Shown one piece after another: positions 1 to 64,000 of a DNA stretch of 64,000 bases. How positions within the stretch are numbered: position 1 is the stretch's first letter; each line of letters opens with the position of its first letter. Under the pieces are notes generated by a model. That model was not told where the DNA came from and did not search any database. It saw only the letters and a program-made list of their open reading frames with translations. The stretch spans positions 832,001 to 896,000 of the forward strand of contig NZ_JAQNDL010000002.1 in NCBI RefSeq assembly GCF_028368995.1, read 5' to 3'. A program made the position numbers and the translations under genes. This DNA comes from Nannocystis bainbridge (GTDB lineage Bacteria; Myxococcota_A; Polyangia; Nannocystales; Nannocystaceae).

Positions 1-19
1 CCTCGCCATCGGCGGGGCG

Positions 20-1549
20 ATGCTGGTCGCTGGCGCGGCGGTGTTCTTCAGCGACGTGAACGCGGACTGGCCCGGCTACGGCAAGAAGGTCCAGGATTCG
101 ATCGAGCAGGGCACGCCGCGCCCGACCCCGCCCGGAAACGGTCTGGCGGCGATCGGCATGCTGCTGGCGATCGCGGGCCTCGTGCCGTTCAGCATGGGCC
201 TCATCCGCACCGGCGACTACGTCAACAAGAACTTCACGATCGGCGAGGGTCACGGCGCGTCGTTCCACGTGCCGCCGGCCGGCCTGCCCGAGCCCAACGG
301 CTTCCCGCTGGTCCGCGGCAGCGACCACGAGTTCGCGCTCAACTTCACCCAGAACATGAGCGGTGAGGTCACCTTCGACGGCCAGACGATCACGCTGCAG
401 CAGCTGGTCGCCACCGGTCGCGCGGGCGCGCAGGGCTCGTCGTTCAGCTTCCCGCTGCCGCCCGGAGCGACGGCGCGGGTCAAGTACCAGGACGTCACCT
501 TTTACGTGAACTCGGTCGCGCCGGGCGCGGTGATCAAGGGCGGCAGCGAGACCGACAAGCCGTTCTGGATCTACAACGGCGCCTCGTTCGTGGTCATCGG
601 CAGCCTGCTGGTGCTCACGCACCTGATCCCCAACGAGGCCGGCAACCTCAGCCTCGACGAGATGATGGAAGAGAACCGCTTCGTCGGTTACCTCAACCAG
701 CCCGACAAGCCGCCGGAGGAGGAGGAGCCGCCGCCGGAGGACATGGAGAACTCCGACGACGAGGCCGGCGGCACCGGTCAGCGTCACAAGGGCGAGGAGG
801 GCAAGATGGGCAAGCCCACCTCGAAGAGCAAGTCGGGCCTCTACGCCATGAAGGGCCCCAAGGACGCCATCCCGCAGATGGCCCGTAACTTCGACCCCGA
901 CATGGCCGCGCGCCAGGCCGGCATCCTCGGGGTCATGAGCGCCGAGAGCGGCCACTTCCTCGCCTCGCCGTACGGCGGCGCGTTCGCGGTCGGCAACGAC
1001 GACGCGGACGTGTGGGGCGGCCTCACCGGCACCGAGGTCGGCGAAGCGTACGGCGTCGGCGGCCTCGGCCTGGTCGGCACCGGCCGCGGCGGCGGCGGCA
1101 CCGGCGAGGGCACGATCGGCCTCGGCAACACGGGCCTCATCGGCAAGGGCGGCGGCGGCGGCACGGGCTCCGGCTACGGTCGTGGCGCAGGCGCCGGCTT
1201 CGGCGGCCGCGGCACCCGCGTGCCGACGGTCCGTCAGGCCAAGGCCGAGGTCCAGGGCGCGCTCGACAAGGACATCATTCGCCGCATCGTCCGCGCGCAC
1301 ATCAACGAGGTCCGCTACTGCTACAACCAGGCCCTCGCGCGTGACCCCAACGCCAAGGGCCGCGTCGCCGTCCAGTTCACCATCGGCGGCACCGGCAAGG
1401 TGCCCACGGCGGTGGTCCAGGAGAGCACGTTGAAGGACCCGGCCGTCGGCTCCTGCATCGCCCAGGCGGTCAAGCGCTGGACCTTCCCCAAGCCCGAAGG
1501 CGGCGGTTCGGTCATCGTCTCGTACCCGTTCGTGCTCGAGCCGGGTTGA
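20..1549 (+). CDS. AgmX/PglI (GltG-like) TonB-C-terminal-domain gliding-motility-type protein, probably 5'-truncated by window edge
   Basis: TM segments, Gly-rich linker, C-terminal 'LDKDIIRRIVRAHINEVRYCY...GRVAVQFTIG...WTFPKPEGGGSVIVSYPFV' typical of the AgmX/PglI C-terminal domain. Confidence 0.8.
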   Translation: MLVAGAAVFFSDVNADWPGYGKKVQDSIEQGTPRPTPPGNGLAAIGMLLAIAGLVPFSMGLIRTGDYVNKNFTIGEGHGASFHVPPAGLPEPNGFPLVRGSDHEFALNFTQNMSGEVTFDGQTITLQQLVATGRAGAQGSSFSFPLPPGATARVKYQDVTFYVNSVAPGAVIKGGSETDKPFWIYNGASFVVIGSLLVLTHLIPNEAGNLSLDEMMEENRFVGYLNQPDKPPEEEEPPPEDMENSDDEAGGTGQRHKGEEGKMGKPTSKSKSGLYAMKGPKDAIPQMARNFDPDMAARQAGILGVMSAESGHFLASPYGGAFAVGNDDADVWGGLTGTEVGEAYGVGGLGLVGTGRGGGGTGEGTIGLGNTGLIGKGGGGGTGSGYGRGAGAGFGGRGTRVPTVRQAKAEVQGALDKDIIRRIVRAHINEVRYCYNQALARDPNAKGRVAVQFTIGGTGKVPTAVVQESTLKDPAVGSCIAQAVKRWTFPKPEGGGSVIVSYPFVLEPG

Positions 1550-1590
1550 TCGAAAGCTGTCCTGAAGGACAGCCTGTCTCGAAAGCCAGG

Positions 1591-1620
1591 AGGCCCGGCC
1601 ACGCCGGGCCTTCGGCGTTT
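1591..1620 (+). terminator. Probable intrinsic terminator
   Basis: Hairpin AGGCCCGGC-cac-GCCGGGCCT followed by TCGGCGTTT, about 40 nt after the stop. Confidence 0.55.
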
Positions 1621-1839
1621 CACGGCGCGAGCGGGCAGGGCGGCGAGCATCATCTGGCGCGAGAGACATGTCCATGAGGACAGCCCATCACCCCCGCGCC
1701 GCGCTCCGTCGCGGCGACGAATCCGCGCCCCTCGCGATATGTCCCGAGAGACAGCCTCACCGCGAACGCGGCTGCGCGCCCCCGGCCGGACCCGCGCGAG
1801 GAACTTCTGCGCCGCGCCGAACTGCGCTATCTGTCGCCC

Positions 1840-3222
1840 ATGCAGGCCCCTGACCCCTGGGGCGAGCGGTTGCCTCGCAAGCTCGGACTCGCCAGCACCG
1901 TCGCCGTGCTGGTCGGGTCGACGATCGGCAGCGGGATCTTCCGGACCCCGGCGGAGATCGCCGGCCACATCGACGACATGGGCCTTTTCATGGCCGCGTG
2001 GGTCGCCGGGGGCGTGGTCGCGCTGGCCGGGGCGCTGACGGTCGCCGAGCTGGCCATCCTTTATCCCCGCAGCGGAGGCGTCTACGTCTACCTGCGCGAG
2101 GCCTTCGGCAAGCTGCCGGCCTTCCTGTTCGGCTGGGCCGAGCTGCTCATCCTGCGCCCGGCCGCGTACGGCGCGATCGCGGTGACCTCGGCCGAGTACC
2201 TGCTGCGCGTGTTCGGGGTGGCCGGCGCGGAGCCGCTGCTGGGGCCGCTGTCGCGCGCGCAGGTGGTGGCGGTGGCGATGATCGCCACGGTGGCCGCGAT
2301 CAACCGCCGCGGGGTCGAGTTCGGGGCGGTGGTGCAGAACGTCAGCACCGCGCTGAAGGTCGCGGCGCTGCTCGGGCTGGTCGCGCTCGGGCTCCTGCTT
2401 TCGCCGGAGGCGTCCACGGCAGTGCCCGCGGTCGCGGCGCCGGCGGGCGAGGGGGCGTTCGTGCTGGCGATGGTCGCCATCCTCTGGGCCTACGACGGCT
2501 GGTGCGACGTCGGGTTCGTCAGCGGCGAGGTCCGCGATCCACAACGCGCGCTGCCGCGCGTGTTCATCCTCGGCACCGCCGCGGTGGTCGCGCTGTATCT
2601 GGCGGCCAACCTCGTGTACCTGCGGGTGATCCCGCTCGAGCAGATGGCCGGGGCCCCGCTCGTGGCCGCGGACGTCGCCGCGGCGCTAATCGGCCCGTTC
2701 GGCACCACTCTGGTCGCCGCCGCCGTCATGATCAGCACCTTCGGGACCCTCAACGGGTCGATGATGACGGGGCCGCGGGTGTTCTACGCGATGGCGGAGG
2801 ACGGGCTGTTCTTCCGCCGCCTGGCCCAGGTCCACCCGCGCCACGGCACGCCCTCGGCCAGCATCGTGCTCGGCGCGGCGCTCGGGATCGTGTTCGTCTC
2901 GGTGCGCAGCTTCGCCGAGCTGGCCGGTCAGTTCGTGATCGGGATCTGGCCGTTTTATGCCCTCAGCGTGGCCGCCGTGTTCGTCCTGCGGCGGAAGCGC
3001 CCCGACCTGCCGCGGCCGTACCGGACATTCGGCTATCCGTGGGTGCCGCTGCTGTTCCTGGCCGCCTCGGTGTTCCTGCTCGGCAACTATGCGGTCTCGC
3101 AGCCGCGAGCGTTCATCCTCGACTGTGCCGTCGTTTTGTCCGGAGTGCCCGTATTTTGGCTGTGGTCGCGTCGCGCGCCGGTCTCCGAGGCCAATGGCGG
3201 AGGAAGCGCCGGCACAGGGTGA
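1840..3222 (+). CDS. APC-family amino acid permease
   Basis: GSTIGSGIF, SGGVYVYLREAFG, WAYDGW, RPYR motifs; about 12 TM helices. Confidence 0.92.
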   Translation: MQAPDPWGERLPRKLGLASTVAVLVGSTIGSGIFRTPAEIAGHIDDMGLFMAAWVAGGVVALAGALTVAELAILYPRSGGVYVYLREAFGKLPAFLFGWAELLILRPAAYGAIAVTSAEYLLRVFGVAGAEPLLGPLSRAQVVAVAMIATVAAINRRGVEFGAVVQNVSTALKVAALLGLVALGLLLSPEASTAVPAVAAPAGEGAFVLAMVAILWAYDGWCDVGFVSGEVRDPQRALPRVFILGTAAVVALYLAANLVYLRVIPLEQMAGAPLVAADVAAALIGPFGTTLVAAAVMISTFGTLNGSMMTGPRVFYAMAEDGLFFRRLAQVHPRHGTPSASIVLGAALGIVFVSVRSFAELAGQFVIGIWPFYALSVAAVFVLRRKRPDLPRPYRTFGYPWVPLLFLAASVFLLGNYAVSQPRAFILDCAVVLSGVPVFWLWSRRAPVSEANGGGSAGTG

Positions 3223-3650
3223 CAGAGATCTCCTCTGCGCTCAGACCTGTGAGCGCGGTGGATTGATCCGGCATTGCCGTGTCGCTCGGTCCTATCAATC
3301 GTCGAAGTTTATGTAATTTGATCTACATTTTTCTTGTCGGCGCCACGAACGCCGATTGTGACGATCGCCGCAGTTGGCCGCAAAGCCGGTCCACACGGCG
3401 GAAAATTTGGAATCGGGCTTTCATCGTCGTCGGCGTGAAGTGCGGCCGTGCGGCACCTCCGTGCTCGCCGTCTCGTCGCAGAAACCCGTGATCGCGGGGT
3501 GCGTGATTGGTTGCGCTGCGCAAGGCGCGACGATTATGGTGATGCGGTCTCAGGTGAGCTGACCTGAGGCTGCCTCTCCGGCAATGTCCTTTTCACCATG
3601 GTCGTTCGGCCAGGTTCTTTCGAGCCTGTCCGATGGCCCCAGGGGGTCTC

Positions 3651-5816
3651 ATGTCCGCGCGTCGCATCATCGTCTCTGCTGTCTCCACCTGTCTGCTGTC
3701 TGCCTGCCAAGAGGCGGGAATCGCCGCCGAAGCCGAGCTTCGCACCGTCACCGCCGAAGACCTGACAGGGCTCGGCCCCGGCGAGGTGCTCGAGCTCGAC
3801 CTGTCTGAAGGGACAGTTCGTTTCGCGATGACCGACGGCCCGATCGACTTCACCCGCGTGGCGGTGCGCAGCGGCGACGAGCGCCCGGCGCTGGTGCAGG
3901 ACCTGCTGGTGCGCCACGGCGAGCGCTGGGGCGTGCGCACGGCCGGGGCGGAATTTGACTTCGCGTTCGAGCTCGACGGCGACATGGTCAAGGCCGCGAC
4001 GTCGGCGGGGCAGGTGGCGACGTTCGTGTGGTCGCAGAGCCAGGCGATCGGGGCCCTGCCGCGGGTCGACCGGGTCGAGGCCGACGAGGCCGGCGTGCCG
4101 CGGTTCCTCGCTGGCGACCTCGGGCGGCTGGCCGGCAACGGCGACGTGCGAGAGTCCGCCCGCGGCTGGCTGGCCGGCATGGCGCCCGTGTTCCGCCTCA
4201 CCGACGCGGCCGATCTCGAGGCGGTCCGGCACCACACCGACGCGCTCGGAGTGGTCCATGTCCGCTTCCAGCAGTTCCTCTACGACCTGCCGGTGGTCGG
4301 CGGCGAGCTGACCGTGCACGCCGATGCGGCCAGCGGTCAGGTCCACGCGGTCACCGGTCGCTTCGTGCCCGGCGAGGCGCTGCCGATCGATCCGGCGCTC
4401 GAGCCCGAGGCGACCATCGCCGCCGTCGCCGATACGCTGAGCGACGCGTGGGTCAGCCTCGAGGCGCCCGAGCTCGTCTACGTGGTGACCGAGACCGGGC
4501 CGCGCCTGGCCTGGCAAGGGGTCATCGCGTACGAGGACGAGGAGGGGCCGCAGCGCGACCTCGTGTTCGCCGACGCGGCCTCCGGCGAGCTGGTGGCCCG
4601 CCACCCGCAGATCCACCACGCCCGCAACCGCAAGGTCTACGACGCCAAGTCGGGGACCAAGCTGCCGGGCGCGCTCGCCGTCAGCGAGGGCGGCACCACC
4701 AACGATCCGGTGGCCAAGGCCGCGTACGACTTCTCGGGCATCACCTACGACTTCTTCGCCGCCAAGTTCGGCCGCGACAGCTTCAACGGCAGCGGCGCGA
4801 CCATCCACTCGACGGTCCACTACTCGAAGAACTACGTCAACGCGTTCTGGAACGGCCAGCAGATGGTCTACGGCGACGGCGACGGCTACTACGCCAGCCC
4901 GTTCGCGCAGGACATGGACGTGGTCGTGCACGAGCTGACCCACGCGGTCACGCAGTACGAGGCCAGCCTCGTCTATCAGAACCAGTCGGGCGCGCTCAAC
5001 GAGGCGATGTCGGACATCATGGCCGCGGCCGCCGACGCCCACCAGAACGGCGTGACCGCGAAGACTTGGCTGCTCGCCGAGACCTGTTGGACCCCGGGTG
5101 TGGCCAATGACGCGATGCGCTACATGGCCAATCCGACCAAGGACGGGCAGTCCTATGATTATTACCCGGAGCGCTACACCGGCAAGGCGGACAACGGGGG
5201 CGTCCACATCAACTCGGGCATCGCCAACCTGGCGTTCTACCTGCTGTCGCAGGGGGGCAAGCACCCGCGCAACAAGACGAGCACGCAGGTGCCGGCGCTC
5301 GGCATCGACAAGGCGGGGCAGATCTTCTACCGCGCGCTGACGAACTACCTCAACAGCAACGCGACGTTCCAGGACGCCCGTAACGCGACGGCTCAGGCCG
5401 CCACCGAGCTCTACGGGGCCGACGAGGTGGCAGCGGTGCACGCGGCGTGGACGGCGGTCGGCGTGCCGGGTGCCCCCAATGGCGGCGGTGGTGGCGGCGG
5501 CGGTCAGGACTGTTCGGGCACGCCCTTCGCGGGCAACCTGAGCGGCACCGGCGAGGAGCAGTTCCAGCCGAACGGCTCGTATTACTCCACGACCAAGACC
5601 GGGGCGCACACCGGTTGCCTGGCCGGCGCGGACGCGGCCAACTTCGACCTCTACCTCTACAAGTGGAACGGCTCGGCCTGGGCCAAGGTCGCCAAGTCGG
5701 AGGGCCCGACCAGCGAGGAGTCGATCAAGTACAACGGGGCCGCCGGCTACTACACGTGGCAGGTGGTGTCGGTCAGCGGCGCGGGCGATTACAGCTTGAC
5801 GCTCAAGGCCCCGTGA
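3651..5816 (+). CDS. M4 (thermolysin-family) metallopeptidase lipoprotein with FTP/PepSY propeptide and C-terminal PPC-like domain
   Basis: Lipobox LLSAC, NAFWNG, HELTH, GALNEAMSD, GGVHINSG; start could be 3633 or 3651. Confidence 0.92.
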   Translation: MSARRIIVSAVSTCLLSACQEAGIAAEAELRTVTAEDLTGLGPGEVLELDLSEGTVRFAMTDGPIDFTRVAVRSGDERPALVQDLLVRHGERWGVRTAGAEFDFAFELDGDMVKAATSAGQVATFVWSQSQAIGALPRVDRVEADEAGVPRFLAGDLGRLAGNGDVRESARGWLAGMAPVFRLTDAADLEAVRHHTDALGVVHVRFQQFLYDLPVVGGELTVHADAASGQVHAVTGRFVPGEALPIDPALEPEATIAAVADTLSDAWVSLEAPELVYVVTETGPRLAWQGVIAYEDEEGPQRDLVFADAASGELVARHPQIHHARNRKVYDAKSGTKLPGALAVSEGGTTNDPVAKAAYDFSGITYDFFAAKFGRDSFNGSGATIHSTVHYSKNYVNAFWNGQQMVYGDGDGYYASPFAQDMDVVVHELTHAVTQYEASLVYQNQSGALNEAMSDIMAAAADAHQNGVTAKTWLLAETCWTPGVANDAMRYMANPTKDGQSYDYYPERYTGKADNGGVHINSGIANLAFYLLSQGGKHPRNKTSTQVPALGIDKAGQIFYRALTNYLNSNATFQDARNATAQAATELYGADEVAAVHAAWTAVGVPGAPNGGGGGGGGQDCSGTPFAGNLSGTGEEQFQPNGSYYSTTKTGAHTGCLAGADAANFDLYLYKWNGSAWAKVAKSEGPTSEESIKYNGAAGYYTWQVVSVSGAGDYSLTLKAP

Positions 5817-5914
5817 GCGGGCTCGCCCGGCGGTCTGCGCGGTGCAGACCGCTGCGGCGACGAGCTGGAGGCGAGGGCGCGGCGCTCGATGTAGGCACAA
5901 AAACAGCGAGAACC

Positions 5915-5949
5915 AAAAGAGCGGGCACGGTCCTCATCCGTGCCCGCTC
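5915..5949 (-). terminator. Intrinsic terminator (minus strand, possibly bidirectional)
   Basis: Perfect 12-bp stem GAGCGGGCACGG/CCGTGCCCGCTC (5919-5949) with an A-run on its left side. Confidence 0.75.
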
Positions 5950-6112
5950 ACGCCTCAACAACACACACCTCGAATTCGATCGGGCCTCCTCTCACCACGG
6001 TGACTTCGACCCGTGAAGGCCGAAGGCTGCCGGCTTATCAAGACCGAGATGCTCGGGCTTGAATCGCGGCCGGAAGCCGTGCACCGGGGTGCAGAGAGGA
6101 GGACCGACCGAC
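5915..6112 (-). ncRNA. Candidate structured small RNA, family not recognised
   Basis: Own TTGACA-18-AAGAAT promoter and terminator; closing stem CCTCCTCTC/GAGAGGAGG enclosing three hairpins; no credible ORF. Confidence 0.55.
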
Positions 6113-6118
6113 GCTTTC

Positions 6119-6148
6119 ATTCTTGTCCGTGTCACCGGTGCTTGTCAA
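6119..6148 (-). promoter_or_regulatory. Sigma70-like promoter of candidate sRNA
   Basis: TTGACA (6148-6143), 18 nt, AAGAAT (6124-6119). Confidence 0.55.
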
Positions 6149-6187
6149 ACTCAAAAAGCGAGCACAGCAGTCGCCACATTATCGCCC

Positions 6188-6221
6188 GGAGCATTTTCGG
6201 GTCCGGGAGCATTTTCGGGTC
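6188..6221. repeat. 16-bp direct repeat, 18-bp period; possible regulator site
   Basis: GGAGCATTTTCGGGTC at 6188 and 6206 in divergent intergenic region. Confidence 0.6.
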
Positions 6222-6614
6222 TGCACATGGACGACCACGATTTCGCCCGAGGTGCTCCAGTACGGCGATTTCGACCGCGTGCGCGTGAACTACGGTGAAT
6301 CGCTCGGAGGCGGACCGGAGGTGACTCGCGTGGGAGACTTTCGGACATGTCTGTAAGGTCATGTCGCGCGCGCCCACTGTCACTTGCCGCGCCGCGCCCG
6401 TCGCGGGCCGAGCGGCGCGCGGGTGCCCGGGCCGAGGCGGGCCGCGATCGCGCCGATCGCACGCGGTGCTGAACGGTCCACGCCGACGGGATCGCCGCGA
6501 CGTCGGAGCGGCCGCGCGTCGATCGGTCCCCGGGGACAGGCGCGGCCGGCGGGACCGCGGCCCGGTTTCTCGGCGCACCTCGGCGGCTGTGCTAGTTTCG
6601 GAGCAGAGGAGACC

Positions 6615-9161
6615 ATGGCGCAGGTGAGCCACCGGAAGCGGATGTCCGCCCTGACGCTGTGCACGGCGACCGTAGCGCTGTTCGCCTGTCGCCCCGCGGC
6701 CCTCACCCCCGAAGCCGAGCGCGTGCATCGAGGGGTCAACCAGATCCCGCTCAGCGCTCGCCCGCCGATCGCCGCCACGTCGTCGACAGCGCCCGTGGAG
6801 GCTGCACCCCGGCGCGCACCGGCGGAGCTGTCGGCCGCGGCGCTGCTGGCCCGCGGCGAGCCGGAGGCGGCGCTGGCCCGCCTGGCGCAGGAGTCGGCGC
6901 CGGCAGGTTCGCCGCAGGCGGCCGCGCAGCAGCTGACGAGGGCCCGCGCCGCGCGCGAGCTCGGGCGCCCGCGAGAGGCCGTGCAGGCGCTGGCCGGGCT
7001 GGCGGCGGAGCGACGACCGGCGAAGTCGTGGCCGCACGAGGCGGTGCTTCACGAGTACGCGCAGGCGCTGGTCGAGGCGGCGGCGACGACCGCGGGCGCG
7101 GAGGCTGACAGGCTGCGCAAGCAGGCGGTGGCGGCGTGGGACCGGGCGATCGACCACGAGCCGGTGCGCAACGCGGCGCCGATGCGGGTGGCGCGAGCGC
7201 GGGCGATGGCGGCGATCGAGGGCCAGGCGGCGGCTCGCCGCGCGGTCAAGGCGCTGACCGAGGTGCTGCGCGATTACCCCGGCCACCCCGACGCACCGGG
7301 GCTCGAGCTGTTGCGCGCGCAGACCCTCGCGCGCGAGGGCAAGACCGCCGACGCGGTCCGGGCGCTGCGCGCGGTGGCCATCGACCGCGCGGGCACCGAG
7401 GCGGCGCCCGGCGCCGAGGCGGAGCTGGCCAGGCTCGGGCGGCCGGTCCACTACAGCGCGGCCGAGCAGCTGGGGCGCGCGGCCGCGGCCCGGCGCGCGC
7501 GCGACATGACGCTGTCGCGCCAGGTGCTGACGGACCTGGTCGAAGATTCCAAAACTCCGGGACATGTCCGAGAGGTCGCGTTGCGCTCGCGCGCCGCGAC
7601 CGCCTCGCGGGCCCACGACTACGGCGCGTGCGCGGATGACCTTTCGGTCCTGTACAAAAGGTCAGCTTCGACGGAGCTCCGCGGCGACCTGCTGCGCTGC
7701 CTCGACAAGGCCGGCCGCTACGACGAGGCGCTGACGATCTGGACCGAGCTGGCCGGTCGCAAGGGCGGGGCCGGGCGGGCGGCGCTGTGGGAGGCGATCC
7801 GGCAGGCGGTCCGCGGCGGCCGCTACGAGCGGGCGCGCGACCTGCTGGGGCGCACGCCGGCGAAGGAGCGCCAGCGCGGCGAGGGGCTGTGGCTCGACGC
7901 GTGGCTCGATTTCCGGCTGGGCCAGTTCGACGCGGCGGCGACCACGTTCGCCAGCGCGGAGCGGCGACTCCCGGCCGATCAGGCGCGCGCGGCCCGGTAC
8001 TTCCGCGCCCGCGCGCTGCTGGCCGCCGGCGCGGCCGCGAAGACGACGACCGACGGCGCGGACGAAGCGGTCGGCGATCGCGGCGAGGGCGAGCGGCTGT
8101 TGCGGCAGATCGTCGGCGAAGATCCGCTCGGTTACTACGGGCTGCAGGCGCGCCAGCGACTGCTCGACATCGGCGCCGATCCGGGCCCGCCGCCGGCGTT
8201 GTCGCCGGTGCCGGCGGAGGCGAACGAGGCGCCCGACTTCGCGGCGTCACAGACGACGTTCGCGGCGCTGGCGGACGAGTTCGGCTGGGCGTTCCCGGCC
8301 CTGGCCCGCGGCGCGGCGCTGCACGCCGCCGGGCTGCTCGAGGAGTCGCGCCGCGAGCTGCGGGTGGCGGTCGACGCTTTCGAGGCGCTCTACGGGCTCG
8401 ATCGCGGCGGCTGGATCCCGCGCCACGAAGACCTGGTGGTGGGGCTCAGCTGGAAATCGACGTGGAAGCAGCCGCGCCTCGGCCTGCCGAAGGACGCGCG
8501 CAAGCTGGTGCGTGAGCGCGGGGCGGGCGAGACGCTGCGCGAGGGGCTGTTCGCGCTGACGTGGGCGCTCGACGAGCCGTACCGCCGCAGCCGCTTGATG
8601 CCGAGCTCGGCCGGCTCGTACAAGGCGCGCTGGCACCCGCGGGCGTTCCGCACCACGGTCGAGCGCGAGGCCTCGGCCCGCGACTTCGACCCGACGCACC
8701 TGTGGGCGCTGATGTACACCGAGTCGCGGTTCCGCCGGCACGTGGTGTCGTCGTCGGGCGCGCGCGGGGCGATCCAGATCATGCCGTGGACCGGCCAGCA
8801 GCTGGCGGCGCGCCTCGGCGAGTCGTTCGACGTCGACGCGCTGTTCGAAGAGGAGCACAACGTGCGCCTGTCGGCCTATTACTTCGCCGAGCTGCTGCAC
8901 AAGTTCCACGGCCAGGCCGCGCTGGCTTACGCGAGCTACAACGGCGGGCCGTTCAACGTCGCCCGCTGGCTGGCGGCCAAGGGCGCGTCGGCGCCGCTCG
9001 AGCTCGATGTGTTCATCGCCGAGATCCCGTTCCGCGAGACGGCCAATTACACCCGCCGCGTGCTCGAGGTGCAGGCCGCGTACGCGCTGATGTACGGCGG
9101 TTCGCTGCCGCGCTGGCAGAACACGGTCGACCTGCGCGTCGAGGACAACATCGATTTCTGA
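6615..9161 (+). CDS. Slt70-like lytic transglycosylase with TPR-like repeats
   Basis: RBS GAGGAG then ATG 6615; SLT motifs TESRF, SSSGARGAIQIMP, ASYNGGP, IPFRETANY. Confidence 0.88.
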   Translation: MAQVSHRKRMSALTLCTATVALFACRPAALTPEAERVHRGVNQIPLSARPPIAATSSTAPVEAAPRRAPAELSAAALLARGEPEAALARLAQESAPAGSPQAAAQQLTRARAARELGRPREAVQALAGLAAERRPAKSWPHEAVLHEYAQALVEAAATTAGAEADRLRKQAVAAWDRAIDHEPVRNAAPMRVARARAMAAIEGQAAARRAVKALTEVLRDYPGHPDAPGLELLRAQTLAREGKTADAVRALRAVAIDRAGTEAAPGAEAELARLGRPVHYSAAEQLGRAAAARRARDMTLSRQVLTDLVEDSKTPGHVREVALRSRAATASRAHDYGACADDLSVLYKRSASTELRGDLLRCLDKAGRYDEALTIWTELAGRKGGAGRAALWEAIRQAVRGGRYERARDLLGRTPAKERQRGEGLWLDAWLDFRLGQFDAAATTFASAERRLPADQARAARYFRARALLAAGAAAKTTTDGADEAVGDRGEGERLLRQIVGEDPLGYYGLQARQRLLDIGADPGPPPALSPVPAEANEAPDFAASQTTFAALADEFGWAFPALARGAALHAAGLLEESRRELRVAVDAFEALYGLDRGGWIPRHEDLVVGLSWKSTWKQPRLGLPKDARKLVRERGAGETLREGLFALTWALDEPYRRSRLMPSSAGSYKARWHPRAFRTTVEREASARDFDPTHLWALMYTESRFRRHVVSSSGARGAIQIMPWTGQQLAARLGESFDVDALFEEEHNVRLSAYYFAELLHKFHGQAALAYASYNGGPFNVARWLAAKGASAPLELDVFIAEIPFRETANYTRRVLEVQAAYALMYGGSLPRWQNTVDLRVEDNIDF

Positions 9162-9171
9162 TCGCGCGGCG

Positions 9172-10932
9172 ATGGAGCCCACCGCGATCGCGCAGACGCT
9201 GGCGTGGTTGGCCGCGCGGCGCCGGCTGGGCGCAGGGTTGTTCGCGGCCGCGCTGGTGCTGTACTCGCCGACGCTGGGCGGCGGGCTGGTGCTCGACGAT
9301 GTCGCGCAGCAGGCGTTCATGCAGGCCAAGCTGGCGGGCGGCGAGCGCGACAAGCCGTGGTGGGCGCTGTTCCACCTGGTGACGCCGTCGCGCGAGCTGC
9401 TGGTCGGTCAGCGCACGGCGGGGCGCGTGCCGTGGTGGACGGATCCCGAGCTGCGCATCGTGTTCTTCCGCCCGCTCGCCAGCGCCGACGCCTACGTCGA
9501 CGCGATCGCGTGGCCGCGCACGCCGTGGTCGATGCACCTGCACGGGCTCGTGCTCTACGCGCTGCTGTGCGCGCTGGTGCTGCGGCTGTATCGCCGGATC
9601 GTCGGGCCGGAGGGGCAGGGGATCGCGGCGCTGGCGGCGATGATCTTCCTCGTCGATCCGACGCACGCGGCGCCGGTCGCCTGGATCGCGCAGCGCAACG
9701 CCGTGATCGCGGCGCTGTTGATGGTAGCGAGCGTGCTGGCGCACCTGCGCTGGCGCGAGGCGGGCCGAACGCGGTGGTTGTTCGTCGGGCTGGCGTGGTT
9801 GCTGGCGGCGCTGCTGGCGGCGGAGGTCGCGGTGACGGGGCTGGCGCTGGTGATCGCGTACGCGTGGACACTGGATCGGGGCGGGCGCCGGCGCGGGCTG
9901 CTCGCGGCGGCGCCCGCTCTCGTGCTGGTCGCGAGCTACGTGCTCGCGTACGGGGCGCTGGGCTTCGGCGCGCGCGGCTCGGGGGCGTACCTCGATCCGC
10001 TGGGCGATCCGTGGCCGTTCCTGGCGGCGCTGCCGGGGCGCGTGGCCTACCTGATCGCCGCCGCGCTGGCGCTGCCGATGCCGCTGGTGTGGCGCGTGTG
10101 GGGCAGCCCGACGCCCGAGGCCTGGCCGCTGCAGCTGTGCGGGGCGGTGGTTTTTATCTGGCTCTTGCGACATGTCCTCGGGGGCAGGACCGATCCGCGG
10201 CTGAGGTTCGCGGCGCTGGCGTTCTTGCTGGCGCTGGTGCCGATCGCCGCGGCGCCGGCGGACGAGCGCTTGCTGCTGCTGGCGAGCGTGCCGGGGGCGC
10301 TGTGGCTGGCGCTGGTGATCATGGAGTTCGCGCGCTCGGCCCGGCGGACGCTGCGTGCGGTGGCGCTGATGCTGGCGGCGGTGCACGTGGCGCTCGCGCC
10401 GGTGGCGTTGATGGTCGCGTTCGCCGGGCAGGAGGGGCTGAGCTTCGGTGGTTCGGCGCTGCCGCTGGCGCCGACGCTGGCGAACGAGGCGCTCGGGCAT
10501 CAGACGCTGCTGGTGGTGCAGGCGCCGACGACGCTGCAAGCGGCGATGCTGCCGCTCGCGCGCGGGCAGGTCGGGCTGTCGGTGCCGCGGTTCTCGTTCG
10601 TGCTGAGCAGCAGCGAGGCGCCGTCGAGGTGGACGCGCACGGGGCCGCGCACGTTCGTGCTCGAGCAACCGGAGGGGCTGCTGCGCGATGCGACGGCGGC
10701 GTTCTTCCGCAGCCCGACGGCGCGGCTGCGGCCGGGCGAGGCGGTGACGACGCTGGCGTTCCGCGCCGAGGTCCTGGCCGTCACGCGCGACGGCTACCCG
10801 TCGCAGGTGCGCTTCGAATTCGCGGCCGATCCGGAGCACCACAGCGTCTGCTTCGCGACCTGGGACGGGCGCGAGTTCGTGGCGCTGCGGCAGCCGACGG
10901 TGGGGGAGAGTGTGATGTTGGCCGGTCGCTGA
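9172..10932 (+). CDS. Polytopic membrane protein, GT-C/PMT-like glycosyltransferase
   Basis: LVLDD after TM1, FFRPL, HAAPVAWIAQRN, ERLL motifs. Confidence 0.6.
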   Translation: MEPTAIAQTLAWLAARRRLGAGLFAAALVLYSPTLGGGLVLDDVAQQAFMQAKLAGGERDKPWWALFHLVTPSRELLVGQRTAGRVPWWTDPELRIVFFRPLASADAYVDAIAWPRTPWSMHLHGLVLYALLCALVLRLYRRIVGPEGQGIAALAAMIFLVDPTHAAPVAWIAQRNAVIAALLMVASVLAHLRWREAGRTRWLFVGLAWLLAALLAAEVAVTGLALVIAYAWTLDRGGRRRGLLAAAPALVLVASYVLAYGALGFGARGSGAYLDPLGDPWPFLAALPGRVAYLIAAALALPMPLVWRVWGSPTPEAWPLQLCGAVVFIWLLRHVLGGRTDPRLRFAALAFLLALVPIAAAPADERLLLLASVPGALWLALVIMEFARSARRTLRAVALMLAAVHVALAPVALMVAFAGQEGLSFGGSALPLAPTLANEALGHQTLLVVQAPTTLQAAMLPLARGQVGLSVPRFSFVLSSSEAPSRWTRTGPRTFVLEQPEGLLRDATAAFFRSPTARLRPGEAVTTLAFRAEVLAVTRDGYPSQVRFEFAADPEHHSVCFATWDGREFVALRQPTVGESVMLAGR

Positions 10933-11131
10933 GAGCGCCGAACGAAGCTCCGCGGCGGCGGCGCAGGGCTGCCGGCGCGGAACCGGCCCGCGGGCGCAGG
11001 CCCGCGCAGACGGAGGCGACGGCGGCTGCTTGTCGCCGCGACCACGGCAGCGGTACCGTCAGCGTGGTGGCGCGAGCCACTCCGGCGGGAGCCGGGACCT
11101 TCGCCCTGACGGGCAGACACGAGGGGATGTG

Positions 11132-11647
11132 ATGAACGAGAGGCTGAACCAGCTCGGGCAGGCCGCGCAGCGGCTCAACGAGGGATCCGACCAGCTCAAC
11201 GCGTTGATCTCGGCGATCGACAAGGCGCTCGGTCGGTTGATGATCGGGATGGACTACGTGCACCCGCGGCCGCTGCAGGAGTCGATGTCGATCGGCCGCG
11301 ACGGCAAGCGAGTGATCGAGCTCGGGTTCCTCGGCTACCTCCGCGTCCAGGGCGAGTACCACCTCGTCATCAAGACGGTGAAGATCCTCGAGTCGAAGAT
11401 CGCGCTGGCCTCGGAGACGCCGGGCAACGTGATCCCGCTGCTGCAGGCGCCGCGCGTGCTCCGACACGCCGCCGTCGACCTGTTCCCCGAGCTGATCCAG
11501 GTGCTCTCGAATCAGGTCGGCGACCTGGTGGCGCAGATGGAGCGCCGCTGCACCACCGCGAAGGGCCTGCTCGAGCAGCTCGAGGGCCTGGAGGCCCAGA
11601 TCTCGGCCGTCCGCGAGACGCTGAGCGCGGAGGCGGCGGGCTCCTGA
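11132..11647 (+). CDS. Hypothetical coiled-coil protein
   Basis: GAGGGG RBS, strong GC3 codon bias. Confidence 0.75.
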   Translation: MNERLNQLGQAAQRLNEGSDQLNALISAIDKALGRLMIGMDYVHPRPLQESMSIGRDGKRVIELGFLGYLRVQGEYHLVIKTVKILESKIALASETPGNVIPLLQAPRVLRHAAVDLFPELIQVLSNQVGDLVAQMERRCTTAKGLLEQLEGLEAQISAVRETLSAEAAGS

Positions 11648-11714
11648 AGCCATCAGGGGGCCGCTGCGCGGCTGTCCTCGCCGAAAGCGGGCGAAGCGTG
11701 CTATAGGCGCCGCG

Positions 11715-13760
11715 ATGCCGCGTCGCGTCCTCGTCACCGCCGCCCTCCCGTACGCCAACGGTTCGCCCCACCTCGGGCACCTGCTCGAGTACATCCAGAC
11801 CGACGTCCACGTGCGGGCGCGCCGGCTCGCCGGCGAGGACGTGATCTTCATGTGGGCGGTCGACACCCACGGCACGCCGATCGAGCTGCGGGCCCGGCGT
11901 GAGGGCATCGACCCGGCCGAGCTGGTGACGCGCATGCACGCCGAGCACGAGCAGGTCTATCGCGACTTCGGCATCGAGCCCGACATCTTCTACACCACGC
12001 ACTCGGACGAGACCCGCAAGCACGCCGAGTTCATCTACGAGAAGATGCAGGCCGCCGGGCAGATCGAGAAGCGCAGCACCCGGCAGCTCTACTGTCCCAA
12101 AGACCAGATGTTCCTGCCGGACCGGTTCGTCAAGGGGACGTGCCCGTACTGCAGCTCGGCCGACCAGTACGGCGACGTCTGCGAGAAGTGTGGCCACACG
12201 TACAACCCGACCGAGCTCAAGGAGCCGCACTGTGCGATCTGCGGGACGACCCCGGAGCTGCGCGACTCGGAGCACCTGTTCGTGTCGCTCGGCCGCTTCG
12301 AGGGCTTCCTGCGCGAGTGGCTCAATGCCACCAAGCTGCAGCCGGCGGTCCGCAACTACGTGATGCGGTGGGTCGACGACGGCCTGCGCGACTGGGACAT
12401 CTCGCGCGACGCGCCCTACTTCGGGTTCTCGATCCCCGGCTACGAGGGCAAGAAGTTCTTCTACGTGTGGTTCGACGCGCCGGTCGGCTACATCGGCGCG
12501 ACCCAGAAGTGGTGCGACGAGCACCCCGAGCGGGCCGCGTTCGCGTCGTACTGGCACGCCGATCAGAGCCAGGATACCGAGATCGTCCACGTCATCGGCA
12601 AGGACATCGTCTACTTCCACACGCTGTTCTGGCCGGCGATGCTGCACGCGGCCGGCTACACCACGCCGACGCGGATCAACGTGCACGGGTGGCTGACGGT
12701 CAACGGCGAGAAGATGTCGAAGGCCCGCGGGACGTTCATCCTGGCCCGCACGTACCTCGACCACCTGCCGGCCGACTACCTCCGCTACTACTTCGCGGCC
12801 AAGCTCGGGCCGGAGCAGGACGACATCAACCTCGACATGGCGGACTTCCGCGCCCGCGTGAACGCCGACCTGGTCGACAAGGCGGCCAACGTCGCCAGCC
12901 GCTGTCACAAGTTCATCGTCGGTCGGCTCGAAGGCAAGCTCGGCCCGATCCCCGACGACGCGCTGCCGCTGATCGAGCGGGCCCGCGAGCGCCTGGCCCA
13001 GGTGCCGGGGCTGTTCGCCGAGTTCGAGTCGGCCAAGGCGCTGCGCCTGGCGATCGAGATCGCCGAGGAGTTCAACGGCTACATCACGGTGCAGGAGCCG
13101 TGGAAGGTGATCGCCAAGGACCCCGAGCGCGCGCGGGCGGTCTGCACCGCGGGCATGTGGGCGAGCAAGGTGATCGCGGCGATCCTCAAGCCGGTGCTGC
13201 CGAAGTGGGCGGCGGTGATGGAGGAGGGCCTGCAGCTGCCGGCGCCGCTCGACTTCGTCAACGCGATCGAGCCGCTGCCGGAGGGGCTGGTGATGGGGGC
13301 GTACGTGACGCTGGCGGAGCGCATCGACCCCAAGACGCTCGAGGCGATCATCGAGGCCAGCAAGGAGACGATGGGCGGCGCGGCCCCGGCCGCTCCGGAG
13401 ACCCCGGCGTACACGGTCGAGCCGCTGGCGGCCGAGTCCAGCATCGAGGCGTTCTCGCCGGTCGACCTCCGCGTCGGCAAGGTGCTGGCGGCGGCGCGCG
13501 TGAAGGGCTCCGACAAGCTGCTGCAGCTGACGATCGACCTCGGGCCGCTCGGTCAGCGCAACATCTTCAGCGGCATCGCCCCGTCGTACGCGCCGGAGCA
13601 GATGGTCGGCAAGCACGTGGTGGTGTTCGCCAACCTGAAGCCGCGCAAGATGCGGTTCGGCGTCAGCGAGGGCATGGTGCTCGCGTCGGGAGCGAAGGAC
13701 GACGCGATCACGGTGCTCGAGCTCGACCCGCGCAGCCTGCCGGGCGAGAAGATCAGCTGA
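11715..13760 (+). CDS. metG: Methionine--tRNA ligase with C-terminal tRNA-binding domain
   Basis: ALPYANGSPHLGH, zinc knuckles, YVWFDAP, IGKDI, KMSK. Confidence 0.97.
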   Translation: MPRRVLVTAALPYANGSPHLGHLLEYIQTDVHVRARRLAGEDVIFMWAVDTHGTPIELRARREGIDPAELVTRMHAEHEQVYRDFGIEPDIFYTTHSDETRKHAEFIYEKMQAAGQIEKRSTRQLYCPKDQMFLPDRFVKGTCPYCSSADQYGDVCEKCGHTYNPTELKEPHCAICGTTPELRDSEHLFVSLGRFEGFLREWLNATKLQPAVRNYVMRWVDDGLRDWDISRDAPYFGFSIPGYEGKKFFYVWFDAPVGYIGATQKWCDEHPERAAFASYWHADQSQDTEIVHVIGKDIVYFHTLFWPAMLHAAGYTTPTRINVHGWLTVNGEKMSKARGTFILARTYLDHLPADYLRYYFAAKLGPEQDDINLDMADFRARVNADLVDKAANVASRCHKFIVGRLEGKLGPIPDDALPLIERARERLAQVPGLFAEFESAKALRLAIEIAEEFNGYITVQEPWKVIAKDPERARAVCTAGMWASKVIAAILKPVLPKWAAVMEEGLQLPAPLDFVNAIEPLPEGLVMGAYVTLAERIDPKTLEAIIEASKETMGGAAPAAPETPAYTVEPLAAESSIEAFSPVDLRVGKVLAAARVKGSDKLLQLTIDLGPLGQRNIFSGIAPSYAPEQMVGKHVVVFANLKPRKMRFGVSEGMVLASGAKDDAITVLELDPRSLPGEKIS

Positions 13761-13966
13761 GAGGCGACGGCCGAGAGCGGCATCGACGAAGGTCGGTGCC
13801 GCTCGCTCACGCTGTGAGCGAATCACATGTCCCGAGAGGCAGCTCGCCGGGCGAGGAGAGCAGGCCGGAGCATCGCCGTCGGGATACGGCATCTGCGAAG
13901 GCGGGGTGCCGCTCGCGCGCGCTCGCGGGCAGAAGGGCGTGAGCGACTCGCGGTCTCAGGCGCGGG

Positions 13967-14356
13967 TCACGAGTAGCCGCCCCAGCAGAAATCGAGCACG
14001 CGGCCGAGGCCGTTGGCCTCGCAGAAGTTGTGCGCGGCCGGGTCACAGGCGCCGTTGTCGAGCAGGCCGAGGTCCCAGCGGCGCACGCCGGAGCCGCTGC
14101 ACTGGACCAGGCAGACGTCGTCGTTGTCGACGCGGGCGCACTCGGTGTCGCCGCACGCGTGACACTGCGGGGCCGGCAGCAGGGCGGCGTCGCCGAGCGC
14201 GGCCAGGCGGCGGGCCGGCAGCTGGGCGGCCGACTTCGGTTCGGGGGTGTGGATGATGGGGCCGTCCGGATCGGTGGGCCCGGGGCCGGGCGTACAGCCG
14301 CCGATCCAGGAGACCGCCACGATCCAGACGATGAGGCGGGGAGGCGGGGTTCGCAT
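13967..14356 (-). CDS. Small Cys-rich lipoprotein
   Basis: GGAGGA RBS, lipobox IGGC, paired cysteines. Confidence 0.65.
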   Translation of the reverse strand: MRTPPPRLIVWIVAVSWIGGCTPGPGPTDPDGPIIHTPEPKSAAQLPARRLAALGDAALLPAPQCHACGDTECARVDNDDVCLVQCSGSGVRRWDLGLLDNGACDPAAHNFCEANGLGRVLDFCWGGYS

Positions 14357-14515
14357 GGGGATTCCTCCGCCGGGAGTTGTGATCCGGGTCCGGCGGGCGA
14401 ACAAGTCAAAAGGTCGTATCGCGCGCGCTGCGCCCGCTGGGCCTGGCTTTAAATGCATGTGCGATCGGACATGTCCCGAAGGACCTGGCCGATCGCACAT
14501 CCGCGCGGACGCCGT

Positions 14516-15322
14516 TCAGTTGACCGAGACCGCCGGGGTGCCGCCGAAGAAGCGCTCCTCGAGGGCGGCCAGGCGGGAGCCGACGCGGCCCTCGCCGGCG
14601 ATCCCGCGCAGGCGCGAGAACACGCGGGCTGCGGTCCGCTCGGCCAGGCCGCGCACGCGGTAGCGCCAGCTCGAGCGCTCGGCGGCGCTGCCGATCAGGA
14701 CCTGCAGCGAGCCGAGCAGCTCGTGCTCGACGCGATCGACGAGCGGGGTCAGGTCGGGCTTGTCGTGGGTGACGTTGAAGTGGATGAGGTCGGTCAGGGC
14801 GGCGCACACCTGGGTGCGGGCGGCCCGGAACCGCTCGGGCTGGTCGCCGAGGTCGGCGTGGATGCCGTCGGCCAGCGCCTGGATGAAGCCGCGCAGGTTC
14901 TGCTCGGCGTCGCGGAGGTGGGGGGCGTCGCGGAGGTCGCGGCGGAGCTCGCCGAGCTCGGCCAGCAGGTCGGCCGCGATGTGGAAGCTGTCGAGGGCGC
15001 GCACCGAGGGGGTGCCCGGCGGCAAGGCGCGGTCGAAGCGGAGCCGCGGGCGCTTGGCCGAGACCTCGGCGTCGCTGTCGCCGTCGTCGAAGTGGTCCTC
15101 CTGGGCGTCGGTCGCCTGGGCCTCGGCCTCGGCCTCGGCGCCCTCGGCCGCGACCTCGTCGTCGCCGTGGCCGCTGTACTTGCCCGACATGAGGTCGTCG
15201 CGGTCGATGAGCCAGCGCGAGCCGACGCGGCGGGCGGGCAGGCGCCCAGTCTGGGCCATGTGCCGCACGGTGCGCTCGCTCTTGCCGAGCAGATCGGCGG
15301 CGTCCTTGATCGAGATCTCCAT
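14516..15322 (-). CDS. Excisionase-like HTH_17 domain fused to a four-helix-bundle domain
   Basis: AGGAGG RBS; 'ISIKDAADLLGKSERTVRHMAQTGRLPARRVGSRWLI', acidic linker, helical C-domain. Confidence 0.75.
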   Translation of the reverse strand: MEISIKDAADLLGKSERTVRHMAQTGRLPARRVGSRWLIDRDDLMSGKYSGHGDDEVAAEGAEAEAEAQATDAQEDHFDDGDSDAEVSAKRPRLRFDRALPPGTPSVRALDSFHIAADLLAELGELRRDLRDAPHLRDAEQNLRGFIQALADGIHADLGDQPERFRAARTQVCAALTDLIHFNVTHDKPDLTPLVDRVEHELLGSLQVLIGSAAERSSWRYRVRGLAERTAARVFSRLRGIAGEGRVGSRLAALEERFFGGTPAVSVN

Positions 15323-15537
15323 AGAGGTCCTCCTGTGTGCCGGCACTCTAACCGAAGTCGGATCAGGCGCCGCAAAAACGGCAAAAACTTTGCCGGTTGC
15401 GGCAGCGACCCTTGCCGTTTCTGGATCCAGCGGCCAGTCTCCCGACCGTGCGAAAGCCGGAGCATCAGTGGGAGACGCGCTGTTTCGTGGCCGTCCGGGC
15501 GCCGTCGGTGCCGCCGCCACACGCGGCCGAAGAAGGG

Positions 15538-16545
15538 GTGCAGGCGTTCGAGCTGCGGCCGCGTGACGGCGGGGCCGCGCAAGTCGCGGTGTTCTCGCTG
15601 GGTCGGCAGACGCTGCCCCGGGCCGCGGTCGAGGCGGACCCGGACCTGCTCCACGCGGCCCGCGCCTGGCTGGCGGCGCGGGGCTCCCGGCAGCTTCAAG
15701 CAGTGGATGAAGCAGGCAGGCTCATCGCCTCGGAACGATTCAATTTGTCGGATCTCGGTTCCCGTGCGAGCGAGGCTGTCCGTAAGGTCATCACGCTGGC
15801 GCCCTCGAACGCCGAGCTGGTGGCGAGCCTGGGCTGCTTCGAGCGCGTGATCGCGTGCGAGGACTCGTCGGACTCGCCGCCGGAGACGGCGAACTGCGAG
15901 CGGCTGGGCCCGGACCTCGGGCCGGATCTGGACCGCGTGGCCGAGCTACGACCTGACCTTGTGTTCAGCTCGCTCTCGGTGCCGGGGATGGAGCGGATCG
16001 TCACCGGGCTGCGCGCGCGAGGGGTGCCGCAGCGGGTGCTGGCGCCGCGCTCGGTGGCCGACGTGATGGCGGAGGTGCGGCTGGCGGGGGCGGACCTGGC
16101 GGTGCCAGACCGCGCCGAAGCAGTGGTGGCGGCGATGGAGGCGGAGGCGGCGGCGCTGCGCGAGGCCCGGCCGCCGCGCGCGGCGAGGGTCTATCTCGAG
16201 TGGTGGCCGCGGCCGATGTTCACGCCGGGGGCGGCGTGCTTCAGCAACAACCTCATCGAGCTGGCGGGGGGGATCAATGTGTTCGCCGATCGCCCGGGCG
16301 CGAGCGTGGAGATCACGGCGGCGGAGCTGGTGGCTGCCGACCCGGATATCTGCTTCGTGTCGTGGTGCGGCGTGGCGGTGGAGAAGCTGGACCCGGACAA
16401 CTTGATCCGTCGCCCGGGGCTCGAGGAACTGCGAGCGGCTCGCGCCGGTCGAGTGGTCCGCCTCGACGAACGCTACTCGGGTCGACCAGGGCCGCTCATG
16501 CTCGAGGCGGCTCGCATCATGGCGCGCGCGATCGCCAGTCTGTGA
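15538..16545 (+). CDS. BtuF-like cobalamin/iron-complex binding protein with N-terminal extension
   Basis: VITLAPSNAELVASLG, LRPDLV, VYLEWWPRP, LIELAGGINVF, RPGP; start uncertain. Confidence 0.8.
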   Translation: MQAFELRPRDGGAAQVAVFSLGRQTLPRAAVEADPDLLHAARAWLAARGSRQLQAVDEAGRLIASERFNLSDLGSRASEAVRKVITLAPSNAELVASLGCFERVIACEDSSDSPPETANCERLGPDLGPDLDRVAELRPDLVFSSLSVPGMERIVTGLRARGVPQRVLAPRSVADVMAEVRLAGADLAVPDRAEAVVAAMEAEAAALREARPPRAARVYLEWWPRPMFTPGAACFSNNLIELAGGINVFADRPGASVEITAAELVAADPDICFVSWCGVAVEKLDPDNLIRRPGLEELRAARAGRVVRLDERYSGRPGPLMLEAARIMARAIASL

Positions 16546-16599
16546 TCGCGGCGCGCCGATTTTTTGCGGCGGCGATCGAGGTGTGTAAAGGCTGCACCC

Positions 16600-16887
16600 A
16601 TGGTGTCGCTCGAACCGCAGGTCGCTCGCCTCGTCGATGAACTCGCGCAGTACCACGGCCATCGCACGCTCTGGCTCGATCGCCGCGGATACCTGTGCCA
16701 CTCCGAACCGGAAGATGATTTCGAAGACATCGGCTACCAGTACGTGGCGACGCTGATGCAGCCGACCGGCGAGGTGCTTCGCTCGACGATCATGCACTTC
16801 GCGGCGCGACGCGCGGCGCGCGTGGGCGCTTGCCCGGTCCCGGGGGCGTTCCACATGCACCCGGTGCCGGTGCTGATGGCGATCTGA
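16600..16887 (+). CDS. Hypothetical protein
   Basis: Coding-like codon usage; no family recognised. Confidence 0.6.
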   Translation: MVSLEPQVARLVDELAQYHGHRTLWLDRRGYLCHSEPEDDFEDIGYQYVATLMQPTGEVLRSTIMHFAARRAARVGACPVPGAFHMHPVPVLMAI

Positions 16888-17041
16888 CCTTCGGGTCAGG
16901 TGGGGCGCCGTGCTGGCGCTCCGGTGGATGGATATAGGAGCCAGCTGGATGGACATGGTCTTTGGGCCATGTTCGTTCTTTTGCTCGATGAGCCGGTCGG
17001 CGAGGGCGGGGGCTTCGCGAATTGCCGACTGCGCCTCGCGG

Positions 17042-17143
17042 GGGGTCCGGGGAAGGGTCGGCGACGAGTTCAGCGTCTGGATGGACGCTCGTTCCTCGCG
17101 GCCATCCTGCCTCGTATTCGTCGCCGACCCTTCCCCGAACCCC
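17042..17143. repeat. Long imperfect inverted repeat (REP/MITE-like hairpin)
   Basis: GGGGTCCGGGGAAGGGTCGGCGACGAGT pairs with ATTCGTCGCCGACCCTTCCCCGAACCCC. Confidence 0.75.
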
Positions 17144-17330
17144 TGCACGGCTGCAGCCGTGAGAGGCCGACCCGGCGCCCGGGCTTCGGCTGGGATGTCC
17201 TCCGGGACAGGTGTGTCGGCGCCTGTTCGACGGCCAGGGCTGGCCGCCGAACAGACGCTTTCTCGCGGGGGTCCTGCGCCGTGTCTCGATGCGCGGAGAG
17301 GCTCGGCGGTCCGCGGCGGTGTGAGCGTCG

Positions 17331-17529
17331 AGCTTCTCGGACGCGCTCCCTGTTCGAGCAAACCGAGGACGGCGTTCACGCCGCGCTGTGGGCTCGCTCG
17401 AGTGCACGGCGTCACGACGGGTGAGAGCTTCTCGGACGCGCTCCCTGTTCGAGCAAACCGAGGACGAAGCTCACGCCGCGCGGTGGGCTCGCTCGAGTGC
17501 ACGGCGTCACGACGGGTGAGAGCTTCTCG
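17331..17529. repeat. 95-bp tandem repeat (2 copies plus start of a third)
   Basis: AGCTTCTCG at 17331, 17426, 17521; units nearly identical. Confidence 0.9.
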
Positions 17530-17593
17530 CTCACGAGCGCCGTGGAGACGTCGGGGCGGGAGGTCGGCGTGGGCGCCGAGGCTGGCTTTTGGG

Positions 17594-18961
17594 TCAGGCG
17601 CGGGCGCGGCGGCGTCGCAGGCCGGCGAGGGTGAGGAGCAGGGCGAGAGCAGGGGCGGGTTCGACGGGGGAGCGGCAGCCGCAGCCGCTGGTGGTGTCGG
17701 TGCCGGCGGTGGCGCTGTCGCTGCTGTCGTCGCTGCTGGTGCTGCTGCCGGTTGAGGTGGTGGGGTCGGTGGTGCCGGGGCCGACAGTGGTGGGGTCGGT
17801 CGGACCGGTGGGGTCGGGGTTCGTGGGGTCGGTGCCGGTGTCGTCGCCGCCGGTGCTGGTGCCGGCCTCGCAGAACACGCCGGGGCGGATCGGGTCGGCG
17901 CTGGCGGTGCGGTTGAGGATGTTGGCGCGGCCGCGGGTCTGGCCGACCCACATGTCGATCGAGCGATCGACGATCTCGTCGATGAGGAGGTACTCCTCCT
18001 CGCACAGGACCTCGCCGGGGCGCTTGACGAGGACGAAGGAGATGCCGAACTCGTTGGGGGCGTCGGGGTAGGCGGGGACGCGTTCGCCTTCGGTCTGGAT
18101 GACTTCGTCGATGGTGATGTCGCGCCGGGTGCCGCGGACGGTGAAGCTGTCGGCCTTAAAAAGGAAGGCGTTGGGCTCGGGACAGGCCTGGTCGGGGAGG
18201 TTGGAGTCGAAGCAGTCGTGCGGGTCGTCGATCACGAACCACGGCTTGACCTCGGAGGGATCCAGGAGACCCATGAGGTAGAGATCGAGGTCGCTGAACT
18301 CGAACTGATCGAGCTTGGCGGCGGTGAAGCTGCCGTCGCCGTTGTCGGTCCAGCGGTGGCCCTCGACCGGCGAGCCGCCCGTGTGCATGTAGAAGTTCCA
18401 GTGGGCCTGCGAGCGCCCGAGCAGCAGCTTGGCGTCGGCGCCGGCGACGTGCGGGAAGGCGAGCCAGGCGTGGCCGAGCTCCTGGCCGAACACGAGCGAG
18501 ATCCACCAGTCGTCGATCTCCTGGGTGCCGAGCTTGATGAACTTCCGCCAGTTGTTCATGTGCAGCATGCCGATGAACTGGCTGTTCGGCGTGTCGTCGA
18601 AGAACTCGGCGGGGATCACCGGATCGAAGTCGGCGGCGTGGCTGTAGCCGATGCCGGCGACGTCGTTGGCGAGCGACTGATAAAAGGCGCCGACGCCCTG
18701 GACGAGATCGAAGGTGGAGTAGACGACGATGAACTGGGCGTCGTCAGGGTGCGCGGCGAGGAAGCCGTCCTCGAGCGGGTAGTAGCCGGCGTAGAAGCCG
18801 TCGCGCGAGAACCAGTTGGCGTGCTCGACGGTGCCGTCGTCGTCGAACACCATGAAGTTCCGTCGCTGCTCGACGAACTGGACCGGCCCGGCGTGGGCGC
18901 TGCCGGCGAGGACGAGGTCGAGGACGAGGACGAGCGGCGCGACGGGAGCGAGGCGGGGCAC
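17594..18961 (-). CDS. MYXO-CTERM surface protein with metallopeptidase-like domain
   Basis: Signal peptide, QELGH..HW motif, Thr-rich stalk, GCGC-TM-RRRR C-terminus. Confidence 0.8.
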   Translation of the reverse strand: MPRLAPVAPLVLVLDLVLAGSAHAGPVQFVEQRRNFMVFDDDGTVEHANWFSRDGFYAGYYPLEDGFLAAHPDDAQFIVVYSTFDLVQGVGAFYQSLANDVAGIGYSHAADFDPVIPAEFFDDTPNSQFIGMLHMNNWRKFIKLGTQEIDDWWISLVFGQELGHAWLAFPHVAGADAKLLLGRSQAHWNFYMHTGGSPVEGHRWTDNGDGSFTAAKLDQFEFSDLDLYLMGLLDPSEVKPWFVIDDPHDCFDSNLPDQACPEPNAFLFKADSFTVRGTRRDITIDEVIQTEGERVPAYPDAPNEFGISFVLVKRPGEVLCEEEYLLIDEIVDRSIDMWVGQTRGRANILNRTASADPIRPGVFCEAGTSTGGDDTGTDPTNPDPTGPTDPTTVGPGTTDPTTSTGSSTSSDDSSDSATAGTDTTSGCGCRSPVEPAPALALLLTLAGLRRRRARA

Positions 18962-19043
18962 GAGGGCAGGATAGAAGCAGTTGCGCGGACTCCCAAGCCC
19001 ATAACGTGCCCGGGCGGCGCGAGACGCCGGCCGCGCCGCGACG

Positions 19044-20957
19044 TCAGGCCCCGGCGTCCGCGCTCCGCTGCTCGAGGTCCTCCCAGCGCGTGACGAGGGC
19101 GGCGGCGCGCTGGCGGGCCGCGTCGAGCTGGCGCACCAGCTCCGCGACCTGATCCTTGCCGGTGCCGTAGACGGCCGGATCGCCGAGCTTGGCCTCGAGC
19201 TCGCCGACCTCGCCCTCGGCCGCTTCGATCTTGCCGAGGAGCCCCTGGAGCTCGCGCTTCTCGCTCGAGCTGAGGCCGCGCTTCGCTACGGGCGCGGCGA
19301 CCTTGGCGGGCGCGGGCCGTGCGGTGGGCTGTGGTTCAGGGGCCGCTTCGATCTCGGCCAGGCGCTCGAGGTAGTCGCTGTAGTTGCCGTGGTGGCGCAC
19401 GACCTTGCCGTCGCCCTCGAAGGCGAGGATCGAGGTGGCGACGCGGTCGAGGAACCAACGATCGTGGGTGACGATGATCGCGGCGCCGGTGAACTCGAGC
19501 AGCATCTCCTCGACAGCGCCGAGGGTGGCGACGTCGAGGTCGTTGGTCGGCTCGTCGAGGAGGACGAGGTTGGAGGCGCCCGACAGCAGGACGGCGAGGG
19601 CGACGCGGGCCCGCTCGCCGCCCGACAGGGAGCCGACCTTCTGGGCGTAGGTGCTGGTGTCGAACAGGAAGCGCTCGAGGTAGCGGGCGATGTCGAGCGG
19701 GTGGCCGCCGCCGAGGTCGAGGCCGCGGCGACGCTCGGCGATGTTGTCGTAGACGGTGCGGTCGTCGTCGAGGCCGGAGCGGTTCTGGTCGAGGTAGGCG
19801 ACCGCGGTGTGCTTGCCGCGGACGACCTCGCCGGCGCTCGGGAGCAGGTCGCCGACGATCGAGCGCAGCAGGGTGGTCTTGCCGCTGCCGTTGGGGCCGA
19901 CGACGCCGATGCGCTCGCCCTGATTGAGGGCGAGGGTGAAGTCGCGGACGAGCACGCGGCTGAGCTCGAGGGTGACGCCGCGCAGCTCGAGGATCGTCTT
20001 GCCGCTGCGAGCTGCCTCGAGGGACAGCTCGACCCGACGGTCGCGCGGCGGGCCGGACTTGGCCAGCTCGGCCTCGGCGCGGTTGACCCGCGCGGTCTGC
20101 TTGGTGGTCCGCGCCTTGGGCTGACGCCGCAACCACTCGAGCTCGCGGCGGAGGAAGTTTTGCCGGTTGGCCTCGGTGCGCTGGGCGTGGGCCATGCGCT
20201 CGGCCTTGGCCTCGAGGTAGGCGCCGAAGCCCCCGTCGTAGGCGTAGACGCTGCCGCGATCGACCTCGAAGGTCCGCGTGCACACGCGGTCGAGGATGTA
20301 GCGATCGTGGGTGATGAGGAGGACAGTGCCGACATAGTTCTCGGCGAGGTGACGCTCGAGCCACTCGATGGCGGAGACGTCGAGATGGTTGGTCGGCTCG
20401 TCGAGGACCGCGAGGTCGGGCTGGCGCGCGAGCAAGGTCGCGAGGGCGACCCGTCGGCGCTCGCCGCCGCTGAGGCGATCGGTCAGGGCCGTGGGATCGC
20501 GGACCCCGAGGCGTGCGAGGTACGACTCGGCCTCGGCCGCCCGCGACCAACCTCCGCAGCGCTCGATCTCCGCGGCGGCGGCCGCCTGCTCGGTCACCAG
20601 GACGTCGACCGCGGCCGCGTCGCTGGCCTGCTCGAGGCGCGCGGTGGCGGCGTCGTAGCGGGCGCGGGCGGCAGACCACTGGCCGAGGCCGCTGAGGACG
20701 GCTTCGAGGGCGGTGAGGCCGGGTGGGAGGCGCGGCTCCTGCTCGAGGTACGCGATCGCGGCGTCGCGCCGGAGGACGACCTCACCGGCGTCCGGGGCGT
20801 CCAGGCCGGCCAGGATCCGGGCCAGCGTGGTTTTGCCCGAACCGTTGTTGCCGACCAGCCCGACGCGCTCGCCGGTCATCAGCGTGAGGTTGACGCCGGC
20901 GAGGACGCGGCGCACGCCGTAGCTCTTTTCGACCTGGCGCAGGCTTGCGATGGGCAC
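19044..20957 (-). CDS. ABC-F family ATPase (Uup-like)
   Basis: Two ABC cassettes ([27 protein letters not shown]), C-terminal coiled coil. Confidence 0.93.
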
Positions 20958-21385
20958 GGGCGGGGACTTTACCTCCGCCCGGGCCGCCGGCGCGGCAATT
21001 GTGGGGGAGAACACGCCCATCGCGTCGCGTGCCGGCCGCGAGGCGATCCGCGGGATCATGAAGGAGGGCGCGGCATGGCCGCCCGGGCCGCGAAATTCCG
21101 GGGTGCGGCGAATTCCAGGCCAGGGCCGCGTGAGGTGAAATCGCCGCGGGCAGGGCTCGCGGAGGTTGACAGGTCCCGGGCGGTCGGCGGATCCTGCTTG
21201 TGGTCATGACCTCAATCGGCACTCACGGAGCCCGTCGGGTCGCAGCCGGCCTCGCTCCGGTCGCGACGCGCGTGTGCGTCCGGCGTGTCGCTTGTGGAGT
21301 GTCGCAACGACGCGGTCCCGCTCAGGGCGCCGCGAGCCACGGCCGACGTGGCGTGCAGTGAAGAGAGAATAGGAGAGAGACAGAA

Positions 21386-21943
21386 GTGAAAATTTTCGTC
21401 GGTGGACTGGCGTGGGCGACGGGCGACGAGAGCCTGCGCGCGGCCTTTGAACCCTTCGGTAAGGTCGACGAGGCGATCGTCGTCAAGGACAAGGAGACCA
21501 TGCGCAGCCGTGGTTTCGGGTTCGTGACGTTCGCCGATGAGGCGGCCGGTCGTGCCGCGCTCGAGGCGATGAACGGCGCGGTGCTCGACGGGCGGACCAT
21601 CCGCTGCGACGCCGCGGTCGAGCGCGCCCGCAGCGATCGGCCCTCGCGTCCCTTCGTCGAGCGCGCCCCGTCGGGCGGCTTCCAGGGCGGGGGCGGTGCT
21701 CCCCGCGGTGGTGGCGGCGGCGGCGGTCGTGACTTCGGCGGCGGCGGCGGCGGTGGTCGCGGCGGCGGCGGTGGCTTCGGCGGCGGCGGCGGTGGCTTCG
21801 GCGGCGGCGGTGGTCGCGGCGGCGGCGGCGGCGGCGGCGGTGGTCGCGGCGGCGGCGGCGGCGGCGGCGGTGGTCGCGGCGGCGGCGGCGGCGGCGGCGG
21901 TCGTGGTGGTCGTCGGCGCGACGACGACTACGGCGACGACTGA
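21386..21943 (+). CDS. RRM RNA-binding protein with Gly/Arg-rich tail
   Basis: KIFVGGL (RNP2), RGFGFVTF (RNP1), (GGC)n tail, AGGAG RBS. Confidence 0.93.
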
Positions 21944-22099
21944 GTCCTTCGTCGAAAATTGAGCCAGTGCGCCGCCCCGGGGTCTCCCCGCGGCGGCGCG
22001 CTCGCTTTGGTCCAGCTATCGGTTGTCCGGCGGGACCATCGCGCGAGCGAAGCGGTCGCGCGTGGTCACGGACCTGTCCGTTCGGGCATGTCCGAGCGG

Positions 22100-22804
22100 C
22101 TAGGCGGGGATCTCGATGACGGCGGGGATGACGAGCTCGTGGCGGATCACGGCGCCGTCCGGCTTGAAGTAGAGCTCGTGCAGGCGCCCGCCGGCCTCGA
22201 ACTCGATCTCGTACTCCTCGCCAGCGCCGGTCAGGGTCTTCTTCTCGACCTCCTTGATGACGGCGCCCGGATGAGCCCTGTCGAAGGCGACGCGCACGGG
22301 CTCGGGCAAGGCCTTGGGATCGATGTGGCACTGGGTGTAGACGATGCCGCCGTCGGCCTTGGCGCTCAGCTCGCACTGCTGCTCGTCGGCGGTCTGGACC
22401 TCGATCTCGTGCAGGCGGCCGTGCGGGACCACGTGCTCGAGCTCGTAGCGCAGCAGCCGGGCGCCGGGGTAGGTCGCGTCGAGCTGCTTGCGCACCGGCT
22501 CGGGCACGGCCGCGACGTCCTGGTGATAGACGGACAGGTAGCGCACCGAACCATCCGCCTCGACCTCGAGCTTGATCTTGTCGACGCCGTGCGCGGAGCC
22601 GGCCGCGCGTATGAGCTCGGCGTCGAGCCGGCCGGGGCCGACCGGCGGAGCGGGCGGGGGCGGGGCAGGTTTGGCCTCGACGGGCGGCAGCGCGGCGATC
22701 GGAGCAGGAGCAGGCGCGGGCTCGGCTTCGCCCGCGGCCCCGGGTCCGCACGCGGCGAAGATCGATCCGGCCACGCCGAGCGCGCGGAGGCGGTGGTGCT
22801 GCAT
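22100..22804 (-). CDS. PepSY-like repeat lipoprotein
   Basis: Lipobox FAAC; two repeats of 'PEPVR...PGA...E.E...YEIE...DG'. Confidence 0.75.
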   Translation of the reverse strand: MQHHRLRALGVAGSIFAACGPGAAGEAEPAPAPAPIAALPPVEAKPAPPPPAPPVGPGRLDAELIRAAGSAHGVDKIKLEVEADGSVRYLSVYHQDVAAVPEPVRKQLDATYPGARLLRYELEHVVPHGRLHEIEVQTADEQQCELSAKADGGIVYTQCHIDPKALPEPVRVAFDRAHPGAVIKEVEKKTLTGAGEEYEIEFEAGGRLHELYFKPDGAVIRHELVIPAVIEIPA

Positions 22805-22827
22805 GGTGCGAATTACTCCTGGGCCGA

Positions 22828-23328
22828 GTGTACACTCATGCAGTGCGGGCGCCGTCGATCCGGCTGGCGCGGCCTGCAGATCTCGCCGCGATCGCCACGG
22901 TCCATACTGCGTCGGTGCGCCATCTGTGCGCCGGGCACTATTCGCCGCAGGCGATCGACCAGTGGCTCGCGCCGAACTCGGGGCTGTACGAGCGGATGCT
23001 GCGCTCGTCGACGGTGTTCGTGGCCGAGCGAGCAGGCGAGGTGGTGGCGTTCGCGGCGGTTCGCCTGGCGACGCGCGAGGTCCGGGCGCTGTACGTCCGC
23101 CCGGACGCGAAGGGCGGCGGCCTCGGGCTGCGGTTGATGCAGCGCCTCGAGCGAGTGGCGCGAGCGTTCGGGATGGTGGAGCTGCGGCTGTGGGCGACGC
23201 TCAACGCGGTCGGGTTCTACGAGCGACTGGGCTGGCGCCGCGACGCCCGCCAGAGCGGCAAGCGGCCGCCGCAGCGCTGCGTGGCGATGCGCAAGCGGGT
23301 CGGAGGCGCCCTGCGGGAGGACCGTTAA
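22828..23328 (+). CDS. GNAT N-acetyltransferase
   Basis: LYVRPDAKGGGLG motif A, NAVGFYERLGW. Confidence 0.88.
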   Translation: MYTHAVRAPSIRLARPADLAAIATVHTASVRHLCAGHYSPQAIDQWLAPNSGLYERMLRSSTVFVAERAGEVVAFAAVRLATREVRALYVRPDAKGGGLGLRLMQRLERVARAFGMVELRLWATLNAVGFYERLGWRRDARQSGKRPPQRCVAMRKRVGGALREDR

Positions 23329-23670
23329 TGTCCCGAAGGACAGGTTTTATCGGCAGCGGTTGGGATGTCGGAAGGGACAGGTCGGGGACACGAACGGGGG
23401 CGGGAGGTCGCGGCCTGCGGTGAGACGATGGGGATGTCCGATCGGACAGGTCGATGGGGTGAGGGCGAACTGGCCCGGGCCGATCTGTCCGAAAGAACAG
23501 ATCGGCGCGGTTGGTGAACGAGGTCGCTCGCGGCGGCGCGAGCTCGCGGCTCGGGGGTGTCGGAGGCCGGCGGGCGAAATCGCGCCCGTGGCAAAATCAC
23601 CTCCGCGGCGGCGCTTCGCTCGGTCGCACGGGTCGTCAGGGCCGCGGCGGCGGGGTACATTCGCGCGCCC

Positions 23671-24225
<555 letters not shown>

Positions 24226-24333
24226 CGTGACCTTCGGGGCAGCTGGAGCGCGAGCCGAGCTGCGCCCCGGATGGCCCTCGGGACAGGTGTTGGTTCTGGG
24301 CTGTCATGGGACAGCCCACGCGCCGCGGCCGGG

Positions 24334-25140
24334 TCAGTTGTGGGCGACGAGGCCGTACTCGACGCACTCGTCCTGGCTCGGCTTGTCGATGCGCACGTAG
24401 ACCCGGAGGTCGTCGGAGCTGCCGGAGCAGTTGAAGTCCGACACGGTGAAGGTCGCGCCGCCGCAGCACCCGGGGCGCAGGGCGCCGGACAGGGCGGTCT
24501 GGGTGCCCTCGGGGCAGGAGATTTCGGTGCCGACGGCGCCGCCGGTGTCGCACTCGATGAACTGACACACGCGCACGGTCGCGGACGAGGTGACCTTGAT
24601 GGTCGGCTCGGCGACGTGGCCGAAGGTGTCGAGGGCGTGGTAGGTGAACCAGTCGACGTCGGCGGCGCCGCTGAGCACGCCGTCGGCCATGACGGTGTTG
24701 TCGTCGTCGTCGTCGATCTCGCCGAGGTCCTGGGCGTTGGCCTCGCTGTCGTCGGGCTCGCCGATCTCGCCGTCGCAGACGAGGCCCTCGACGCAGAGGT
24801 CGTCGACGCACTCGAGGCCGTCGTCGCAGGAGCCGCCGTCGCACACGCAGTTGGCCTGACCGGGGTCGCAGATCGGGCCGGTGGTGCCGGTCGGCTCGTC
24901 GGTGGTGCTGGTGGTGGTCGTCGTCGAGGTGGTGGTCGTCTCGCCGTCGGTGGTGGTGCCGTCGCTCGTGGTCGGTGTCGGGCCGGTCGAGGTGCCGGTG
25001 GTGGTCGAGGCGTCGGTGGTCGAAGTCTCGGTGCCGACGGTGGCCGTGGTGACGCCGCTGTCGCTGGTGTCAGCCGGGTCGTCGCCGGAGCTGCAGGCGA
25101 GGAGCGTGAGCGAGGCGAGGAGCAGCGACGGGCGAGTCAT
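24334..25140 (-). CDS. Thr-rich, Cys-rich lipoprotein
   Basis: Lipobox LLAC, Thr stalk, EPDD...DVDWF motif. Confidence 0.8.
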   Translation of the reverse strand: MTRPSLLLASLTLLACSSGDDPADTSDSGVTTATVGTETSTTDASTTTGTSTGPTPTTSDGTTTDGETTTTSTTTTTSTTDEPTGTTGPICDPGQANCVCDGGSCDDGLECVDDLCVEGLVCDGEIGEPDDSEANAQDLGEIDDDDDNTVMADGVLSGAADVDWFTYHALDTFGHVAEPTIKVTSSATVRVCQFIECDTGGAVGTEISCPEGTQTALSGALRPGCCGGATFTVSDFNCSGSSDDLRVYVRIDKPSQDECVEYGLVAHN

Positions 25141-25141
25141 G

Positions 25142-25546
25142 TCAGTTCACGGCGTAGGGGATGTTGAGGGCGAACGGCGCGATCTCGGCGTCGAACTGCT
25201 GACCGTCGTCGGTGACCATCTGGTAGGTGCCGCGCATGGTGCCGTAGGCGGTCTTGAGGGGGCAGCCCGAGGTGTACTCGAACGACTCGCCGGGCGCGAG
25301 CACCGGCTGGGCGCCGACGACCCCGGCGCCGCGGACCTCCTCGGTGCGGCCGTTGGCGTCGGTGATGACCCAGTGACGACTGACGAGCTGCACCGTGTCG
25401 ATGCCCTCGTTGGAGATCTTCACGGTATAGGCGAAGAACCACTGCCGCTCGCTCTGGTTGGCGTGGGAGTGTTCGGGGAGGTACTGCGACGCGATGCGCA
25501 CGCGCACGCCGTTGGTGATCGCCTCGGAGGTCGACACGGGGGCCAT
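25142..25546 (-). CDS. apaG: ApaG protein
   Basis: FAYTVKISN, QLVSRHWVITD, GAGVVGAQP, YTSGCPL. Confidence 0.95.
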   Translation of the reverse strand: MAPVSTSEAITNGVRVRIASQYLPEHSHANQSERQWFFAYTVKISNEGIDTVQLVSRHWVITDANGRTEEVRGAGVVGAQPVLAPGESFEYTSGCPLKTAYGTMRGTYQMVTDDGQQFDAEIAPFALNIPYAVN

Positions 25547-25649
25547 CTATACGCCGCGCGCACGTCCGCCGACAAGCGGCCCGAGACCCGGCCGTGGCGG
25601 CGCGAAGGTGCCTGTCAGGCGCGATAGCGAGGTCGCGCCGCAAGAATTC

Positions 25650-26162
25650 TCATTCGCCCGGCGAGCCGGCGCAGGCCTCGGCCTCGGCCTCGCAGCCGGC
25701 GGGGCTGTCGTCCATGAGGAGGAAGCCGATGCACGCCAGGCACACCGGGTCCATCAAGTTCTCGGTGGTGCAAGCCTCGGTCTCGAAGCAGGCCTGACCG
25801 ACGCAGAGGGCCAGCTCGAAGGCCTTGCCGGCCTCTTCTGGCGAGAGGCCGTCGGCGCACGCCTGGGCGCACTCGAGGTCGAGGCCGAGAGCGCAGGGGA
25901 GCACGCAGTCGAGCAGCTCGTCGCAGGTCGGCGGCGGCTCCGGCGCGAGAGTGGTGCTGCTGGCGCCGGTGGTGGTGTCGCCGCCGGTCGTGGTGGTCGT
26001 GGTGGTCGTGAGCTCGCCGGTGGTCGGCGGCTCGCCGGTGGTGGTGGTCGTCGTGCTCGTGCTCGTGGTCGCGGGCAGGTCGGCGCCGCCGAGCAGGTCG
26101 TCGCTGTTGCAGGCGGCGCCGATGCAGGCGACCAGGGCGAGGAGCGACGCGCGACGCGACAT
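25650..26162 (-). CDS. Thr-rich, Cys-rich lipoprotein
   Basis: MSRRASLLALVACIGAAC, Thr run, CxxxC repeats. Confidence 0.75.
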   Translation of the reverse strand: MSRRASLLALVACIGAACNSDDLLGGADLPATTSTSTTTTTTGEPPTTGELTTTTTTTTGGDTTTGASSTTLAPEPPPTCDELLDCVLPCALGLDLECAQACADGLSPEEAGKAFELALCVGQACFETEACTTENLMDPVCLACIGFLLMDDSPAGCEAEAEACAGSPGE

Positions 26163-26270
26163 GCAGCCGCGACGATAGCAGGTGCAAGCCCGGGCCGGGG
26201 ACGAGGCGCCTGAGAAGCCGCACGCGCGCCGGCGCGGGGCGAGTTCGGAGGGCGGTAGTACACTGCCGCG

Positions 26271-27191
26271 ATGTCGCTGACCGAAGCGCTGAGAGACAGG
26301 ATCCAGGGGCTCATCAAGGCCGACGCGGTGGTGCTTTTCATGAAGGGCACCCGGCTCCGTCCGGCGTGCGGCTTCTCGGCCGGGGTGGTCGAGGTGCTCG
26401 ACTCGCTGGTGCCGCAGTGGACCGGCGTCGACGTGCTCGCCGATGCGGAGCTGCGCGAGGCGATCAAGGAGTTCTCGGCCTGGCCGACGATCCCGCAGCT
26501 GTACGTGCGCGGGGAGTTCGTCGGCGGCGCCGACATCGTCCGCGAGATGCACATGTCGGGCGAGCTCTCGACGCTGCTCGGGGCGTCGGAGGTGCGGCCG
26601 CCGCAGGTGCACGTCAGCCCGCGCGCGGCGGCGGTGTTCCGCGAGGTCACGGCCGAGGCGGGCCCGGGCGAGGCGATTCGCGTGCGCATCAGCCCGCGCT
26701 TCGAGCACGACCTGGCGGTCGAGGGCCGCGAGGCCGGCGACCTCGAGGTCGTCGCCGAGGGCATCACGCTGCTGTTCGATCGCATGAGCGCGGCCCGGGC
26801 CGAGGGTCTGCGCCTCGACTTCGTCGAGCGCGACGGCGAGGCCGGCTTCGCCATCGACAACCCGAACGCGCCGGCGCAGGTCCGCTCGATCGGCGCGTCC
26901 GAGCTGCAGGGCAAGCTCGCGCAGGGGGCGGTGCAGCTGTTCGACGTGCGCACGCCGCAGGAGCAGGCCATCGCGGCGATCGCCGGGGCGCGCCTGGTCG
27001 ACGAGGCGGTGCGTGCGGAGATCCTGGCGCTCGATCGCGGGACGCCGCTGGCGTTCCACTGCCACCACGGCGTGCGCTCGCAGGCGGCCGCCGAGTTCTT
27101 CGTGAGCCAGGGCTTCCGCGAGGTCTACAACCTCCGCGGCGGGATCGACGCCTGGTCGCGCGAGGTCGACTCCGCGGTGCCGCGCTACTGA
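26271..27191 (+). CDS. grxD: Monothiol glutaredoxin Grx4 fused to HesB-like and rhodanese domains
   Basis: LFMKG..CGFS, WPTIPQLY, GGAD; C-terminal CHHGVRS, NLRGGIDAW. Confidence 0.9.
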   Translation: MSLTEALRDRIQGLIKADAVVLFMKGTRLRPACGFSAGVVEVLDSLVPQWTGVDVLADAELREAIKEFSAWPTIPQLYVRGEFVGGADIVREMHMSGELSTLLGASEVRPPQVHVSPRAAAVFREVTAEAGPGEAIRVRISPRFEHDLAVEGREAGDLEVVAEGITLLFDRMSAARAEGLRLDFVERDGEAGFAIDNPNAPAQVRSIGASELQGKLAQGAVQLFDVRTPQEQAIAAIAGARLVDEAVRAEILALDRGTPLAFHCHHGVRSQAAAEFFVSQGFREVYNLRGGIDAWSREVDSAVPRY

Positions 27192-27259
27192 GCCGCAGCC
27201 CGCCAGCGTTGCGCTTGACCGCCCCGGATCGGTAAACTAGCGTCCTTCACGCCTACGCC

Positions 27260-27703
27260 ATGTCCTTCGCTTCTTCTGTCGTTCGCTCGTTGTCGCGCCC
27301 TGTCCTCGGGGCCATGTCGATCCTGCTCGCGGTCGGCCTCGGCGGCTGTGCCAGCCCGTGCGAGCGCCTGAGCCAGGGCGTGTGCGCGGGCGGCGACGCC
27401 GACTATTGCGCGGCCGTCGACGCCTGGCTGGCGACCCGCCTGGTCGACCCCGCCACCAAGGAGCCGCTGGTCGGCGAGGCGCGCGACCAGATGTGCGGGG
27501 CCATCTACGACAACGTCGAGATGTTCTACGCCTACCAGTTCAAGGCCAAGCAGAAGATCCTCGGCGTGCCCGACTTCATCCTGGCGTCGCAGAGGAAGGC
27601 CCAGCAAGAGGCCGAGGCCTACGAAGAGGCGACCAAGAAGATCAAGCAGGACGAAGAGGGCGGCGGCGGCGAGTCGCCCGGCGGCGCGAACATGTCCGAT
27701 TGA
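27260..27703 (+). CDS. Hypothetical lipoprotein
   Basis: Lipobox LGGC, codon bias. Confidence 0.7.
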   Translation: MSFASSVVRSLSRPVLGAMSILLAVGLGGCASPCERLSQGVCAGGDADYCAAVDAWLATRLVDPATKEPLVGEARDQMCGAIYDNVEMFYAYQFKAKQKILGVPDFILASQRKAQQEAEAYEEATKKIKQDEEGGGGESPGGANMSD

Positions 27704-27730
27704 GCCGGGGTCGGCCGGGCGACGTGGCGC

Positions 27731-27851
27731 GGAGCATGTCCGATGGGGCATGCTCGAAGGGGCAGGTCCGTTCGGACAGGCTCGTTCAGACAGGATCGAG
27801 AGGACAGGTCCCAGAGGACAGGTCTGAAGGACAGGTCTGAAGGACAGGTCC
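27731..27851. repeat. GGACA(G/T)GTCC-type mini-array, period about 14 bp
   Basis: About 8 degenerate units, e.g. GAAGGACAGGTCT repeated; between convergent genes. Confidence 0.8.
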
Positions 27852-27867
27852 GGGCCGCGCGAGCCGG

Positions 27868-28359
27868 TCACCCGCCTGGCGGGCGCGTCGGTACCGGCAG
27901 GCGGCGCTCGCCGAGGCGCAGGGCGACCGGGTCGCCGTCGTCGAGCCAGGGGGCGAGGTCGGCCAGGGCGGTGTTGGTGAAGCGGACGCTGAGGGGGCGG
28001 CCGCTGGACTGGGCGGGGACGCTGCAGCGCAGGCCCTGCTCGGGCTCTTCCCACAGCGTCGCGGGGTCGAGCGGGAGGTCGCGGCCGTCGTCGAGGTGGA
28101 GCTGCGGGGTGCCGTCGCCGGCGCGGGTGACCCGGAGGGCGCGCAGGAGGCAGTCCTCGACCTGGAGGTAGCACCACTGCTCGCCGACCCGCAGGCTGGG
28201 CTCGCCGCCGGGGGTGCAGTCGAGGCTGCGGAGGAACAGCGCGCGCACGCCGGGGTGCGAGACGGGGTCGTCCTCGAAGAAGAACTGACCGCGCCGATCG
28301 AGGCGCAGCGGGACCTGGCGCCTGAGCCGCTCGAGGGTGTCCGGGTCGAGGGTCGTCAT
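27868..28359 (-). CDS. DUF1285-like protein
   Basis: LRLDRRGQFFFEDDPVSHP, EQWCYLQVED, LHLDDG. Confidence 0.6.
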   Translation of the reverse strand: MTTLDPDTLERLRRQVPLRLDRRGQFFFEDDPVSHPGVRALFLRSLDCTPGGEPSLRVGEQWCYLQVEDCLLRALRVTRAGDGTPQLHLDDGRDLPLDPATLWEEPEQGLRCSVPAQSSGRPLSVRFTNTALADLAPWLDDGDPVALRLGERRLPVPTRPPGG

Positions 28360-28425
28360 CGGCCGTGAGTGTACGCGCACCGCGGCGATGTGCACGCCCG
28401 CGGAGTTCGGCGATAACCCGCGACC

Positions 28426-30477
<2,052 letters not shown>

Positions 30478-30682
30478 GCGCGCGGCGACCCCCGGGCGGC
30501 CTGAGGCCCGCAAATTCAGGCGGCGAATTTGCCTACGCCGCGCTGCGAGGATTGCACAGTGGACGCTGTGGCAAGTTGAAAGCCCGGCCACGATAGCGCC
30601 GCACATGGCCGCCGAGGCCGCTCGGCGGGCCGAGGCTGAGGACGCTGCTAGTCTTGTCGCCATGCCGATGCGGGAGGGCTCG

Positions 30683-31654
30683 ATGTCGAAGCGATGGACG
30701 TGGCTGACCGGGGTGGCGGCGAGCATGGCGATGGGCGCGGGCTGCGACGCGCCGGAGGCGGGCGAGTGCGGCTGCAGCGAAGATGTGGTGAGCGTGCGCG
30801 AGTCGCAGCTCAACGGGGCGAAGCTCAACGGGGCGAAGCTCAACGGGGCGCGGCTCAACGGGGCACGGCTCAACGGGGCGCGGCTCAACGGGCCGAACGG
30901 CACCACCGACTACATCGAGATCGAGAAGATCAGGCTCCGCAAGGAGTCGTACAACGTGCAGTCGAGCTGGCTGGTGGGCAGCAATCTGCACATCAAGACG
31001 ACGACGAACGAGGTGTTCTCCGGGACCGAGCTCGACTCGACCAGGATCAAGTTCGATCTGGCGGAGGGCGGCTGGGCCAGGAAGAAGACGCTCAAGGTCC
31101 TCGACGTCGAGCCGCTGGCGCCCGGCTCCGACGTGCTGCTCTACGACCTGGCGCTCAAGGTCGACGAGAAGGAGTGGGAGCCGCTGTGCGTCGACGAAGA
31201 GGGGGAGCCGACGCAGGCGATCCTGCTCGGGGACGTGTGGGACTCGGCGAACGGGAAGCGGCTGCCGTCGACGGGCGACGGGCTGACGTTCGCCTGCCGC
31301 GACGCGGCGCTGGCGAAGTGCGTCGAGTGGGGCTACCGGCCGTGGAAGGCCAACCTGCGCGAGTTCCATCAGGCGTGCACGCGGCTGGTCCGCGCCGACT
31401 ACTGCGGTAACGGTTCGTCGCACACGGAGGCCGGGACGCTGATCCATGTGCTCGATCAAATCGGCGTGCAGACCGTCGATCCGGACCGGCAATTCGTGGT
31501 CGAGGCCGAGTGGGGCCCGAACGGCGCGGTGTGCCTCAACACCGCCAACACGCGGCTCGCCAACCAACAGATCGGCTGCAACATCCCGGCGTGCGGCGCC
31601 CCCTTCGCGTCGGGCGGCCTTATCCAGAGCGGCAAGATCGTGGTAGGTCCTTGA
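30683..31654 (+). CDS. ADYC-domain lipoprotein with LNGA(K/R) pentapeptide repeats
   Basis: RBS GGAGGG, lipobox GAGC, (LNGAK/R)x5, AKCVEWGYRPW, ACTRLVRADYCG. Confidence 0.88.
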   Translation: MSKRWTWLTGVAASMAMGAGCDAPEAGECGCSEDVVSVRESQLNGAKLNGAKLNGARLNGARLNGARLNGPNGTTDYIEIEKIRLRKESYNVQSSWLVGSNLHIKTTTNEVFSGTELDSTRIKFDLAEGGWARKKTLKVLDVEPLAPGSDVLLYDLALKVDEKEWEPLCVDEEGEPTQAILLGDVWDSANGKRLPSTGDGLTFACRDAALAKCVEWGYRPWKANLREFHQACTRLVRADYCGNGSSHTEAGTLIHVLDQIGVQTVDPDRQFVVEAEWGPNGAVCLNTANTRLANQQIGCNIPACGAPFASGGLIQSGKIVVGP

Positions 31655-31661
31655 TGGCCGC

Positions 31662-34412
<2,751 letters not shown>

Positions 34413-34435
34413 GCCTCGGGGTATGATCGCCGGAG

Positions 34436-37087
34436 GTGAGCGCCGGCGACGTGGAAGACACGGTTCCGGGGGAGAGGGCCCCCGCTTCGCCGCGCCCTTC
34501 GCCCGAGCCGATCGAGGTGCCGCCCAGCATCGGTCGCTACCGCGTGCTGTCGCAGCTCGGCGCCGGCGGCATGGGGGTGGTCTACGCGGCCTACGACAAC
34601 GACCTCGATCGCAAGGTGGCGATCAAGCTGGTGTTGCCGGACAGCGACGGTCAGGGGCGCGAGGCGGCGCTGCTGCGCGAGGCGCAGGCGCTGGCCAAGG
34701 TCGAGCACCCGCACGTCGTGCGCGTGTACGAGGTCGGCAACTTCCGCGGCCAGGTCTACCTGGTGATGGAGTTCCTCAGCGGGGCGACGCTGCGCAGCTG
34801 GATGCGGGCCGAGCCGCGGCCGTGGCGGCAGCGGCTGGCGGTGCTGATCCAGGCCGGTCGCGGGCTGCAGGCGGCGCACGACGCCGGGGTGGTGCACCAC
34901 GACTTCAAGCCCGACAACGTGGTGGTCGACGGCTCGGGGCTGGCGCGCGTGGTCGACTTCGGGCTGGCGGGGGCCGAGGTCAGTGTGGACGACACGACGG
35001 TGCTCGGCACGCCGCGCTACATGCCGCCCGAGCAGTGGCGCGGGGCGCCGGCGGGGCCGCGGGCGGATCAGTTCAGCTTCGCGGTGACGCTGTACGAGGC
35101 GCTGTACGGCCGGCGACCGTTCGCGGGGGCGACGGCGATCTTGCTGCGCGAGGCGATCGAGATCGGGGTGGTGCCGCCGCCGCCGTCCGACTCGAAGATC
35201 CCGCGGCGGTTCTTTCGCATCCTCGAGCGGGCGCTGTCGCCGACCCCGGAGGCGCGCTGGCCGAGCATGGCCGACATGATCGCGGCGCTCGAGCACGACC
35301 CGTGGGCGGTGCCGCTGCGGGTGCTCGCGGTGAGCGTGGCGCTGGTGGTCGTCGCGGTCGCCAGCTACGCGACCGCGACCGTGCGCGCGAGCGATGCCCC
35401 GCGCTGCGAGACGGCGGGGGCGCGGCTCGACGCGGTGTGGGGCCCGCCGCAGCGCATCGACGTGCGTCGCGCCTTCAAGGCCACCGGGCTGGGGTTCGCG
35501 CGCGACGTCGGCGACCGCGTGATCGCCCGGCTCGACGACTACGCCGAGGCGTGGAGCGAGCAGCGGCGCGCGGTGTGTCAGGAGCACGCGTCGGGGCTGC
35601 AGACCGATCGCCTGACCGACCTGCGCAACGCCTGCCTCGACCAGCGGCTGGCGCACCTCTCGGCGCTGATCCAGGTGTTCGCGGCGCCCGATCTGTCGGT
35701 CGTCGAGAACGCGGTGCAGGCGACCGCGGCGCTGCCCGGGCTGGCCGGTTGCGCCGACACCAACGCGCTGCTGGCCGTGATCCTTCCCGACGATCCGACG
35801 GTGGTGCGCGAGATCGAGGCGCTGCGGGCCCGGCTGGCCCGTGCCGACGTGCTCGAGCAGACCGGGCGCTACGACGAGGGGCTGCGGATCGCGGCCGAGG
35901 TGCGCAAGGAGGCGGCGCGGCTCGGCTACTCGCCGCTCGCGGCCGAGGCGGCGCTGAGCGACGGGCGGCTGCGAATGGCCGCCACGCCGGGCGTAGAGGC
36001 CGAGGCGGCGCTGGCCGAGGCGGTGCGGCTCGGGATCGCCAACGACCAGTACACCGTCGCGGCCGAGGCGGCGGTGATCCACATGTACGTGGTCGGCAGC
36101 GACGCGAGCCGGCGCAGCGAGGGGCTGGCCTCGGTGATGTACGCCGAGGCGCTGGTGGCCCGCACGCACGGCGAGGCGCGCCTGGTCGCGCTGCTCCACA
36201 ACAACATCGGCACGCTGCACGACGATCGCGAGGGCAGCGTCGAGCTGGCGCGGGCCCACTACGAGCGGGCGATCGAGGCGCTGCGGGTGCGCGGGGAGGC
36301 CGACCCGCTGGCGGCGATCGTCCACCACAACCTCGGGATCATGTACGTCAACCACCGGCGGCTCGACGAGGCGCGGGCGCAGTTCGAGCGGGCGCTCGAG
36401 CTGTTCGCCACCGTGTTCGGCGCCGACCACCCGCTCGGCGCGCACCCGCGGGTCGGCTTCGGCGACGTGGCGATCCTCCGCGGCGCGTACGCCGAGGCGA
36501 TCCCGAGCTACCGCGAGGCCATCGCGTTGATGCAGTCGACGCTCGGCGCGGAGCACCAGTACTTGCTCGATCCGCTGGCGGGCCTCGGCGTCGCCTACGT
36601 GCGCGTCGGCAAGCACGCGGAGGCCCAGCCGTACCTCGCGCGGGCGCTGGCGATCGCCGAGCGCGACGGCCTGCGGCGCGAGCCGGTCGGCGACGCGCTG
36701 GTCGGGCTCGCCGACATCGCCGAGGCCGCCGGGCGCGCGCTCGAGGCCCGCGACCTCTACGGGCGGGCCGCCGATCTCTACGAGAGCTCGCTCGAGAGCG
36801 AGCCGACCAAGGCTTCGCACGCGGCGCTGCGGGCCGGTGAGCTGTCGGCGGCGCTCGGCCAGCGCGACGAGGCGATCCGGTGGTTCGAGCGGGTGCGCGT
36901 CAACGGCCGCGGCCCGGAGCTGGAGCGCGGGCAGGCGTCGCTGGCCCTGGCGGCGCTGCTGGCGAGCCGCGCCGCCGAGCGGGCCCGCGTGTGCGCGCTG
37001 CTGACCAGCGGCCGCGCCGCGGTGCCGGAGGGCGACCTGCGGCGGGCCGAGACCGAGCCGCTGTTCGCTGCGTGCGAGCGGCACTGA
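34436..37087 (+). CDS. Membrane Ser/Thr protein kinase with TPR domain (paralog, non-RD)
   Basis: [30 protein letters not shown]. Confidence 0.93.
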
Positions 37088-37160
37088 GGCGGCAGGGATG
37101 GCGAGCAGGCGCGCAGGCCGGGCTGCGAAGTCGGCGCGCTCACCGGACGCTGGCGCACGA

Positions 37161-37256
37161 GGGATGTCCCCGGTGGGGCATGTCCCCGGGAGCATGTCCC
37201 CGGTGACATGCCCTTGCGGACATGCCCGAAGCGACATGCCCGGTCGGACATGCCCC
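37161..37256. repeat. GGACATGCCC-type mini-array, period 14-15 bp
   Basis: About 7 units of RCATG(T/C)CC between convergent genes. Confidence 0.8.
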
Positions 37257-37261
37257 TTCGT

Positions 37262-38527
37262 TCAGCCGGCGCTGCGACGCAGGCGGGCCAGCTGGGAGTT
37301 GGCGTCGCGGGCGTAGCGGCCGGTCGGGGCCAGCTTCAGGTAGGTCTCGTAGGCGATCACGGCGCCGGCGTCGTCCTTGCCGTGCTGGCGCAGCACGCCG
37401 AGGGTCAGCCAGCAGTCGGCGAGGCTGGGGTCGACCGCCACGCACTTGTCGGCGGTGGTCCGCGACTCCGACATCTTGCCCTGCTCGAGCTGGACCTGGG
37501 CGGTCAGCAGCAGCACCTCGGGGTGCTCGGGCGCCTGCTGCGACAGCTCGGTCAGCGCGGACGAGGCGACCTTGAGCTTGCCGTCCTTGTAGGCGTTCTT
37601 GGCCCGGTCGAGCCGCTCGACGAACGCCGCGTCGGTGGGCGCGGGCGGGGCCGGCTTGGGCGCCTCGACGACCTTGGGCTCGGGCAGCGGCTCGGGCTTG
37701 ACCTCGGGCGCCTTGGCCTCGGCGGGCGGCTCGCCCTGCGTGTCGGCGGCGACCGTGTCGGCCGCGGCCTCGTCGGCGAACAGCGAGTCGCGCATCGCGT
37801 ACACGGCGACCGCGACGATCACCGCGGCCACGGCCCCGATCAGCGGCCACGGCGGGGGCGGGGGCGGGGGCGGTGTGGCGAACAGGTCGTCGTCGCCGCC
37901 GCTGTCGCTGTCGCCCATCGGCTCGGTGGCGCCGAGGAACGCCTGCATGAACTCGTCGGCGGGGCGGGCCTGGAAGGACGGGGGCGGCTCGCTCGGCGGG
38001 GCGGGGATCGGCGCCGAGGCGATCGGCTGGATCGGGGGCGAGGGCGGCGGCGGCGGCGTGGTGCGGATCGGCGAGAGCGCGGGCAGGACGTCGAGATCGA
38101 GGTCACCGCCGAACGAGCCGAACTCGGTCGAGCGGGCCAGCGGATCGCCGCGCCGCTCGGGCTCGGGCTGGCTGGCGCGCGGCTCGACCGACAGCGGCGG
38201 GATGCCGCCGCGCAGGGTCGTCGAGAACACGCTGTCGGGCGCGAGGCTGGCGCTCGGCGGCGGCTCGCTGACGGGCTCGGGGGCTGTCCCCTGGAACATG
38301 TGCGAAAGACCAGACGCGGGCGTGGACTGCGAGGTGTGGCCGAAGTCGCCGAGCGGACGCTCGCCCTCGCCGCGGGTGGGGGCCAGGCTGGCGAACGCGG
38401 CGCTCACGGGCGAGGCGCTCGCAGGCGCGGCTTCGGGTCGCCGCGACGGATCCAGCCACTCACCGCAGAACCGGCACTTGACGGCGACTTCCTGGATCTG
38501 CTCCCCACAGAATGGGCAAGGTTTCAC
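37262..38527 (-). CDS. N-terminal zinc-ribbon, Pro-rich linker, TM, TPR protein; integration target with element-supplied GTG start
   Basis: CPFCGEQIQEVAVKCRFCGEWL; C-terminal TPRs; first codons overlap the left att repeat. Confidence 0.85.
   Translation of the reverse strand: MKPCPFCGEQIQEVAVKCRFCGEWLDPSRRPEAAPASASPVSAAFASLAPTRGEGERPLGDFGHTSQSTPASGLSHMFQGTAPEPVSEPPPSASLAPDSVFSTTLRGGIPPLSVEPRASQPEPERRGDPLARSTEFGSFGGDLDLDVLPALSPIRTTPPPPPSPPIQPIASAPIPAPPSEPPPSFQARPADEFMQAFLGATEPMGDSDSGGDDDLFATPPPPPPPPWPLIGAVAAVIVAVAVYAMRDSLFADEAAADTVAADTQGEPPAEAKAPEVKPEPLPEPKVVEAPKPAPPAPTDAAFVERLDRAKNAYKDGKLKVASSALTELSQQAPEHPEVLLLTAQVQLEQGKMSESRTTADKCVAVDPSLADCWLTLGVLRQHGKDDAGAVIAYETYLKLAPTGRYARDANSQLARLRRSAG
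38503..38526. repeat. Left att repeat
   Basis: CCCCACAGaAtGGgCAAGGTTTCA versus CCCCACAGtAgGGaCAAGGTTTCA at 52551. Confidence 0.85.
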
Positions 38528-38836
38528 TTCACGGGAGATACCTCAAAGCCCCTCCCCGGCCAAGTAGGCCACATTCAGACCCCTTCCGGCGGGACCTTCG
38601 CTCCAGCGCTGCACCAGGAGCATCGCTCGCCCGTCGCTTCCGGCGCCTTCGTCGAAAGCCAGCTGGACCCGGTTCCGTCTGCCCTCCAGGTCACTGGCCC
38701 TTCCGCCAATGAGATCCCGGCCCAGGCGTTCGGCCTGGGCGACGCGCCGGTCGCGCGTCTGTTCGGCGTGAGCCGGAAGCTGGTCACGAGCCGGGTCGGC
38801 AGTCGCCAGGCCGAAAGGAAGGTCGCCCATGGGTGA
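38510..38836 (+). other. 3' part of att-split ORF (C-terminal HTH-like motif); 5' part at 52510-52557
   Basis: Open frame with no ATG of its own, 'VARLFGVSRKLV', stop overlaps next ATG; in frame with RBS/ATG at right element end. Confidence 0.6.
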
Positions 38837-39785
38837 ACCGACCAATCTCGGGCGCTGGATCCTTCGCTCCCTCGATGTTCAAGGGCGCGACCGCGCGCGG
38901 TGCTGCGATGCGGCCATCGCCAGCGAGCTCGATGGCTGGCGCGTGTTGGTGGTCGCGGACGGAGTGTCGAGCCGCGCGCACACGCACTTCGGCGCGCACC
39001 TGACCTCGCGTGTTGCGCTGCGTGCTGCACTTCACCACTTGCTGCGCGGTGGCCCAGTGCGCCTGGTGCCCTCGGCCATTCAAACGGAGGTCGGCGCAGC
39101 GCTCCGTGCTGCTCTCTGTGCGCTGGGGGATGAGGAGGCGCGCCTTGCTCTTCCGTGCACGCTCGTGTTGCTCGTCGTTGGGGCCCAGGAGGCCGCCGCG
39201 TGGTTCTGTGGTGACGGCGATGCTGCGCTCGTCGGGCTGCCCGATGACGTGCAACTGATGCGTCGTGTCGGCCACCCCCCGTCGGGGTTGGCCAACCGCA
39301 CGATGACGACGTCGAAGCTTCATCATGCTGTCGGCGACAGCACCACGGAAGCGCGCGTCATCGCCTCAGAAGATGCCTACGCGGTCCACTGGCGTCGGCG
39401 TGGCGAGGTTGTGTCGGGGTTGCCCTGCTCGTGGGCGTTCCCCGAACAGCGGCCCGCTCAGATGCTGCCCGCCTTCCACGCGATCGGGGATCTGGCGGGG
39501 CTTCGCGGTGCTTTCGTGGCCACGGATGGACTGTCGGAGGAGGGTGCCCAGCTCCTGCTCGCGTCGCCGGCGGTGATGTCGAGCGACCTCCACGAGCGAG
39601 TCCGAGGCGCGTCCGACGACGTGGGCGTTGCGTGGGGGGGCTCGCTGGCCACTCAGGTGCTGCGCGATGCCGCGACGCCGCAGCACGTCGGGGACGAACT
39701 CGAGTTGAGTCTGAGGGCCCTCGGGCTGTCGGACTCCCAACTGCGGTTGGGCCAACCGGAGTTGGCTGAAGAGGAGGACGCGTAA
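38829..39785 (+). CDS. PP2C-family protein phosphatase-like (copy 1)
   Basis: CDA, VVADGVSS, CTL, GDG, VATDGL, DDVGV motifs. Confidence 0.75.
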   Translation: MGEPTNLGRWILRSLDVQGRDRARCCDAAIASELDGWRVLVVADGVSSRAHTHFGAHLTSRVALRAALHHLLRGGPVRLVPSAIQTEVGAALRAALCALGDEEARLALPCTLVLLVVGAQEAAAWFCGDGDAALVGLPDDVQLMRRVGHPPSGLANRTMTTSKLHHAVGDSTTEARVIASEDAYAVHWRRRGEVVSGLPCSWAFPEQRPAQMLPAFHAIGDLAGLRGAFVATDGLSEEGAQLLLASPAVMSSDLHERVRGASDDVGVAWGGSLATQVLRDAATPQHVGDELELSLRALGLSDSQLRLGQPELAEEEDA

Positions 39786-40875
39786 TGCTTGCGCAGAATT
39801 TCCTCTCTCCAGCGCGCAGCAGCGAATACGGCGGGGTGTCTGCGAACGACTCCGTCTATCCTCACCTCGACTCCCCGCTTGATAGCCGCGATCTGGCGTG
39901 GTGCTGCCCAGAATCTCCCACTCTCGGCGAGGCCTGGCTCGCGTTTCTCCAGCACTGCTGGCGTCGCGTTAAGCGCGGCGACATCGCCTACGAACGGTCC
40001 GTCGCTATGCCGACCTCCGCGACCAGCTCGGCGAGCTCGGGGCTCGTCCGGTCGTCGATCTGAAGTCCAGCGAGGCCAACACCTGGCACGAGGTCATCGG
40101 CAACCGGCTTGGCAAGAACACCGGCAAGCCGACTCTGCGGACGGCCGATCTGTGCCGCGACCTCCTCAAGCAAGTCTGCGACTTTGCCGAGCTGCAGGAC
40201 TGGCGCGAGCCGAGGACCAACCCGGTGGTGGTCGTGCCGCGTTTCGGCTCCTCGCCGCGTGACATCCGCCTCGAGCCGTCCGAGTGCCGGCGCGTCCTCG
40301 AGGCCCTGGACGTCATCGAGCGCCGCCGGCTTCGGCGGAACCACAAGGGTGAGCTGCGGCAAGCGACACGAGCTTCGGCCACCCGCCTGATCCGCTGCCT
40401 CTACTTGTGGGCCCGGAGGCCCAAAGAGTTGCAGTACCTGACCTGGGCCCAGGTGGTCGACCTGGACACGGACCAACCGATCGCTCGTCGCATCGCCACC
40501 AAGCGCGGCATTCGCTCCCTCGCTGTGCCGATGCCAGTGGCCCGCATCCTGCGCGAGCAGCATCGCGTCGTTGGCCACCTGTCGCCCCTCGTGTTTCCTT
40601 CCGGCGTCGGCAAGCCGCTGTCGACGTTGTGGCACGTCTGGCACGAGGCGCTGACGATCGCCGAGCTGACGGCCATCCCGCTGTACGGCCTGCGCCACAA
40701 CGCGGCGACCCACCTGATCGAGGCTGGCTTTACCTCGAGACAGGCCAGCGAGGTCCTCGCCAACTCCGAGGAGGTCTTCGACAAGCACTACAACCACGCC
40801 ACGGTCTCGCCGCAAGCGGCGAAGGCCGGGCGTCGTGCCGGCGTGATCATGGCGCGGCTGGGGGGACTCGGATGA
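39785..40875 (+). pseudogene. Tyrosine recombinase/integrase with a 1-nt frameshift near 39985-39990
   Basis: N-part 'PTLGEAW...RGDIA' continues in -1 frame 'LRTVRRYADL...NPV'; catalytic RRPKEL, TKRG, YGLRH, KHY. Confidence 0.8.
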
Positions 40876-41831
40876 ATTCCCTCCGCCCAGCGCCGACGCT
40901 CGCGCATCAAGTCCCGCCACAGGAGGAGGCGCGCCACACCATGTCGCCCTCGCACCTGCGGCGCACCCCTGACGTCCCAACGCAGCGGCCGGACCACGCG
41001 CCGCCGCCCTCGGTTTGGGAACTGAACATGGAGCGCGCCTTCGCGAGTGGCGTCCTCGTTGACGCCGGCGAGCGCCATCTTCGCCACCGGCTCGGCGGCC
41101 AGGACCACGCGCTTGCACTCCGTCATCCTGGGGCCGTCGTCCTGGCGGTCGCGGATGGGGCGAGCCGCGTCGGCAAGCTGCCAAGCCGCGCAGAGGTCGG
41201 CGCGGGCCTGGTCGCGGAGCTGGCGGCGCGGAGCGCCTCTGATGCTGCACTCCGAGGTCTCGGGCCGGCCGAGTTGCGTCTCCACGTGGCCGCACTGCTC
41301 GTGAGGCACTTGCTGCCCCTGTGGGTTGCTCTCGGCGACGGCGCTGGGCCGCTGCTGCACTGCACCCTCGTCCTCGCCGTCAGCACGCCCACCTGGACCA
41401 GCATCTGGCGGATCGGCGACGGCTGCTGGGGGGCGAGCGGAAGCCTCGCGCACGGCTACCGGTCGCCGTCGTCGTCGGCATCTGTTGCCTGCTACGGCAC
41501 GCGGTGGTCGGCTCACGAGCGGCGACAGGTCACCAAGCTCCACACGACGGTCGCGCACCTGTGCAGGAGCGGCGACGTCGAGGTTGTGGCGCGGGGCCTC
41601 GAGCCCGTCCTCGAGGCGGAGGGCCCTGCGTTGACGCTGTACGTCGCAAGTGATGGGCTGGACGAAGAGCCACAAGTCCAGGCGTTGCTGCGGTGCGATC
41701 AGTGGCGAGGCGACCAGTTCACTGGTGCTCTGGCGCGGCCCAACGGGTCCGATGACTTCGCGCTGGCGTGGGCATGCGAACGCTTCCGCGGCGCCGCTGG
41801 TCTGGGCCTTGGCGAAGCGGGGGGAGCGTGA
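40872..41831 (+). CDS. PP2C-family protein phosphatase-like (copy 2)
   Basis: GERH..GQD, AVADGAS, CTL, IGDG, VASDGL, DDFALA; ATGA overlap with integrase stop. Confidence 0.78.
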   Translation: MNSLRPAPTLAHQVPPQEEARHTMSPSHLRRTPDVPTQRPDHAPPPSVWELNMERAFASGVLVDAGERHLRHRLGGQDHALALRHPGAVVLAVADGASRVGKLPSRAEVGAGLVAELAARSASDAALRGLGPAELRLHVAALLVRHLLPLWVALGDGAGPLLHCTLVLAVSTPTWTSIWRIGDGCWGASGSLAHGYRSPSSSASVACYGTRWSAHERRQVTKLHTTVAHLCRSGDVEVVARGLEPVLEAEGPALTLYVASDGLDEEPQVQALLRCDQWRGDQFTGALARPNGSDDFALAWACERFRGAAGLGLGEAGGA

Positions 41832-42217
41832 TGCCGAAGGTCCACATGGACGATGCCGACGGCCTGGTCGGCCCGCCGGAAACCGACGTCCTCGGCGCAG
41901 TGGGTCGCTACCTCGAGCAAAACATCGGCGCACTCGCCCGCCATCAAGTCGCCCTGACGTGCGACCTGGCCCGCGTCCTCACACGCCTGTACTGCAGGAA
42001 GTGCGACGCTCGCCTCGTCTGCAACACATGCGGCGCCTACTACCGGAATTGCACAGGGCCTTGCGCCTGCGGGGACGTCGCCGCCTGCCCGGATTGTGAC
42101 CTGGCGGTCGCTGAGGTCCGCGATCGGGACGGAGCGGTGGTTGGGATGCTGCGTGGGGTCTGCTCCGAGGCGCCCCGCCCGGCGGAGGGCGCCCGCGCCA
42201 AGGAGGTGCTGCCGTGA
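41831..42217 (+). CDS. Cys-rich zinc-finger-like protein
   Basis: CRKC, CNTC, CTGPCAC, CPDC; TGATG coupling. Confidence 0.65.
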   Translation: MPKVHMDDADGLVGPPETDVLGAVGRYLEQNIGALARHQVALTCDLARVLTRLYCRKCDARLVCNTCGAYYRNCTGPCACGDVAACPDCDLAVAEVRDRDGAVVGMLRGVCSEAPRPAEGARAKEVLP

Positions 42218-42492
42218 AGAAGGCCGAACGGAAGCACCACGTGGGCCGGATCCTCGGGTCGCTCGACTATGCGGTCGACCACGACCACGACGACTGGGCA
42301 CGCAGCATCGCACACACGGTCGTGGAGCTCGCGGGCCTCACGCTCGCGGAGGCCAACGCGGCGCGCGTCGCCTGGTACGCCTCCACCGGCAGTTCCCCCC
42401 CCGATGACGAGTCGCCGTTCCTGCGGCCGCTCGTCATCTTCGATGCGAAGTCCCGTCGCTTCGTGTCCATCCGCGACGCGGAGGGGCCGTGA
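42214..42492 (+). CDS. Hypothetical protein
   Basis: AGGAGG RBS, GTGA overlaps at both ends. Confidence 0.7.
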   Translation: MKKAERKHHVGRILGSLDYAVDHDHDDWARSIAHTVVELAGLTLAEANAARVAWYASTGSSPPDDESPFLRPLVIFDAKSRRFVSIRDAEGP

Positions 42493-42725
42493 GCACCCTC
42501 CGCGTGCTTCAACGACTCGCTGTTCGTGCACTCGCGCGGCAGCTCGCACAGCAATGCATCGATGATTCGCAGGCGCTCCTGGCGATCAACCGGGGGCTTG
42601 TCCGTGCGTCTCACGTGCGGGGCGTCAGCCGATGCACCTTCGCTGGCTTCACTGCCGCCAACGAGCCGTGGGCGCAACAGTTGCCGCTCGCTGAACGCGC
42701 CTCCGAGATGGAGACGCAGCAGTGA
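42489..42725 (+). CDS. Hypothetical protein
   Basis: GAGGGG RBS, GTGA overlap. Confidence 0.5.
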   Translation: MSTLRVLQRLAVRALARQLAQQCIDDSQALLAINRGLVRASHVRGVSRCTFAGFTAANEPWAQQLPLAERASEMETQQ

Positions 42726-43732
42726 ACTGTCAGGGGAACGCCGCCCTGCCCATGGGGGGTCGCTGGCGTGACGGCGGGGAGAGACCCGCAACCCTTCCCC
42801 GATTTTGTGGACGGCACGCGGGCGTGCCGGGAGTGATGATGCGTGGACGCTCTACAAGTTCTGGCGAGCCTAACGCGCCGCCAACGAATTGCGCTGGTGC
42901 GTCTCTATCAGCGCCTCTACTGGCCGACACGACGACACCTGCCCAAGCTCGTCGCCTACGGCCTGGTCTTGGCCGGCGAACCAGCAACCCTCACCTCCAA
43001 GGGCCGGACCCTCGCGCGTTCGATCCTGAAGAGTGCCGGCGGTTCGAGGTCTATCTAACCGCCGGCGCCGTCGCTCAGCAGGGCCTCGTCGCTGCTCGCG
43101 AGCTGCACGGGATCCGTCCCGAGCGCTGGGCGGACCTGGGCACTGGGGCCGGCGTCTTCGGCCAGCACGCTCGGCACGTGTGGCCCGCTGCCAAGAGCTG
43201 CGGCTTCGAGATCCGTAAGGCTGAGTCCTTCGCTGGACGCCACTATGACAGCTTCGTCGCCGACGACTACTTCGGCGCCGCGGCGCGCGGGGCCCTGAAG
43301 CGCTACCGGCCCCAGTTGGTGGTCAGCAACCCCCCATACACGAAAGCCCGCGAGACGCTCGCGCTGGGCCTCGATGTCGTCGAGCCGATGGGCCACGTCC
43401 TCCTCCTCCTCCGCAGCACGTTCGGCGGCAGCGAGGCTGACGACGAGCAGCTGCGGCGCTCGCCACCGGTTGACGAGTGGTCCATCCCTGGCCGGCTGAA
43501 GCTGAAGCGAGGGCACGGCCGCACAGGCAGGCCGCTCGGCGGCGACTTCGTGGGACACATCTTCCTGCTCTTCCAGCAGGGCCGCCAGGTGACGGCGCCG
43601 GTCTGGTCGCGCCGTCTGCTGCCGCCGCTTCCGTCAGCGTGGCTCGGCTGGTCGGTGCGCCCTGGTGATGAGGCGTTCACCGCGCCTCTCCCTCACGAAT
43701 TCTGGCCGCTCAAGGAGAACCGTCATGGCTGA
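42722..43732 (+). CDS. Phage-type DNA amino-methyltransferase (start uncertain)
   Basis: Motif I DLGTGAGVF, motif IV SNPPY, LLLR. Confidence 0.75.
   Translation: MNCQGNAALPMGGRWRDGGERPATLPRFCGRHAGVPGVMMRGRSTSSGEPNAPPTNCAGASLSAPLLADTTTPAQARRLRPGLGRRTSNPHLQGPDPRAFDPEECRRFEVYLTAGAVAQQGLVAARELHGIRPERWADLGTGAGVFGQHARHVWPAAKSCGFEIRKAESFAGRHYDSFVADDYFGAAARGALKRYRPQLVVSNPPYTKARETLALGLDVVEPMGHVLLLLRSTFGGSEADDEQLRRSPPVDEWSIPGRLKLKRGHGRTGRPLGGDFVGHIFLLFQQGRQVTAPVWSRRLLPPLPSAWLGWSVRPGDEAFTAPLPHEFWPLKENRHG
42843..43058 (+). CDS. Possible small winged-helix protein overlapping the MTase 5' region
   Basis: 'LTRRQRIAL...LVAYGLV...LTSKGRTL' resembles wHTH wing. Confidence 0.4.
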   Translation: MDALQVLASLTRRQRIALVRLYQRLYWPTRRHLPKLVAYGLVLAGEPATLTSKGRTLARSILKSAGGSRSI

Positions 43733-44243
43733 GATGGATCGCCAGTTGTTCGGCGCAACGGATCGGGAGAACCAGAAGTTGAGCGCCACCGCCCGGCTGC
43801 TGCTGGCGCTGCTCTGGACGTATGCCGACCTCGACGACGCCAAGGCCTATCGAAAATCACGCGGTCAACCGATCCGCCAGGCGCCCAAAGTCGAGGTCCG
43901 CCGCCTGGAGGAGGCCGCCTCGCTCCTGGGCTTCGAGCTCGAGACGATCCGTCGCGCGCTCGATCGGCAGCTCGGTCCCGCCGGATGGGTCCTCCGCACG
44001 AAGGACTCACGCTTTTTAGCGCTGCTCGACCGCGAGCACCGTGACGCCTATCTTGCGGCGAAACACCCATTCGCACCTGTCGTCAAGCGCGATTTGGGAG
44101 CAGATCCCGGACAACGATCCGCGGTAGATCCCGGACAACGATCCGCAGATCCCGGACAGCGATCCGGGATCTGCGGGATGGTTGTCCGCGAGATCCCGGA
44201 TAACCATCCGCTCCATCCTTTAAGGGTCCCAATTGGGTCTTGA
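43725..44243 (+). CDS. HTH replication-initiator-like protein with internal DNA repeats
   Basis: AGGAG RBS; LSATARLLLALL, 'LEEAASLLGFELETIRRAL...GWV'; DPGQRS repeats. Confidence 0.6.
   Translation: MAEMDRQLFGATDRENQKLSATARLLLALLWTYADLDDAKAYRKSRGQPIRQAPKVEVRRLEEAASLLGFELETIRRALDRQLGPAGWVLRTKDSRFLALLDREHRDAYLAAKHPFAPVVKRDLGADPGQRSAVDPGQRSADPGQRSGICGMVVREIPDNHPLHPLRVPIGS
44102..44210. repeat. Iteron-like 20-mers inside the rep-like gene
   Basis: AGATCCCGGA(C/T)A(A/G)C(G/C)ATCCG at 44102, 44126, 44147, 44191 plus inverted partial copies. Confidence 0.85.
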
Positions 44244-44269
44244 GGGTGGGTCCCTTGTATGTTCCTCGC

Positions 44270-45640
<1,371 letters not shown>

Positions 45641-45658
45641 CGCCGCAACACAACTGCT

Positions 45659-46520
45659 CGCGCCCGCGCCCTCTCAGAGCTCCGCTTCCGATCTTTTCTC
45701 TATCGCTTTGGAGATCGTCTCGCGGGCGGTCCCGCCGCCGGGGGCTGCTGCGATCGCGCCGACTCGGCGCGGGTTGCGTCATCTCGTCGAACTCCTGGCG
45801 GAGGGCGAGCCGGCCGCCCGCATCGAGGCCGTGCTCTCAGATGCACCTGCCGTCGTCGCGGAGGTCAACCCGAAGGCCGCGGAGTTCTACGGTCCCGAGA
45901 TGTTCGTCGGCGAACGCTGGTCGCGTTGGTGCAACGATCAGGCGCGGCTTGCAGCGAAGCGTCAGGGCCCAGCGTTGGCGCAGCGGACAGCCCCTGCCTG
46001 CATCGAACCTGCTCGCGTGGATGAGCGCGCCGAGGTCCGGAAGCTCCTCTCGCTCGTCGAGACTCCTCGTGCGCCCAACCTGTGGGAGCAGACCCAAGCA
46101 TCGAGCTTGCCCGCGCACCAGCGAGCGCTCCTGTTTGCGCCTGATGCCGCACGCGATGCAGCTCGGCGCCTTGAGCAACACGCAACGTCGCAAGGACGCG
46201 AGCTAGCGCTGGACGAACTCCGAGCGGCGCTCGCCGCGGTCGCACCGACACTGGAGCCGCCACGACGCCGGACGAGCGAGGACCTCGAGCGCGAGGAAGA
46301 GCTCGAACTTGCCGAGCGAGCGACCGAGCACCAGCGCCGTACCCAGCAGCTCGCGGCGCTCGACGAGGTCGCCCGCCGCGACCCCGCCCAAGCGGTTCTG
46401 CTTTTCCGTTCGCTGCTCGCACGCGGCGACCTCGACGACGTCGAGCAACGACTCGTCGAGCAACGACTCTCGCAACTCTTGCAGCGGCAAGTCGCCGCTG
46501 CGGAGGACGACTCACGATGA
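45659..46520 (+). pseudogene. 3' part of a hypothetical gene interrupted by IS110 (5' part TTG 44233-44255)
   Basis: Removing the IS yields an 885-nt open frame; stop overlaps next ATG (ATGA). Confidence 0.55.
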
Positions 46521-48550
46521 CACGGCGGCGTCAGCTAAGCATTGACGACCTGCTCGAAGGGACAGACATGGCGAGCAAGAGTACCAAGAAGGCACCGACA
46601 AATCGGGCTGCAGCGACTGCGGCCAAGCCCGCCCAGGCGGGCAAACCCAAGTCAGCGAAGCCGACCAAGGCCGCGGCGAAGGTCGCCGAGGAGGAGGCGG
46701 CTTCAGCCATCGCGCCCAGCTGGTGCTACGCGGCAGCGGTTGCGTGCGACCTCGTGCTGCGTGATCTCGAATGGCAGGCAACGCGCCGGGCCAAGTCGCT
46801 GCCGCGATGGGAGGATGGTGGCGTCGTCCCGTGCTTCCTCGCCGTGTTGGTGCGCGAGGGGCCTGGCGTGCTGGAGCGCGTGCACGAGCTGCTGCCGAGC
46901 TGCCCGCGGGACTGGCGTGGGTGGGCCGCCGAACGGGACGCGCTGTTCGAGAAGGCCGGCGTGGTCCTCGACTTCCGCAAGCTGGCCGACCGTCAGGTCG
47001 TCCAGGTGAGCCCGCATCACATCGAGCTCGCCACCGACCCGAAACATTCGATGTTCGACCGGCGCGCCCTCCTGCCGCCCGACCGCGGCTTGGCGGAGTC
47101 GATCAAGGCCGTGGGCGAGGTCGTCGAGGTCCTGCAACTGACGCCGCACGAGGACGAGGACGGCACGACCAGGCTGTACTCGGGGAGCGGGAGTCGGCGC
47201 ACGCAGGCGACCCGCCTGGCGAACCGCCTCCTGCTCGAGGAGTGGATGCAGCAGGTTCGCCGCACCAACGACGGGAAGCGCGCGACGCTGGCGCCGCCGG
47301 TGTTGATTCGGACGGTTCACGCGATGGTCCGGCGAGAAGGCAAGGCGCGCACGGTGGCCGCGGTGGTGGCCAACCAGATGCGGCTCGAGGAGGATCTGAT
47401 CCGCGAGGCGGACGGCGTCGAGCAGCTGCTCGCCGCCGGCTACCGCCTCGAGGACGTTGCAGCTCGCACGGGTAAGAGCCTCCGCACCGTGACGAACCTG
47501 CACAGCCTGAACAAGCTCGCGGCCGAACTGCGCGACGAGGTGACGCAGGGGAAGCTGCCGGCGGTGGTGGCGTACAGGCTGGCCATGGAGCCGTCGAAGA
47601 AACGTCAAGTCGAGGCGGCGCGCGCGACCGACTCCTACAAGACCGGCGGTCCCCGCTGCCAGGCGATCGATTGCTATCTCGCTGGGCAACCGTTGCCCGT
47701 GGTGGCGCCCAAGAAGCCGACGATGGCCAGCCGGACCATCCACGCGGCCGCGGAACGCCTCGCTGCCGCCTCGCTGCCGGCCGAGCTCGGGCCGTTCGTG
47801 CTGATGGCCAAGGCCATGGCCGGCGACCACGATGCGATGGCGGCCCTACCGCCGCAGATCCGTGGCGCCTTCGTGGATCCGGCGAAGCAGGCGAAACAGC
47901 GGCTGCGGTGGCAGGAAGCGGGCTTCGACGAGACCTCGCAGATGGCGTGGATGGCGGCGAGCGACGAGATCGGCCCCGAGCAAGCGAAACGCCTGCAGGG
48001 GGTTGGGGCGCTGCCCGAACACCTGAACCTATCGCCCACGGTTCACCTGCTCGACGAGGTCGAGGAGGAGTCCTGGGGCCTCGCCAGCGACACGGTCACG
48101 CTCGGGAGCCTGCTCGACGACTTCATCATCAATGAGGCGCAAGTCGCAGCCGATGCTGGTCGCGACGGGCAACGCGTCACGACATACGCGGAGCATGAGG
48201 AGCTTCGCTGGAGTCGGCGAGGGTTCACGAGCGAGGAAACGGCCTCGTGGCGCCAGGCGACGCAGACGCCCAGCCTCGAGTCGGGCTGCTCGAGCGAGAT
48301 GGCCGCCGCGTTGCGCGACTCGGGCGTCACGCCCGCGATGCTGCTGCTGGCTCCGACGGGCGACCTCTTGGGGAAGTACGTTGCAAGCTGGGACTTCGAG
48401 ACCAACGAGCGACTCAGTCTGGGTCTGTTCGTGATGGAGGCCGGTCTCGAAGTCGCCGAGGTCCTGAAAGATGCCGCCTCCAGCGACCAGCGCTTCGCTA
48501 CCGGCGGCGAAGCGCTGGCGCTCCTGGAAGCGGAGGACGCGGCCGAATAG
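46517..48550 (+). CDS. ParB/Srx-like domain plus HTH protein
   Basis: LAESIKAVG, GSRRTQA (GxRR patch), ANQMR, 'LEDVAARTGKSLRTVTN..L.KL'. Confidence 0.7.
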   Translation: MTRRRQLSIDDLLEGTDMASKSTKKAPTNRAAATAAKPAQAGKPKSAKPTKAAAKVAEEEAASAIAPSWCYAAAVACDLVLRDLEWQATRRAKSLPRWEDGGVVPCFLAVLVREGPGVLERVHELLPSCPRDWRGWAAERDALFEKAGVVLDFRKLADRQVVQVSPHHIELATDPKHSMFDRRALLPPDRGLAESIKAVGEVVEVLQLTPHEDEDGTTRLYSGSGSRRTQATRLANRLLLEEWMQQVRRTNDGKRATLAPPVLIRTVHAMVRREGKARTVAAVVANQMRLEEDLIREADGVEQLLAAGYRLEDVAARTGKSLRTVTNLHSLNKLAAELRDEVTQGKLPAVVAYRLAMEPSKKRQVEAARATDSYKTGGPRCQAIDCYLAGQPLPVVAPKKPTMASRTIHAAAERLAAASLPAELGPFVLMAKAMAGDHDAMAALPPQIRGAFVDPAKQAKQRLRWQEAGFDETSQMAWMAASDEIGPEQAKRLQGVGALPEHLNLSPTVHLLDEVEEESWGLASDTVTLGSLLDDFIINEAQVAADAGRDGQRVTTYAEHEELRWSRRGFTSEETASWRQATQTPSLESGCSSEMAAALRDSGVTPAMLLLAPTGDLLGKYVASWDFETNERLSLGLFVMEAGLEVAEVLKDAASSDQRFATGGEALALLEAEDAAE

Positions 48551-48626
48551 GCGTAATGCCGGCGAAGGAAGCTGGCGCTGATGCACCAACGCAAACTGAC
48601 GCTCGGCCCGATGGCGAGCGGAATGG

Positions 48627-48989
48627 ATGGAAGACATGGAGTTGACGGAACAGGAGAAAATCTTCGCGCAGAGGCTGAAGGGGGATCCCAACGCCCACGC
48701 CTACTGCCTGCTCGCCGCGGTGCTGCAGGCGATCGCCAATCTCGCGGCATCTCTTGCGACGACCCAGCGACCACGGGCGCAGGTCCATGAGATCGTCGTG
48801 GCGTTAGTCGCCACCATGACGGCGCTCCAGGAGCGGCGTCAGGACTGGTCGGAACAGGCAGGGACGCTCGAGGCGCATCTGGGCGCTTTCATCAAGACGG
48901 TGCCGGATGACCTGAAACCCACCCTGGGCACGTACCTGGCGAAGATCCGCGAGGCGCGGGCGGTGGGCCCCGCAGAAGGCGAGGGGTGA
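48627..48989 (+). CDS. Hypothetical protein
   Basis: Helical ORF with coding-like bias, TGATG coupling downstream. Confidence 0.6.
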   Translation: MEDMELTEQEKIFAQRLKGDPNAHAYCLLAAVLQAIANLAASLATTQRPRAQVHEIVVALVATMTALQERRQDWSEQAGTLEAHLGAFIKTVPDDLKPTLGTYLAKIREARAVGPAEGEG

Positions 48990-49497
48990 TGGCGCGACTC
49001 GAACAGCCGCAGAAGGGACGTCACGTTCAGCTTTCAGAGAAGGCGCCGACTGGGGGACCGCCTCCGGAGGCAACCATGCCCTACCTGCCAATATCGCGTG
49101 AGACACGGCTCCTTCGGAATTCAGAGAGCAGGGCGAGACCGTGAATCGAGAACATGAGTCACCAAACCATCGAGAAGAGCGGTAACGGAGAGCAATCGAG
49201 TAGATCGGACGAGAGCACGGCAAGGCCGTTGGGCGCCGATACGGCGAGTCAGCAATCGTATAGTCCCGTCGAAGTTCTTGCTTCACCTACAGCGGGCCCG
49301 ATCGCCAGGAGCGCCCTGCTGCGGAGCAGAGACAAGGAGCAATCGAGTCGGCGAGGCGAGAGCGCGTCGAGGTCGCCGGGTACCGATGCGGCGAGTCAGC
49401 AAGGGCGTAGTCCCGTCGAAATTCTTGCTGCGCTTGCGGCGATGCCGAGGCGCACTCGCGGGTGGAGTTCGGGCTCGAATCGGGCGAGGAAGGAGGC

Positions 49498-49905
49498 ATG
49501 GATCTGATGGCGACTCAAGCACGAGAGCCCGACCCCGAGACCGCCGAGAAGGCGACGCGTCGCAGCTTCACGCCGGCGTACAAGCGGAAGATCCTCGCGC
49601 AGACCGACCACGCGAGCGATGGGCAGATCGGCGCCATCCTGCGCAAGGAGGGCCTGTACAGCTCGCTGTTGTCGACCTGGAGGCGGCAGCGAGACGAGGG
49701 TACGCTGGGCGCGTTGAAGCCGAAGAAACGCGGACCGAAGCCGAAGCAGGACCCCGAGCAGAAGGAGCTGGAGCGCCTGCGCCGCCGTGTGGCGCAGCTC
49801 GAGCACAAGCTCGAGACGGCGGAGCTGATCATCGATGTCCAAAAAAAAGTCTCGCAATTGCTCGGGATCCCGCTCGCGACGATCGATCCGTCCGAGAAGC
49901 CCTGA
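49498..49905 (+). CDS. IS3 transposase OrfA
   Basis: RRSFTPAYKRKIL, LRKEGLYSS..WR, coiled coil; A8G slippery site 49841-49849. Confidence 0.85.
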   Translation: MDLMATQAREPDPETAEKATRRSFTPAYKRKILAQTDHASDGQIGAILRKEGLYSSLLSTWRRQRDEGTLGALKPKKRGPKPKQDPEQKELERLRRRVAQLEHKLETAELIIDVQKKVSQLLGIPLATIDPSEKP

Positions 49906-51023
49906 TCGCGCAAGCGGACGATCTGTCCGCGAGGACAGGTCTGTCGCGGGCGTGCGAGGCGCTGGGGGTCTCGCGGGCGACCGTGTACCGTCGGCGCCGC
50001 CCTGCGCCGTCGCCGAGCTCGGCGAAGCCGCGGCCGTCGCCACGGGCGCTGAGCGCGGTGGAGCGCCAGGAGGTGCTGGAACTGCTGCACAGCGAGCGCT
50101 TCGTCGACAAGGCGCCCGAGGTCATCGTGCCGATGCTGCTCGACGAGCAGCGCTGGCTATGCAGCGCGCGCACCATGTATCGCCTGCTCGCCGCCGAGGG
50201 CGAGCTCCGCGAGCGCCGGCGACAGCGGCGGCACCCCGAGTACAAGCGCCCCGAGCTGCTGGCGACCGCGCCGAACCAGGTGTGGTCGTGGGACGTCACC
50301 TGGCTGCGGGGACCGACGAAGGGCCAATACTATTACCTGTACGTCCTGCTCGACATCTACAGCCGCTGCGTCGTCGGCTGGACCCTGGCGCGCCGCGAGA
50401 GCGCCGACATCGCTGCGCGCCTGATCCGCGCCGCCTGCGACAAGCAGAACATTCAACCTGACCAATTGACCATCCACGCCGATCGCGGCGCCGTCCCGAC
50501 CTCCCGCGAGCTCGCCGACCTTTACGACGTCCTCGGCGCCCGCCGCTCGCACAGCCGGCCCCACGTCAGCGACGACAATCCGTACTCGGAGGCCCACTTC
50601 AAGACCCTCAAGTATACCCACGACTACCCCGACCGCTTCGCCTCCTACGACCACGCCCACGCCTTCTGCGGCCGCTTCGTCGACGGCTACAACCATCACC
50701 ACCGCCACTCCGGCATCGCCTTCCTGGCGCCCGCCGACGTGCATTACGGCCGCACCGAGGCCATCCTGTCCATCAGGGCTGCCGCCCTCCACGCCGCCTA
50801 CGAAGCCCATCCCGAGCGCTTCGTCCGCGGACTGTCCACGCCGCGCCGGCCTCCCGCCGCGGTCTACATCAACCCACCGCGCCGCCTCGAACGCGGCCTT
50901 CGCGAGTACGACGTCCATGTCCTTTCGGACGGGTGCAGCACGACCGATCCATCCTTTCATCACCACTCCGGCGAAATCTCACAATCACTAAACCCGACCA
51001 ACACCGTGTCTCAAAGTCATTGA
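49847..51023 (+). CDS. IS3 transposase OrfB (DDE), reached by -1 frameshift
   Basis: PNQVWSWDVT, LDIYSR, HADRG, DNPYSEAHFKTLK; start coordinate marks the shift region. Confidence 0.88.
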
Positions 51024-51035
51024 CAGGCTCCGGAC

Positions 51036-51374
51036 ATGACGGGCCGCGACTCCTCTGCGGAGTTCCTCGAGGTGACCTGGGCCTTTCAGGAGTGCGTGCG
51101 GTTGCTCGAGCATCCGGACGCCCCCGTTAGCGACGAGCCGCCGGGCTCGACGTCCGCTGCGGGCATGCCTCCATGGGCGCAAGCAGTCGAGGAGGAGTTC
51201 AACAAGGAGAAGAACGCGCTCCTTGAGGAGTGGCGCCGCGTGAAGCGGGCCGCCACCGCGAGCGAAGCGCTAGAGGGGCTCGGAGCGCTCGCCACGCGAG
51301 CCGAGCGCTACCATCGCGCCGGCCGTGAGGTGGTGGCCGGAGTACGAGTGTTCCGGCGAATGTTCAGCAAGTGA
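51036..51374 (+). CDS. Hypothetical protein, separated from its upstream RBS/5' part by IS3
   Basis: ATG lies in the duplicated CATG; GGAGG-caacc-ATG left at 49066-49078. Confidence 0.55.
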   Translation: MTGRDSSAEFLEVTWAFQECVRLLEHPDAPVSDEPPGSTSAAGMPPWAQAVEEEFNKEKNALLEEWRRVKRAATASEALEGLGALATRAERYHRAGREVVAGVRVFRRMFSK

Positions 51375-51439
51375 CCCTGCTGCGTGGCGCTCGCCACGCG
51401 TGCCGAGCGCTACGTGAGGGACCCGCGGTTACAGCCGCG

Positions 51440-51862
51440 TCAGTCCTTTTGTCGAGTTCTGCCGAAACTGAACGCCCCGCCAGCGATGGAGATCATGGTC
51501 AAAATGATGAGGCCGGTCTCTTTGTCGTAGAAGAGAAGAAGCAGGGCCCCGATAACTAGGACAAGGATGACGGTTCCCGTCACATATAACCGATGCAGCT
51601 GCAGCGCATTTTCCCGCTGCAGGTGCCGGTCCGCGAACTCAAGCTCCTCACGCCCTTGTTCTCTACGCGCTGCGATGTCGGTTTCTGTGACGCGGACCAG
51701 GGGCTGGATCACCATGTCGCGAACCGCGAGCAGCAGGGCGCTCTGCTGTTCGCTCAGCGCAGGGTGGACGCCTTCCTCTTCTGGTTGCAGGACCTCTGGC
51801 GAGTCCTCATCTCCCACGTGCTGCAACGCTTGCTCGTTACTCGTCTTGTTGGGGTCGCTCAC
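51440..51862 (-). CDS. Two-TM membrane protein (DUF2335-like cargo)
   Basis: Acidic N-terminus, helix, two C-terminal TMs, lower GC. Confidence 0.6.
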   Translation of the reverse strand: MSDPNKTSNEQALQHVGDEDSPEVLQPEEEGVHPALSEQQSALLLAVRDMVIQPLVRVTETDIAARREQGREELEFADRHLQRENALQLHRLYVTGTVILVLVIGALLLLFYDKETGLIILTMISIAGGAFSFGRTRQKD

Positions 51863-52083
51863 TTCTTGCTCGGCTCGCTCTTCACGGAGCTCTGGGCACC
51901 GCGTTCATAGCTCTCTGGGCCCCGAATCACTAACCCACCGACTCTCGCTGCGACGTTGCCGATCGTGACCACGACCTGCGCTACCTCGCTTGAATTTTGC
52001 GATTGGAATTGTCCGGACGGAGTGGCAGTCCGGACACGCTCCAGAGCACGCTGGACATCACGCTTGGCGTTGGCGTTTGTCAT
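51859..52083 (-). CDS. Small hypothetical protein
   Basis: AAGGAG RBS before ATG 52083; GTGA overlap with downstream gene. Confidence 0.45.
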   Translation of the reverse strand: MTNANAKRDVQRALERVRTATPSGQFQSQNSSEVAQVVVTIGNVAARVGGLVIRGPESYERGAQSSVKSEPSKK

Positions 52084-52212
52084 GCTCCTTGGACAGTAGC
52101 ACAACCATCAGCGCCGTCTTGTCCCCTGGGTAGGCCATGTCCGCCCGTGACCGAGCTCGAGTTGGCGCTTGGAGTAGGGGGCTGCCTGTGGAGCCATGCA
52201 TAAGCTATGCAC

Positions 52213-52300
52213 AGCGCCCCTAGCGCGATGCAGTAGCGCCCCTAGCGCGATGCAGTAGCGCCCCTAGCGCGATGCAATAGCGCCCCTAGCGCGATGCAGG
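52213..52300. repeat. 4 x 22-bp tandem repeat, iteron-like
   Basis: AGCGCCCCTAGCGCGATGCAGT at 52213, 52235, 52257, 52279 with no spacers. Confidence 0.95.
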
Positions 52301-52369
52301 CGCCTTGGCGAGGACCTCAACGAGACGGCCACCTCGATGAAGACGAGGACGAGGTTGGAGTCGTCCAAT

Positions 52370-52407
52370 AAAACCAAAAAAAGACCCGGTGGGTTGCACC
52401 GGGTCTT
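52370..52407 (-). terminator. Intrinsic terminator facing transcription entering from the right junction
   Basis: Stem AAGACCCGGTG/CACCGGGTCTT with A-run on its left. Confidence 0.8.
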
Positions 52408-52453
52408 CCGAGTCGCGGGTCGCGTCCGCAACTCTTGTCCGCAAATTTATTTT

Positions 52454-52478
52454 GCCCTCTTGATTTTTTCAAGGGGGC
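52454..52478. promoter_or_regulatory. Operator-like palindrome upstream of outward-facing RBS/ATG
   Basis: GCCCTCTTGA-ttttt-TCAAGGGGGC in an AT-rich tract; AGGAG at 52499, ATG at 52510. Confidence 0.5.
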
Positions 52479-52550
52479 CTGGCGTCATGCATCCACACAG
52501 GAGATGCCCATGTCGTCGCGTGACTTGGTCTTCTCCCGGGGTGACCTGTC

Positions 52551-52574
52551 CCCCACAGTAGGGACAAGGTTTCA
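52551..52574. repeat. Right att repeat, next to original host ATG (52575, - strand)
   Basis: Minus strand reads ATG AAA CCT TGT CCC TAC TGT GGG = MKPCPYCG. Confidence 0.85.
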
Positions 52575-52722
52575 TTAGAGCGAGAAGCATACCGGGCCCT
52601 GCGGCCGCGACCCAGCATCGGGGTGATTCGAGCCCGAGTCCTCCCATGAGGAAGGTCTCGCCTATCGCTGCTGCGCGGCGTAATGGCTCTCGGGCAAGCT
52701 GGCTCCGCTCGTTTCTCGGCCC

Positions 52723-53829
52723 ATGAAGCGCGACCACCACCTCTCGTCGTTCCTGCGCAAACCCCCGGCTCGCCTCGATCTGGCGACCTTGCCGACCCCG
52801 GTCGAGCGGGCGCCGTGGCTCGACGCTCCAGGCGCCGCGGTCTACGTCAAGCGCGACGATCAGACCAGCCGACTCTATGGCGGCGGCAAAGTCCGCAAGC
52901 TGGAGTGGCTGCTCGCCAACCCGCCGTACGACGATCGACGTCCGATCCTCTCGGTCGGTGGGATCGGCAGCCACCACCTCGTCGCCCTCGCGCTGCACCT
53001 CCAGGCCCAGGACCGCGAGCTGCACGCGTGGGTGTTCGACCAGGTGCCGACCGAGCACACGCTCGACGATCTGGCGGTGTTGCTGTCGACCGGGGCCAAG
53101 CTGTGGGCCGTGCCGACGCGGCCGGCGCTGCCGCTGGCGTGGCTGGGCTATCGCACGTGGGCGAAGCCGCCGCAGAGCGGGGTCTACATGCCGCCGGGCG
53201 GGACCACCGGGATCGGTTGCCTCGGCTTCGTCGAGGCCGGGCTCGAGCTGGCCCAGCAGGTCAAGGAGGGCCTGCTGCCGGCCCCGCAGGCGCTCTACGT
53301 CACCGGGGGCACGTGCGGCTCGTGTTGTGGGCTGGCGCTCGGGCTGGCGCTCGCGGGCCTGCCGGTGCGCATCCGCGTGGTCTCGGCGCTCGAGCGCCTG
53401 TACCTCGGGACATACTTGCTGAAGCGCACGCTGAACCAGGCCTTCGCCGCCCTGGTGGACGCCGGGCTGCAGCCCGAGCTGGCCGCGCTCGGTCCGGCCG
53501 GGCTGCTCGCGCGCGCCGGCGTGACCTGGTCGATCGATCACTCGCAGGTCGGCTCCGGATACGCCGTGCCGACCACGGCCGGGCAGGAGGCGGTGGACCT
53601 GGCCGCGGGCGGCGGGCTCGAGCTCGAGACGACCTATACCGGCAAGTGCCTGGCCGCGCTGCGTCGCGACCTCGCGGCCGGCGAGGTCGCGGGGCCGGTG
53701 CTGTTCTGGGACACCCACGGGGCCACCGACCTGCGGCCGCACATCGTCGCCGGCTGGCAGGCGCGCGTGCCCCTGGCGCTGCGGCGGCGACTGATCCGCG
53801 CCGGCGCGGCCCTGCCGGCCGCGCGCTGA
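52723..53829 (+). CDS. ACC deaminase/D-cysteine desulfhydrase family PLP enzyme
   Basis: LPTPV, VKRDD, GGGKVRKL, GGIGSHH, LETTYTGK. Confidence 0.85.
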   Translation: MKRDHHLSSFLRKPPARLDLATLPTPVERAPWLDAPGAAVYVKRDDQTSRLYGGGKVRKLEWLLANPPYDDRRPILSVGGIGSHHLVALALHLQAQDRELHAWVFDQVPTEHTLDDLAVLLSTGAKLWAVPTRPALPLAWLGYRTWAKPPQSGVYMPPGGTTGIGCLGFVEAGLELAQQVKEGLLPAPQALYVTGGTCGSCCGLALGLALAGLPVRIRVVSALERLYLGTYLLKRTLNQAFAALVDAGLQPELAALGPAGLLARAGVTWSIDHSQVGSGYAVPTTAGQEAVDLAAGGGLELETTYTGKCLAALRRDLAAGEVAGPVLFWDTHGATDLRPHIVAGWQARVPLALRRRLIRAGAALPAAR

Positions 53830-54068
53830 CCACGGCGCGCCCGCGGTCGGACGGACGATCGCACATGCCCCGAAGGGCATGTCGCACAGGACATGTCCGA
53901 AGGGGCAGCACGGTCGATGGCCAGGGCAGGACCGTCCTCGGCGGCCGGAGGCGGTCGGGCGGGGTCGAGCTCCGGATCCGGCCGTCCTCGGCGGCCGGCG
54001 GCCGTCCGGGCCCGGCAGAACGGTTTGTGCTTGCGCCGGGGGGGCCTTCGGGTCAATGTCCGGCCGCC

Positions 54069-56264
54069 ATGTTCACCCTCACGCTCGACCCACCGGAGGC
54101 GTCGCCCCGCCTCGCGGTCATCACGATCGACCGCCCGGGCGAGAAGGTCAATACGATCGCCCCGGCGGCGCTGGCCGCGATCGAGGAGCAGTTCGCCACG
54201 CTCGACAGCACCCCCGGCCTGGCCGGCATCGTGCTGATCTCGGGCAAGCCCGACAACTTCATCGCCGGCGCCGATGTCGACGTGTTCGCCACCGCCAAGG
54301 AGCGCAAGGACGTCGAGACCTTCAGCCGTAAGGGCCACGAGGTCCTCAAGCGGCTCGCCAACTCGAAGCTGCCGGTCGTCGCCGCCATCCACGGCGCCTG
54401 CCTCGGCGCTGGCCTCGAGCTCGCGCTGTGCTGCACCTGGCGGATCGCCACCGACTCGCCGAAGACGGTGCTCGGCCTGCCCGAGACGATGCTCGGCCTG
54501 TTCCCGGGCGGCGGCGGCGTGACCCGGCTGCCGCGCCTCATCGGCGTGCGCGAGTCGCTCGACATGATCCTCACCGGCCGCAACATCCGCCCGCGCGCGG
54601 CCAAGAAGATGGGCCTCGTCGACCAGGTGGTGAGCGAGGAGTCGCTGCTGGCCGCGGCGCGCCGGGCCGCGGGGCTGCTGGCGGCGGACAAGCTCGAGCC
54701 GCGGCTGCACCCGAAGGGCGACGTCGTCCGCGCGCTGCTCGAGCACAACCCGGTCGGCCGCAAGGTGCTGTTCAACCAGGCGCGCAAGACCGTCCAGCGC
54801 AAGACGCTGGGGCTGTATCCGGCGCCGCTCGTGGCCATCGACTTGATCGAGCGCGGGCTGACGCTGCCGCTCGACGAGGCGCTGGCCCAGGAGCCGCCGG
54901 CGTTCGCCGAGCTGGCGGTCGGGCCGGTGGCGCAGAACCTGGTGTCGCTGTTCCGCCGCAGCAACGCGCTGAAGAAGCAAGAGGTCAAGGACGCCGGCGG
55001 CGAGGTCGTCGAGGGCGAGCCCATCACCCGCCTCGGCATGGTCGGCGGCGGCTTCATGGGCGCCGACATCGCCGTGGTCTCGGCCGAGAAGGGCATCGAG
55101 ACGCGGATCCGCGACATCGCGCCCGAGCCGCTCGGCAAGGCGCTGGCCCACTGCAAGGCGTACTTCGACCGCCGGTCGCGGAGCCTCGGCGAGCGCCACG
55201 TGTTCAAGGCCCGGAGCCGGGTCAGCGGCAGCCTCGAGCTGACCGGCTACGGCACCATGGACCTCATCATCGAGGCCGTGCCGGAGAACCTCGGGCTCAA
55301 GCAGGACGTGTTCGCCCAGCTCGAGGCGATCGTGCCGCCGACGACGATCCTGGCGACCAACACCTCGGCGCTGCCGATCGGCAAGATCGGCGCGAAGATG
55401 GAGCACAAGGACCGCCTGATCGGCCTCCACTTCTTCTCGCCGGTGTCGAAGATGCCGCTGCTCGAGATCGTGGTGACGCCGGAGACCTCGGCGCAGACGC
55501 TGGCGACCTGCCTGCGCTACGCGGCCCAGATCGGCAAGACGCCGATCGTGGTCAAGGACGGCCCGGGCTTCTACACCACGCGCGTGCTCGGCTTCTACTT
55601 GATGGCCGCGCTGCAGATGGTGCAGGACGGTCACACCATCGAGGCGGTCGACCGCGGCGCGCGGCAGATCGGCTGGCCGGTCGGCCCGATCACGCTGCTC
55701 GACGAGGTCGGCATCGACGTCGGCGCCAAGGTGTCCAAGACCCTGGCCGAGGCGTTCCCCGAGCGCATCGTCGTGCCCGACACCGTCGACCAGTTCCTCG
55801 CCAGCAAGCGCTTCGGCCGCAAGAACGGCCGCGGGTTCTACATCTACCCGGGCGAGGGCGAGCGCGGGTTCCTCGGCAAGAAGCCGCGCAAGCGGGTCGA
55901 TCCCGAGGTCTACGGGTTCTTCGCCGGCCGCACGCCGCTGGCCGAGCCGGGCGATCCGGAGGAGCTGGGCGAGCGTCTGACGCTGATCGCCGCGGCCGAG
56001 GCCATCCGTTGCCTCGAAGAGGGCATCATCGCCTCGCCGCGCGACGGCGACATCGGGGCGGTGTTCGGCTTCGGCTACCCGCCGATGCGCGGCGGTCCGT
56101 TCCGCCACATCGACGCGCTCGGCCCGGGCGCGGTGGTCAGCCGCATGGCCCAACTGCGCGAGCGCTACGGCGAGGCCTACGCCCCGCCAGCGCTGCTGCT
56201 CGAGCTGGCCCGGACGGGCAAGAATTTCTCGAGCCTCAACAAGGATGAGGGAGGTGCTGCATGA
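54069..56264 (+). CDS. fadJ: Fatty acid oxidation complex alpha subunit (enoyl-CoA hydratase/3-hydroxyacyl-CoA dehydrogenase)
   Basis: FIAGAD, CLGAGLE, GGGFMG, IEAVPE, TNTSALP, HFFSP. Confidence 0.9.
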   Translation: MFTLTLDPPEASPRLAVITIDRPGEKVNTIAPAALAAIEEQFATLDSTPGLAGIVLISGKPDNFIAGADVDVFATAKERKDVETFSRKGHEVLKRLANSKLPVVAAIHGACLGAGLELALCCTWRIATDSPKTVLGLPETMLGLFPGGGGVTRLPRLIGVRESLDMILTGRNIRPRAAKKMGLVDQVVSEESLLAAARRAAGLLAADKLEPRLHPKGDVVRALLEHNPVGRKVLFNQARKTVQRKTLGLYPAPLVAIDLIERGLTLPLDEALAQEPPAFAELAVGPVAQNLVSLFRRSNALKKQEVKDAGGEVVEGEPITRLGMVGGGFMGADIAVVSAEKGIETRIRDIAPEPLGKALAHCKAYFDRRSRSLGERHVFKARSRVSGSLELTGYGTMDLIIEAVPENLGLKQDVFAQLEAIVPPTTILATNTSALPIGKIGAKMEHKDRLIGLHFFSPVSKMPLLEIVVTPETSAQTLATCLRYAAQIGKTPIVVKDGPGFYTTRVLGFYLMAALQMVQDGHTIEAVDRGARQIGWPVGPITLLDEVGIDVGAKVSKTLAEAFPERIVVPDTVDQFLASKRFGRKNGRGFYIYPGEGERGFLGKKPRKRVDPEVYGFFAGRTPLAEPGDPEELGERLTLIAAAEAIRCLEEGIIASPRDGDIGAVFGFGYPPMRGGPFRHIDALGPGAVVSRMAQLRERYGEAYAPPALLLELARTGKNFSSLNKDEGGAA

Positions 56265-57556
56265 GTTCGCAAGTCCGCAGGGTCGCGGTGGTCGCGGGGG
56301 CGCGTACGCCCTTTTGTAAGGCGGGCGGGCAGCTGATCCGCAGCTCGGCCGTGCAGCTCGGCGTGGCGGCAGCCCGCGAGACGCTGCTCAAGGCGCAGAT
56401 CCGTCCGGAGCGCGTGCAGGGCCTCGTGTTCGGCATCGTCTCGCCGCCGGTCGGCGCGCCCAACATCGCCCGCGAGATCGCGCTGGCGGGGGCGTTCCCC
56501 ACCGGCGTGCCGGGCTTCACGATCAGCATGGCGTGCATCTCGAGCAACCAGGCGATCACGACCGCGGCCGAGAGCATCGCCCTCGGCAAGGCCGACGTCG
56601 TGCTCGCCGGCGGCGCCGAGGTGCTGAGCGACGTGCCGATCCAGTACGGTCGCCGCTTCCGCGACGCGCTGTTCGTCGCCAGCAAGGCGCGCAGCGCCGG
56701 CGAGCGGCTCAAGGCGTTCCGCGGGGTCAAGCTCGCGGACCTCGCCCCGGTGGCGCCAGCCATCGCCGAGACCTCGACCGGCCAGACGATGGGTCAGTCG
56801 GCCGAGAAGATGGCCAAGGCGTTCGGCATCAAGCGCGAGGACCAGGACAAGTTCGCCGCCCAGAGCCACCTCCGCGCCAGCGAGGCGTGGAAGAACAAGC
56901 TCATCTCGCCGCGCGTGGCCCCCGTGGCCGTCCCGCGCGGCAAAGAGGTGTCGGTGGTGACGAGCGACGATCACCCGCGCGGCGACACCAGCGTCGAGAA
57001 GCTGGCCAAGCTGAAGCCGGTGTTCGACCGCGAGCTCGGCTCGGTCACCGCGGGCAACAGCTCGCCGCTGACCGACGGCGCGTCGGCGGTGCTGCTGGCC
57101 TCGGAGGAGGTCGCTCGCGCCGAAGGCTGGCCGATCCTCGGCATCCTCCGCGGCTACCAGTACACCGCCATCGACCCGTTCGAGCACCTGCTGATGGGCC
57201 CCGTCAGCGCGGTCGCCAGCGTGCTCGATCAGACCGGCCTGGCGCTGTCGGACCTCGGCGTGATCGAGATGCACGAGGCGTTCGCGGCCCAGGTGCTGGC
57301 CAACATCCACGGCCTCGGCTCGGCCAAATACTGCGCCGAGAAGCTCGGGCGGGCGGCCGCCGTCGGTGACATCGATCCGACGTTCATCAACCAGTGGGGC
57401 GGCAGCATCAGCCTCGGTCACCCGTTCGGCGCCACCGGCGGCCGCCTGGTGATCCAGCTGCTCGACCAGATGGCCCAGCAGTCGGCCCAGTTCGGCCTGA
57501 TCTCGGCGTGCGCCGCCGGCGGCATGGGCTCGGCGATGATCTTCGAGCGGGCGTAG
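56261..57556 (+). CDS. fadI: Acetyl-CoA C-acyltransferase (thiolase)
   Basis: ARTPF, MACISS, HEAFA, GHPFGATG, CAAGG. Confidence 0.92.
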   Translation: MSSQVRRVAVVAGARTPFCKAGGQLIRSSAVQLGVAAARETLLKAQIRPERVQGLVFGIVSPPVGAPNIAREIALAGAFPTGVPGFTISMACISSNQAITTAAESIALGKADVVLAGGAEVLSDVPIQYGRRFRDALFVASKARSAGERLKAFRGVKLADLAPVAPAIAETSTGQTMGQSAEKMAKAFGIKREDQDKFAAQSHLRASEAWKNKLISPRVAPVAVPRGKEVSVVTSDDHPRGDTSVEKLAKLKPVFDRELGSVTAGNSSPLTDGASAVLLASEEVARAEGWPILGILRGYQYTAIDPFEHLLMGPVSAVASVLDQTGLALSDLGVIEMHEAFAAQVLANIHGLGSAKYCAEKLGRAAAVGDIDPTFINQWGGSISLGHPFGATGGRLVIQLLDQMAQQSAQFGLISACAAGGMGSAMIFERA

Positions 57557-57807
57557 CTCGCCTCGCCGCTCGCCCCCGCGGGCCTCGAGGTCGCCTCGAG
57601 GCCCGTTCGTGCTTTCGGCGAACACGCGTCGAGGCGCTCGCTACCGGGCTGTGCGGACCGCGAGAGCCGTTCGTGGTTTCGGCGCGTGCGCGTCGAGGAC
57701 AGACGGGCGAGTGCCAGGTCAGGTTTTCCTACTGTCCCTTGGGGCATGCCCACACGACCATGTCGTGATGGACATGCCCGGAGGAGCATGTCTAAAAGGA
57801 TAGCCGT

Positions 57808-58599
57808 TCAGGCGAGCCGCGTATCGCCGTCGTCGCCGTTGTCGTCGAAGCGATCGTCGTCATCGTCGTCGCCGCCGTCCAGCAGATCGAGCTCGTCGTC
57901 GTCGCCCGCCAGGCGCGGCGCGGCCGGCGGGGTGGCGAGCGCGTAGGCCAGTGGGGCCACGCCGAGGCGCTTGATCCGGAACAGGTTGAGGCCGATGGCC
58001 GCGGTGACCTCGGGGCTGCCGCGGTACTGCAGGCGGCAGTCGCCGGTGGCCGCGATCTGCAGCGACCCGCCGAGCCGGCCGAATTGCTGGAAGCGCAGCA
58101 GCTCCGGCGGATCGCCGCGCAGCGTCACGCCGGCGTCGCCGGCCTCCGAGCCGTAGAAGAGCAGGTCGCGGCCCTTGAACAGCTCGCCGACCACGAAGTA
58201 GCGGAGGAACGGCCAGTCGTCGCGCTCGCGCAGGGCGAGCGCGATCTGCCGCGGGCTCTGCAGGCGATCGACGTCGAGCTCGGCGACCGAGACGAAGAAC
58301 GAGGAGCGGCGCGAAAGGTTGATGTCGAGCGCGGCCCCGGCCTCGCCGACGGCCAGCTCGGCGGCGCCGCCGAAGCCGAGCGAGCCCTCGCTGTGGTACT
58401 GGAATTTGTCGGCGCGCCGACCGCCCGGCTCGACGACGACGGGCACGCCGAAGTCGGTGGTGACGTGGCCGATGCGGACGAACACGCCGCCGCGGAACAC
58501 CCCGTAATCGCCGGGGCGCACGTCGAGCAGCGGCGGCCACACGGCCCGGCAGCGCAGGTGTCTCCGCAACGAACGGGTGTACTCGCGGGCGATGCTCAT
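57808..58599 (-). CDS. Gasdermin-like putative pore-forming protein with acidic C-terminal tail
   Basis: N-terminal helix then WPP...VRPGDYG...F.RIG, amphipathic Gly-rich beta hairpins, 263 aa; by-eye similarity only. Confidence 0.5.
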   Translation of the reverse strand: MSIAREYTRSLRRHLRCRAVWPPLLDVRPGDYGVFRGGVFVRIGHVTTDFGVPVVVEPGGRRADKFQYHSEGSLGFGGAAELAVGEAGAALDINLSRRSSFFVSVAELDVDRLQSPRQIALALRERDDWPFLRYFVVGELFKGRDLLFYGSEAGDAGVTLRGDPPELLRFQQFGRLGGSLQIAATGDCRLQYRGSPEVTAAIGLNLFRIKRLGVAPLAYALATPPAAPRLAGDDDELDLLDGGDDDDDDRFDDNGDDGDTRLA

Positions 58600-58618
58600 C
58601 GCCCTCACTATGGCACGC

Positions 58619-59641
58619 CTACTCCCAGTCGAGCATGCTGAGCGAGGCGCGCACGAGCTCGCCCATCGACTCGCAGCGCAGGAAGCGGTCGTCGCGGTGG
58701 TAATGCGCGAGCTCCTGCCGCAGCCGCAGGATGTTGTCGAGCGGCGCGAGTTCGTCGGCGCTCATGGTGTGCAGGAGATCGCCGAGCGCCTCGTGCTCGG
58801 CCCGAGCGCGCAGCCGGAGCAGCGCGTGCTCCTCCTCCTGGTACTGCTTGACCGACTCGTGGGTCATGCACGACATGGCGAGGAAGATGACCGCGTTGTT
58901 CTGCGAGTAGTACTTGGGCATGTACACGTTGCAGCGGCCCTCATAGCTCTGCTGGTCGAAGTCGATCGCGCGGATCCGGATCATCACCTCGTCGAGGTCG
59001 GGGATGACGTTGACCACGAAGTTGCTCGAGTGCATGTCGCCCAGCAGGCGCACGAAGCAGCGCTCGTTGAACTTGACGAACTCCTTGGCCAGGCGCACCG
59101 CCTCGATCCGCGAGTCGCCGAGGTGCTCGCGGATGAACTGATCGCCCGGGATGCCGGCGATGTGCTCCTCGACGAGGGTGACGCTGTCGGTGAGGTACTG
59201 GATCCGGCTCGGCGACAGCAGGTCCTCGAGCTCGAGCCCGTAGAGCCGCGAGGCGTCGGCGTGCTTGACGTAGAAGTAGTCGAAGTTCTCGTTGAGGGTG
59301 TTGAGGATCCGGACGCGAAACGGCTGGGTGTTGCCGTAGGAGCAGACGTCGACGCGATCGGTGATGAGGTGCTGCATCAGCGAGGCGTTGCCCATGACTC
59401 GCATGTTGGCGTAGGTGCGCACGAGGTCGCGGTGGATCTCCTTGCGCATCGACGCCGGGTACAGCACCGACTGCCACAAGGTGTCGCGCCCGCGCTTGTC
59501 GTAGACCGGGGTGGCGTCGTCGTAGCGGGTGAGATCGGCGTACGACACCGGCAACTCGGCGAGGCGGCCGTGACGACGGAGATAGCTGCGCAGGCCCTCC
59601 TGCACGCGGTAGGGCCGCTTCTTCCGCGAGATCATCGCCAT
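58619..59641 (-). CDS. Hypothetical protein with HipA/PI3-4-kinase-like catalytic motifs
   Basis: FYVK, LLGDMHSSNF, AIDFD. Confidence 0.6.
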   Translation of the reverse strand: MAMISRKKRPYRVQEGLRSYLRRHGRLAELPVSYADLTRYDDATPVYDKRGRDTLWQSVLYPASMRKEIHRDLVRTYANMRVMGNASLMQHLITDRVDVCSYGNTQPFRVRILNTLNENFDYFYVKHADASRLYGLELEDLLSPSRIQYLTDSVTLVEEHIAGIPGDQFIREHLGDSRIEAVRLAKEFVKFNERCFVRLLGDMHSSNFVVNVIPDLDEVMIRIRAIDFDQQSYEGRCNVYMPKYYSQNNAVIFLAMSCMTHESVKQYQEEEHALLRLRARAEHEALGDLLHTMSADELAPLDNILRLRQELAHYHRDDRFLRCESMGELVRASLSMLDWE

Positions 59642-60361
59642 GCCGCGGCAGGATGACGGCTCGCAGGCGCCGGCGCAAGCGCGGCCGCGAAGGCACACCG
59701 GAGGGATCGCGGAGCATGCACCGCCGGGCCCGCGTGGACCGACGCGAGAGGTCCGCGGTCGTCTGGCGCTCCGCGGTCGCGGCGGGCGCAGCGTGGCGAA
59801 CCTCGGGACGTCGCGCTCGCGGCGATCGGGCTCGGTGTGCTCGCGCGAGGCTGTCCCATCGGACAGCTAGCTTCCTGCGACCCGAACGGCGACCGCGAGA
59901 GCGCGCGTGGCCGACGGTCGCGGGTGCGTGCGCCCGGCGAGCTGGGTCGGGGCGGCCGGGGCGTTCCCGTCGAGCCCCGGGCTTCGCGGAAGGACCGGCC
60001 CATGCGTGCGTAGATCGTGGGCACCGCCGCGTGAGCTCGCGCAGGGTCTCGCGGGAGAGGTCTGCCCCGGTGAGCGGCCGATCGGGACGGAGCGGCCATG
60101 ACGCTGCCTCCGACAGCCCTCGCGGGCCGGCAGCGTAGCTGTCTTTTGGGTCATGTCCGTGATCGCGGGCCCGGAGGGCCGGCCCGGATGCGCGGGCGCG
60201 GGCCTCGTCGCCGGCCTGTCGTGGCCCAGCGGAGCGCCAGGCTGCGCGAGCGCCTGCGGCCGAGAAGCCGTGGCGCGGAGGTCAGCGTGAAGGCCGGTTC
60301 ATCGCGCCCCCGGCAGTTTCTCCTGGCGGGCGCGCGCGGCCGTGGGCGATGATGTCACCCA

Positions 60362-61831
60362 ATGGTCTACCGAAACGTGACGCCGCTCGTCGTCGCCTGC
60401 GCGCTGGCGAGTGCCTGCGGCGACGATCTCAACACCACCGACAGTGCCACCGGGACCGATACCGAGGCGACGGGCACCACCGACACTTCGCCGACGACGA
60501 CCGACGCGCCGCCGACGACGACCGAGGCGACGACCGATGCGACCACCGGCGACACCTCGACGGGCACCACCGGCGACGAGTTCCCGGTCGGTGGTTGCGG
60601 GGCCCCGCCGTTCGAGTGGTTGCCGTCCGACGGCATGGGCGAGATCATCGACTTCGAGCAGGTCATCCAGCTCGACGCGCCGACGATCACCGACCTGCTC
60701 GAGCAGAACGGCTTTACGGCGCTCGGCGCCGCCGACTACGGCGCGCGCGTCTACAAGATCCGCTACGTGACGCAGGACCGCGGCGAGAAGCACGAGACCA
60801 CCGGGTTCGTGTCGTTCCCGATCCTGGACGCGCCGGAGGAGCGGCCGGTGGTGGTGTGGGCCCACGGGACCAGCGGCTTCACCGACGCGTGCGCGCCGAC
60901 CAAGGATCCGATGGGCTTCCAGGTGCCGCTGATCCTGGCCGCGAAGGGCTTCATCTCGGTCGCGCCCGACTACATCGGCATGAACGGCTGGGGCCCGGCG
61001 TCGAACCGGCTGCACCCGTACATCGTGCCCGAGCCGACGGCGATCGCCACGCTCGACTCGATCCGCGCGCTGTATCAGCTGGCCGCGGGCAACATGGATC
61101 TGCCGAGCCTGCCGGGCGACGAGGTGGTCCTGTTCGGCGCCTCGGAGGGCGGCTTCGCCACGCTGTGGGCCGACCGCTACGCGCCCCACTACGCGCCCGA
61201 GCTCAACATCGTCGCCAACGTCGCCGCGGTCCCGCCGACCGACGCGGTCGGGCTGACCGAGCACGGCGCGACGGTGTTCGGGCCGACCACCGGCGCGCTC
61301 GCGGCCGCGGTCGTCGGCGGCTGGGACTGGACCGGGCGCCAGGGCGACCTCAGCGAGGTGCTCAGCGCCGGCCCGCCGATCGACGTCGCCACGGTGCTGC
61401 CGATGATGATGGAGGGCGGCTGCAACTTCGACCTGCCGCCCGAGATCACCAGCACCGATCAGGTCTACGCGCAGTCGTTCATCGACGCGGTGATCGACCG
61501 CGACTGGGAGGCGCTCGGCGACTGGGGCTGCTTCCTGCGCCAGGCGACGCTCGGCGAGTCCGAGGTCCCGCTGCTGAAGATCACGCCGACGCTGATCCAG
61601 CAGGGCGAGGTCGACGACCTGGTCTACACGCCGGTGGTCAAGGCCGACCTGCCGCGCCTGTGCGACCAGGGCTACCAGCTCGAGCACATCGACTGCGCCG
61701 GCGCCGGCCACGGCGACTCGGTGCTGCAGGCGGTGCCGTACATCCTGCAGTGGGTCAACGAGCGCCTCGACGGCGCGCCGCTGGCCGAGCCGTGCGTGAT
61801 CCACGAGCCGACCGACTGCACGCAGCTGTAG
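60362..61831 (+). CDS. Secretory lipase-family alpha/beta hydrolase lipoprotein
   Basis: Lipobox ASAC, WAHGT, CAP, APDYIG, GASEGG, QGEVD, GH. Confidence 0.85.
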   Translation: MVYRNVTPLVVACALASACGDDLNTTDSATGTDTEATGTTDTSPTTTDAPPTTTEATTDATTGDTSTGTTGDEFPVGGCGAPPFEWLPSDGMGEIIDFEQVIQLDAPTITDLLEQNGFTALGAADYGARVYKIRYVTQDRGEKHETTGFVSFPILDAPEERPVVVWAHGTSGFTDACAPTKDPMGFQVPLILAAKGFISVAPDYIGMNGWGPASNRLHPYIVPEPTAIATLDSIRALYQLAAGNMDLPSLPGDEVVLFGASEGGFATLWADRYAPHYAPELNIVANVAAVPPTDAVGLTEHGATVFGPTTGALAAAVVGGWDWTGRQGDLSEVLSAGPPIDVATVLPMMMEGGCNFDLPPEITSTDQVYAQSFIDAVIDRDWEALGDWGCFLRQATLGESEVPLLKITPTLIQQGEVDDLVYTPVVKADLPRLCDQGYQLEHIDCAGAGHGDSVLQAVPYILQWVNERLDGAPLAEPCVIHEPTDCTQL

Positions 61832-61903
61832 GTCCGCGAGGACAGGTCCGCGAGGGCAGGTCCGAACGGACAGGTCCTCGGGGACATGCTCGTTCGGGCA
61901 GGC

Positions 61904-63592
61904 TCAGTCGGCGGGCGGCCCGACCGGCAGGGCGGGGGCGACGGGGGTCGCGGCGGCCCAGGCGTCGAGGTGGCGCAGCACGGCCATGACGATGCGGTCC
62001 TCGGCGCGCTTGCGCTTGGCGGCGACGGCGACGCGGCCGTCGTCGACGTTGATGAGGATCGAGAAGCCGACCTGCGGGGTGCCGTCCTCGGCGGTGATGA
62101 CCCCGGTGAGGCCGCTGACGCCGTCGAGGGTGCCGGTCTTGGCGCGCACGCGCTTGCCCGACTGGCGCAGGCGCGACAGCATGGTCCCGCGCTCGCCGGC
62201 GACCGGCAGGGCCGAGACGAGGCCGCCCTCCTCGGCGCGCACGCGGCCGGCGAGGGCGATGAGGTCGACGAGCGCGCTGGTGGTGACGCGGCCGAGATCC
62301 GACAGGCCGGAGCCGTTCTCGAACACGAGGGCGTTGGGGTCGAGGCCGAGCGCGCGCCAGTAGCCGAGCACGACCTCGGCGCCGTTGTCCCAGTCGCCCG
62401 GGCTCTGGGTCACGCGCCAGCCGATGCAGCGCAGCAGCTGCTCGGCCATGAAGTTGTTGCTGAAGGCGAGCGCGTCGGCGGCGACGACCGCGAGCGGGGC
62501 CGAGTCGCGGCGCGTGACGAGCTCGGCGCCGTTGCCGTAGGGCGGGGCGGCGCCGCGGACGACCGGGAGCGGGGCGTCCTGGCTGCGCGTGGCGAGCAGG
62601 ACCGCGAGGGCGCCGCCGGTGTAGAGGCCAGGATCGGAGATCCGGCGTCGCACGAGCACGGGCTTGGCTTTGCGGCGGATCTTGCCGGTGACCTCGACGA
62701 CGGTCTCGACGCCGTCGCCCTCGCCGCGCGCGTAGGTGCGGACCGTGGGCACGCCGCTGCCGATGGTGGCGCGGTTGTCGATGACGAGGTGGGTGCTGTC
62801 GGGGAACAGGGTGACGACGGGGCCGTCGGCGGCCGGCGTGATGGTGATCTGGACGGTGTTGAAGTCGAGGCTGAGGGCGCCGCTCGGGGCCTGATACGAC
62901 ACGCCGACCGCGGTGTCGCTGAAGCCGGGGGCCAGGCGGCGCTGCGAGAAGGCGGCGTCGTCGACGACGATGCGCGTCAGCGAGGCGAGGTCGGTGCGCG
63001 CGGCGATCTCGTCGACGAGCGCGGCCAGAGCGACGTGGTCGAAGCTGGGGTCGCCCTCGCCGATCACCACGAGGTCGTCGCCGTGCCGCAGCACGCGGGT
63101 CTCGAACCGGTAGTCGGCGCCGAGCAGGTCGAGCGCGGCGGCGGTGGTCAGCAGCTTGTTGTTGCTGGCCGGGTTGAGCGGGACGTCGCCCTGGAAGTCG
63201 AACAGCACGGTGTCGCTGCCGAGGTCGCGGACGTGCACGCTGACCGAGGCGAGCCGCTCGAGCGGGGCGACGATCTTGCGGATCGCGGCGTCGAGCCCTG
63301 CGGTGTCGAGCGCGATCGGCGGGCCGGAGGCGCCGCCGCGGGTGCGCTCGACAGCGCGGCTGATCGCCTCCAACCGCGTCAGCAGCCGCTCGGCGGCGGT
63401 CGGCGGCGGCAGCTCGTCCGGCACCACCGCGACCTCGACGTAGGCGTCGCGCCGCGGCTCGGCCTCGCCTGTCTCGAGGGACATGGCATAGGGGACAGGG
63501 GCGACCAGGCGGGTGAGGGCGCCGCCCGCGAAGGCGAGGGCGGCCGCGGCGAGCAGGGCCATCGCGCCGGCTGCCGCGGGCCAGACGTGCAT
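61904..63592 (-). CDS. dacB: D-Ala-D-Ala carboxypeptidase/endopeptidase (peptidase S13)
   Basis: PASNNK, SNNFMAE, NGSGLS, AKTGTL; start uncertain. Confidence 0.9.
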   Translation of the reverse strand: MHVWPAAAGAMALLAAAALAFAGGALTRLVAPVPYAMSLETGEAEPRRDAYVEVAVVPDELPPPTAAERLLTRLEAISRAVERTRGGASGPPIALDTAGLDAAIRKIVAPLERLASVSVHVRDLGSDTVLFDFQGDVPLNPASNNKLLTTAAALDLLGADYRFETRVLRHGDDLVVIGEGDPSFDHVALAALVDEIAARTDLASLTRIVVDDAAFSQRRLAPGFSDTAVGVSYQAPSGALSLDFNTVQITITPAADGPVVTLFPDSTHLVIDNRATIGSGVPTVRTYARGEGDGVETVVEVTGKIRRKAKPVLVRRRISDPGLYTGGALAVLLATRSQDAPLPVVRGAAPPYGNGAELVTRRDSAPLAVVAADALAFSNNFMAEQLLRCIGWRVTQSPGDWDNGAEVVLGYWRALGLDPNALVFENGSGLSDLGRVTTSALVDLIALAGRVRAEEGGLVSALPVAGERGTMLSRLRQSGKRVRAKTGTLDGVSGLTGVITAEDGTPQVGFSILINVDDGRVAVAAKRKRAEDRIVMAVLRHLDAWAAATPVAPALPVGPPAD

Positions 63593-63887
63593 GCGCACAC
63601 AATGCGGCGAGGCGGAAGAGCCCGTCAAGCTGCGCGGCGGCGCAGCCGCGGCGGAGCGCGCTGCGCGAGGTGACAGCGGCGTCAGGTCGGCCGAGAAGGC
63701 TGGCCGAAGGGACATGTGAGGACCGCGCGCGCGGACGCCCGTGCGCGCGCCTGCACGCGCAGACAGACGCGGTTCGTCGCGCAATTCCCCGGGTCCGCGC
63801 AGGGGCAGCGCCCGGGCGCGCTCGCGCTCGCTCACGTCCGTGGCCGTCGTCATGGACCCGATCGGCGAAGGCCCATAGGGCTGCGGA

Positions 63888-64000
63888 ATGACTCCGTCTG
63901 CGCGTCGTTCCTGGGTGTTTGCTCCTCTGCTGCTCGCCACTTGCGGCGGCGACGGCGGCCGCGACTCTGCGACCGCGGGGGCCGTGACGATGACGGGCTC
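63888..64000 (+). CDS. Probable lipoprotein, 3'-truncated by window edge
   Basis: MTPSARRSWVFAPLLLATC-GGDGG. Confidence 0.5.
   Translation, partial: MTPSARRSWVFAPLLLATCGGDGGRDSATAGAVTMTG

Follow-up and report, generated by a model that had tools for sequence, protein, structure and literature searches.

In the skin/sigK and comK systems, a host coding sequence is interrupted by an element and is restored on excision. SXT reportedly gives its target gene both a new promoter and a new 5′ coding end. In the immunity cassettes of the mycobacteriophages BPs, Brujita, and Charlie, which depend on integration, attP is described as lying inside an open reading frame (ORF) just upstream of int and under the same promoter, so that integration alters the product of that ORF and parts int from the promoter; in the BPs type, the ORF encodes a repressor, attP is located close to its 3′ end, and the repressor is activated when integration takes away a degradation tag (PMC3694055). 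In ICEclc, the start signals of Pcirc at the far end point outward in the integrated element, and only in the circle do they become joined upstream of int, although the promoter alone is fused and int is described as also having its own promoter (PMC5812530). For the archaeal "suicidal" SSV-type integrases (PMC8371274) and for myxophage Mx8 intP (PMC6070905, PMC4383910), attP is described as lying within the integrase gene itself, which is split or altered by integration. Integrases disrupting the gene that encodes them are known from archaea only, as stated in PMC8371274.

At the locus described here, in a 64,000-nt window of the Nannocystis bainbridge genome, codons 1–8 of a host gene encoding a zinc-ribbon/TPR protein are the insertion site of a 14.0-kb island (∼38527–52550) whose tyrosine-integrase family is rare; 24-bp direct repeats form the attL and attR of the island. 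In one congener, G010, the same core is occupied by a related island of 31 kb, bounded by a perfect 23-bp repeat. The att sites and host flanks in the window are arranged as follows.

37262–38527, minus strand: host zinc-ribbon/TPR gene, 421 aa, coding sequence intact, start GTG 38527 (Pfam TPR families and Zn_Ribbon_1; GC3 0.95)
38503–38526: attL core, overlapping the single attB copy of relative G001
38528–38625: P′ arm of attP, kept in the G010 island (DNA alignment)
52376–52550: P arm of attP, kept in the G010 island (84% identity; present in 2 of 41 genomes)
52379–52409, minus strand: intrinsic-terminator-like hairpin and T-run, reading leftward, downstream of the 42-codon stub; retained in G010, where one pair is compensatory
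52447–52575, minus strand: 42-codon stub headed by the native host ATG; the G010 stub has the same length and the same stop
52551–52574: attR core, the right repeat copy
52576–52722: divergent native intergenic (promoter) region between the PLP-enzyme and host genes, conserved in the sequences of the five relatives aligned
52723–53829, plus strand: PLP-dependent enzyme gene, the right-hand host neighbor (Pfam PALP; orthologues 88–92% identical)

The left (38503–38526) and right (52551–52574) repeat copies match at 21 of 24 bp, where 100 dinucleotide-preserving shuffles gave a chance expectation of zero, and G+C drops from 0.75 to 0.60–0.71 between them. A gene with a tyrosine-recombinase catalytic domain (Pfam Phage_integrase) adjoins one end, 1.26 kb from attL. 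When the whole 11.05-Mb genome was scanned with a degenerate core pattern, the two repeat copies were the only matches, no third copy was found, and the reversed control gave none. Comparison with relatives revealed that the zinc-ribbon/TPR and PLP-enzyme genes are adjacent and divergent, ∼150 bp apart, in 7 of 10 congeners, and that the adjacency extends to seven genomes of other genera, a total of 14 of the 41 genomes searched. In the four genomes read at the base level (G001, G005, G007, and G003), the flanking repeats collapse to a single attB copy that joins both flanks. This empty site, in which the ATG adjoins GAGCAGATCCAG and the host gene points away from the PLP-enzyme gene, is the junction predicted by the first-pass annotation of this DNA; the opposing outcome, in which relatives place the host gene away from the sequence beyond 52576, did not occur. 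The proposal that the repeats are the att sites of an integrated element is thus borne out by the uniqueness of the repeat, the G+C dip, and the single-copy empty sites. A chance or paralogous resemblance between two zinc-ribbon N-termini (MKPCPxCG), with no mobile element involved, would fit the three mismatches, all synonymous or conservative in the minus-strand frame, but it is refuted by the exact joining of both flanks by one core copy in the empty sites. The second island at the same core, the integrase next to attL, and the occurrence of the core pattern just twice in the genome also speak against it, leaving it a vanishingly small probability.

On the minus strand, translation from GTG 38527 gives VKPCPFCGEQ and that from ATG 52575 gives MKPCPYCGG, confirming that both repeat copies encode like N-termini. 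The core covers codons 1–8 of the host gene, and the left end of the island supplies the base that changes the host start from ATG to GTG and replaces everything upstream. The GTG was correctly identified as element-derived, and the same is true of the G010 island; in both genomes the host coding sequence is whole and GTG-started, and orthologues in G001, G005, and G010 are 81–83% identical over residues 1–421. The native host ATG and its conserved upstream region stay behind at attR, including a TATGCT box 10 nt before ATG 52575 that had been noted in the window and is kept in five of five aligned relatives' sequences (four empty sites and the G010 attR). The conserved hairpin and T-run follow ∼35 nt after the 42-codon stub that the native ATG now heads. 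A promoter scan of 38300–39000 found no promoter-like site on either strand. The first-pass annotation had likened the locus to sigK and comK, with excision restoring native host-gene expression. Only the promoter and start codon are exchanged here; the coding sequence is not interrupted as in sigK or comK and is complete when the island is integrated.

While the host flanks of the window and G010 are 85–90% identical, the island bodies are only ∼69% identical, a difference that points to separate insertions. One blastn block at the left end (38278–38619) is 82.7% identical, against the ∼69% of the island body. The island family was found in 2 of 401 genomes of the class. The genes of the window island, beyond the candidate cistron at its left end, include the following.

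38829–39785, plus strand: PP2C-family phosphatase gene, 318 aa (Pfam PP2C_2, E 6.3e-14)
39785–40875, plus strand: tyrosine integrase gene, frameshifted, as 1 nt is deleted near 39993 when it is compared with the G010 orthologue, which is intact at 363 aa (Pfam Phage_integrase)
40872–41831, plus strand: second PP2C_2-like gene, whose ATG overlaps the integrase stop (ATGA) (Pfam PP2C_2, E 2e-10)
44248–45671, plus strand: IS110-family insertion sequence, absent at the same point in the G010 island (Pfam DEDD_Tnp_IS110 and Transposase_20; synteny break)
46517–48550, plus strand: ParB-like HTH protein, 677 aa, a conserved island core gene (Pfam HTH_ParB; PHROG 1033; syntenic with G010)
49079–51032, plus strand: second insertion sequence, with an rve-type transposase (Pfam rve)

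The G010 integrase is intact and matches PHROG 1, and the window integrase matches it in two pieces (residues 1–71 and 70–363) in different frames. The IS110-family element has two further copies in the genome (99–100% identical), and the second insertion sequence has further copies on contig 2 (100% identical) and contig 1 (87% identical). No phage structural families were found among the 20 PHROG-scanned ORFs of both islands. The frameshift could be an assembly error. Taken with the two host insertion sequences, the frameshift makes a working switch in the window unlikely, and the island here is probably decaying and locked in, with any switching a property of intact relatives such as the G010 island. 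The claim that excision switches the element operon and the host gene together is for this reason doubtful in the window genome itself.

The integrase genes raise the matter of how the operon begins, and here two further features of the plus strand are needed.

52499–52578, plus strand: AGGAG (52499–52503) and ATG 52510, the candidate first codons of an attP-spanning cistron, a 22-codon stub when integrated; Shine-Dalgarno (SD) sequence, ATG, and MSSRD kept in G010
38528–38836, plus strand: candidate 3′ part of that first cistron (GC frame plot and codon model; no canonical start before GTG 38768)

In the integrated state, the stub from ATG 52510 stops at TAG 52576–52578. When the ends were joined by script, a 124-codon frame resulted whose stop (38834–38836) overlaps the PP2C ATG at 38829, reproducing the fused frame and operon overlap of the first-pass annotation. 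The left-end frame (38510–38836) had been described as ATG-less; no in-frame ATG, GTG, or TTG was found between 38336 and GTG 38768, which is the first canonical start after attL and sits 22 codons before the stop. In G010, the only related element found, the frame across attP is also kept, as had been anticipated: an extra base ahead of the core is offset by a missing one behind it (+1/−1 indels), which restores the frame. The SD sequence, ATG, and MSSRD are common to the right ends of both islands despite differing SD spacing, and the ORF stop overlaps the next cistron start in each (ATGGGTGA at 38829–38836 in the window, ATGA at 88311–88314 in G010), though the 3′ halves of the ORFs are unrelated. 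A codon-usage model ranked the attP-spanning frame first in both islands, with four other phases 15–50 log units worse and the antisense phase 2.8 (window) or 1.5 (G010) log units below, and the periodicity per codon resembles that of the island's Pfam-supported genes. A plus-strand ORF across attP is therefore plausible, and we lean toward its being real.

The narrow lead over the antisense phase bears on a different reading, in which the coding signal at 38546–38830 comes from an island gene on the minus strand (95 codons, ATG 38830) that ends 15 nt before the host GTG, so that the island transcribes into the host gene and keeps it expressed. The antisense frame is open in both islands, with the same TGA stop just before the GTG, and both islands retain TTGGCC-17-TATCTC 6–7 nt ahead of the GTG, albeit below the scan threshold. 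Yet the plus frame scores higher in both islands, the antisense products have no Pfam match and have in common only their last ∼12 residues, and the ATG stands back-to-back with the PP2C ATG, with no room for a promoter; nor, as noted, did the scan of 38300–39000 find one. This minus-strand gene is accordingly quite improbable.

Other observations bear on whether any protein is encoded across attP. The 124-aa product had been credited with an HTH-like motif, which was not upheld: it has no Pfam match at E ≤ 1 and no usable protein-atlas match, a word search among 5.8 billion proteins returned no homologue, and a single-sequence AlphaFold2 model was coil (pLDDT 57.7, pTM 0.11). The homologue search that had been suggested for the fused ORF thus came back empty. 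Only ∼50 residues are common to the ORFs of both islands, the C-terminal two thirds being unrelated, and the 57-nt ungapped conserved block has 8 differences spread 3/2/3 over codon positions 1/2/3, a distribution that gives no sign of protein-level selection in this alignment. The left-end part in G010 is not startless, as it has in-frame ATGs at 88147 and 88177, and the cistrons after the attP-spanning ORF have their own SD-like sequences. A consensus scan, which covers myxobacterial promoters poorly, found no plus-strand promoter near 52376–52510. Because the comparison covers just two islands, frame agreement by itself has a ∼1-in-3 probability of arising by chance.

These observations would suit a reading, to our mind the less likely one, in which the island and att sites are real and no gene crosses attP. 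The conserved blocks would then be ordinary attP arms bound by the integrase or accessory proteins. The 300 bp between attL and PP2C would likewise be an arm plus an operon leader or promoter, and any ORF headed by the SD and ATG would be short and meaningless. The conserved ∼300 bp (∼200 + 24 + 100 bp) matches the typical size of an attP with arms, and at such G+C long open frames are common; the orphan ORF with no predicted fold, its unrelated halves past ∼50 residues, and the flat third position also fit. Against this reading stand the gene-like codon periodicity, the SD kept despite local change, the two compensating indels that restore the frame, and the stop/start overlap in both islands.

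The split first cistron is the reading we favor, as probable though not secure: integration would divide the first cistron of the integrase operon, with its start signals at the right end and its remainder at the left. The operon appears tightly packed, with an overlap between each stop and the start that follows, and runs in the window as first cistron, PP2C, int, and second PP2C-like gene. The first cistron would traverse attP: the right end would carry the SD, ATG, first 14–22 codons, and presumably a promoter, and the left end the remainder of the operon. Integration would sever the operon from its start signals, and circularization would rebuild it; the excised form would favor expression of the operon, integrase included, and the chromosomal form would quiet it. 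Since the frame is kept while the sequence is poorly conserved, the role of the first cistron may be to carry ribosomes or transcription over attP and not that of a folded protein.

More tentatively, the att core may be read both ways, as the host N-terminus and as leader-cistron codons, such that RNA polymerase and ribosomes setting out from the right end would get to the integrase operon only when the island is circular. The host gene would fix the core sequence and the island would keep only reading-frame continuity, as the compensating indels suggest. It is possible, at rather less than even chance, that integration here splits the 5′ end of a bacterial element gene, with the split coupled to a host promoter and start-codon exchange. 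Should the split cistron prove real, whether the DNA is integrated or circular would directly set operon transcription and translation with no dedicated repressor, a minimal way to favor reintegration of the excised form and stability of the integrated one. The att core would be under two coding constraints at once, and a frame kept without the sequence being kept would be a readout searchable in other islands. On the host side, the locus offers a clean replacement of promoter and start codon at a conserved gene in little-studied, large-genome myxobacteria. The practical weight is modest, as the family is rare and the window copy looks dead.

Among the known systems, the island would resemble the BPs type if the candidate attP-spanning ORF upstream of int is a real cistron of the operon; the frame, SD, and stop-start overlaps fit in both islands. 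It differs in having another gene (PP2C) between that ORF and int, in that attP would fall at codons 14–22 of an orphan ORF of which integration leaves only a stub, and in that no repressor fold, divergent cro, or phage structural genes were found in it. Like ICEclc, the island would have start signals at the end opposite int, where SD and ATG are conserved, that come to lie upstream of int only in the circle, but it would fuse a coding frame as well (SD, ATG, and first codons), and its promoter is only presumed. Like SSV-type integrases and Mx8 intP, it would have attP within an element gene that integration splits or alters, but its core (38503–38526) is in another cistron, 1.26 kb upstream of where int starts (39785). 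As in skin/sigK and comK, the state of the host gene depends on an element at an att site inside the gene, although here the start codon and upstream region alone change. As with SXT at prfC, a tyrosine-integrase element occupies the 5′ end of a protein-coding gene that is conserved and stays whole, while the integrase family, the host gene, and the phylum are different. A 5′-split element gene of this kind would be distinct both from the 3′-split BPs-type repressor and from the archaeal self-splitting integrases.

Two copies of a direct repeat, at 38503-38526 and 52551-52574, are identical at 21 of 24 positions, as the first-pass annotation had described. Such a repeat was found 0 times in 100 shuffles, and a degenerate core pattern matched only these two sites in the 11.05-Mb genome (reversed control, 0 sites). 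The G+C content is ~0.75 outside the copies, and between them it drops to 0.60-0.71. Read on the minus strand, a 421-aa Zn-ribbon/TPR gene opens at the left copy with GTG (VKPCPFCG...), and the reading at the right copy is ATG-KPCPYCG. A comparison with relatives lacking the intervening 14.0-kb island had been set beforehand as decisive, and in these the Zn-ribbon/TPR host gene does adjoin the PLP-enzyme gene. The left and right flanks of the window overlap in the congener G001 by exactly the 24-bp core, and at base level a single attB joins both flanks in each of G001, G005, G007 and G003, which confirms the repeats as att sites.

The pairing of the two host genes extends beyond these four genomes. 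Matches to the Zn-ribbon/TPR and PLP-enzyme proteins were present in 34 and 38, respectively, of the 41 related genomes searched. In seven of ten congeners (G001, G003, G005, G006, G007, G008 and G009) the genes are adjacent and divergent, with 134-195 bp between them, while G002 and G004 are too fragmented for adjacency to be judged. In seven genomes from other genera of the family (G013, G014, G016, G017, G019, G021 and G024) both are on the same contig, separated by less than 1 kb. The distance between them is 14.2 kb in the window and 31.0 kb in G010. In G007 (G007:C2:3356670-3359199; L009, L018), attB is without one C of the core, and both host genes are matched piecewise, the pieces falling in different frames; this genome (80% complete) may hold many frameshifts or assembly errors. 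Were the crossover to fall in CAAGGTTTCA, the three variant positions of attR would derive from attP, while a crossover in CCCCACAG would make them the strain's own attB polymorphisms, with a core identity of 87.5% that fits the 85-90% of the flanks.

The G010 genome carries a 31-kb insert at the same core, bounded by a perfect 23-bp repeat and syntenic with window positions 38.5-49 kb. The two islands are only ~69% identical in nucleotide sequence, against 85-90% for the host flanks, and are thus diverged members of one family, which most simply inserted separately. Among the ~22 kb of extra cargo in the G010 island (L025/L026, G010:C2:96800-118700) are a 671-aa trypsin-like protease with PDZ and ChaB domains, a 718-aa alpha/beta-hydrolase-like protein and a transposase. 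Where the window has its PP2C gene, the stretch from attL to int in G010 contains a Cys-rich 184-aa ORF and a 261-aa ORF. The features of the window's island are as follows.

38528-38836, plus strand: startless coding-like frame, first rightward of attL
38829-39785, plus strand: PP2C gene
39785-40875, plus strand: tyrosine integrase
from 40872, plus strand: second PP2C_2-like gene
between the second PP2C_2-like gene and the ParB-like gene, plus strand: several ORFs without assignment
44248-45671: IS110-family element at a synteny break with G010, with two further genomic copies 99-100% identical
46517-48550, plus strand: ParB-like HTH protein
49079-51032: second IS, with an rve transposase and a 100% identical copy elsewhere in the genome
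52409-52379, minus strand: hairpin plus T-run ~35 nt beyond the stub, present in G010 too, where one pair is compensatory
52575-52447, minus strand: 42-codon stub headed by the native ATG, with a G010 counterpart of equal length and the same stop

Each junction within the integrase operon of the window is a stop-start overlap (ATGGGTGA, TAATG and ATGA). No capsid, terminase or conjugation family was found among the ORFs scanned in either island, and the element is an integrative island. A prophage identity for the G010 island was rejected, as its 10 scanned ORFs contained no capsid, terminase or tail family. An Rfam scan of 37000-54000 gave only a sub-threshold Cyano-2 match (23.7 bits against a gathering score of 40), taken as chance, which overlaps four copies of a 21-bp unit, AGATCCCGGACAACGATCCGC (44102-44211), directly upstream of the IS110-family element. 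A 22-bp unit, AGCGCCCCTAGCGCGATGCAGT, is repeated just inside the right end (52213-52299; four tandem copies by coordinates, 98-100% alike, listed by the repeat search as three overlapping 43-nt copies) and falls outside the block conserved with G010. Convergent with the host gene is a Ser/Thr protein kinase fused to TPR repeats (34436-37087, plus strand; 883 aa), and the island adds two PP2C-type phosphatase genes beside this kinase-rich neighbourhood.

The island family is rare. Its integrase turned up in two of the 73 genomes searched within the family and in two of the 401 searched within the class, and in a phylum sample (n = 401) only in the window's own genome. Among 8000 candidates scored from 5.8 billion proteins, five reached E<=1e-10, two of them the G010 and window copies; three metagenomic integrases (P0002-P0004) showed 54-57% identity. 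A search of genome contigs for further relatives returned the G010 contig alone, viral contigs searched yielded none, and an integrase on a metagenome contig (L031) was rejected as unrelated at 25% identity. The P-arm DNA is present in 2 of 41 genomes. The best matches among public sequencing runs were two metagenome runs with 5-7% of words, and there was no RNA run among the matches.

The window's copy of the island, to judge from its sequence, is decaying. Its integrase aligns to the G010 orthologue, which is intact (363 aa), as two segments (residues 1-71 and 70-363) lying in different frames because of a 1-nt deletion near 39993. Given this frameshift and the IS insertions, present-day excision in the window's genome is unlikely, barring an integrase acting in trans or a frameshift that is an assembly error. 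Within the left part of the rve-type IS, two 125-nt direct repeats (49177-49448) are 73% identical and 147 nt apart.

By integrating at codons 1-8, the island replaces the host gene's promoter and start codon with sequence of its own. The host coding sequence is complete in both island-bearing genomes, and the first island base past the core is C in both, so the host start codon becomes GTG, as the first-pass annotation had proposed for the window. The accompanying proposal, that the native ATG and upstream region are left behind at attR, also held: attR retains the native ATG, preceded at 10 nt by a TATGCT box, together with the conserved divergent intergenic region of 147 bp. The native host promoter would then be stranded on a terminated stub and, given that stub and the conserved hairpin and T-run, read-in from it is probably stopped at the island's edge. 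A consensus promoter scan of 38300-39000 found no site at attL from which the host gene could be driven; both islands share a TTGGCC-17-TATCTC motif 6-7 nt ahead of the GTG, but it falls below the scan threshold and serves only as a lead.

Other elements of the P arm are shared with G010. A promoter-like site on the minus strand (TTGAAA-17-TAAATT, 9/12 matches) precedes the terminator hairpin by ~30 nt. Site and hairpin alike are conserved in G010, where each of two predicted stems has one compensatory pair. The minus-strand segment 52472-52379 could encode a small RNA of ~60 nt, antisense to the region upstream of the SD of the first cistron. At 52424-52444, GTCCGCAA occurs twice, 13 bp apart, where G010 has GTCCCCAA and GTCCGCAA; the pair are candidate arm-type integrase sites.

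On the plus strand, both islands keep at their right end an AGGAG and an ATG opening with MSSRD, though the bases from SD to ATG differ. When the ends were joined by script, an open frame of 124 codons (window) or 105 codons (G010) ran across attP, and in the window it holds for a crossover in CAAGGTTTCA or CCCCACAG. Conservation of this frame in a related element was found in G010 by way of compensating indels: one extra base before the core and one fewer after it restore the frame, with the core read in a different phase. The ORF stop overlaps the start of the next cistron (ATGGGTGA in the window, ATGA in G010), and this overlap persists even where neither the 3' halves nor the genes that follow are related between the islands. 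When codon usage was modelled on island genes with Pfam support, the ORF frame ranked first in both islands, ahead of four phases by 15-50 log units and of the antisense phase by 2.8 (window) and 1.5 (G010). From attL to GTG 38768, no ATG, GTG or TTG occurs in frame in the window. Counting against the ORF, the left-end part in G010 contains internal ATGs, and the antisense frame is open in both islands.

The same conservation could reflect the attachment site itself. The conserved span (~200 bp of right end, the core and ~100 bp of left end) is what attP arms would yield anyway, the chance of frame agreement alone with only two islands is one in three, and in a 57-nt ungapped conserved block the eight differences are spread 3/2/3 over codon positions 1/2/3. 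Past ~50 residues, the two ORFs showed no similarity in any frame. A word-based search of 5.8 billion proteins with the left-end part (102 aa) gave three candidates, none of which reached E<=0.01; Pfam had no match at E<=1 for this part, the antisense ORF or the G010 counterpart, and a protein atlas had no usable match for the left-end part (recognition 1815). A single-sequence AF2 model of that part was coil, a weak test for an orphan protein. The HTH-like motif ascribed to the fused protein is thus unsupported. The split-gene reading itself retains its frame, its SD and ATG and its stop-start overlaps in both islands; it is plausible and unproven for an orphan with no codon-position bias, and we lean modestly toward the ORF being real. 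Since its frame is kept without its sequence, and the stop-start overlaps are kept as well, a leader cistron carrying expression across attP fits better than a folded regulator.

With such a leader cistron, integration would part the integrase operon from its SD, its ATG and presumably its promoter. Circularisation would rejoin the operon and its start signals, favouring integrase expression in the excised form, as described for Pcirc of ICEclc (PMC5812530). The host-gene switch envisaged by the first-pass annotation is unlikely to work in the window's genome.

A search of the literature on Nannocystis, genomic islands and integrases found no report, and among the listed titles and abstracts on attP within or across genes only BPs-type cases were recognised, with the Mx8 and SSV cases in the text of Islander. 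In the BPs-type systems, the core lies at the 3' end of the repressor and integration activates it, whereas here the core lies near the 5' start of a putative orphan ORF that integration would abolish. In Mx8, attP lies inside the integrase gene itself (PMC6070905, PMC4383910), as it does in archaeal SSV-type elements, where this arrangement is said to be exclusive to archaea (PMC8371274); here, in contrast, 1.26 kb separates the core from int downstream. Insertion at a host gene's 5' end has a parallel in SXT/R391, which integrates in prfC (PMC2791158). While each ingredient has precedent, what is new is their combination: a core that codes on both strands, a putative first cistron of the int operon split at its 5' end, and a swap of host promoter and start codon.
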